Part shown: one piece after another, positions 1 through 64,000 of the stretch
Layout of the letters: each line of letters opens with the position of its first letter
Position numbering within the stretch: position 1 is the stretch's first letter
Assembly: GCF_947568905.1 (NCBI RefSeq)
Contig: NC_079164.1
Coordinates: forward strand, 36,766,001-36,830,000
From: Ostrea edulis
Lineage: Eukaryota
DNA: 64,000 nt
Direction of reading: 5' to 3'
Position numbers and translations under genes: made by a program
The notes under the pieces: generated by a model
Seen by the model: the letters and a program-made list of their open reading frames with translations, nothing else
What the model was told of the DNA's origin: nothing
Databases searched by the model: none

Positions 1-197
1 GCTGCCATTACAGGTGCTAGGGCACTAACATTCAACAATATCTTTCACTGTCTATAACCAGGTACCCCTTTTACACTTGGGTGGAGTGAGGAAATTCGTT
101 TAAAGTGCCTTTCCCAAGGACACAACGTCGGCCGACTTGAACCCACGACCTTTCGGTCGAGAGTCTGACAGCCAAACTACTAGGCTACCGACGCCAC
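1..197 (-). mobile_element. tRNA-derived SINE with CORE-like domain, truncated by window edge
   Basis: Minus strand reads an A-box-like TAGCCTAGTAG and B box GGTTCAAGTC, then GTGTCCTTGGGAAAGGCACTTTAAAC...CTCCACCCAAGTGTAAAAGGGGTACC, which resembles the CORE-SINE central domain. Confidence 0.7.
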
Positions 198-286
198 AAT
201 TAACATTTACATGTGGAGACTCATGTACAGTACATATAAATACTGCTGTGATACATTTACATGTAGTGTCACATGATTTCTAATTA

Positions 287-442
287 CAGTAAAACACGGT
301 TATAGTGAACCTCTAGGGCCAGTGAACAAAGTTTGATATAACCAAACTTCATTATATCCAATACAATTATGATTAATTTCCTCTCATTGGGCAATAAATA
401 TCAATTCATTATAAGCATGATCATTATAAGTGTGTTTTACTG
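287..442. mobile_element. ~160-175 bp TA-target MITE (family A)
   Basis: TA|CAGTAAAACAC...GTGTTTTACTG|TA; about eight related copies in the window. Confidence 0.75.
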
Positions 443-474
443 TATTCAATTTAATTTCAGATCATTTAGTCTAC

Positions 475-9734
<9,260 letters not shown>

Positions 9735-10226
9735 ATTGAAACCCAATGTGACAATTTCTAGTTTTCTGGTCGCTGACAATAACGCGGGTGATCGGTGTTT
9801 GCCAAGTTGGTCTATATCTTATTCCATCATAGATAACTTCTCATAAAACATTCGTCAGTATTATATATGGTGGCTACTGTATAGCTACATGTTATTGATA
9901 TTTTCCATTGATTGTTGGTGATAAACAAACTTCACATTAGTATTGTTTAGGACAGTGACAAAGTACGAGAATATATTGTACGAATTAACATCTGCCATAA
10001 ATGGAAGACGCATATCAATTTTAACATCGATAAAGAAAAGCAAGGTATTCATTTATAAGTGCATGCTTTTATTTCTTGTACGAAATTTTTATGTCCAGTA
10101 GTATGCACAGGACATACAAATATTTTTGCTAGTCAAAGCAAAAATGACTATATTGTAATCCGAAATTCCTCTTGGCTCTTGCCCCCGCTTTTATGCAAGG
10201 CAGAATTAGGCCTAGTCAAAGCGAAA
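9735..10226. promoter_or_regulatory. Putative bidirectional promoter LZTR1/DHX9, including a candidate non-coding first exon of DHX9 ending at 10226
   Basis: Head-to-head arrangement. DHX9 coding exon 1 starts at an acceptor 7 nt before its ATG, so an upstream exon is required; AAA|GTAAGA at 10226/10227 after a pyrimidine-rich stretch is the best candidate donor. Confidence 0.45.
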
Positions 10227-10869
10227 GTAAGAATTCAGCGACACCAGCTGGTGTCGCTACTTTGCCTACCATTTACAACTTAATTTTCGAACAAGACGCG
10301 AGGATTCAGTAATCAAATGATTATTCTACAAGTTATTTTATCATAAAATTTATGTTCTCATCACGAATTTTTAGTTTTATTAAAATTTGACACCATCTAG
10401 GGAAGGGCAATCCAGAATCTCAGAGATTGCTACTCAAATTACCATTCATCTCCTTTTTATATTTTACAGATGTTAAAGTCTCATTCGATCAGGAGAGATC
10501 ATAGTTTAGTTTGTTAGAATATACCAAATATCAGACCTGATTTTCTTCTGCTTTTTAGCGGAATTCCACTCTTTAAATTCATGCAATTCATTTATGAATT
10601 TGTATTCCTTATTTTTGATAAATTCAGGAAAGATATTCATGACCATTTTTGTCCAGTGAATCTATTTTAGATCCTTTTATACTAACTTTAATAAATCGAC
10701 GTAACACACAATTTTATTGGTTCTTGGAAGCTAGTAGTGTATGTTTAACCAATCGATGGTAGTTTAAATGAGAACATAGGTTGCGGTAAATCCGTAATGG
10801 ATGCCGAAATCCTACAATGTGAGTTGGAGAATAAAAGTGTTCTAAAGTCGATAAAGGTATTAAAACCCC

Positions 10870-11000
10870 ATGGAGATGAGAGTGGTTGGAGAAAAGGTGA
10901 ACGATGATTAATTTTAGCGGGAAGGCCTTTTGCCAATTATGCCACATAGAAATCAGTTACTCGTCACGTAGATGCTTGGCATGGAACAGCACATCAACAA
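10870..11000 (+). pseudogene. Decayed zinc-finger-like transposase fragment
   Basis: One frame reads PWR*EWLEKR*TMINFSGKAFCQLCHIEISYSSR, a W-rich/CxxC pattern like N-terminal fingers of DNA transposases; contains stops. Confidence 0.3.
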
Positions 11001-12423
11001 GAAAATTGCATGAGATCTAGTAGAACCAATCAAAGCTTTTCTGTTAACTTCGAAATAATGTAAATTTCATTGATTTACGATAACAATAAACAGGGATTCA
11101 TCAGTACCTTCTCAGAAACCGAAATTTGACCTAATATTTCTTTAATGTCTTATTTTTCCCTCCGATAAGTAAACTACAGTACCTTTCATGGAAAAACCAA
11201 GTAAAAAGATCATATCATCCGTAATCCTCCCTTATTCAACTCATTTAGCAATACTTCATGATTAAAGGCACTCTATAAACATCTCCAACTGTTATAACCC
11301 GAATTTCCTTCATTTCCTCTGTTATGGTAATTGCTATGTAGATAGCAGAGCTCATGATATTTTTACTTTCTCAGTTAACTTAATTAAGGGTTATTTAAAC
11401 CAAAAGGAAGGCTGGGTTATTTAAACCAAAAGGAAGGCTAAGAAACTCTATGACAAAGCTGCAAAAAAGGCTAGACTGACTCACATCAAACATGACATAT
11501 CAGTAGCTGAAATAAGGAAACACAATAGAAAGTGAATTAAGAATTGGAATGATGCAAGAATTAATGCACATATATTTGTAAATGCATGTACATTGTTGTG
11601 TCTATGTAATAAGGTATGTTGATTGAAATCTCCTTTTACATTGAACATGAATTCATTTTTAATGTATTAACCTAGGGGTAAAGAAAACATTTAAGTATTA
11701 AGAAAGTATATGCAACATAAAAGTTTTGTTTAAGAAGTAGACAATTTGAAAGTAAAAAAGAAGTGCCAAGAAATGCTCAGAATGCAGGATTTTGCACCAT
11801 TTACCCCAAAGCATCTTGGGGCCTAGGCGGCCCCCAGACCCCTACTAGGGGTAGTCTTTAAATCAGCTTTTTAATTTCACTGCAAAATCAGGTCTGTAAC
11901 ATGTGTTTGCACTTGCAATATGTGTGGAGAAGCAATGCATTTTCTATCATTTTTGAACCACAGGAACTTTTCCTCAATCAGCAAAAATGGAAGACGCTCT
12001 CTCATTGGTCAATTCAGTGTGCTCTTGCACATCCTTACTTTATAGACATGCTTATTGTGAGGCCAAATCAGAAGTATCCTGCTTCAGAACCTCTTGCTTG
12101 GTAGATTAGATTATAAATGTACTTTTCATTTTTATTCAGAGTACAATAGAGTACATGTACTTTTGTATCCAAAATACTGTAGGTGATTAATTTAAGAAAA
12201 TTTTGAGGAAGCTTGGATTATTAGGGACATTTTGAAATATTCTAAGTCTGAATTACTTATATACTTTCGTCAACATAAAGTTGTGGGTTTCATATTATAT
12301 TTGATTTGTTAAAAGTTTCTGGAAAAATTATATTTTTAATTGTTGGATTTTGTTTACAGATGATGATAGGTGAACAAGTTCATGTCATTATGAAAATTCA
12401 TATGCTTTTTTTCCAGGTGCATC

Positions 12424-15400
12424 ATGGGAGACATGAAGCAGTTTTTATATGCCTGGTTGGGAAAACGTAAAGCAACACCGGCATATGAATTTTCCCAGAC
12501 AGGATCGAAGCACAAGCCAAGGTTTAAGTGTGAGGTACGTTTGACTTGGATTCAAATAAAACAAATGTGATGCATTACAGTAGACATTGATGGTTAGGCC
12601 AAGGCTAGCGTAGCAGAGTGCAAAAACCAAAAAACCAAACAAGATTACATGAAATCTTGTCACAAAATTATAGGTTTGATTAAAGTTTGGGAGCATTCTG
12701 CAGTAGTTGTTGACAAAGAGAGATAACTGTTTGAGCTTTGTCATTCATGTGTATCATTTATATCTTTTACGTAAGTGGTAGTACTGATATCATTTATATC
12801 TTTTACGTAAGTGGTAGTATCGATATCATTTATATCTTTTACGTAAGTGGTAGTACTGATATCATTTATATCTTTTACGTAAGTGGTAGTACTGATATCA
12901 TTTATATCTTTTACGTAAGTGGTAGTATCGGTATCATTTTGTATTCTATGTTTATTCATGTCCTCAGGTTTGGTAATTTACATGCAAAAAAATTGGAAGA
13001 AAGGTTATCCATGTTTTCATACATTGCAATAAACTTTTACCTGATATGTTACTCAAGTAATAATGAAATGATACAACCAAATTAAAGATAGAGTTTTTGT
13101 AAAGTAAAGGGTAAAAGAAGTTTAAAGTCTCCAATAAGATTTGAACCCATTCTAACAAGCTAAGATTCTCTGACATTACCTAACTCTGGCGGGTAATACC
13201 TCTTGCCTATCAAAGCATACTCCACTAGACATTTACTTTAAAACATAAATCAGGGGCATATAACTCAAAATGCTAAAACTCATGTGTATTTCAAATTTGT
13301 GGCTTCTCTGCCATTCAAACCTTGCAACTAGGTAAATGGAGTTACCTCCTCTTTGTTAGCTAATATTCATTTAACTTATAAAGCAACAAGGAAAAGGCTT
13401 AGGAAAACCACCTTCAATCCCAAATTTTGAACTTAATACATTTGTTGAATTCATTGTTGAAATGTTGATGAATTCTAAACTTATTATAGGTGAATCAAGC
13501 CACAATTTATGCAAACTCAAATGTGGATGTTAATTTTAAAATAGCATTTTGTACATTTCTCTAAAATATTCTGTAAGTGTGAAATAAAACACAACATATA
13601 CTCATTATTGTCTAGTACTATTATTAAAATTTATAAAGCCCTGGCAATATTATATAGTACCAAGCTATTCCATCTACTATAGGTGTAAACGCATTGTAAC
13701 TATGTGATTGGTCTATAGCCTTTGACACGTGATTGGTCTATAGCCTTTGACACACAGAAGGTGTTCTGAATATATGACATCATAATCATAGATTGATTTG
13801 GTTTGGTGGGTTTTTTAAATGAAAATTTGTATGGAAAAATTTACATAAATAAATTTAGATTTGTAAATATATTCAATGATTGTTTTTTAATCATAAGCTG
13901 TCAATTTTACAAATTAATTATTAGCATACTGGGCGGTAATACAGGAAAACATGCTTATAATGAACATGTAGCGAATTCGTGGTTATTGCGATATTTTCTT
14001 TTTCCTATGGAAGGAAAGTAACAAAAAGTGTAATAGATATAATGAAGTTTGGTTATAATGAACAGTTTCTCTGGTCCTGGAGTTTTGCTATATACCATGT
14101 ATTACTGTACATGTATTGTTATGTATTCAGTAAAAAAGATCAAGCCTGTGATGGGATACTTTTTAATCGGTTGTACATCTATCGTTATTTTGAACACTAG
14201 GTGAGAGCTGATGGCTTTGACTACCTTGCTGTTGGAAATTCCACAAATAAAAAGGACGCCCAGACGAATGCTGCCAAAGACTTTGTTCAGTATCTAGTAC
14301 GACAGGGACTAGTCCAGCAAGCCGAAGTTCCAGCGCTCGAGATGGTACAAATTATGTATCTTATCATTTAGTATTTCCAAAGGCTTTTTAAGCAAGTAAG
14401 CCAAGTAGTACAACAGAATGGCATTTAGTACATTTAGTAGCTGTGCTAAATGATGCATAGATGCTATTAATTAAAGAGTCAGAAATTGCATGATGAGTTT
14501 AGATTTTATACTGCATTATTGAATAACTAAGATGAGAATGGTACAGTTCACAAAGGTCAGTTTTAGACCTTTTGAATGAAGACTTTTCTCATGATATCTA
14601 AACCACGTACACATTCATTTTGTTGTAAATTTAAATGAACTTTGATGGATATACAAATTTAACAGATGTCTTTCATGATTCTCTCTAATAATACACTCAG
14701 ACTGTATGCATTCATTCATAATATCATGTAGTATTCATCATTAATTTTACAAATTGTCACCGAACATAACTGCCTTACATGGAGATATTTTACACATATG
14801 GAGAGGGCTTATATAGGCAATGCCTGTTGTCCAATCCATTTATGTTTTCTACATAATAAAATATTGTTTAAATTAAATATTTTAAACATGTGTCAAATGA
14901 ACATGAAAATGTTTATACATGTATGTTTTAGATAAGACGATGTATGTTTTAGTTAAGACGATGTATGTTTTATATAAGACAATGTATGTTTTAGATAAGA
15001 CAATGTATGTTTTAGATAAGATAATGTATGTTTTAGATAAGATAATGTATGTTTTAGTTAAGACGATGTATGTTTTAGATAAGATAATGTATGTTTTAGT
15101 TAAGACGATGTATGTTTTAGATAAGATAATTTATGTTTTAGATAAGATAATGTATGTTTTAGATAAGACGATGTATGTTTTAGATAAGACAATGTATGTT
15201 TTAGATAAGACTATGTATGTTTTAGATAAGATAATGTATGTTTTAAATAAGACGATGTATGTTTTAGATAAGACAGTGTTTTAGATAAGATAATGTATGT
15301 TTTAGATAAGACGCTGTATGTTTTAGATAAGATAATGTATGTTTTAGATAAGATAATGTATGTTTTAGATAAGACAATGTATGTTTTAGATAAGACTATG

Positions 15401-18400
15401 TATGTTTTAGATAAGATAATGTATGTTTTAGATAAGATAATGTATGTTTTAGATAAGATAATTTCTTCTTGTAGCCTTCTGTTGGTCAGAGTGAGAGAGA
15501 GCCGGGGATCTCTGGGGGGCCGGGGTTTGTAGGCCTGCCAGGAGGACTAAATGCACCACATCAGTCATTGGGACTAGGTACAGCATAAAACTAATGTTAA
15601 AATAATGTCAGATTTGCAGACAGGAGCAAATGTTCTATTTAGGGATGGATTTTTCTCAGAATTATATTGTAATCATGGGCCATATTCCTCTTTTTCGTTT
15701 AAATATGCAGTGTTAAACTACAAAAGCCAATTAGTATCGCTGAAAAAATGTTTTTTCTCATAATTATGAGAGCATTATTTTCATTATTACAGAAAGAAAT
15801 CTTGTTATTATGAGTTATTTTTCTCATAATTACAATATTTATACCACTATCTTTTTCCCCCCGGAAGGATGGGTTTTAAGATGTTGACACACATGGGAAA
15901 ATGTGCAAACTGTAATTAATGAATAGGGGTGATTTATTTCTGTAGATGGAGGTGGAAACGAAGAAGGAGAGTTCAGGCAGCAGCAGCGAGAAGTTGCTCC
16001 GTATGAGAGAGGGCCACCACTTAGTTATCTAGAAAGAATTGCAGAGAAGCGAGTGTTAGAGGAGGTAATGATAAAACTTCTTGCTTAAATGCAGCCAACA
16101 TCTCAAAATGATGCTACAGTGAAACGCAGCCAAACATCTCAAAATGATGCTACAGTGAAACGCAGCCAAACATCTCAAAATGATGCTACAGTGAAACGCA
16201 GCCAAACATCTCAAAATGATGCTACAGTGAAACGCAGCCAAACATCTCAAAATGATGCTACAGTGAAACGCAGCCAAACATCTCAAAATGATGCTACAGT
16301 GAAACGCAGCCAAACATCTCAAAATGATGCTACAGTGAAACGCACTTACATGTATAACGACCACACTTATAACAAATTCACGCTTATTGCAAAGTGATAT
16401 TTATTCCCCTATGAGAGCAAATTGTATCAGATATAACAAAGTTTAGTTATTTTTTGTTTTTCACTGGTCCTGGAGCTTCACCATAACTGTGTTTTACTGT
16501 ATAGTTGGAGAGGAAATGAAATGCCACAACACCAAACAAAATATTTGTAAGAAAAATATGTATGGAATTTTTTTGTAGTCGGAGGATGTTGATTTTAACG
16601 CGGACATTCACGGGAACTGGACTTTGGAGAATGCTAAGAGTCGACTTCACCAGTTTTTGCAGCAGAATAAGATCCAGACAGACTATAAGTACAGTATGGT
16701 CGGACCTGATCACAACAGGTGAGTAACGGTTGTGTATCCCGTTGTTTGATGACGACATTATAGTAGTTACATTATTACCTTTATGTCACACCTTTAATAC
16801 TAAGTCATGCTAGTCAGTGTTTACCAGCTTGAGAGTTAGGAAAAATTTTAACGAAAAACTTTTATTTTTAAAGTAAAGGATGCAAAAATCACTTGAAGAG
16901 TAAAACATGGAGAACATCGATCTTTAATGAGGTTCCTCTAGCGAAACCTGTCAATAACATGGAAGAGTTTCATTATCATCTGTTTACTTTGAAGCAGTAG
17001 GAGATAAAGAAGCATGATAATATGTAGAGGAGTCTGTGTTGCTGTCGTGTATTTGTTTATTAGACCTTGTACATGTAGCTTGAAAGGAATCTTTGTATTG
17101 GGGTATATCTCTGTTAGAAATGCGCACATACTTGAGAATGATACAGTACATTTGTGTAGGGAACTCAGAACCTTGTGAATTAGGAATGATAAAATACATG
17201 TAAATCACTGGAAACCATGCAGGAACTAGAGGTCTATCAGTTGTGCATAACTTTCTAACTTTCATTTCCACTGTAACTGAAAGTTGTCAAGAGTAGGATT
17301 AATTTTAAGTTAAAAAACTCATAAAATCTCCAATTTTCCTTAAAAGCTTAAGAGCTGATAACAAAACAAATTCTTCGATGTATTTTAATCTATTTCCTTA
17401 TTTTTTCAGTTAGAAATATTATACAGGACAAACTGAAATGAGACATGTACATGTGATTTGCATCTTGGATATTGATATCTTCCAGATTTTTTACTAGCAT
17501 CATGCCATGCATCAATAATTATACCGCACACAACAAGTTGTGGAAGGAATAATGTTTTTGACCTTTCCATCAGTCAGTTCTGTTCATGAAACTTGGTACA
17601 TGTAATTAATAAGGACTTACTATGTTGCAGAAAACTCCGATTTAATTTTTTTCTCTTTAAGCTTTTGTCAGTCCTGTTCTTGTCAGTGCAACTCCTCTGA
17701 AACCGCTGAACAGAATTTCATGAAACTTTGTAGTGAATAAGAACATGCTGTGTAGATGTGTGTATTTGTAGGAAATTGTGATTCTGACATCTCTGGTGTG
17801 TTCGCCAAACTCTAAATTTTGTAACTATTCTTTACAGGAGTTATGAGAGTGGTCACTGTTAGTTATCTTCACCTTTTCAAATTGTTTGTTTATTATTGTC
17901 TGTTGTGTGCTGCCTTATTTCACTATAACACAGCCCAACATCTCTGAATATGTAAGTTATATTTGTTTATCTCCTTTAATGAAATGATATCTAGGGACTG
18001 TGTCATATGCTTAATTCAAAAAGAAAACTACTTAATTTTTGCCACTAGCTAAGAAAGAAGCAGGTACATTCATTCTTATTTGGCTCTGTTGATAACTGTA
18101 TTTTCAATAAGTTCATAGATATAAAACATGTTATTATACATGTATACCCATCAATGTTTCGGGTTTTTTTTATACTGTTGATTTCACAGAAAGTGATCTG
18201 ATTTTCTAGATTACCACACTGGTTTTCTGATTCCGTATCAGTATCCTCTGAAACTGATCATGACGTCACAATGCATCGACGCAACGTTTTCTGTGGAAAA
18301 TATTGACCGCGTCACAAACAAAACTGCATACACAAAACATAATTTCATTGTATGTCTGTGTTTTAGATAATTTGGATTACATTCATTATCTTATAAATGT

Positions 18401-21400
18401 GGATTCAAAAATATACAAGGGTTATATAATAAATTTATCATTACTACAGTAACCTTAATACAGTACATAGAATATCTGGAAACTATTGTGGGTGATGACT
18501 TTGGGAAACATTTCCCCAGAGTGAAACTGAAGGGACAATACCCTTTTTCATTGATTTGCTGAACTCTTGCATATTGATGATGTTGGGATTCTACATACAA
18601 GACTTTGTTTGCTTTGATGCTTTTTGATTTGTAACACACCCATATTGAACTTTCCGTTTGCCATTTTGATAAAATTGAAGGGTATCTTCGTTCATAGGGC
18701 TGATAAATAATGGTAAAAACATTCCTTTCTTGGCGGCATTCTGTTGCATATTTCTAACTTCATAATTTAGAAAAAAATCATTTATATCTTTTATTTAGTA
18801 TTGAATTACTGATTTCATGAACTTTGAGTGGATTATTGGCTTATTCATGCAGTACCATAGTTTACTTGCATAACAATAAACCACAGTACAAAATGTAAGT
18901 TTTCCTTTTGAAGCTGTGTGACAGTAGTCCCTGTATATCATTGTCCAGTGTCCTCACACGGACTGATAAATACACAGACAGTGCATGTACGCTTCACAGC
19001 AAAGAAAGCGATTCTTAAACAGTCCATCCATAAACTTCTTTTGTTTGTTTTTAAATAACCTTTTCATACTAGAGCTTATTGAATTATAGTTACTGATATT
19101 TCACTGCATGAATTATTAATCATATTTTGCAGTTTCAGCAACACATGAGCATGACTGGACCAGTTCATGTTTATTTTGATATTTTACAAGGCATTTATGA
19201 AATGAAAATTTTATAGACTTTAGATATTGGCACACCAGGGCACTACAACAGAAATTTGTACTCCTAGTTTACAGGTGAAAATTGAATTCAAGAAACCATG
19301 GAGTTTTAACTTGGCCACTTTTAAGTCGTGTTCACATGTCTGCCTCTTGACATGTGAAACATTGACACAGGAATGTAGTTGTTTTTGGTGACTTTTTGTT
19401 GATCAGTAATACAGTGTATTCGATATATCAGAATGTGACATCAGACTAATGGGCAATACATGTATTTGTTACTCTCAATCATTACATGTCTCCAGGGATA
19501 CAGAAGTGCAGAGTCTCAGATACATGGATTGAAATTAGTAAGCTTCAAAACACGAACCATATATTGACATGCGTCATGATTCATACCATGTTGATGTGAA
19601 TAAGCGAAGGACATGGAAAAGATTCAGTTGCATTTAACATGTTTACAAAACAGAAGCCTTTATTCAAGAAGTTTTGAGTAAGGGAAGGAGGGGGGAGGGG
19701 CTCACCAGATTTAAGGTGTGTATTATAAACAGGAGAGATTGAAGGAAAACATGGCTCTATTGGTGGGAAACACCTCTACAGCTATGGTGCAAACAGTGGT
19801 CTGATGTTTACATTTTCTGATCAACAAAAGGTTGCCTCGAAGTCACAATGGAGCTGTGCCACAAGTAGTGCTCTGGTTGGCTGATTCAGAGGAAGCTGTA
19901 TACGTGGTAAGTAACCATGTACTGATGTAGACGAAGTGCTGAACTTCACAAGACTAGTGATGCATGCACAACATTCACAAATTATAATCATAATTAGGAA
20001 ATGTCAATATTCTTGTGTCATTTTACACAAATAACTTATCACTTCTTACAGTTTTATTTCAGATTTTAGAAAAATAGTGTACCATTAAAAATGTGTTATA
20101 ATAATTTGAAACAAGATATTTAATTATTCAGTATTTTCAGGAGCTTTATTGCTGAAATGAAATTTTAGAAACATTATACTATTTGAAATGTTATCATAAT
20201 TTGATATAAAATATCTGATTATCCTTCAATATTTTCAGGAGCTTTATTGCAGAAATGAAGTTCTATGTAAATAGGATTCGCCAAAGTAAGTTCAATTTTA
20301 TTTAACAGACTTTCTCATGGTCATTTATACAGAGGTATAAAGAAATGAATTGATGGACATGGAAAAAGAGAAATAACATAAGAATTCGCGATAATTAGAG
20401 ACTGACACTTTTTTCAGACATTCATGCCCGAGAACATGGATCTAATAAACAGGTGGCCTCTAAGTCCTGTGCTTTGTCCCTGGTGCGTCAACTGTATCAC
20501 ATGGGGGTCATCGAGTCTTACACGGGGCAAACCAAGAAGAAGGACCAGGACAAGGTCAAGTTTTGTAACTCATTCCTATTAATAGCTTAAAGGGACTGAT
20601 TCACGATTTTCCCCCAAATTTTCTTTTTCACTTTTAATGATCAAAATCTACTGTCTAATGTGTTTAAAAGAGTTCACATAAAAATTAAGGTTATACATTA
20701 TCAAAGAAGTTCATTTTAGAGAGTTTATTATTTGTTTTGTAAACAAAGATTGCGGTATGTTATTGTTTATGAAATTTTCAAAAGAAATGGATATCGATCT
20801 AAGTTTATTATATCGTTCACATTTCGTAGCAGTTTTGGGGTAAATGTGTCATCTAAAAGTTAAAATTTGTGACTATGCAAAATGAAGATGCTTTATATTA
20901 CAAAATCAATATTTCACTTGTTTGTTTGTATACATAAAAAGACTCGAGTCTTTGTTTACACAACACCGATTTAAGGCTAAAATATTGCTTTAATTCTTGC
21001 ATTCAGAAGGTTAAAATTTTGGCTATCAATATTAAATGAGTTATATTTTTAATGTTTACCATCAAAAATGAAAAATAGTTTTATCAAAAATCGTGAACCA
21101 GTCCCTTTAATCACTGTAAACAATACAGTATTTACATGTATTATGTATGCAATGTACACATGTACAGTAAAACACATTTATAACAAATTCATGCTTATTG
21201 ACAAGTGATATTTATTTTCCTGTGAGAGGAAAATAACAAAACTTTTATTGGATATAAGTTTGGTTATAACGAATTTCTTTTTCACTGGTCCTGGAGATCT
21301 GCTACAGTGGAACCCTGTTATTACGTTTTCCATTTTGTCGCGATAAAATAACGTAATACCGGGGTCAACGTAATAAATGTTCCCAGTGAAATCCATTAAA

Positions 21401-24400
21401 AATATCATTTGGAAACTGTATATCTTCCGTTGATACTCCGTGAAGGTGTGTGTGTGAACATATCTATACTGTCTTTGTTTTAAAGACTATGACACTTGAT
21501 TTATTTACATCTTATCTTAAATGTCCGTAATTCTTCATGCTTTTATCCCTTTTCTTTATTTCTTGTGTAGGATAAATAAGAATGCTTTGATAAGCATTGC
21601 AGATCTGCTTTCGTTTCCGCCATTTTGTTCAACTTTAACATAATGCGTTCATATAAATTTAGGTTCGTATTCAACATTCGTACATAAAACAAAAAATAAC
21701 AAATCATCGTTTTTCTTAAGTCAGATCTCTACTACACGATACAAAACACAATTTAATAAATCCCATCCCAAAACAAACCAACAAAACGACGACACAAAAC
21801 GCACACGATATCCATCACTTGCACACTTTTTTCACCAACGATTAACACAGAGAACAAACGCAATCCACTTTTAAAAAATAATGCACTAATATTAAGATCA
21901 CATAACTCTAAATGATGGCACTAAAATTACGTGCACATCAAAAAAAGATATCAAGGGATTTTAAAATGTTCACTGAGCTAAATGCCTTACACGAATCGGC
22001 CGATAACACTGGGCAGTTTGATCGGCGTATTTATGGACGAAATCTTAACAACACCCAAACTATTATGTCAAAATAACTGACAATTGTTTTAATTGAACAC
22101 TACCTTTTCTCACCTAAGTATGTCCAAGCCTTTATTCAAGCTGTTTCAACTGTGATACGATAAATTTTGTCCTACATGCTATCCGTAAATAGAGTTTTAA
22201 TATCGAAAGCAATCACACGATGCTAAACATGCATATGGTTGAGAAATTATTATTTCTTTGATCATCAAAATATGAAAAATGAAGAAAATTTTATTGGGTA
22301 CAATTTCTAAATAAACATCATTTAATTGCTTATCACTGGCTTCGATACAGGGTATTCACCTGTGTTGATGTCACTAGATCTATCAAAGCGTGATCAGTCA
22401 AGCGTCTCTAATCCCCTAACAGACCAGGAAATTTAAGTGGTGACTGCCTGCTGGGGCAGCCAAGGTGTGAATGGCTTATTATTTTGATAATCACTGTTGA
22501 ATAATTAGGGGTTTATTATGTTTTTGTCGGAATTTTTACAACGTAATACCGAGTCCCGGCGTCTTGGGACAACGTAATAACGAGGTCTATTTTATATAGG
22601 TTTGTTAAGAAATGGTTTTGTGCTTTGAAATTCCAACGTAATATGCGGACTAATGTAATAAAGGGGGAACGTAATAACGGGGTTCCACTGTATAACTGTT
22701 TTACTGTAATATGATTGGGCAGCAGGCAAACCTGTCTTCCTCTTAGTACTTTTCTAGTTCTGAACACACCTGTTTTACATTAATATGTCTTTTTGGAGTG
22801 TTGAAATGAAAATTTTGCAGTTGATGAATGTTTTCTATTACAGTTGGAGCTGTACGAAGTGTCTGTTCACCCTGATGCTCTGGAACTCGTAGACAAAGCA
22901 TTACAGGAGTGGAACATTGAACCTGTACCTCCAGTAAGTCAAAGTTATCAATATTCATACCTCCAGTAGGTCAAACTTATCAATATTCATACCTCCAGTA
23001 GGTCAAACTTATCAATAATCATACCTCCAGTAGGTCAAACTTATTAATATTCATACCTCCAGTAGGTCAAAGTTATTCATACCTCCAGTAGGTCAAAATT
23101 ATCAATATTCATACCTCCAGTAGGTCAAACTTATTAATATTCATACCTCCAGAAGGTCAAACATATTAATATTCACACCTCCAGTAGATCAGAATTATCA
23201 ATATTCATACCTCCAGTAGGTCAAAATTAAGAAATATTCATGTTGCCTGTAGGTTAAAATAGATTAAAGATTAATTAATATTTATAGCTCAGATACATTG
23301 TAGGTCAAAATTAATATACATATCTGTAGTAGGTCAAAATAAGTTTTTGTCTCAAGTAGGTCAAAGTTTGTATACTCTGTATTTTTTGAATTTTCAGATA
23401 AAGTCAGTCATTTGAATTCAAATTCAATTTATCAGGAGTGTGATTTTTCTTCTTTTCAGAGGAAATCCTCAGATTCACTCAATTTTCAAAAAAATGAAAC
23501 GTTCTGGATTTGATCTAAAGTGACAGAAAATGATATTTTCCTCCCCTTTTGACCAGTTTTCCTCCAATTTCTGAGGAATTCAGTCACATCCCTTTTTATT
23601 CACTCAAACACTAGATACAGGTACTGTACAATGGTACAATAGTACTTCTTTAAGTTAAGTACAATGTATGTATAACTGTCAAAGATATAGTAAAGAAAAG
23701 AGTGTGTAAAACATTATGTCTACCGGAATGGACTTTTACATAATTGAATGAAGAAAAAAATCCCAGCTCAAGACGTCTTTGATTGTAGTTCCACAGGGTG
23801 ACCGTAACACATATACAGTGAGCAAGCTGACCGTAACACGTTACACGGCAACATGCTACCTATATTTTGTTATTTTACCTGTAGGAAGTAAGTGATATCA
23901 AACTTTGTAGGTGTTAATGATTAAATAAATACTTATTATCCTTCAGAATAATACAGTCAATTTCACTGGTTGAGGACTGGTCATGTGAAGGGAGACAATT
24001 TGTGATGTCTCCCTCATGTGCAGGTTGACTACTGTGTTGTCTCCCTTTAGAGAATAAATTTTGATGGCACAAGGGAGATATAAAAATATTCCCATTCTAA
24101 TTCATATTTCACTTGATGTTTACGTTCTTGTTTTGAAATCCATTACGAAATGTTTACACTTGATGTTATGTTTTGCGTCATTCTACTGTGAAGTCGCAAT
24201 TGAAAACTTTCGCTCGTTTAACTTTCTCAAACCTCAGTTTTAATAAATGCATAACATTGATTGTAAAACAAACTATTGCATGTAGTTGAGGGTAACATTG
24301 ATTTCACCCCTCAAAAACTATTAAAAATTTATCAGAATTTTCTGTAGAAAAAGTTGTTACAAATTTGTTAATGTTTTAAATTAAGAAAATTAGTATGGTA

Positions 24401-27400
24401 CAAGTCAGAAGATGTTTGATATCTGTTGTAATGTTCACATTCTTCAGGGTAATGAAATTATTATGGAATATTTAGCAGGGAGACATCCCAAATTATCACC
24501 CTCGGGGTGATAACCCTGCTAAGACATGATAATTTGTGATGTCTCCCTGCTAAACAGTCCATAATTGTATACTGTTGCGTAGGTGTGAATATCAGGATAA
24601 CTCATGAAAGCTTTAGAGCTTATTTCAAGAGAAATCTGCATCAGGGATTTTCAGCCATTACAACTAACTTGTCTTAGATAATTTCCATAGAAGTTCAAAA
24701 TATCAACGTCTTGTTTTATTGCTTACTTTTATACTTCCAGGGCGCTGACCCTAGTCAACCACACTCTCTCGTCACACGAACCACCCTAGAGGAGTTTGAA
24801 CCCCAGCCGAAGAGGAACAGTTCGGGAGTGGTGCCCTGGTCCCCACCCCAAGCCAACTGGAACCCTTGGTCTGCATGCAACATTGATGAAGGACCACTAG
24901 CCACAGTATGAAAACTAATGCTATCTAACCCTGTAGTACAATGTAAACTGGTGTGATCATTATAAGAACAGAAATTTAATGCAATATTGTAACATGTGTG
25001 ACAGAACATTTTTTTGTCACCAGCCTGACTGTTTACATTCATATTCTTGACTTCTTCAGAACCACTCTATCCGGTTCACTGAAACAAAGCTCCCTTTTGT
25101 GTAGAGAAAATGAAGCAGAAGGGATATGCTTCTTCCAGAAGGAAATGCTATTATTTAAATTTGAATTTTAAGATGATCATGTGAATAGAGTTGGGTCATA
25201 AAAAAATCTATGGAAGCACTATAGGCAAAAAAACCAACATTATGTAGTGTATATTCAAATTTGTTCAAACCATGGGTCATAACAAGGGTGAAAAATGTCC
25301 ACAACTTACATATAATAAATTTAACACATGGATGATAAAAAGGGCGAAGATAACGAACAGTGTTCAGTCTCATAAATCCCATAAAGAATGCATATTTAAG
25401 AGGAGGACAAATCCGGAGCCCGCTTGTTTACAGCGACGTTGTGTGTTTGTACCTTGCATTCTCTTTTTTTCTGCTGTAGGCCACCATGCCTCAGATCAGT
25501 GAGGATTTATACAACAACCAGGAACAGGCTAGGGAGCATAATGAGAACCTGAAAGCGGTAATGTGGAGTTCTTCAAATCATCTTCTAAGTTTTCAAAAAA
25601 GGCAGATTCAGATATTTTTTTTCTTAGAATAAAATTTAAAGACATTTTTTTGGTTTTTCAGATGATGGAAGACCGTGCTAAACTGCCGGTCTATCAATCT
25701 CATGACCACATACTTCAAATAATCGAAGAAAGTCCTGTTACATTAATCCGTGGAGAAACAGGGTGCGGGAAAACGACGCAGGTAAGTCAATGTCTGCATG
25801 AAAGGTATTCATTTTATATTACAGTAAATCTCACTTATAGCGAAATGCTGGGGATGAACAATTTTGATTCATTATAAAGGTAATTTGTTATATCCAATAA
25901 GTTTACAGGGAATGAAAATATCTTCGCTGTAAGCATGGATTTATTATAAGCATGTCCACTGTTACTGTGTATTACTGTACACATGTACATGTCCATACCG
26001 TGACAGCTGGAACAATATCCTCTTATAAAATTCAGTTTGGTTAGAATTATGTGGTTTTAGGATTGCAATCATGTTTGAGAGGTACTTGATTTCATGTTTC
26101 ATTATCATAGTTCAATATTTCTTGTTGGTGGAGATTTGAAATTTAATTTCCTAGGAAAATGAGTGACTTTAATGGTTGAGTGTGGTATTTGTAGGTCCCT
26201 CAGTATATACTGGACAAGGCCATTGAAATGGGTGTAGGAGCAGACTGCAGTATAATAATCACTCAACCACGCAGAATCTCAGCTGTTTCCATCGCTGAGC
26301 GTGTTGCTCAGGAGCGAGGGGAGGAGCTCGGAATCAGCACCGGTTACAGTGTGCGATTTGAGTCTATATTCCCAAGATACTATGGATCCATTCTATACTG
26401 CACAGTGGGTAAGGAATTTGATTCAACTGTCCCAATTTTGTAGAAAAATGGATGACACTGTAGTGCTTCCTTTATTTGATTGTAATTTTTATGTCCCCCC
26501 CCCCCCCCCTTTAAAGAAGAGGGGCATTTTGCTTTGCACCTGTCAGTATGTCGGTCGGTTGGTAGACCAGATGTTGTCCACTCAATATTTGTAGAACCAT
26601 TCACTTGATCGTAATGATATTTCTTATGTGGGTTGGTTATGATATGAGTTGAAGAGAACCCTTATTGGATTGACCCTTGACTTGAATTCAATGATTTCAG
26701 GTCAGGCCAAGGGTCAATCCACTATGGACATAGGAAGATACTATCCACTCAATATCTTGAGAACCCTTTCCTTAACAGACATCAAACTTGGTACATTGGT
26801 AGATGACCCCTATTGAATTTAAGGTTACATGGTCAAAGGTCAAACTGGACATAGAAATAGACTGTTCACTCAATCTTCAGAACCCTTTACTTGACAGATA
26901 TCAAATTTGGTACACTGGTACTTCCTAAGAAGTAGATATTCCCTATTGATTTTGAGGTTACATGGTAAAAGGTTAAGGGTCAAACTGGACATAATAATAG
27001 ATTGTCTCCTATATTTTAAGAATCATTTGCTTGATTGACACCAAATTTGGTACACTGGTACATCCTAGGGAGTAGATGACCCCTATTGATTTTTAGGTGA
27101 CATGGTCAAGGGTCAATCCACTCTGAACAAAGGAAGATATTGTCCACTCAATATCTTGAATTGTTTTGGCACTACTATCAATTAAATGATGCATATGTAT
27201 AATCTTTTTCAATTTTGCACCACCGGGGGCATATATGTTTTACAAACATTTCTTGTTTATTTCTTGATTAGGAACTTTATTGAGGAGATTGGAGAATGGA
27301 ATGAGAGGAATCTCGCATGTGATTGTAGATGAAATCCATGAAAGAGACATTAATGTAAGCAAAAAGGAGTTGTTGTGTAAAATAATGTACCTAAATCATA

Positions 27401-29712
27401 TTTTGACATGTATATATTCCAGCATGGTATAAAATTTTAACAGAGCTAATTTTCAATGACAAATCTGATATATATATATATAAATTTTAACAGAGCTATT
27501 GCTTTGCTGTCAGATATTTATATATGAATTTTACCAGATTATTATTTCACTGACAGACTGACTTTCTCTTGGTGTTGTTGAGGGATATGGTACACGCCTA
27601 TCCCCAGCTGAGGGTCATTTTAATGTCTGCTACTGTCGACACTACTCTCTTCACTGAGTACTTTGGCAGTTGCCGGGTGGTAGAGGTGTATGGCCGTACC
27701 CATCCTGTCCAAGGTAAGAAAACTCACTGCATCCTCAGTACAGTAAAACATGGTTACAGCAAACACACTTATAATGTATTCATGCTTACAGTAAAACACA
27801 GTTACAGCAAACACACTTATAATGAATTCACGCTTTATAGAGCAAAGTTATTTTTATTCCTGTACTTTTAAAACATATTACGCATTTATTGGATATAACA
27901 AATTAAGTTTATAATGAATCAAAATTGTCTGTCACCAACACTTAAGAACGGTTTAGCACAAGATAAGCTTTTATATCTTGGGAAGCAGTGATTCTGGGAC
28001 ATATTGTTTAGGTCTGTGTATATAGAGGTCATTTGTATTGTGTGATTTTATATTTGCCTTATGTAGAAAGCTGAAATAGTATACTTACATGTATCAGCGA
28101 GGCCTTGTAGAAGGAATTCAATATGAAATCATACTATCATAGACTTTCTATATATTTCACCACTTTGAATTTTTTCCTGTCTTTATCACCGATTTATCTT
28201 CATGCATGGTTATATCATGTGTTTACTTGTGTGCAACAAGAAGAAGTACTGTAATCCAACAGCTGTTAGATAGAGCTAATAGTTTATCAATGGGCAATAT
28301 ACACCACATATACATGTGTGGAAAAAACCCTGAATTTTGATTAGAAGGGTCTTGATATTTGAAGTACATGCATTCCCTTCCTTACAGTAGTGTAAAAGAC
28401 TTCTCGATCTTAAGCATTATGGCCATGGAGCTTTTGTTACATCCAAACTTCCAAGTGAGATAAGTGAGATGTGAACACAAACTTGTGTAATTTCTTGGAG
28501 AGCTTTAATAGGGCACCTGTTGATGATTTACAGAGTACTACCTGGAAGACTGTATACAAATGGTGGGCTTTATTCCGCCCCCAAGTGACAAAAAGAGGAA
28601 GAAAGACAAGGAAGAAATAGGAGAGGAGGGGGACCAAGAGGTTAGATCTCATTAAAAACATTCCTCTATTGGATAAGGACTAATCTTATGGATTAAAAGA
28701 TGAAATAATCTTACACCTCAACATGTGTAGACACATCGAATGTTTCTGTTTACAGGAAAACTGTAACTTGTTAGTGAACAATGAGTACTCGGAGCAGACA
28801 AGACGTGCCATGGCAATGTTGAATGAAAAAGAGATGTCATTTGAACTGATAGAGGCAAGTTTTTTTTCTCTAACCAATACAATGCAACTTTTAACATGTT
28901 ACAGTATGAATACATAATTATTACAATAGTACTGAAATGAATGATGCAGTACATATTACTATACATTACTATGTGCAGTTTTCAAATGTTGCAACAAAGT
29001 TTGAAGATGTACTTGAATTATTGTCCATTTGTCTTTACATCTGTGGCCAGTTTTCATCGAGAGAAAATGATTATTTTTCCCATAATTTTTCGGAAACATT
29101 TCATGATTTGATAATATTTACATTTCCAACGGTTTTCTCTGTAATAATCCTTTGAAGCTGCTTCAATGTGTTAATTTCCCCATATACACAACTTGCACGC
29201 AAATGAATGATAACAGAGGGAGGGGACTATGGAAATTAACATGGAATCCCATGTGTATTTCAATTTCTCTAGGCAGCAATTTTGATATGTTGATTCTATA
29301 TTTTTCATTTTTATTTCAAGTATAAATATAAGGAATCACTGTCTAGTTTGTTGGGTGTGGGAGGTGACTAATCGAAAATGGGATAATTATGCAAATTATC
29401 ACATTTTCCGTTGTAGTTAATCACCCTCACATACCCAACAAACGACAACAGTAATTCCTTATTACACTTGAGCATTGGAAATTTTCAGATATATTAGTTT
29501 TATATAGCTACTTTATGATATCTTTTGTTAATTCAGTCTTTATTAGTTAAAATTCAACTTTAGAGTTAGGAATTGTGGCTGCTCAAATGGAGGACAACGG
29601 TTATTTATGACATTTAAAAACAAATCGTGTAATGCAGAAATTGAAGGAGAAGTTTACATGTAATATAAAATTTTCGTATACTTGTAACTAAAAGTTGTAT
29701 AAAGTGTCTCAG

Positions 29713-29802
<90 letters not shown>

Positions 29803-30803
29803 TATATACAGTAAAATATCTCTATCTCGAAGTCCGAGGGACCTCTAAAAAACTTCGAGATATCCGGGGGTTCGAGATATCCATAATCGATCTTGGATAT
29901 TTTTTTAAGGAGGATATTTGATGCATAGTATGGGATTCGCATTATAAACAAAAACCCCATTGCCGTTTCTTATAGTTTAATTCAAGTTGATAAATTAATA
30001 TTGTGGAATTTCAAAGACAAACATTTCGTTTTTTTTTTAATATATATAAACATCCAATTGAATTCACAATGTGTTTCAAAATTAAGATGATCGTGCCTGT
30101 ATACTTACTTTAAGTTTACTGATGTCCAGGCTCGACTGGGATGTAGTTTTTGCGTTGTAATGAAAGAACCCATTGTAAGAAACAAAAAAGACGGATTTAA
30201 AAACCAACTTTTAAATGTCTATTAAATAAATTTTCGTGTTTTCTCTGTACTAGTTTTAATGATGAAGCGTGTATTATTAAATGCGTTATCGTTATTAAGA
30301 GCGTCAAGCGTACTTCGACGATTTTGTGCGTTTATCTAACCCACATGTTAATGATAGAGCATGCGTCATTCAAAACACCATACCTGGAATCGGGTGTGTT
30401 AGTTCATAATTGGCGGTGAACTTTAGCCGTAATGTTGGATGGCTTCACTAATCACCTAAGTTGTTGGACTATTTATTGCGACTTGGGTCTGCTCGGAAAA
30501 GCGAGCGTGGATTAGCGGTCATTAATTATAATTGATGTATCCACGGGTGTGAATGTGTGACTTAATGATGCCAGGTATGGTAAGCAGAGCGGAAAATTGA
30601 CTGCATTTCGAGATAAACCAGGTGAATTTAGGGTATGGGACCTTGAAAATACTCCGACATAAGCGGAGTATTCGAGATTACCGTGTTCAAAATATCAGAA
30701 GTTTTTTAAATCATTTATATAGGGAAAACGGCCTGGACCGGCGGTCGACTTCGACTCAAGCGGGGTATTCGAGATAAACCATATTCGAGATACAGATATT
30801 TTA

Positions 30804-30847
<44 letters not shown>

Positions 30848-30929
30848 CTCTAAACACTTTGTTGAATTATTTCGACCGTGTTACCGGTCTTCTTCAGTCG
30901 TGTTTATCTCTCATAGCAACGTAACGCAC

Positions 30930-30966
<37 letters not shown>

Positions 30967-33900
30967 TATTGTAAAAAGGGGGATTCTGGATGTGTAAACT
31001 CAAGTTGATTATGATCAGATCTCTACTCAAGTTCATTTATAATATTTCAAGGTCACTGGGATTCGCAGTACATGTACATGTATAAAAAAAATTCTCATGG
31101 CCATTGCTTTTTGATAAATGAATTGTATAATTTTGAAGAAGTGTCGAAGACCTAGAAAGCCAGTGTGCAAAAAAATGTCAGTTGAATGTACTATTTGAGT
31201 CCATTTTGTATTTCCCCCATATTAGTATATTCCTGCTAAGACAGCTCTAGTTAAAATTCTTATTGACATTTCAGGCCCTTATCCGATACATCAAGACTTT
31301 AAAAATACCTGGAGCTATTTTGATTTTCTTACCTGGATGGAACCTGATATTTGCTTTGCACAGATACTTAGAGACCCACCCAGAGTTTGGTAGGTACAGT
31401 ACTGTACTTGTCATTAATGAATTACCGTCTTCATTATTCAAGAATGACAATCATCTCAAGCGGATCATCACAGTGTCGATGATGATGATCAAACTGTAGA
31501 ATGAGCCTTTGTTGTGTGTTGCTAATTGGGGTACAGTGTTGATGATACAGAAGCCCTATAGCTTTTATTCTGTATCTGTTCATCCAGAAATTTTATGACA
31601 GCTGTTTCTTCTATGGGTAAATTGACTGGGATAAAGTTTTGCACAGAAGCTTTTATCACGTAAGATGAGCATGTTTCCAATGTGACATTTTGGTGTTAAA
31701 GGACTTTGATTGTCAAAATAGTGTACAAATAGTATTTTGTTAGTACATGTAATTTGTTACAAATTTGCTTTCATGGAATCACATGAAACTTTAAAGCAAT
31801 ATAACAAACAATGAGGAGCAGTTGTAGTGGCCTAATGGCCTGGAGGCCCGGGTTCCCAGCACTACATTAAACTTCAGACGTTTAACCTAATGGCCCAGGG
31901 GCTCAAGTTCCCAGCTCTACATTAAACTTCAGACGTTTAACCTAATGGCCCAGGGGCCCGAGTACCCAGCTCTACATTAAACTTCAGACGTTTAACCTAA
32001 TGGCCCGGGGACTCGAGTTCCCAGCTCTACATTAAACTTCAGACATTTAACCTAATGGCTTGGGGGCTCGAATTTCCAGCTCTACATTAAACTTCAGACG
32101 TTTTAACATAGGTAGGGTTCAGTAGGACTTTAATTGCTCGAGTGTTAGCAATTTTACACCATTTGTGTACATATAATACATGTAACTTAAGCATGCTTCA
32201 ACTTTGCAATCATCTTAATTTTTATAACAATATCACAACCAACTCGAATACTGGTACCTATGCTATAATTGTTTTTGAAAATTTAGTTTATGTTTGTCAC
32301 AACGGCTACTGATTTCCAAACTGTATGTAATGAACCCCACATAAAGTCATTTGAAAAAGGTCAAGGTCATTGAGTGACAAGGTCTGAAATTCATGAATTA
32401 CTAGGATGACCACTGCTACAATGTAACACTTTCGGGGACACTTGCTATCTGATCAGTTGAACTGGTCAGTTCTCTAGTATGAATGGTAATAGTGATACTG
32501 TGTTAATGCCTTCCTGTCTTTCATAAAGGTGGCCCTATGTACAGAGCTTTGCCCCTTCACTCTCAGATTCCCCGTGAAGACCAACGAAAAGTGTTTGAAC
32601 CAGTCCCAGATGGAGTCACAAAGGTAAGATTCTAAATGTTTGAACCAGTCACAAAGGTAAGATACAGGATGTTTGAACCAGTCCCAGTGAAAGTCACAAA
32701 GGTAAGATACTAGGTGTTTGAACCAGTCACAAAGGTAAGATACTGGATGTTTGAACCAGTCACAAAGGTAAGATACTAGGTGTTTGAACCAGTCACAAAG
32801 GTAAGATTCTAAATGTTTGAACCAGTCACAAAGGTAAGATACTGGATGTTTGAACCAGTCACAAAGGTAAGATTCTAAATGTTTGAACCAGTCACAGAGG
32901 TAAGATACTGGATGTTTGAACCAGTCACAAAGGTAAGATTCTGGATGTTTGAACCAGTCCAAGAGGTAGTCACAAAGAATAGATAATGGGTGTTTGAACC
33001 AGTTCCGTAAGGCATCATAAAGGTAAAGTAATGAGTGTTTGACTGAATGAGTCCTGAAGGTAAGGTACTGGATGTTTGAACCATTGTATGACATGATGAT
33101 GTTGAGGAGATATGTGAAGTTAAGAATGTTATATAGTATCACTTGATTAGAATACTTTTCTTTTTGTTGGATACCAGTTACTTAGACTACTTTTCTGTTT
33201 TGTTGGATACCACTTATTATACCCCCCGCAACAAGTTGTGGGGGGGGGGGGGGGGGGGTATACTGGAATCGGGTTATCCGTCTGTCTGTAGATGCAATGG
33301 TTTCCGGACTCTAAAGCATTATCCTTTCCACCTACTGTCACCATATCATATATATGGACTACCCATGGGATGAAGATGTTCCCTATCTATTTTGGGGTCA
33401 AAGGTCAAGCGCACTGGACATCGAAGTAGCAATATGGTTTCCGGGCTCTAAAGCGTTATCCTTTCCACCTACAGTCACCATATCTTACATATGGACTACC
33501 CATGGGATGAAGATGTTGCCTATTGATTTTTGGGTCCAAAGGTCAAGCACACTGGACATCGAAGTAGCAATATGGTTTCCGGGCTCTAAAGCGTTATCCT
33601 TTCCACCTACAGTCACCATATCATACATATGGACTACCCATGGGATGAAGATGTTCCCTATCGATTTTGGGGTCAAAAGGTCAAAGGTCACACGCACTGG
33701 ACATCGAAGTAGCAATATGGTTCGGTTTGTCATGCCATTTGTTTTTTACACTCAGAAAAGAGGTAGTTTATACCTATTACCAACACCCTTTGGGAGATTG
33801 GGGTAAGCGGGAGGTATTCTTAGTGAGCATTGCTCACAGTACCTCTTGTTTAGACTACTTTTCTGTATTGTTGGATATCGGGTGATTTATTGTTTTAGAG

Positions 33901-36900
33901 AATTCTCATAATTTGTATTCCAGATCATTCTGTCTACTAACATCGCGGAGACATCTGTCACAATCAACGATGTTGTTTACGTGATTGACTCATGCAAGTA
34001 AGTGCACCATAAAACATTGTACACATTTTTATATTGTTTTTAATTCAACTATGAAATCAAGATTATATATCCAGTCATCAAATGCCTTCATTGAAATACT
34101 GTAGGGGATAGTGATCACATACATGTATTTCAAGCAATATTAGGTTGAAATAGAATACGATTGATTTTTACATTTATTTTTCAGAACTTTTAAATTTGCT
34201 GAGAAAGTAAATACAAATACTTTATACCTAACATTTATAGACTTTCTTTATTATAATTCCATATGTGTCTTGTTTATTTTCAGGGCTAAAATAAAGCTGT
34301 TTACATCCCACAACAACATGACAAATTACGCCACTGTTTGGGCCTCCAAGACCAACCTGGAACAGCGACGGGGCCGGGCAGGGCGTGTCAGACCGGGCTT
34401 CTGTTTCCATCTCTGCAGCCGGGCCAGGTTTGAAAGGTCGGTCAAATTCAGAATGTGTCAACTTCAGTTTTCAAACTAATACTACTTTTGAATTTCAAGT
34501 TATAAATTCTGTTTTAATACTGATAATGAAGTAATTGATAGCTACTCTGCATTTGTTTAAGCCTCTCAGTATGGCAGGTGCCATATAGTAATTACTCTAT
34601 CCATTCATCCATCTGTCAGCACTTTCTGTGGCATGTAATAAACTTTTAGTTTCTTTTGGAACATTTTCATACATTTTATACATACATGTAATATTTGAAT
34701 TAGGCAGAGGAAAACCCCCTTTTGATCTTCAGATTATTTTGCTTTATTATTTCAAAGTTATGGGACTTAGAAGAATTTTTTGATATTTATAAGATTTTCC
34801 TGAGATTGTCTGAGTAGATTTTCATAGATTTTAAAGGTTATGCTCGGATTAGGAAGAGGAAGAGTCCTCTTGATTTTCAGATTTCTTGGATTTGTTGTTA
34901 CAGAGTTATGGGACTTAAATTTTTTTTCGACAATAGCACTTTCTATGACACAAAATAACTTGCAATTACATGAGGAGATATTTATAAATTTTATATGTGA
35001 TACAAAGATTAGACAGAGGAAGGCTCCATTTGATTATCAGACTTTTTATACACCCGCATAAAAATGAGCGTATTATGCTATACTGCTGTCGTCTGTCTGT
35101 CCCTTTAACTTTGTCTTCGCAACTCCTCCTAAACACTTTGGGGGATTTTGATGAAACTTGGTACAAAGAAAGATCACAATGTGGAGCTGTGTATATTGCA
35201 AGGGGAATGCTGCACCATTATTTTTTAAGGAGTTAGGGCCCTTGGACTTAGACTTATTTTATGCAAGTTCGACTCTTGGATTTGCTTTTTTTTCTATTAA
35301 AATATTTTAGTCCCGTGGGGATCCAGGTTAGGAATAGGTCCTCAGTACCCCCTTGCTTGTCGTAAGAGGTGACTAAATGGGGCGGTCCTTCGGATGAGAC
35401 CGCAAAAACTGAGGCCCCGTGTCACAGCAGGTGTGGTACAATAAAGATCTCTACCTGCTCAATGGCCATAAGCGCCGAGCATATGCCTAAATTTTGCAGC
35501 CCTTCACCAGCAATGGTGACGTCTCCATATGAGTGAAATATTCTCTCGAGGGACGTAAAACAATATTCAATCAATCAATCAAAATATTTTGTCTTCGCAA
35601 CTCCTCCTAAACCCTTTGGAGGATTTTTATAAAACTTAGTACAAAGGAAGATCACAATGTAACAATGTGCATATTACAAGGGGAATGCTGTCCCACTATT
35701 TTTGAAGGAGTTACAGCCCTTGGACTTAGATTTGTTTAATGCAAAATACATTGTTACTGCAACTCCAATGAAATCCTTTTGTGGATAATCCTTTCCTACT
35801 TGTTCAAATTCCTTGGTTAATAATGTATGTGGGCGTATCATGTACCGGTTTAGCTATTTTTTGTCCATCCATCTGGCTCCCCATTCATCAGCACTTTCTG
35901 TGACATACGATAACTAAAGTTACCTTGGGAAGATTTTTGTCTGTCCATTCATCCTTCAGGCACCCATTCTGACTTGGCAGATTTCTAGTTCTCATAAAAA
36001 TTCCTAAACACATGTCTGTACATGAACGTTTAGGTATTTATAAAGGTAAATCTTTACTTTGTTATTGTGTAATCTTATTAATATTCATAACTGTATATTT
36101 AGGTTGGAGCAGCACACCACCCCTGAGATCTTCAGAACTCCCCTCCATGAGCTGGCCCTGGCTATCAAGCTCCTGAGACTAGGATCAATCAGCACCTTTC
36201 TGACCAAAGCCGTGGAGCCCCCTCCAATTGATGCCGTCATTGAAGCTGAGGCCTTGCTTAAAGGTAATAGCAGAATTGCGTGAATTGTACATGTGTCTCC
36301 ATCAGCCTTTAAAACTGATGTTCAATTGGTTGTACAAATGTACCTTAGATAATTATGTTTATGTTTGGTAATACAACTTTACATGTATTTCCCTTTCATA
36401 GAAATGCGAGCTCTTGATAGCAATGATGAGTTAACTCCCCTTGGAAAAATTTTGGCAAGACTTCCTATTGAACCAAGGCTGGGGAAAATGATCATCTATG
36501 GCTGTATATTCTAGTAAGTGACAAGATTCCTCTGGAGTCTGAATAAATTTTGGCAACTATTTTCTTGTCTGAATATACAAATGTATGTACACTATTTATA
36601 GATTATACTGTACAGTCCATGGATATATAAAGTGCACTGTTTGAACAGTACATGTAGGTATGGATTACACTGTTTGAACAGTACATGTACACTGTAGGTA
36701 TGGATTACACTGTTTGAACAGTACATGTACACTGTAGGTATGGATTACACTGTTTGAACAGTACATGTAGGTATGGATTACACTGTTTGAACAGTACACT
36801 GTAGGTATGGATTACACTGTTTGAACAGTACATGTAGGTATGGATTACACTGTTTGAACAGTACATGTAGGTATGGATTACACTGTTTGAACAGTACATG

Positions 36901-38131
36901 TAGGTCTGGATTACACTGTTTGAACAGTACATGTAGGTATGGATTACACTGTTTGAACAGTACATGTACATGTTGGTATGGATTACACTGTTTGCACAGT
37001 ACATGTAGGTATGGATTACACTGTTTGAACAGTACATGTAGGTATGGATTACACTGTTTGAACAGTACATGTAGGTATGGATTACACTGTTTGAACAGTA
37101 CATGTACATGTAGGTATGGATTACACTGTTTGAACAGTACATGTACACTGTAGGTATGGATTACACTGTTTGAACAGTACATGTAGGTATGGATTACACT
37201 GTTTGAACAGTACATGTAGGTATGGATTGCACTGTTTGAACAGTACATGTACATGTAGGTATGGATTACACTGTTTGAACAGTACATGTACATGTAGGTA
37301 TGGATTACACTGTTTGAACAGTACATGTACATGTAGGTATGGATTACACTGTTTGAACAGTACATGTACACTGTAGGTATGGATTACACTGTTTGAACAG
37401 TACATGTACACTGTAGGTATGGATTACACTGTTTGAACAGTACATGTACACTGTAGGTATGGATTACACTGTTTGAACAGTACATGTAGGTATGGATTGC
37501 ACTGTTTAAACAGTACATGTACATGTAGGTATGGATTACACTGTTTGAACAGTACATGTAGGCATTTTCATCTATTGCTACAGCTGTGGTGATGCGATGT
37601 GCACCGTTGCTGCCAGCACCACATTTCCGGAGCCTTTCATTACACCAACAGATCGAAGACGTCTGGGTTGGGTTCACAAATCACTGGCTGGGAATCGCTT
37701 CAGTGACCACGTAGCACTTCTCAATGCATTCAACCTGTGGGAGGATGCAAGGTAAACAGGAAATCTTATTCTATTTCAGTGAACATTTATATTTGATTTG
37801 CGATAATTCTAACAACATACAAACATGTGTAAAATAATATGAAATAAGAATATACTTTGGATCATTTTTATTTCGCGAGTCCTTATTTTCGCTTGGATAC
37901 AATGATGTATTTATTCACGAGAAATAACTTTTGCAAATTGTTATTTATTGTATAAGTCTTCCAATATGTAAGAGTTTATTTGCAAGAAATAAATTTTCTT
38001 GAATGGTAGTCTCACAAAATTGCAAATAATGTTAGCACAAATAAAATGTGATATTTGGTACATTCCAATTTGGGCCCTGGTGAGCATAGCAAGTTTAAGT
38101 TGGTAACCAATACGAAGAAAGAAATGATCAA

Positions 38132-38167
<36 letters not shown>

Positions 38168-41100
38168 GAGATGAATGTATCAAATAATGTACTTGTATCT
38201 TTTTATTCAGTCAGTTCCTCAAAGTGCTAAATGTACATAGAGAAAATGTAGTTGAAAAATCTTCGATGAATTCATGTTTTGGAATATCATTCCCCCAAAA
38301 TGTGTCAGACTATACGTGTGTTGATTGTGCTGTTTCTCGTGACAGGAGCGGGGGAGAGCAGAATGAGATGTATTTCTGCGACCAGAAGTCCTTATCCATG
38401 CAGACCCTCAGAATGACTTACGAAGCCAAGCGACAGCTCTGTGATATCCTCGTCAATGTCGGCTTCCCTGAGGAATGCATGACTCCCCTGGTCTTCAATT
38501 TCAATGGCCCAGACAGAAACCTAGATATGGTAAATTATATCATGGTGCCCTGTTGTTTGATTGCTTTTGAATGGGATTTATTTTGGTAATTTAAAGCAAC
38601 CATAGTGCCATAGTAACAGGTTATGCGTTTTTTATCAAGCTATATGACTTATACATTTTATGCATGATCAGATTAAAAAGTAATCTAATTTCATATTTAT
38701 TTACTCTTTGATCGGATAATGAATGCCCCATTTAGAAATATTTATGATCATATAATATCACAAGCTGAATTCAGAAAGTAACCAACAATATAGTGATGCG
38801 AATGTGATGGCCTGAAGGCTGTTGATAGGCCAAATTCAGTGATAAAAGACAGGGAAGTCAGTCAGACAGGAATTGTGAAGGGGGGGGGGATTTATGTTTA
38901 ACATAAAATCACTTTAGATACAACTACATATTGTAAAATCCTCTTTTTCCATGAGGTTTCTCATAGTACTTTTTCCATGCACATCCACTATAAACGTCAA
39001 TCCTTCATAAATATGCATTAAAATATCAGCATTTCTGCCTTGCATTGAATACACCAGTACTTTGTTAATACATGTTAAGAATTTGTCAAATTTGTCAGAA
39101 ATTACCTTTTGATATACACACACTGTATAGTTTAACTGACAAAATACTGGTCTGGTTTCCAACATAAAAATAAAATCCTATTTAATACAACCTATATAGC
39201 TTTAATGTTTGCGTGGATGTGGAACTGAGTTCATCACTATTAAAAAAAGAAATACCAACGATACGTATAGCTTGTGTCTGTTGTGTTGAATCTTGCAATC
39301 AGTTTCATCATTTTTAACGTTATTCCATGTTCATGTGAAGTTCACTTCAGACCCATTCCATGTTACAGATAATATCTTTGCTGTGTATGGGTTTGTACCC
39401 TAATGTGTGTTATCATAAGGAGAAGAGGAAAGTTTTGACAACGGAGAGCAGGGCAGCCCTGGTTCACAAATCTTCAGTCAATTGCTCCAACAGAGAAGTG
39501 AAATTCCCTTCACCATTCTTCGTCTTTGGTGAAAAGGTTAGTTTCAAAAATTGAAATATTTAATAGCAAAGCGCTGGCTCGTACTGCGAACTCTAATGAC
39601 TAAAGCGCGCGAAACAATCTGAGCTAAATCTAAACTTTTAACAGAACAATTATTTGACGCGAATCCCAGAAGTCCCTTGTCAAAAATGGCAGAGATCTCG
39701 CAAAGTCACACCTTGAAATATGATTGTGAATTTGCATGGATTATCATCCTAATCTTGTGGCCTCTTGAAAGTAGCTCGAAGTGCAATGTTGATGAAAGGC
39801 AGGGTAAGATGATGTGTGACGTCATGGCTACGTTCTGGCGTACATCATAATAAGACTGACAGTGGTGGATCTACATACTTTTTATTTCTATTTGTAAAAG
39901 TCGTGCCAGCAGGACAATATACTAAACATTAGGCATGCGTAATATGGCCATCGAATACAAATTGTGTATTATCGACTGCAAACCACAAATCTGATAACAA
40001 GTAGATGCAGCCATGTTGTTTACCTTTGATGCACTTCTGGTCAAACTAATGATGGACACATGTTTGTAAATCAAAAGCATTAAAGTCTGATAAAATATTG
40101 ACTTACATAATACTTGCCGCACATGCCATGTAGGTAAAGAAAAAAGAAAAGAAAAAAAAACCTAATGTTCTTCAGTCTACTGATTTAACATTGTTCATCA
40201 TAAAACACTTGGGTCTAGCTGATAGCTATTTCTGTGAAGAACTTCCAAATATAAAATATCAAAGTTCAACATTAAAGAAATAATGTTTTCTAACCTTTGA
40301 CTATACAATATTTCAAATACTGTATGTCCCAATATTGATAAGCTATGCAGAGGTATTAGTGCTCTTAGGACTGTCAAGTTAATTTTATGATTGATTCATT
40401 GTCAGGCAGTATTCTGTAACAACGTGTTGTAAATTGTTTCTTTTCTGACAGATCCGTACAAGAGCTGTATCATGTAAACAGATGTCAATGGTGTCTCCTC
40501 TACAACTGTTGATGTTTGCAGCAAGAAATGTCACCCAAGAGGAGGGCAACATAATCCTGGATAAATGGTAAACTGATATTGGGGAAGAATTCTGTGTAAA
40601 TTTAGACTTTGTAAAATATGAAAAGTATGGGTAAAGGGAGAGATATTTTCAGTGAATTGCACTTTCCCATTATTAACATTTACTAGTACATGTACCAGTA
40701 TAATGTACTTACGATAAATGTAAAGGAACATGAAATGGGCAAATGGGGGAGTTAGAGATGAAATTTTAACAAAGAATTTTTCCTTTTATGTATCATCCAG
40801 GATCAACTTAAAGCTGGAATATGAAGCAGCAGCTAAAATCGTAGCTCTGCGTCCGGCACTGGAGGCCCTGATGGTACGAGGCACTAATAATCCAGAGGGC
40901 GTTCAGAACCCGGGGCCCCAGGAGGAGACTCTAATGTCAGCTGTAAGATCCCTGTCACGCCCCAGTGCTGGGAGGTTCAACCTCAGAAGTGAAGACACTG
41001 GGTAGGTTATCAAAGATCAATATTATAAGTACTTGTAAAGAAAAAAATAAATACAAATACAATACACAAGTTTCCAAATAAGAGCTCTTTTGTGTAGGAG

Positions 41101-42177
41101 TAGCATTTTGTGCTACTCTGAATGGCTAAGTGCATGAGACAGAGTGCACCTACAGTCAGTGAGGAAGAAGATGAAAAATATAAAAAGTGGCTTCTGTTTA
41201 AAAATGTAAATGTAGGAAATACGAAATATCGTTGAAAAAAAATGTTTTACTGAAATGAAAGAATGAAAACAAGTATTTGCAAGTAACATTCTTGATATGG
41301 TATGTATGAGCAACAAATGAACATGATATGATCAGAATTTCATGAGTTTATTAACTCGCTGAATACTTATGACTTACTAGTTTTGTGTATTATTTGAATT
41401 TGGGTAATAAGATTGTGCATGAAAAACTTAATGTGTACATTCACTTACAGTGATAGTTATTTGACCCACCTTGTGTGTAAACAAATTGTGTTTCGCGCCT
41501 TACTGAACAAGAGAGAGAGTTCTTTAAAGGGAAATAATTTGAACAATTTTTGTAAAGCATAAGACAGATGTTGAATTTTTTTCCCATTAGGTTTTCATCA
41601 CCAAGCAAGTTACAATACTTGAGGAATTTAATTGCCTAGAGATTGACATCATACATTTTTTTTCTATTGTAGAGAACCACCTTTTAAGATGGCTCGGTTT
41701 GATGGTGGTCCATCTAGAGGAGGGGGGGTTAGAGGAGGTTATGGTGGGGGAATGTCTAATTACGGAGCAGGAGGAGGATATAGGGGGTTTAGAGGAGGAC
41801 GGGGAGGATTCAACAGGGGTGGAGGAGGATATGGTAATTTTCTGGTTTTATCTTGCAAAGGGACGATACACAACTTATTCAAAATAAATTGTTACATCAT
41901 ATGTGTATTGTAAATCATTCTTAAGTTAAAGAGGGAAGATTTTGATGATGAACAAAAATAGCTGCATCTTAGAATTTGGATAGGATATGAAAATGTCACC
42001 ATCAAAGTTTACTGATTTTACTTCTTTTATCTTTCAGGAGGTGGAAGAGGGTATGGTGGGGGAGGAAGAGGTTTTGGAGGAGGAGGAGGAAGAGGCTATG
42101 GAGGTGGAGGAGGAAGAGGTTTTGGAGGAGGAGGAGGAAGAGGCTATGGAGGTGGAGGGTTCAGAGGGGGCTACTAA
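12424..42177 (+). CDS. DHX9: ATP-dependent RNA helicase A (DExH-box helicase 9, maleless orthologue), 1253 aa
   Basis: 29 exons: 12424-12534, 14201-14344, 15475-15577, 15946-16064, 16579-16718, 20239-20285, 20418-20554, 22844-22933, 24741-24905, 25480-25557, 25662-25781, 26195-26408, 27272-27354, 27557-27713, 28534-28640, 28756-28854, 31275-31389, 32529-32623, 33924-33997, 34284-34436, 36103-36263, 36402-36513, 37584-37751, 38346-38529, 39369-39536, 40452-40567, 40801-41001, 41673-41833, 42038-42177 (3762 nt, phases consistent). Two dsRBDs ([11 protein letters not shown]; [15 protein letters not shown]), [49 protein letters not shown]-terminal RGG tail. Confidence 0.98.
12752..12939 (+). repeat. 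36-nt minisatellite carrying GTAAGT in each unit
   Basis: Five GTAAGT at 12771, 12807, 12843, 12879, 12915. Confidence 0.9.
13942..14107. mobile_element. MITE family A copy
   Basis: TA|CAGGAAAACATG...GTATTACTG|TA, 93 nt upstream of DHX9 coding exon 2. Confidence 0.6.
14919..15462 (+). repeat. 21-nt minisatellite (~26 copies) ending 12 nt before a DHX9 exon
   Basis: Unit ATGTATGTTTTAGATAAGA(C/T)(A/G). Confidence 0.95.
16091..16341 (+). repeat. 36-nt minisatellite (7 copies) containing a MITE left end
   Basis: Unit GCAGCCAAACATCTCAAAATGATGCTACAGTGAAAC; the last unit runs into the MITE at 16333. Confidence 0.95.
16333..16499. mobile_element. MITE family A copy
   Basis: TA|CAGTGAAACGC...GTGTTTTACTG|TA. 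Confidence 0.75.
17518..17790 (+). mobile_element. Helentron/pearl-like fragment
   Basis: TTATACCGCACACAACAAGTTGTGG start and GCAACTCCTCTGAAACCGC core, similar to other such elements in the window. Confidence 0.45.
20591..21106. mobile_element. Non-autonomous TTAA-target (Kolobok-like) element, 516 bp
   Basis: TTAA|AGGGACTGATTCACGATTTT...AAAATCGTGAACCAGTCCCT|TTAA; 20-bp TIR, 1 mismatch. Confidence 0.8.
21165..22706. mobile_element. MITE family A copy interrupted by a 1386-bp insertion
   Basis: Left part 21165-21304 and right part 22691-22706 rejoin to the family pattern CCTGGAG...GCTATAAC...TTTTACTG. Confidence 0.8.
21305..22690. mobile_element. Non-autonomous Tc1/mariner(pogo)-like element, 1386 bp
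   Basis: TA TSD; 23-bp TIR CAGTGGAACC(C/T)GTTATTACGTT with 1 mismatch; repeated subterminal AACGTAATA motifs; no transposase ORF. Confidence 0.85.
22926..23240 (+). repeat. 32-nt tandem repeat copying a DHX9 donor junction (coding exon 8)
   Basis: Unit TACCTCCA|GTAGGTCAAACTTATCAATATTCA; true donor GTAAGT at 22934; about 10 units. Confidence 0.92.
24460..24565. repeat. Foldback element, ~39-bp arms
   Basis: ATTATGGAATATTTAGCAGGGAGACATCCCAAATTATCA / TGATAATTTGTGATGTCTCCCTGCTAAACAGTCCATAAT. Confidence 0.8.
25822..25977. mobile_element. MITE family A copy (same orientation as 287-442, opposite to 16333 and 21165)
   Basis: TA|CAGTAAATCTC...GTGTATTACTG|TA. Confidence 0.6.
26487..27257 (+). mobile_element. 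Helentron/pearl-like element
   Basis: TTTTATGTCCCCC...GAGGGGGCAT 5' inverted motif, GTCG/GTTG microsatellite, repeated cores, GGGGGCATATATG...TCTTGTT end. Confidence 0.65.
27741..27940. mobile_element. MITE family A copy with duplicated left end
   Basis: CAGTAAAACA...CAGCAAACACACTTATAATG occurs twice in tandem. Confidence 0.55.
29328..29462. repeat. Foldback element, ~135 bp
   Basis: ATAAGGAATCACTGTCTAGTTTGTTGGGTG... / ...ATACCCAACAAACGACAACAGTAATTCCTTAT, with inner GAAAATG/CATTTTC arms. Confidence 0.7.
29718..29808. repeat. (TA)n microsatellite
   Basis: Direct reading. Confidence 0.95.
29809..30806. mobile_element. Non-autonomous TA-target TIR element (998 bp) inserted in (TA)n
   Basis: 23-bp TIR CAGTAAAATATCT(C/G)TATCTCGAA with 1 mismatch; repeated TTCGAGATA motifs; (TA)n on both sides. 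Confidence 0.85.
30851..30906 (-). ncRNA. Hammerhead-ribozyme-like core, possible Penelope-like element remnant (probably degenerate)
   Basis: Minus: CTGAAGA-A-GACCG-gtaaca-CGGTC-GAAA (30897-30870); flanking TAAACAC/GTGTTTA could form stem I; the cleavage junction does not fit the canonical geometry. Confidence 0.4.
31831..32106 (+). repeat. 55-nt tandem repeat (5 copies) resembling an amplified SINE head
   Basis: Begins at an A-box-like TGGCCTAATGG; ends in CAGACGTTTTAACATAGGTAG, similar to AAGACATAAACATAGGTAG in the SINE at 49108. Confidence 0.75.
32592..33085 (+). repeat. 33-nt tandem repeat copying a DHX9 donor junction (coding exon 18)
   Basis: Unit TGTTTGAACCAGTCACAAAG|GTAAGATNCT...; nine intact AG|GTAAGA copies after the true donor at 32624, then degenerate copies. 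Confidence 0.95.
33214..33850 (+). mobile_element. Helentron/pearl-like element inserted in a short local tandem repeat
   Basis: TTATTATACCCCCCGC...GCGGGAGGTAT...GTGAGCATTGCTCAC...CTCTTGTT; three ~150-bp cores; TTAGACTACTTTTCTG...GTTGGATA unit on both flanks. Confidence 0.7.
35043..35760 (+). mobile_element. Helentron/pearl-like element hosting a SINE
   Basis: TTTTATACACCCGC start, (GTCT)n, core repeated either side of the SINE; right end uncertain. Confidence 0.55.
35309..35580 (+). mobile_element. SINE with (TCAA)n tail and 10-bp TSD
   Basis: TSD AAAATATTTT at 35299-35308 and 35581-35590; 3' half shared with the SINEs at 49108, 53620 and 54916. Confidence 0.8.
36635..37561 (+). repeat. 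33/39-nt minisatellite (~26 units) ending 22 nt before a DHX9 exon
   Basis: Unit CACTGTTTGAACAGTACATGTAGGTATGGATTA with TACATG / TACAC length variants. Confidence 0.95.
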
Positions 42178-42256
42178 AAACAGCAATGTCAGAATGATTG
42201 TTTTAGTATTCAGTGACTTAAATGTTTAATCATGACTTTTACAGATATTTGTTGTT

Positions 42257-42314
42257 AATAAATGTGCAATTTTTGTATGTTAAGCCATACTATTAATGCT
42301 ATTCATTGAATAAA
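42257..42314 (+). terminator. Candidate DHX9 polyadenylation signals
   Basis: AATAAA at 42257 and 42309, downstream of the stop at 42177. Confidence 0.55.
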
Positions 42315-42667
42315 GAATTTGCATTTCACCAATTTGTTACATTTTTAACACATGTGCAGCATACGGCAGTATTCTGTATATCTCCCCATTACATTTTATA
42401 TTTGTATTTTATATTTGAAGTTTAAGGCTAGAAAGTCATATTAGCTAAACCTGACATGAATCTCAATGCGCTAAATAGCAATGTGTCGGAGTAACTTCCT
42501 CTTGCCCTACAACTCCACTCAGTTGAGAGTCATGTCACACTTAATGGTCAATGTGAAACTTAACTACTAGAATGAGCATCCTATATTTCAACATTGCCAA
42601 AATACTGCTGCAGAGATATGCCCTATACTTCCCCATGAATGTGATGCAGTTGTGAACAATGCATGTA

Positions 42668-42842
42668 CAGTCAAACCTAGTTATCTCGAACTTGATGGGA
42701 CTGTGAAATTTTTTTCGAGATATACAAAGATACGAGGTATAGAGGGTAAAATACTAAAAAATTATAGGTTGGAACTTCCAAATCACTTTGACATATCCAT
42801 GGTATTTGAGATATCGGTGTTCAAGATACCAAAGTTCAACTG
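42668..42842. mobile_element. TA-target MITE related to the 29809 element
   Basis: TA|CAGTCAAACCTAGTTATCTCGAA...TTCAAGATACCAAAGTTCAACTG|TA. Confidence 0.65.
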
Positions 42843-42974
42843 TATTGGATTTTGTTAATTTTAATGGCTGGAAATTCACACAGAAATGAAAGTAGAATGT
42901 AAATTTAAGAAATAAATTTCAGTTTTGAAAATATGTAAAGGTATGGATGCAACACTTCACTCCGGCATTCATCT

Positions 42975-43950
42975 TTTTTAGATCACCTAAGTCACTTGGG
43001 TGACCTATAAATGTCGTTGGTCTTTGTCTTTCATCGTTGGTCAACAACTTTACATTTTTCTTCTTGAAAATTGCAAGGCAAATTGTTACAATTTTTGGTG
43101 TGAAGCTTCTTTAGGATAAGAGGAATGTAAATTGTGAAATTTATGATATTAGCTCCCCAGGGCCTCATGGACGAGTCAAAACTGCAAAAAATGCCAAATA
43201 TTCAAAAATCTTCTCTACTCCCACATGCGAGAGAAAAACTAAATGCATGATTATTATGTTCACGAAGCCCTCTACTAAAATTGTGAAATTCATGGTCCCT
43301 AGGGCTGGGCCAATATGACCATATGATGAACATGTATTGAATCTTGGAAAAAAATCTCTACTCCCAAAAACTAAATGCATGATTATGATGTCCATGAAGC
43401 TCTCTATCAACTTGTGAAATTCATGGCCCCTGGGTCAGAGGTGCAGGCCCTAGGGTGGGGCTAAAATGGCCATATAGTGAAAATGTATTAAATCTTAGAA
43501 AATATTCTCTACTTTCATATATATTTGAGAAAAACTAAATGCATGATTATGATGTCCATGAAGCTCTCTACCTGACTTGTGAAATTCATGGGTCAGGGGT
43601 TCAGGCCTTGGGCTGGACCAGTATGACCACATCATGAAAATGTATTAAAAAATTAGTTTTTCTTCTTTACTTTTACAGTCACGATAGATAAACTAAATGA
43701 TGTCTGTAATGTCCTCCTCTTCAGTTGTGAAATTCATGGTTTCAGGGAGGGGGGGGGGGGGTCAAAATGATTTATGTGCTTCAAACTCTTCTGTAATTTG
43801 AATAGGAATTGTATGCATATTTTGAAAGATATCATAAACGTGCACAATTTTTTAAAGATTCCATATTGAGGCTTAAATGCAAATATGAAATTTCCTGTAT
43901 GGGCTATGATACTCAGGTGACTGTTAAGTCCTGTGGGCCTTTAAATTGTT
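42975..43950 (+). mobile_element. Helentron/pearl-like element with tandem cores
   Basis: TTTTAGATCACCTAAGTCACTTGGGTGACC 5' hairpin; repeated AAACTAAATGCATGATTAT cores; GGTGACTGTTAAGTCCTGTGGGCC end. Confidence 0.65.
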
Positions 43951-44595
43951 TTGCCCTAGCTGTCTGTCATTCTGTCCAAAACTTTAACCTTGCTCATGAT
44001 CTTTAAGTGGTGCGTAATAGAATCTCATATTTCATTTGTACATTCCTTGTAACAAGACCTTTCTTTTGACGCTAAAGGTTTTGCCCTTGTTACCTTAGAG
44101 TTTGACCTACCTCTAAGAAAAGTTATGTTGGCAATATATCTTGTATATCAAACAAGATATCCCATAAAGTTTATGAGATATCTTATACAATATAAGAGAT
44201 ATATTATAAACTGTCTTTTATAAGATATCTTATAAAGTTAGAAATATCTTATATCAAAAACGTTCATAAGATATCTTCTAAAGTTTAAGAGATTTCTCAT
44301 ATACAATTAATATAAGATATCTCATACATTTAATTAAATGAGATATCTTTAATTAAAAATATATATATATAATATACCTCATATTTTATAATATATCTTA
44401 TTAAATTTATGAGATATCTTTAAAAAGGAATAAATGTAAAAACGGTGCCATAAAGAGCAATAGCCTGCTGCAACACAACAAAAGTTCGAATCGCATTTTT
44501 TTGTTGTTGTTGTTGTTTTGTTTGGGTGTTTTTTTTTGCGGTATGTTATAGACTCGGGATCGAATATCAATATATTCTGAACACATCGCATAACT

Positions 44596-47500
44596 ATGGC
44601 TGAGTAAGACAAGACTTTTGATATTTATCGTATCTATTTAAGTAATACTCATTTTTGTAAATGATTTAATACATAATGATAAATATTGAAAACTTACAGT
44701 GCATTTCTAGATATTTATATGTAAGCTATACGTTCTTGGAAAAACGGTATCCTACAGTCCGAGTTTTATGAACGTGATGTGCTCTAAGTTGATTGACGGC
44801 TGACTCAAACCGCACTTTATTGTATCATCTAGCCGAAAATTCCCTTAAATAAATTATATATTGTAATTCATATTATTAGTGTCTTATATAGTTATGAAAT
44901 TAATTTCTTGTAAATGTTATAATATTAATGATAAAAGTTCAAAGTTTGCATTTTTACTATTAAAAACATTGACAAAATATTTGGAAAATTTGCAAGAAAT
45001 CATGATATCTTTTTATGTATTGGTATTGAATGATGATTGGGGGGGGGGGGGGGGGGCTTATTCAGTCATCAATACCTATGCATAAAATCTGGAAACTATA
45101 ACTGTGAAAGTAATGTACTTATTGTATATTCAATGCAAAGTGGTTGAAAATGTTTTTTAATAAGTACTTCATGGCTAAATAATTGCAGCGAAATAAAGCG
45201 TAAAGATGCTCAGATGAGAGCCACCATCAACCAGAAACTGGTGGAGACAGGTGAACGTGATAGGTGAGTAACAGACTTTAACTAGAACCTGGTGGAGAGA
45301 GGTGAATGTGATGGGTCAGTAACAGTTGAACCTGAACCTGGAGGAGACAGGTGAATATTATAGGTCAGTAACAGACTTTAACTAGAACCTGGAGGAGACA
45401 GGTGAATGTGATGGGTCAGTAAAGGAGACTGAGACTCATCATAAAAATAATTACATACTAACTTTTATCTCTCATGTATTTCCAACTTTGTTCTGGAGAG
45501 AGCATATTTGTTTTGAAATGGCAACATTTGACAATAAGCAATTTTAAATTGTTCTATTAGAATTCATATGCACGCTTAGCTAATTATCTCTGCCTAACAA
45601 TACTACTACACTGTATATTATTAGCAATAAAGTTTGTGATTCTAATTGTAGATTAAAGGAATTATTGAGAACCAGACTGATAGAGTGTGGCTGGCGAGAT
45701 CAACTCAAGCAGCACTGTAAAGGTACTAAATAATCTCAGCGACAGACAAAACTTCATTCAAGTCCATATTGTAATAGAGGAAATCTAAATTGTAATGGAG
45801 GAAATCTAAATTGTAATAGGGGAATGTTCCTCTTTTGTAATCGAACAATGATGATTGTAAAATATGTTTTGTACCTCATATATCACTAAATGTGGTCTGA
45901 GCGAATAATAAAAACTTGTAACACGTAAGACTTGGAAATCTAAATAGATATATATCTTAAATAGTTAACCATCTTCCATGTGTGTACCCGGTACTATTGA
46001 ATGATATTTATCTGGAATTTAATTTCCAAGTTGAAATAAAGGGAACTGAGGAAAGTAATAAAATATTGGAAATCATACTCAGAATTCTGTGTATTCATCC
46101 ATTATAGTATTTAGGTCTTTGTCATATTTATAAGTAGTTGAACAGAGGTAAGCATACAGTATGTGATTATTATTTTTTTTGCATCTTTTGTGCTGATAAT
46201 ACGCAATGATGTGCAGCTAGGTGTTATGAAAATTTGTCTGGACACTTAGGTCTGCTATCAGGACATTAGATGTCAGAAAATAAACATTTATTATTTATAA
46301 ATTATCATTGTAATATCCCATTCCCTAGTACTCTGTTGGTCAATGAATTGTAACAGTGGCTGGTTTCTTCAATGATAACTGATAAAATTTCACATATTGA
46401 ACTTCTTCAAAGAAATTCATGTTCCAATTTCAACCAAACTGGGCACAAAGCATTTATGGGTAAAGAGGATTCGAGTTTATATTCAAATGAAGGGCCACAT
46501 CCTCTTTAAAGGATAAATTAAATGAGAATTATGAGAAATTGGATATTATATTTCAAAAATCTTCTCATGAACCACTGTGCTAATCTCAGTCAAACTTCAG
46601 AAAAAGTATTCTTGGGTGAAGAGGGTTCAAGTTTATTCAAATGATGGACAACACTATTTAAAAAAAAAAAAACATGAAAAATTGGAGGTTCTGATTTAAA
46701 AATCTTCTCAAGAATCACTGAGCCAATTTAGCCTTTGAGCATGGCACAAGACAACCTTAGGTAACACTTTTCAAAATTTCTACATGGGGTAGGTAAGAAA
46801 TATTGAAAATGGGATGGGTGAGCTTTGTCAAAATTCTCCTCTGGAACCACTGGATCTAGAATTACAAAACTTTGTCAGAATCATCATCAATAATGTATAG
46901 ATTTGATCAAGTTTGTTCAAATGATAACCCATAGGCTTAGAATGAGGCCACAAGGTGGGGATGGGTGGCGAGGGGGATGCTAAACATTCCAGAGGAATAT
47001 GTAAGGAAACCATATTGAAATCTTCTCGGGAACAGTAGAACTATAGTATGTCACCTGAAATGGAAAGCACTCTCATGCAGACTCCGTTTAATTTAAATTG
47101 CTTTCATGTGTGCTTATATTGATGCTTATTGTATCCAAGTTTAAACCATGCCAGTTGAAAATAGACCTCCTCTGGTGAGGATTTTAAGGGTATCTCTGCA
47201 GATACTTTACCCCGACAACCTTCTTTATGTGTAAGAAGGTGGAATTTAATAATTTATCCCCAAAAAACGTTTTGAGTGTACATGTATTCAAATGGTGTAT
47301 TGCCACCATCACACTCCTTTTATTTCCCCTTTTCTTCCCATGAGTTTGTGAAGAGAGAAGGGCTTTTAATAAGCCCTTGTGTGATGAAATATGTATGTAT
47401 GGTTCTGTGTAACATGTGAGGCAGTTTTAATACACACACACACACCCATGCTGGTGTGGGTTGAATTTAATTCTATTTCAAATCACCGGTTGTATAAACC

Positions 47501-48314
47501 TTTTTCATACATGTATTTTATTTATCAAATCAGGAGTGTATGGACATATCCATGATAAATCATAGTCTTCAAACTGCTAAAATAGATGTTATATTTTGAT
47601 TACTTTCAGATGTAGTTAAACAAAAAGGGTTGGAACATATAACAGTAGATGACCTAGTTGCAGAAATTACTCCTAAAGGCAGAGGTATGTTTTTATAAAA
47701 TGGCAATTTTACATGTACTATCACAATTTGGTCTTGGTGTTCTTTAAACTGAATCGCCCATTGTAAATACCACCAAAATCCAAAGCTCATCAGAGAAAGG
47801 TCAGTTTTAGGTAACAGGTTTAGAATAGGCTGCATCATCATAATCATTAATGGCTGATCATTTAAGGAGATACATGTATAACAGATCATCATAATGGCCG
47901 ACTTCCTTTTGAAATAAAAATATAAATGTCAGCAAAATTTGTATATTTTTTAAATTTGATTGGCTAGGTGGGTAGGTTAAAAGGTTAACATGCTAACTGT
48001 TGGTCTGTAGATCATGGTTTAGTCCAGCAGGTGTTTTGATTTCTTTCTACTAAAACTGCATTTTATGACTATAATATTGTAAATTTGAAAGTTTTCAATT
48101 TCAAGATATAATTGTACATGTATATCTCCATTCTTTATTGATATAAAATTTCTCTGGTGTGTTGTTCATCCTTAACATCGCTCTAAATTTCTTACTAGTT
48201 AAATAATTATTTCATGCGTGTATGCTTTTCCTTACAGCTCTGGTACCTGACAATGTTAAGAAAGAACTGTTACAGAGAATCCGGACTTTTTTAGCGCAGC
48301 AGTCTGACAGTTGA
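44596..48314 (+). CDS. ENY2: Transcription and mRNA export factor ENY2 (Sus1; SAGA DUB module / TREX-2), 101 aa
   Basis: Exons 44596-44603, 45189-45263, 45652-45722, 47610-47684, 48238-48314 (306 nt). Protein: [101 protein letters not shown]. Confidence 0.96.
45234..45421 (+). repeat. 51/49-nt tandem repeat copying the ENY2 exon 2 donor junction
   Basis: True donor GTGAGT at 45264; copies GTCAGT at 45315, 45364, 45415, each preceded by exon-derived sequence. Confidence 0.9.
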
Positions 48315-48855
48315 TTTCAGATTTGTGGTTTGTGGCATTCTGATATATGACCGTCCTAAGGATACAAGATATTGACCGCGACATCACAATCACCAACATG
48401 GCATTTCCCATAGCTGATCTAGAAAAATGTGGAGAAATTTTGTGCTGTTAGAATTAAACTTTACATGTCTATTTCTTCATTATTGCGTTCCAAAACTTTT
48501 CTGTACTTGTCTTCTATACAGAATTTTTTTTTTTTTTAGAAAGAAATCAATGTCCTTGAAGATTCATTTGCATGTACTTGTCTTCATATTTTATGAAGAA
48601 TTGAAATTTATGTGCACTCCTTAGTCCTATCTAATTAAAATTTGATTTATTTACACCAATTTTTCTAAATCAGGTGTGTGTGAAGAGATCTTATTTTAGT
48701 TAGATTGTTTTCACAATGTCAATTGTCGGAGTTATGAAGTTTACTTATATTACAATGATTGTACTTTGACTTTACTGACAATGTTCACTGAATATATACA
48801 TGTATTGTGTGCAGAATTTATGATGCACTTGATAAGATATTATTGAGTATAAACT

Positions 48856-48914
48856 AATAAATCTATCAAAACGTATTTATACTGATTTGGAGTATATTAG
48901 ACGGAATCAATAAA
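48856..48914 (+). terminator. Candidate ENY2 polyadenylation signals
   Basis: AATAAA at 48856 and 48909. Confidence 0.45.
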
Positions 48915-49107
48915 TAGATCATAAAAATGTATATTTGTGTCTTCATTTAATTAATAGGACTACTGGGAATTAGAAAATGTTATTTGTTAAGATAATGCAC
49001 TTTTTTTTTTCTTTATGCAATGTTTGCAGTTGTAGTGGACTGTATATTGGCCTGGATAGCTCAGTGGTAAGATCACTTCACTATTCCCAGGTTCAGTTCA
49101 TGGTTAA

Positions 49108-49452
49108 CCGGTCGCGGTAGCTCATTGATAGAGCATTCGCTTGGTCATCGGGAGGTCGTGAGTTTGAACCCTGCTTGTGCCATGGCTACATCAAACCCAA
49201 GACATAAACATAGGTAGTGATTGCTCCTTCGTCAAACGCTTGGCATTTAGAAGTGAGAATCATGGGTCTTTTACTTTAGGATATCGCCTTAAAACCGGAG
49301 TTCCCGTACAGCGGCAGGCGTTGGCATGCTAAAGAATCCACATTGCTATGGCCATTAGCGCTAAGCATTGGTCTAAATTTGTGTAGCTTCACCTACAACT
49401 GGTGATGTCTCAGTATGAGTGAAAAATTCTTGAAGGGACATGAAACAATCAA
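49108..49452 (+). mobile_element. tRNA-derived SINE, near full length
   Basis: A-box-like GTAGCTCATTGATAG and B-box-like GAGTTTGAACCC, conserved body, ACAATCAA tail; appears nested in a smaller tRNA-like repeat (second copy at 49615-49690). Confidence 0.75.
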
Positions 49453-50132
49453 TTCCTGGTCCAGCCATAAATTTTCTACTTTTCTGTTACATTTGAATTA
49501 GGTCTTGTAGGTGAAAGTTCTGCTAAAGGTAAGAAAATCTTAAAGGATGACAAAGACAGTTTTTAAAAAAAAAAAAGGAATGTAGTGGCTTGGGCTATAT
49601 GGACCATGGGGTATTAGCCTGGGTAGCTCTCGTTAGAGCACTTGACTAGCAATGCGTGGTCCCGGGTCCGATTCCTGGTCGAGCCAAACTTTTTCTCCCT
49701 GTTTTATAATACGACAGGATCTTTTACAATCCCTCCTCCAGTATACATTAAGATAGAAGGGACATGCATGTAAGCTAGAGTGCAATCTGATGAAATCAAA
49801 CCTCTGCACGCTCTGTAGGCCTTATATGTATTAAATTAGTGGATCGGATCGCAGTAGGTGATAGTCGGACTGGTAGGGGGAAAATTAAATTAGCTCGTAA
49901 AAACTTTTAAAATGATAAAGTAGATTTGATTATTTTATGATTTTCAAAATGAAAATTTCATACTTAATAAAGTAGATTTAATTATTTTATGATTTCCAAA
50001 ACGAAAATTTGATACTTTAATTCTTTTTCTCTCTTTATAATTTGCAAACATATTTTTTTCTCAAAAAGCGCCTGTTCTTTCTCGATAACGATCGCAAAAC
50101 TGAACGGTCCCTTGCACTCTTCTTGGTAACCG

Positions 50133-50140
50133 TGACGTCA
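50133..50140. promoter_or_regulatory. CRE palindrome TGACGTCA in the putative promoter of gene 4
   Basis: Exact match 160 nt upstream of the ATG, in a CpG-richer patch. Confidence 0.4.
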
Positions 50141-50300
50141 CTCATATACAAATGGCGCGAGGTCGCAGAAAAAGCGCAAGTGTTAACATGGCTGGGAAGT
50201 AAAAAGCCACGCTTGACATTATATGACCCTTCTGTAATCGTGTTTACTAGTGGCTTTTCGCCAAATATGTCGTTTTCTGAGATGATACAATAACTCGAAA

Positions 50301-53300
50301 ATGATGGATTCGCAGAGAAGTAGTGGTAAGTTCACGATGAGATTCCAGATAGATAGCAGACGATCGCTATCATTAAAAAGAAATATTTTTTAAATCGGAT
50401 TAGTAATACAGATAATGTACGGGTGATTTATTGGCGCATGCCAACCTGTTAAATAAATGGTATCGTATCTGGCGTGTCTCAAGTGCCATAAAAGAGGAAC
50501 TCCTGGCACAAGTTCGATTTTTTTGTTCATTTGTTCTATTATAAATGTTGACATTTTGTTATCTTTTGTAGAAGTATTGATTAACTCTCTCACGTTTTAT
50601 AGGTTGCTTGAAAAAATGGAATTGATTTATGTGCCATTATTGTCTTAAAACTTACACCTAATCCTGTTGTTTAAACGTGAATAAATTGAAACTGAGACCA
50701 CCTTTACGGGCTTTAGAAACTTTATGTTGAAATCTACGTACAATGGATAAGTATGAACAGTCTCTGTACTTTCATTTGAGTAAGTTAGATGGTAATCTTA
50801 TTTTAACTTTAATTTTATCTGTCTTATCACAATTTATGGAACCTAATCTCAGTTGTTTTTAATTGTATTTATAATTAATATTCTCATGTAATGTAGCCAG
50901 TATTATTTATTTTAGTATTTTACACATTGGCAAACTTGTGTGAATGATGCGCACCGCTATGATGATATGATTTATTCCAAACATACATAACATTGACTAT
51001 GAATGATTTAATTTACAAAATACAATGCAGGATTGAGTTCTCATCTAATTTCAAAACATTTATTTTCTTGTTTAACTTGTCCAGATTTTCAGGCCACTGA
51101 GAGAATATTTCGCAAAGTAATACACCCTGGCCTGGATTCTCTTCGACTTGTAGACAAGAATGGCATCCCCATCAATGCTCCACTCAACAGCATGAAGCAG
51201 AAAATGTTCATCCTTAGTCCAAGAGGGGTTCCAACTCGCGTGACAAATCACGCATACAGTGGCCAACCCATGCGCATGTCACGACCTTATTCTGAAGGGG
51301 TAAGCTGGACGGTTTTTACAAGCATAATTCATGGCCACCTTGAGCATCCTAGTAGCAGATATTCTGAATATCTTAAATGTTGAAATCCTTTTATTTTGGC
51401 AAGAATTTGTTTAACAGGTTTTAGGATTGAAAAATTTGTATTCTCCAAGTGACTCAGTAGTTCTCAGTGAACAACTCTATTTGGTAAGAGTAAACTTGGT
51501 TTGGGTTTCTTACATAATTTGTAATCATTTGATTTTAATTTGTTGTCTGGGTTTGAGAGTGTGTGTGAGGGAATGCAGATTTCTGTGGGTATTAAAGTTT
51601 CCTTGCTTACATGGATTAGATGTAAATGATATAGACTAAGTTCTTGTTGGTGTTAGAAATTATGATGTGTGTCTATGTGTAACAGATTTACCATGTATTT
51701 ACACTTTGTTTTATACTAAAATTTGTACTGTGTAATTAAACATGCCCGGGGGTCTAATGCAACATCAGATCTGCCATTCTAGTCAGCAACATTTACCAAA
51801 TTTAAAACTTAGTTTAGCAAACTGATATGCTAATATATAAGAGGAAATGGACATCTTAAGTAACTACATGTATACAGTATATGGTATACATTATAGCTCA
51901 CCTATAAGCCATAGACTCAGTTGAGCTACATTTATATGTCCTTTGTCTGTTAGTGTTGTCATTTTTTATTTATTCTCCAGAACCTCTAGGTAAAGAACTT
52001 GTACTTGGTTACCCGATCCTAATGCATTTTCTCATGTAAAACATTAAATCCTAATAAAGTTCCCTCTTCTGACACCCACCTCAAACCCTGAAATCATGGA
52101 GTAACCTAACTTGAATCTACACAATATGGGATTGCTTGCAATTTTGAATTGAACAAAAAATGTACCTTTGTGGTTCTTGGAAAGAATAATTCTTTAAAAT
52201 TCATATATTTACATGTATTCCTATGTTAAAACCCTTCTTGCAGTCCCACCCTGAACCTGAGGGATCATCCACAAGTGTTCCTATAATGTAGCATGTACAA
52301 ATTCAACAAAGTCCCATAACTCCTGTAAAATTTGTAGAATCAAAATGCCGGCACAATATGATCAACTACATATGGTGACTAACAATCCTACAAAATTTGA
52401 ACAAAATCCATTGAGCGGTTTCGGAGGAGTTGCGTCCACAATGTGTTCCTATAGTGTAGCATGTACAAATTCAACAAAGTCCCATATAACTCCTGTAAAA
52501 TTTGTTGAATCAATATGTCAGCGCAATATGATTTACTACATATGGTAACTAACAATCCTACAAAATTTGAACAAGATCCTTTGAGTGAAGTGGGATAGAC
52601 GGATGGATGACACCGGTATTGTCCCCTTCTGCATTGCGGTGGTGGACAAAAAACACCACCTAATAAAAATCAAATGACTAGAATACTACAGTGATGGAAG
52701 ATGTATTGATAATTTGTTGGGTTTATTTTTCAGCTCAGCCGTATAGAGATGCCAGATTATTACAATGAAAATACTTACGAATCTTCATCATATGGGTAAG
52801 TTCTGTGAGAAATGACTAGTCTGTCAACATTCTTGATTAACAAGAATTAAAACAAAAAAATATTTGTGTGTGAAAAATGATCTCAGATTCTTGAAATATT
52901 TAAGACTAATTAAAAGGGTTTGATCTTCACAAAATGTTAGAATCTAGACAATGATCAGGTGTGGCTTAAGTCTGCAGGCCTGGATAAGGGGTCACACCAG
53001 GAGTTCCAAGTGTTGTACTGTATATGGATATGTTTGACATAAAGAATTGAGCGTTTGAATGTTTTACACAGAAATACAGTTATCATGGTTATAAAGGAAA
53101 TCTTAAAAAAAAAAATTCAAGAATTAATAGGATATATGATATATATGTCTAATTGATATGTAAGTGTCTGTATATATCGTAGATGTAATTTTGTTATTGC
53201 CATGATCCACGGGGCTAAGATGGAGCCGGGGGAGGGGGGGGGGGGGAGGTATGTGTCAAAGATTTTCTTCCATTTGTAAGTTATTTGTTCAACCAAAATT

Positions 53301-55562
53301 CATAATATTAGATTGCATGTTCATATGATGATCCCTCAGGTTCAGGGTGGGACTGCAAGAAGGGTTTTAACATAGGAATACATGTAAATATATGAACTTT
53401 AAAGAATTATTCTTTCCAAGAACCACAAAGGTACATTTTTTGTTCAATTCAAAATTGCAAGCAATCCCATATTGTGTAGATTCAAGTTAGGTTACTCCAT
53501 GATCTCAGGGTTTGAGGTGGGTGTCAGAAGAGGGAACTTTATTAGGATTTAATGTTTTACATGAGAAAATGCATTAGGATCGGGTAACCAGTGTGCTCCA
53601 TTGGCCCTTGATTTTCATTATGGTTTGAGATATGGATTTGAAACTTGCTGCTCAGCTCGACAGCTGGTGTCATCTTGATATGAGTGAAAATTCTTGAAGG
53701 GCTGTAAAACAAACAGATCCGTGTTCGACATTTGTCAAGCAGATATATAAACTTTCGCATAAAAAATCCCCCTTATTTTCTTCTGTTTAGATTAGAGACA
53801 TCCTAATATGCATTTTCCGAGTTTCTCAATAGTTGTTTCCCTTTGTTGAGCTCGTACACACAGTGAGATGCAAAAATTATATATGTTTTTGTACATACAT
53901 AATATATGTACAAAACCTTATCGCTGCATTCATATATTGCCTAAAGGATGATTACCAGATGTGACATACAGCCACTCGACCTTTAGGGAAACACAATATT
54001 AGTAAGTTTATGAGTATTTGATAATTAAATAGCTCAAGCACTATCATTCTTTGATAAAAGTATCACTTACATCGAAGAGGAAATAAATAATAATGACATA
54101 TTTTAATTAAAAAGCCAAATTCAAACAAATGAAAGGCGGAGATAACGAACAGTGATCAATCTCATAACTTCTATAAGCAATACAAAATAGAGAGTTGGGC
54201 AAACACAGACCCCTGGATATACCAGAGGTGGGATCAGGTGCCTAGGAGGAGTAAGCATCCCCTGTCGATTCTTCATATGTTCAGTTTTATTGTAGATACT
54301 AATGGCTGATGTAAGCAAAATTTATACTTTCATAACTTTTATCATTACTAGTAATTGCAACATTACCAATCAATAGTATATATTTACACATCTTGCCTCC
54401 ACCCAAGTGTTGAATAGAATACTGAATGTACCTCCATCACAAAAGAGATGATATCTCAGAAATTTGGTATTCACAAATTATAATTCTGCACTTCACCGTA
54501 AATTCGATCTACTGAATGTTTCATCCGTCTTTCATCTTCCCATGTTAAGTGGAGGCTGACACCAAATTCCCTGTGTACATCTGCCAACTCAATCTCGCTT
54601 CCCAATCCCTGTTTGTGCCTGTCGCGTCTATCTAACTCAGTAATTACAATATTTATTTAAAAGATAATTATACCGTAAGTGATTTTTTACTTGTAGTTTT
54701 CTTTTTTAAAAAATTTCCTATAACCCTGCATTTCGTTTTATCTGACAAGTCCTTGTTTATCTCCTCTGCTATTAGGTCTATTGATGATGTGCAAGCATGT
54801 GACATATTCCAGAATCAGAAACCAAAATAGTCTATTTTAGATACCACATAAATAAAGCACATGATGCCTCACAATCGCTACCTTACATGTAATTGCTTTA
54901 GTAATGCTATCAGCTTGATTGGTTGGTTGTTTTATATCTTGTTGAGAATTTTTCACTCATATTGAGACATCACCAGTTGCAGGTGAAATACCACAAATTT
55001 TGACCTATGCTTAGCGCTTGCAGCTGTAGTAGTAAGGTTTTTTTTATGTGCTAATGCCTGCCGCAACCAGAGAACATGGGACCTCCGTTTTTAAGGTCAT
55101 GTCCAAAAGACCCGTGATTCTCACTTCTAAATGCCGAACGTTTGACAAAGGAGAACGCTATCAGAATGCTTATAAATATAATATTATTGTGGAGTTACAA
55201 TTAAATCTTGTGCTACCACGTACAATATCTTGATTGCTAGAAGATGTTTTAAGCAAACATCTATACAGTGTATGAATGTTATCTGTGAAACTTGGTGATG
55301 TACTAGCTGTCATTAAATTCTAGAGCACACTAAATTGTACTTGGAAAGGGGTGATTCATGTACTAAAACTTAGAAGGATTAAGTAGCTTTGATGTATATG
55401 CAAGAACTCCACCTCTATTGTTAAATCTCTTATATGAAAAGATTGTTGTCAGAGCTTGAAATGTGGTGTGGTAGGAGCCCAGTGAGTGGTATACCTTGTC
55501 CTAGGCAGAATATATATATCCAGAGTGGTAAATTGATCGTGCTTTGATAGATAAGCAAATAA

Positions 55563-55618
<56 letters not shown>

Positions 55619-56698
55619 CTCTCTCTCCACAATCTTTAACCTTGTATAATAGGCAGATTAGTATGACTGTTATGTATGCGAGGTTGATTTACCTGAGGAA
55701 CCATTTCTTTTATTTCGATTTTTAAAAACCACCGAGGCTACACAGCTCTTAATACCTTTTCAGTGTACCTCACTGCTCCAGTAGTGCTCATATTCAGCTG
55801 ACACGTAAATTGGTTTGTTGTCAATTACATGGAATTTGTTGGTAAACATCAATAAATTGGCTACACGATTAAAAGGACTGATTACCAGCCCAGGCTTGGA
55901 AATGATTCAATACCTTTAAAACTCGAGCACATTTGTCCTAATCAGCCATCCCTTTGTGAAGACCCAGTCTATATTAGCAGTGTACGTTACTTGCCTGAAG
56001 TGTGGTTAAATAGACAGACAATATTAAATAAGTTTTGTTGTGTATAAGCTTGTGTATTTAATTTCACAATAGCGTAATACCCCTTGCTGCATTATGAACT
56101 CTACGAATTGAATGTCTGGGGCTTACATTCATGAAGATATTGATATTTCTATCGAATACAGAAAGATATCAATACTGGCACATAATGTGTATGCCAGGCT
56201 GAAAAAAAACTTCCTAAGAACCCAGCATTTGGGGGCTGGATACCAATATATATTTAATTAGTAACTATGGATGTACGCTCAAGCATGTAAGTGTTAAAAA
56301 AAATTCAAAGTTTAAAAATATTAATTCATTTATTTAATTGTAATGCTTCTTAAATTCAAAGAGGGTTTAATAAAAGATTGGTACTGAGCTATGAAATCAT
56401 GATAGCTGACTGAGAAAGTAATCGCCATGTCATTATTATTCATACAGCACTTCAGTATTGTGACTGTGAAACTTGTCATGTAAATAGATTCTTTTCAAGT
56501 GTAGTACCATATTTAAACATGGTATTAAAAAGCCTTAGATCAGTAGCTTTGTTTGGATGAAGTCTTCAACGCTGATTGTGTATTTGCAGGACACCCCAGT
56601 CTATCACACCATACAGTTCTAAAAGGAATACGTCTAACTTTACCAGGGGGAATCGCCCAATGGTCAAGTCAAAGAGTGCCTCTAGTCGAGGATACCTC
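50301..56698 (+). CDS. Uncharacterised protein, first four coding exons; 3' end not found
   Basis: Exons 50301-50325, 51085-51299, 52734-52795, 56590-56698, with strong splice sites and phases 1/0/2/0. Protein: MMDSQRSSDFQATERIFRKVIHPGLDSLRLVDKNGIPINAPLNSMKQKMFILSPRGVPTRVTNHAYSGQPMRMSRPYSEGLSRIEMPDYYNENTYESSSYGTPQSITPYSSKRNTSNFTRGNRPMVKSKSASSRGYL. No domain recognised. Confidence 0.72.
52006..53590. repeat. 264-bp inverted repeat (arms 52006-52269 and 53327-53590), 262/264 identical
   Basis: Aligned block by block; mismatches only at 52092/53504 and 52199/53397. Confidence 0.95.
52271..52653 (-). mobile_element. Truncated Helentron/pearl-like element with ~2 copies of the 168-bp core
   Basis: Reverse complement of the 5' end and core of the 62942-63866 element. 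Confidence 0.8.
53620..53715 (+). mobile_element. SINE 3' fragment
   Basis: CAGCTGGTGTCATCTTGATATGAGTGAAAATTCTTGAAGGG...AAACAAAC tail. Confidence 0.55.
54122..54270 (-). mobile_element. Interspersed repeat fragment, probably a non-LTR retroelement 3' end
   Basis: Shares GAAGATAACGAACAGTG...TCTCATAA with fragments at 25340-25380 and (inverted) 17835-17880; class assignment is inference. Confidence 0.4.
54916..55152 (-). mobile_element. 5'-truncated SINE
   Basis: Reverse complement of the 49108 SINE body, with an (AACC/AATC)n tail. Confidence 0.75.
55564..55628. repeat. (TA)n(TC)n microsatellite
   Basis: Direct reading. Confidence 0.95.
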
Positions 56699-57222
56699 GT
56701 AAGTACATGTAAATCTTAATTAGTGCATAAGTTTTCTAAACCTTTATATTCATCATGATAACACACAATTTATAAATGGTTTTCAAGACTGAATGCTAAA
56801 GGATGCAACCTGAGAGGTATGACTGGTATTGCAGGTTCATTGTAGTAATTCACTTCAAAACTGTAGATGGTACCAAAATAGCAAAGTTGAAATTAAGGTT
56901 GCCAACAGTAAATATTTAGATGGCCAAGAAAACTCTTTTTAATGGGAATTACTGTCAAACCATGAAAATAAAGAAAAGTTAACACAAAGATACTGACTTT
57001 TCCTGGCAGAACTCGACTGTAAAAATGTGATTCAATGAATGAAATTTATCTTGTCAAATTTTTTTGTCCACATTGGCATTGTGACCAATTTTTTATTCAT
57101 CAAGCAAAAAGAATGTTGCACATGTGAGTTAAAAAACACACAATTCTGAGTCCTGTCCTTAGTGATATAGTAAATTGGGAAACAGGCTTATGTTGAAATG
57201 TATATACATGTTTCAATTCATA

Positions 57223-57584
57223 TTTATAAACCCCAGCCATGAAATGGCAAGGCATATTGTATACATTGTATTACACTTTGTTGTCTTTCTGCATGGCTTT
57301 CTGTCATAATTCAGTTTCCGATCATTATCTATGTTACAGATGTGCATATTCTACTGAAATTTGACACACACATATTTAGAAACATTGTGAGAATATCCAG
57401 GTCTAGTTTTTGACAGAGTTGTGCCCCTTGGACAAACAATTTGCAGTTTCTGAATATTTTCTTATTCATACATGGACATTTTGGATTGAAATTTGGGATA
57501 TACATGTAGATATATCATTAGCATATGCAGGTCATGTACTTTGTTGCAAGCGAGGGCATTTATGTCGCTCCGACACATCTAGTT
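57223..57584 (+). mobile_element. Helentron/pearl-like element
   Basis: TTTATAAACCCCAGCCATGAAATGGCAAGG start; GAGGGCATTTATGTCGCTCCGACACATCTAGTT end with a terminal palindrome. Confidence 0.55.
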
Positions 57585-57764
57585 ATTTAGTATATTTACA
57601 TAAATTTTCTAATATTTTGTCAATGATAGTCCTTTGCTAGTTCAATATATTCATTCATATATATATATATATATATATATAGAAAGCACAAACACACAAT
57701 TATAACACCCAACCTTACATTTACCCCTAGGATCTAAACGATACATGTGATAATCAATCAATTA

Positions 57765-57998
57765 ATATATAAAGCACTAAATAATCACAACTAGGTACTG
57801 AAAATTTTCACCCCAGCCCGGGGTCGAACCAGTGACCTACAGCACCCACCACCTAGCAAGACTGTCAAACCAGTGCGTAAGTCCACTCGGTCACAAGCAC
57901 TGGTTTGACAGTCTTGCTAGGCGGTGGGTGCCATAGGTCGCTGGTTCGACCCCGGGCTGGGGTGAAAATTTTCAGTACCTAGTTGTGATTATTTAGTG

Positions 57999-58008
<10 letters not shown>
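57765..58008. repeat. Long hairpin: 112-bp arms, 4 mismatches, 20-nt loop, tRNA-like boxes
   Basis: Arms 57765-57876 and 57897-58008; B box GGTTCGACCC in both orientations; A-box-like TGACCGAGTGG in the loop (minus); (TA)n follows. Confidence 0.95.
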
Positions 58009-58048
<40 letters not shown>

Positions 58049-58209
58049 TTTTATGTAGAAACTCTTATAGAAATGCTTACATCACATTGAGGATTGCTTA
58101 ATTTGTAATTGAAATATACCTTGAGAATGAAAATTTATATCTTCTCTATTTTACAAAATATGAATATTTGGAATAGATCTAATTGTCATACTTGGTTGTT
58201 TATTATGGA

Positions 58210-58251
<42 letters not shown>

Positions 58252-59409
58252 AACGATGGAAACATGGAGCAATTTCTGTGTAACCAGTTTTGCTTGAAGG
58301 AAATGTTTGGTAGTAAATGTTAATCTGCATCATTTATCCTTATATTTAGCTGAAAGGGGTGGGGTTCTTAGTTGTCTTAAGTGCCCACTATAGATGTTGG
58401 AGTTGTGAGTGTGGCTCACAATATTAAAATTAAGTGTACAGGTTACAATTTTTCAATACAGGCCCAGTACAACGTACAGCCACTAGATGCATTATAAGCT
58501 ATAACGTCTTTGTGGTTTGTATTATGGCCCCTGCTTTGTTTAGTCTTGTGTATATATGGTGTAATATCATGTAGTGTCAGATAAAGAAAGCTACAGAAGG
58601 GAACTTTTTAGTGCTCTACTTTGGGTAGGGTCAGTGAGGTCATATATGTATTATGTACCTTAAGTTATTTTTAATGTGTCAATTCTTAATAACATTTAAA
58701 TGTAATTATTTGAAACCAGGCATGTTTGATTTGAGTATTAATATTTTAATTAATACAGTGAGTTGTTCATTGTAGTGTACATGCAAATGGTACATGGCTT
58801 AGATTTTATCATAGGAATTCTTAATATGACAAGTGTTAAGTTATTCATACTAGTTCCAAAATTCAAATTCTTTGTCGATTTCAATATACACTTATATCTA
58901 CTACTCACAAGAGTACAGATTGGGTTTTTACATGATTCAGAGAGCACTTAAAATCAGAAAGGCTCCAACAACACCTGCATTGTCACATTCATCAATAAAT
59001 GTGTTTTCCTTTTATCAAGCTAACTGCCTCAGATAATACATACACTATTTAAACATATTGACAGTCTGCTTTAATATATTTACTTCTTGATGTCTGAAAG
59101 ATTAAATTGCCCTGCAAGGGTATTGAATTTGTGTACCTGGAAACAGTTTGAGGAAAGTGTTTGATAGAATTGGGGTCTATATTGGGATTACTTGCATACA
59201 GATCTAGACCAACACTGTAGGCAAGTATGTACATCTAGGTAAAAACACTTTGTAATATTGATTTAATTATGTTGCTACATATATGGGAAATATATACATG
59301 TATATATATCTGTGTGTGTGTGTGTTTAGTCATTTCTTGTTGGTATTGTTCATACATTTTGTTCCACTATGTTTTTATTCATAGATGAAATCAAAAGGAA
59401 GTGTAGGTT

Positions 59410-59570
59410 TTCTCTGTCTGTTCTGCTGACTGTCTGTCTGTCTGTCTATGTCTGTCTCCTCATCTGTTCGTCTGACTGTCTGTCTCTCTGTGTCTCTCTG
59501 TTCTGCTGACTGTCTGTCTGTCTGTCTATGTCTGTCTCCTCATCTGTTCTGCTGACCGTCTCTCTCTCTC
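59410..59570. repeat. (CTGT)n/(CT)n compound low-complexity repeat
   Basis: Direct reading. Confidence 0.85.
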
Positions 59571-61195
59571 ACTTTGTCTTCCATACTCCTTTCAATCATT
59601 GCTTTAAGATATTGAATCAGATATAAAACTTGCTATGTAGATTTCTGATGAACATCAACAAATCAAGTTTGACTTTTGTAATGTAAATTGTATGGGCTTG
59701 AAGGCCTCTACCAAAATGGTGAGACTCACAACTTCTGGGCCAATTCCAAGGTGGGGCTATATGATTCACAAACTAAAGATGCATCGAATCTTTTGTTCTA
59801 ATTACTCTTTTCTTTGGAACATCTAATTCATAATATTGGGCTAAAGATTCAAAAGAATTTAAATTATCTGACCACAGGTAATATTTTATTACAGAGAAAC
59901 ACCCAAATTCATACATGGCTTAAAAGTTATTTATGAGTAGATAATTTATACTTGACTGAAACTATGGACATCTGGCCAAGATCAAAGACACTAGCAAATT
60001 GAAATGCCTGTCCAAGCCACAGCTTTGTAATAGAATTTAACACTTGACATTGCTTACAATTGAAGCAGTGTTTCCTGACCTTGAACTTAAGATGAGGTCA
60101 TGGTCACTGACACACAAAATATAAGTGAGTAACATTGTAATAAACAGAGATCAGAAATCACCCTTGACACAAAGGTTGCTTGTTCTCACCATCAATGTGC
60201 AACACTTCTAATAAAGTTGTGTGTGCTTGAATCTCAGGTGACCAATAAGGCCCATGGATCTCTTGGTTTTCATAAGGTCAAGACTCTTTGATTGGAGAAA
60301 AATAAATGTCCATGGGATCTTGCCTGAGAAATTTTCACTCTTTGTGGTTGTTTACTTTATCCTAGAGGATTTGGATTTGTGGGTGTGTCAGTTCCTGGTA
60401 ATTAGGCCGGTCCTTGTCTGAAATGTACTGATTGATAACAGCATCTGAATTTCATAAATTATGTAGTCATACTACTGTAATTGTGAATTGACTATTTTAG
60501 TGTATTGATAATTTTATCAGGAGAGCTGTAGAATCAGGAATTGCAATATAATAGACATTTTGATGATATCTTTTATACAATCAGTGCTACACTAACATAT
60601 AAGTAAGTTATCTGCCTTCATCCAGCCTAACACCAATATTTATGAGTTCCAAGAGGTTAAGCTGCTTTACTTCATTCAGATCCTGACCTTGCAATCTGCT
60701 CAGGGTAATATAGCAGATTATATCCTGCACCAATCTGCCTGTCCACTCAGGAACGAATGTTACTAGTCTGTGAAAAAAGTTAAGGATTATATATCAATAT
60801 TTGTGTAGTAATGTACTTAAGAGAGTATGGAGTTAATGTTGATTGCAATAAAGAAAACAGGTATTAGTACTTTTGTTATGTTGTGTGCACAGTTTTCATA
60901 TTGCGAGACTCGCATAGTTACATTTCCTTTACATGGTAAACAAAATATCTTAAAATGTGAATTAAAATCATTTTGTTTTAGGTCTTTGCTAAGCTGTCTG
61001 TCCACAGCTTTAACCTTCAGGTCATAACTTTTGAATGGTGAGTGTTAGGGTTCTCATATTACATATGAGCATTCCTTGTGGTACCTAAGTTTTTAAACTT
61101 TTGACCTTGGAGTTTGACCTACTTTTAAGAAAAGTTAACATAGACAATAATCTTCTGAACTACTTATCTTAGGGCTTTCAAATTTTGTTTATATT

Positions 61196-62633
61196 TAGGG
61201 ATGTCAACGAATATTCGACTATTTGAATAGTCTTCGATACCACTGATGTTCTACTAATTTTTATATGACCATCTTTAGACAGGATGTATTATGCTTCAGC
61301 GATGTCTGTATGTCCATCTGTCCATCCGTTTATTCGTGGTTTGTTTATTTCATTTTTCTGTCACAAATCAAGCTGAAACTTGTTATGTAGCTTCTTTGTG
61401 GATCACTCTAGATCATGTTGCAATTTTGATCCATTTTGACCTCTCTTGCAGGAGTTTTGTCCCTTTATTTGAAAATCATTGTTAAATGGAGGGTACATAA
61501 TTTGTCGGGCTAACTCCTCCCACAATTTACAAGTGAGGACCATCTTGTTTTAGAGAGTATTTGTATGGATATTGAAGATGTGCATGTGGCAAGAACTTTT
61601 GATTTTCATCCATTTTTAAGGTTTGGGGGGAAATTATATAGAGAGTACATGATTTGTCCTTCTAACTCCTCTCACAGTTTAGAAGCTAGGGTATTTGTAA
61701 ATAACTTGAAGATGTGCATAGTGCAAGGATTTTGATTCTCAACAATTTTTAATTTTCTTAGACATTTTGAATATTTACAGGTTGTTGAACTTGGTCGAAT
61801 TTGGGGAAATATTTTACACACAGAACTCTTCGTTTGTCTATCTACCTTCTGTCACAGTTTGAAGCTAAGACCATTTATTCATATTTTGTAAAGAAAGTAT
61901 GTCACAGCCTGATGATGACTGATATTACCTGAAGCAAAGTTCTACAAATATGGCTTAAGAAAAACACTGTAAGCATTTTCATGGGTGTATTATGTACCGT
62001 TTACAGTACTCTTGTTTTTATTCGAATAGTCAGTAAAAAAAAAAATTGTGCATACTGATAATTTACCCATTTGAAATTAACACCATCACTGTTTCATTGA
62101 GGTTTACTCGGTGTCCTTACTTTGAATTCACTCAATCAAAGAATATTACATGTATATCCATTCCTTGTCATCATTATAGAAATTCATTAGAATCCAAATG
62201 CCACCAAAATCAAGTGTGTGGCAATTTTTTAAATGTGATTTAGATAGTAGAAATGTTAAGTGTACTTTATGCAACTCTGTATTATCCTTTTGCGGAACAA
62301 CTAGAAATATGTTGTATCAATTTTAAACAAACACCCAACTTTTAGTGCTGCATATGTGTGGTGATTTACCATGCAGTGCAAAAAACGATTGGAAATTCCC
62401 TAGTGAAGTCACACGAAAAAAACAAAAGCAAGCAACAGTCTGAAAAGGTAACAATTTCAATTGCGAACATGATCGTGAAAGACTACCTTTGTCTTAGTAT
62501 TTTGCTGGGAGAGGGGTTTACGGAATTCGTCAACATTATTTCTCCAGGATTCAATATTCCAAGTCGGAATACAGTAAAGTCAAGAATAGAAAAAATGAAT
62601 GAGGATCAGGAGATGCTACTTAATCTGTGCTAG
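61196..62633 (+). mobile_element. hAT (ZBED1-like) transposon remnant: left TIR, nested insertion, broken BED-transposase
   Basis: TAGGGATGTCAACGAATATTCG end at 61196. From 62198, MPPKSSVWQFFKCDLDSRNVKCTLCNSVLSFCGTTRNML (BED finger), then a frameshift to LNKHP. Downstream IANMIVKDYLCLSILLGEGFTEFVNIISPGFNIPSRNTVKSRIEK fits hAT transposases. No right TIR seen. Confidence 0.8.
61256..62010 (+). mobile_element. Helentron/pearl-like element nested in the hAT left end
   Basis: TTTTATATGACC start, (GTCC/ATCC)n, repeated cores, GTAC...GTACTCTTGTT end; hAT subterminal ATTCGAATAG resumes afterwards. Confidence 0.6.
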
Positions 62634-62941
62634 ATAATGTGAAATTGGCCTCTAATAGATAGAGTGCCATGCATGTTGTCTTAATAAATTGTCATAATAG
62701 ATGTTCACATTGGGGTCTACCTAACAGGACTTCTATGGTTAACTGAACACCAGTATGCTTATCATCAAACAGTCATTATAACCCTGAACCAAGGTCATTT
62801 GGCTGTGGTCAAGGACACAGGTAAAAATGTTATAAATACCTGATACAGGCTTCAACTTTGTAATAGAGAGACAGCAGAAACCCGTACTGACCTTAATAGT
62901 TGCTTATGACCAGACACTTCATTCATGCCCATGAACCAGTT

Positions 62942-63866
62942 AATTGTCCCCCACCGCAATGCGGAAGGGGACATAGAAATATCGGTGTCTGTCCCACTTC
63001 ACTTTGTGGACGCAACTCCTCAGAAACCGCTCAACAGATTTTGTTCATATTAAGTAGGATTGTTAGTCACCATGTGTAGTTGATCATATTATGCTGGAAT
63101 TTTGATTCAACTATTTTGACAGGAGTTATGGGACTTTGTTGAATTTGTACATGCTACACTATAGGAACACTTTGTGGACGCAACTCCTCAGAAACCGCTC
63201 AACGGATTTTGTTCATAATTTGTAGGATTGTTAGTCACCATGTGTAGTTGATCATATTATGCCGGAATTTTGATTCGACAATTTTGACAGGAGTTATGGG
63301 ACTTTGTTAAATTTGTACATGCTACACTATAGGAACACTTTGTGGACGTAACTCCTCCGAAACCGCTCAATGGATTTTGTTCATATTTTGTGGGATTGTT
63401 AGTCACCATGTGTAGTTGATCATATTATGCTACCATTTTAATTTGACAAATTTTATAGGAGTTATTGGACTTTGTTGAATTTGTACATAGTACACTATAG
63501 GAACACTTTGTGGACGCAACTCCTCCGAAACCGCTCACCGGATTTCATTCAGATTTTGGAGGATTGTTAGTCACCATTTGTAGTTGATCATATTGCGCTG
63601 TCATTTTGATTTGACAATTTTTACAGGAGTTATGAAACTTTGTTGAATGTGTATATGCTACACTATAGAGACACTTTATGGACACAACTCTTCCGAAACC
63701 GCTCACCGGATTTCATTCAAATTTTGTAGGATTGTTAGTCACCATATGTAGTTGATCATATTGTGCCGACATTTTGATTCTACAAATTTTACAGGAGTTA
63801 TGGGACTTTTGTGCTTCAACTTTTTTTGCAGCGGTGGGGGACATGGCTACGAGTAGCAATCTTGTT
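62942..63866 (+). mobile_element. Complete Helentron/pearl-like element carrying a 168-bp satellite array (~5 units)
   Basis: Subterminal inverted repeats TGTCCCCCACCGC (62945) / GCGGTGGGGGACA (63831); terminal GCTAC-GA-GTAGC palindrome and CTTGTT end; units start at 63001, 63169, 63337, 63505, 63673. Confidence 0.85.
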
Positions 63867-64000
63867 CTTTAGCTGGAAACTACATGCTAATTGCAGAAAT
63901 TTCTGTGTACTAAAAAAAAGAATTTGTTTCCACATATCTTAAATAAAAAGATGTCAATTACCTATGAAGCAATGACCTTTCTGTTCATTCAGTTAAGTCC

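What the first reader, a model, noticed from the sequence alone, without database searches (positions are those of the whole stretch)
52006..53590. 264-bp, 99%-identical inverted repeat clamps a single frame-shifting exon
Seen: the arms differ at two positions, both A-C mismatches in the sense RNA, and enclose 1057 nt containing the 62-nt exon 3 of gene 4. Skipping that exon gives DTPVYHTIQF-stop in exon 4. The arm is old, decayed repeat DNA. The right copy sits in continuous element context, while the left copy abuts a truncated different element. Known: long intronic duplexes promote exon skipping or back-splicing, and are ADAR and DHX9 substrates; A-C mismatches are favoured editing sites. 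Inference: a recent template-switch inverted duplication, or ongoing arm conversion, created a structural on/off switch and a potentially invertible segment.
Basis: partly seen in the sequence, partly recalled or inferred. Interest (0 to 1): 0.85.

Follow-up and report, generated by a model that had tools for sequence, protein, structure and literature searches.

The report
Young inverted duplication around an oyster exon
A 264-base stretch of old repeat DNA in a flat-oyster gene was recently copied in reverse into the neighbouring intron, so the two copies bracket a small conserved exon; this is real, but it is an ordinary kind of mutation and nothing shows that it switches the exon on or off.

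Summary
Arms 52006-52269 and 53327-53590 are 264 nt each and 262/264 complementary, with sharp ends and a 1057-nt spacer. Both differences would be A·C mismatches in the sense RNA.

The window is Ostrea edulis chromosome OX387704.1, and the gene is the uncharacterised LOC125657780. The enclosed 62-nt exon (52735-52796) is real and old: its peptide is conserved in Crassostrea, Saccostrea and Pinctada. Skipping it gives DTPVYHTIQF-stop.

- The arm is about 1.5 decayed units of a repeat family built of 168-180-nt units.
- Only the right arm continues into a further unit, so it is the source.
- The left arm abuts a Helentron-like tandem-repeat element that lacks its 5' box.
- There are no target-site duplications and no homology beyond the arms.
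- The orthologous Saccostrea introns have no arm.

Seven short-read contigs carry the neighbouring ORF. The three retrieved all stop 30 nt into the left arm, so that junction is not private to the assembly.

The "on/off switch" and "invertible segment" remain untested. All five RefSeq isoforms that contain exon 2 include the exon, whose splice sites look strong, and no skip product was found. The best reading is a young, probably neutral, templated inverted duplication that should form a 264-bp intronic dsRNA and be an ADAR substrate. The scan holds other unchecked notes of inverted duplications in this genome.

The parts
52006..52269 (+). Left arm: the derived, inverted copy (264 nt) in intron 2 of LOC125657780
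   Evidence: coordinates, two mismatches; the family match ends inside the arm and there is no further unit on its inner side; three independent read-set contigs end at 52035, 30 nt into the arm.
53327..53590 (-). Right arm: the source copy, part of a longer decayed array of the same repeat family, in intron 3
   Evidence: the arm-free model aligns to 53317-53567, running past the arm's inner end; an adjacent unit in the same orientation.
53178..53326 (-). Continuation of the decayed repeat array beyond the inner end of the right arm. This stretch is not duplicated.
   Evidence: 53178-53227 matches model positions 30-79, E 0.0012 against the four 300-nt flanks. By eye, 53240-53326 keeps the order of the unit's motifs.
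52735..52796 (+). 62-nt exon encoding LSRIEMPDYYNENTYESSSYG (last codon split). Constitutive in the annotation and frame-shifting if skipped.
   Evidence: Orthologous peptides in Crassostrea, Saccostrea and Pinctada. Orthologous DNA in Saccostrea.
52268..52654 (+). 5'-truncated Helentron-like element: 1.9 units of a 168-170-nt tandem repeat plus a 3' segment with a hairpin box (52620-52648). It starts exactly at the inner end of the left arm.
62945..63843 (-). Fuller copy of the same tandem-repeat element: 4.8 units flanked by a 13-nt perfect subterminal inverted repeat, TGTCCCCCACCGC. Used as the reference for what the 52-kb copy lacks.
51085..51299 (+). Exon 2 of LOC125657780. Its donor at 51299 is the upstream partner in both the inclusion and the skip junction.
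56590..56699 (+). Exon 4. It reads GTPQSITPYSS... after exon 3, and DTPVYHTIQF-stop if joined directly to exon 2.

Best explanation
This is a young, lineage-specific inverted segmental duplication in Ostrea edulis. A 264-nt piece of a decayed repeat array in intron 3 of the uncharacterised gene LOC125657780 (the right arm) was copied in reverse orientation into intron 2, 1057 nt upstream. It landed at a break that also removed the 5' end of a Helentron-like tandem-repeat element. The likeliest mechanism is a replicative or repair template switch to the opposite strand of nearby DNA (FoSTeS/MMBIR-type, or long templated end-joining). Because the break lay in one intron and the template in the next, the two copies now bracket the conserved 62-nt exon. 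In the pre-mRNA the arms should pair into a duplex of about 262 bp that loops out the exon, with 465 nt of intron upstream of it and 530 nt downstream. That duplex is a predicted substrate for ADAR hyper-editing and may cause some exon skipping followed by nonsense-mediated decay. The structure is most likely a neutral or slightly deleterious by-product, not an evolved switch. What is shown: the repeat, its polarity (right arm is the source), the truncated neighbouring element, the antiquity of the exon, and its inclusion in annotated mRNAs. What is inferred: the template-switch mechanism, dsRNA formation in vivo, editing, and any effect on splicing.
For: The inverted repeat and its two transition differences. 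The window is identical to O. edulis GCA_947568905.1 OX387704.1. The exon peptide is conserved in Crassostrea, Saccostrea and Pinctada, while the orthologous Saccostrea echinata and S. cucullata introns contain the exon but no arm. The exon therefore predates the repeat, and the repeat is not one transposon carrying its own insides. The arm belongs to an old family built of 168-180-nt units, at about 60% identity to other copies. Only the right arm is continuous with further family sequence. The left arm abuts an element lacking its 5' subterminal box. There are no target-site duplications, and there is no homology beyond the arms. The last two bases of the arm (TC) also fit the tandem-repeat unit, which may be a 2-nt microhomology. 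Seven Logan contigs carry the neighbouring ORF; the three retrieved, from three read sets, all end at 52035, which is what a k=31 graph does where a sequence has two contexts. The minimum-free-energy fold of the 1585 nt, and of all of introns 2+3 (5.3 kb), pairs 262 of 264 arm positions; duplex energy is -473 kcal/mol. All five RefSeq isoforms with exon 2 include the exon. Across metazoans, young inverted repeats are the main substrates of A-to-I hyper-editing (PMC9989829), and molluscs have ADAR1 (PMC6651903).
Against: The mechanism is inferred from junction anatomy alone. One 2-nt microhomology has a 1-in-16 chance of being accidental, and the original target sequence is unknown. The arm's copy number in the rest of the genome could not be measured, since only 77 kb of O. 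edulis DNA was available. A young dispersed element with exactly these ends is therefore not formally excluded. Only one of the four junctions was confirmed in independent reads. No RNA data could be consulted, so a real effect on exon inclusion is neither shown nor excluded.
Confidence: 0.68

Rival explanations
1. One reading: the duplex is a structural switch that controls inclusion of the frame-shifting exon, giving productive mRNA or a transcript removed by nonsense-mediated decay. ADAR or DHX9 would modulate it, and the spacer may also invert.
For: The geometry is right. The arms lie in the two flanking introns, 465 and 530 nt from the exon, and are predicted to pair almost completely. 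Skipping gives an early stop. The gene is otherwise heavily alternatively spliced: three alternative first exons, an internal promoter exon and a cassette exon. In mammals, inverted intronic repeats promote skipping and back-splicing (my own knowledge; bioRxiv 10.64898/2025.12.17.694518, listed).
Against: All five annotated isoforms that contain exon 2 include the exon. The acceptor has a long pyrimidine tract and the donor is G|GTAAGT. No skip product is in the protein collection. The arms are absent from Saccostrea and differ by only 0.76%, so there has been little time for selection to act on the structure. A 62-nt single-exon circle is smaller than typical circular RNAs (my own knowledge). 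Nothing links the DHX9 gene reported in the same window to this structure.
Confidence: 0.1
2. The arms are two independent insertions, in opposite orientation, of a young 264-nt non-autonomous transposon (MITE or SINE-like).
For: Both copies have identical, sharp ends. Oyster genomes are rich in short non-autonomous elements; Helitrons make up 9.88% of the O. edulis genome (PMC11136912).
Against: Neither copy has a target-site duplication, and there are no terminal inverted repeats, no tail and no Helitron-type ends. There is no other close copy in 77 kb. The right copy's inner end falls in the middle of a repeat unit that continues into the flank, so it is not an element end.
Confidence: 0.07
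3. The inverted repeat is old and its arms are kept nearly identical by ongoing gene conversion.
For: Closely spaced inverted repeats do convert. Two differences in 264 nt is compatible with recent homogenisation.
Against: There is no decayed homology outside the 264 nt on either side. An older, longer duplication with a conversion tract would usually leave such homology. The arms are absent from Saccostrea, though that is a distant comparison.
Confidence: 0.08
4. The repeat is an assembly artefact: a chimeric or mis-joined read produced a false inverted copy.
For: Oyster genomes are highly heterozygous and repeat-rich, and only one assembly could be examined.
Against: Contigs from three read sets (SRR25445066, ERR13868511, SRR25445064) contain the left flank joined to the first 30 nt of the arm and all break there. 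The two differences are clean transitions and there are no indels. The whole structure is 1.6 kb and would sit inside a single long read (inference). The exon in the spacer is in the correct orientation and frame.
Confidence: 0.05

Closest known systems
Inverted intronic repeat pairs flanking exons (for example inverted-repeat Alus in primates), which form pre-mRNA duplexes, are hyper-edited by ADAR, are unwound by DHX9, and promote back-splicing or exon skipping
   Same: Two reverse-complementary repeat-derived sequences sit in the introns on either side of an exon, on the transcribed strand, about 1 kb apart. They are predicted to pair almost fully.
   Different: The arms are not two insertions of a mobile element. 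They are one old repeat fragment and its recent inverted copy. At 264 bp and 99% identity the duplex is far more perfect than typical Alu pairs. The host is a bivalve. No editing, circular RNA or skipping evidence is available.
Templated inverted duplications from template switching (FoSTeS/MMBIR, or snap-back and polymerase-theta templated insertions)
   Same: A copy of nearby sequence lies in inverted orientation at a breakpoint, with an accompanying loss of target sequence (the 5' end of the neighbouring element), no target-site duplication, and a possible 2-nt microhomology.
   Different: At 264 nt it is longer than usual polymerase-theta insertions and much smaller than the kilobase-to-megabase FoSTeS/MMBIR events described in human disease (my own knowledge). 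The mechanism cannot be proven from a single junction set.
Helitron/Helentron elements with central tandem repeats in oysters (CvA/pearl-type; satellite DNAs associated with them, such as Cg170/HindIII)
   Same: The element next to the left arm has 168-170-nt tandem repeats. In its fuller copy these lie between 13-nt subterminal inverted repeats, which matches the architecture described for oyster Helentrons in PMC11136912.
   Different: It is only the neighbour and breakpoint partner of the duplication, not the duplicated sequence.
Foldback or long-terminal-inverted-repeat DNA transposons
   Same: Long, nearly identical inverted termini around an internal segment.
   Different: The internal segment contains an exon that is orthologous and syntenic in Saccostrea, which has no arms. 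There are no target-site duplications, and the right terminus is continuous with its flank.

Membership tests
Exon-flanking intronic inverted repeat (IRAlu-like complementary pair) | Two reverse-complementary sequences in the introns on either side of an exon of one transcription unit | tested here: met
   The arms lie in introns 2 and 3 of LOC125657780. The exon at 52735-52796 maps to RefSeq isoforms.
Exon-flanking intronic inverted repeat (IRAlu-like complementary pair) | The arms are predicted to pair with each other and not locally | tested here: met
   262 of 264 positions are paired arm-to-arm in minimum-free-energy folds of 1.6 kb and of 5.3 kb. Duplex energy is -473 kcal/mol, against -40 and -50 for each arm alone.
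Exon-flanking intronic inverted repeat (IRAlu-like complementary pair) | Observed consequence in RNA: a skip junction, a back-splice junction or clustered A-to-G changes | not testable with these tools
   No RNA-seq access. The only proxy, a search for a truncated skip product, found nothing.
Templated inverted duplication (template switch) | The derived copy is an inverted copy of nearby sequence, and source and copy can be told apart | tested here: met
   The right arm is continuous with the further repeat array. The left arm ends abruptly against unrelated DNA.
Templated inverted duplication (template switch) | Microhomology at the novel junctions | tested here: inconclusive
   Two nucleotides (TC) are shared at the inner junction. 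The outer junction cannot be assessed because the pre-event sequence is unknown.
Templated inverted duplication (template switch) | No target-site duplication; often a deletion at the target | tested here: met
   No direct repeat flanks either arm. The neighbouring element lacks its 5' box and part of its array.
Two insertions of a young MITE or SINE | Target-site duplications and defined element termini at each copy | tested here: not met
   No target-site duplications. The right copy's inner end lies inside a repeat unit that continues into the flank.
Two insertions of a young MITE or SINE | Many near-identical copies elsewhere in the genome | tested here: inconclusive
   None in the 77 kb available. 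The rest of the genome could not be searched.
Foldback or long-TIR transposon | The internal segment belongs to the element and arrived together with the arms | tested here: not met
   The enclosed exon is orthologous and syntenic in Saccostrea, which lacks the arms, and its peptide is conserved in other bivalves.
Helentron-like element with central tandem repeats (the element beside the left arm) | A tandem-repeat core between conserved end segments carrying subterminal inverted repeats | tested here: met
   Copy at 62945-63843: 4.8 units of 168 nt between the perfect 13-nt inverted boxes. The copy at 52268-52654 has only the 3' box.
Helentron-like element with central tandem repeats (the element beside the left arm) | Sequence identity with a named oyster family (CvA/pearl, Cg170/HindIII, OedSat) | not testable with these tools

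The most novel reading that the evidence does not exclude
The left arm is a segregating structural variant in O. edulis whose 264-bp intronic duplex measurably lowers inclusion of the frame-shifting exon, so that it acts as a natural allele for protein dosage through nonsense-mediated decay. It may also be one instance of a recurrent process in this genome in which breaks inside Helitron-type elements are repaired by copying nearby DNA in reverse. Another unchecked note of this scan, on the same chromosome, describes an inverted duplication whose inner breakpoint also lies in a Helitron-type element.
Probability: 0.12. Interest if true: 0.55.

Novelty: new member of a known kind. Interest (0 to 1): 0.3.

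Why it matters
If the duplex affects splicing, this would be a clean natural case outside vertebrates. It has one exon, one near-perfect 264-bp intronic duplex, a known source and copy, and a clear read-out (frameshift and decay). That would make it useful for asking how bivalve ADAR and helicases handle self dsRNA. As it stands, it documents a small templated inverted duplication with a breakpoint in a Helitron-type element, in a genome where such elements are very abundant. It is an ordinary class of structural mutation, and the host gene has no known function and no Pfam domain.

Tried and rejected
- **Other junctions in independent assemblies.** I looked up ten window ORFs by exact sequence, a 66-aa edge-truncated ORF across the right outer junction, and the 59-aa spacer ORF. 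None is on record, so only the left outer junction has independent support.
- **RNA evidence for skipping.** A search with the first 110 residues of isoform X6 for short products returned only two intron read-through ORFs.
- **Orthologous loci.** Isoforms that are not the longest are not on record. The longest isoforms gave O. edulis, S. echinata and S. cucullata. No closer Ostrea species could be reached, so the duplication could not be dated by phylogeny.
- **Naming the tandem repeat or the arm family.** The satellitome paper's supplements are not held.
- **Rfam scan of 49000-64000.** Only sub-threshold miRNA-like hits on the other hairpin at 57833-57940.
- **ARAGORN.** No tRNA in 49000-64000.
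- **Pfam.** Nothing on exon peptides or on the full protein.
- **Single foldback transposon reading.** Rejected, because the exon is ancestral.
- **A·C mismatches as a signal.** Rejected, because it is a 1-in-4 outcome.
Full report
**Observation**

The repeat finder reports one inverted pair in 51000-54600: arms 52006-52269 and 53327-53590, 264 nt, 99% complementary, 1057 nt apart. Across the whole window it is the longest and cleanest of five inverted pairs. The only other young one is a 112-nt hairpin at 57765-58008.

A base-by-base comparison finds exactly two differences:
- 52092 A opposite 53504 C
- 52199 A opposite 53397 C

Both would be A·C mismatches in a + strand transcript. Identity drops to random immediately outside both ends of both arms. 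Local alignment of the 200-nt outer flanks scores below the shuffle mean, and the inner flanks score only marginally above it.

**Organism and gene**

Exon 2's peptide (from window 51093-51299) was scored against 1.8 billion representative proteins and found a small bivalve family. Two Ostrea edulis RefSeq proteins of LOC125657780 match the window's exon 2, exon 3 and exon 4 peptides exactly. The locus fetched for isoform X1 is identical to window 49301-64000. It comes from GCA_947568905.1, chromosome OX387704.1. The protein has no Pfam domain and is annotated as uncharacterised in every species.

The exons as mapped here:

| Exon | Coordinates | Note |
|---|---|---|
| Exon 2 | 51085-51299 | donor used in both inclusion and skip junctions |
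| 62-nt exon | 52735-52796 | encodes LSRIEMPDYYNENTYESSSYG, last codon split |
| Exon 4 | 56590-56699 | reads GTPQSITPYSS... after exon 3 |

**The exon is old and is used**

Its peptide is present in:
- Crassostrea angulata and C. gigas (LSRLEVPEYNNENLYEQPTYY)
- Saccostrea echinata and S. cucullata (LSHLEKPDYYNENSYDPPTY)
- Pinctada, recognisably

In the Saccostrea genomic loci the exon lies at the same relative position, between the cassette exon and exon 4. Neither Saccostrea intron contains anything resembling the arm. All five O. edulis RefSeq isoforms that contain exon 2 (X1, X2, X3, X5, X6) include the exon. X4 starts from an internal first exon downstream of the repeat. The acceptor has a long pyrimidine tract and the donor is G|GTAAGT. 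The exon therefore predates the repeat, and the repeat cannot be a single transposon that brought its interior with it.

**What the arm is**

Within 77 kb of O. edulis DNA the arm has no close copy other than its partner. It is distantly related, at about 60% identity, to arrays of units 168-180 nt long at 8071-8551, 43195-43768 and 46420-47098, and to one in the gene's downstream part. A profile built only from those arrays, with the arms left out, hits the right arm at E 5e-12 (53317-53566) and the left arm at E 2e-8 (52030-52268). The arm corresponds to about 1.5 units.

**Which arm is the source**

The arm-free profile's alignment to the right copy runs about 10 nt past the inner end of the arm. 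I then searched the four 300-nt flanks alone. Only the right-inner flank gave a significant match: 53178-53227, same strand as the right arm, E 0.0012. By eye, 53240-53326 keeps the order of the unit's motifs. So the right arm is a window cut out of a longer decayed array, roughly 53178-53590.

The left arm ends abruptly at 52269 against unrelated sequence: a 168-170-nt tandem repeat (1.9 units, 52268-52585) followed by a 3' segment ending near 52654. The same element occurs at 62945-63843 on the other strand. There it has 4.8 units between perfect 13-nt subterminal inverted boxes, TGTCCCCCACCGC. That is the architecture described for oyster Helitron/Helentron elements with central satellite-like repeats (PMC11136912). 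The copy beside the left arm has only the 3' box, at 52636-52648. No 5' box exists anywhere to its left, on either side of the arm.

**Mechanism (inferred)**

- Neither arm is flanked by a target-site duplication. The arm has no terminal inverted repeats, no tail and no Helitron-type ends.
- The last two bases of the left arm (TC) also fit the tandem-repeat unit at that phase. This may be a 2-nt microhomology, but the chance of that by accident is 1 in 16.
- The 5' box and part of the array of the neighbouring element are missing and are not found on the far side of the arm.

Taken together, the event was an insertion of an inverted copy of nearby DNA together with a deletion at the target. 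That is the signature of a template switch during replication or break repair. It is not the signature of transposition.

The arms differ by 2 of 264 positions (0.76%), both transitions at non-CpG sites. The event is therefore recent on the scale of within-species diversity (inference). Conversion of a longer, older repeat is unlikely because no decayed homology surrounds the arms. Conversion confined to exactly these 264 nt cannot be excluded.

**Is it an assembly artefact?**

Seven contigs from Logan short-read assemblies carry the ORF that reads from exon 2 into intron 2. The three retrieved come from SRR25445066, ERR13868511 and SRR25445064. They match the window at 99.9-100% and all end at 52035, exactly 30 nt into the left arm. 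That is how a k=31 assembly graph behaves where a sequence has two different upstream contexts. So in those read sets the left flank is joined to the arm, and the arm start occurs at least twice. The other three junctions could not be retrieved. An artefact is unlikely but is not fully excluded.

**Likely behaviour in RNA**

ViennaRNA pairs 262 of the 264 arm positions with each other. This holds both for the 1585-nt unit and for the whole of introns 2+3 (5.3 kb). Duplex energy is -473 kcal/mol, against -40 and -50 for each arm folded alone. The exon would sit in a 1057-nt loop, 465 nt from the left arm and 530 nt from the right arm.

Long duplexes formed by young inverted repeats are the main A-to-I hyper-editing substrates across metazoans (PMC9989829), and molluscs have ADAR1 (PMC6651903). 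Editing of the arms is therefore a reasonable prediction. In mammals, loop-out of an exon can promote skipping or back-splicing (my own knowledge). Here skipping would give a premature stop.

Against a strong effect:
- The annotation includes the exon in every relevant isoform.
- The splice sites look strong.
- A search for a truncated skip product found none. This is weak evidence, because no O. edulis transcript assemblies of this gene appear in that collection.
- A 62-nt single-exon circle would be unusually small (my own knowledge).
- Two A·C mismatches among two transitions is a 1-in-4 outcome.
- The DHX9 gene that earlier notes place in this window is a coincidence.

**Verdict**

It is best classed as a young templated inverted duplication. 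It has created an exon-flanking intronic duplex, a known kind of structure, here in a bivalve and with unusually clear source-and-copy polarity. The 'on/off switch' and 'invertible segment' are untested hypotheses with modest prior probability.

The scan holds 123 notes on inverted duplications in this genome. One of them (s1-302053, same chromosome, unchecked) also places an inner breakpoint in a Helitron-type element. That hints at a recurrent mutational process and is the more interesting lead.

Noticed in passing
window 51421-51486 (+): A 66-nt in-frame cassette exon (VLGLKNLYSPSDSVVLSEQLYL, acceptor ...ttaacag, donor gtaaga) lies between exon 2 and the 62-nt exon. Its peptide appears in C. 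gigas X10 and C. virginica X5 isoforms, and its DNA is conserved in Saccostrea (78-80%). None of the six O. edulis RefSeq isoforms contains it. It lies outside the loop, upstream of the left arm.
   Followed up: partly
window 55806-56315 (+): An intronic block is 76-78% identical to both Saccostrea species over about 500 nt, which is better conserved than exon 4. It ends in an alternative first exon (ATG at 56267, MDVRSSM, donor after 56287) used by isoform X4. Saccostrea X3 isoforms start the same way. It is probably a conserved internal promoter and first exon.
   Followed up: partly
window 57765-58008: A second young hairpin: 112-nt arms, 96% complementary, 20-nt loop, flanked by (TA)n runs, in intron 4. 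Rfam gives only sub-threshold miRNA-precursor-like hits (MIR844, 47 bits against a gathering score of 70). ARAGORN finds no tRNA there. A 2-mismatch match to the Helentron-like box lies at 57921-57933.
   Followed up: partly
window 8071-8551, 43195-43768, 46420-47098; L005 about 25500-25740: Arrays of a repeat family built of 168-180-nt units, with a core like ...GGCCCCA.CCTA.CCC.GGG.CATGATTT.AACAAACTTGAATCT.... The arm is a decayed member of this family.
   Followed up: partly
window 53660-53720, 49395-49456, 35514-35563, 54924-54979: A short dispersed repeat of about 60 nt (73-80% identity) has one copy 70 nt outside the right arm. One Logan contig starts at 49409, inside the 49395-49456 copy.
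   Followed up: no
window 51973-51998 (-): A weak match (E 0.086 in the four-flank test) of the left-outer flank to the same unit family, in the opposite orientation to the left arm. A 35-nt BLAST hit to 8520-8554 points the same way. The break may have fallen next to another decayed fragment of the family.
   Followed up: no
window 51995-52005 and 52270-52276: The bases on either side of the left arm, ACTTGTACT and CACAAGT, would form a 6-bp hairpin (ACTTGT/ACAAGT) around the insertion point if joined. This may be chance.
   Followed up: no
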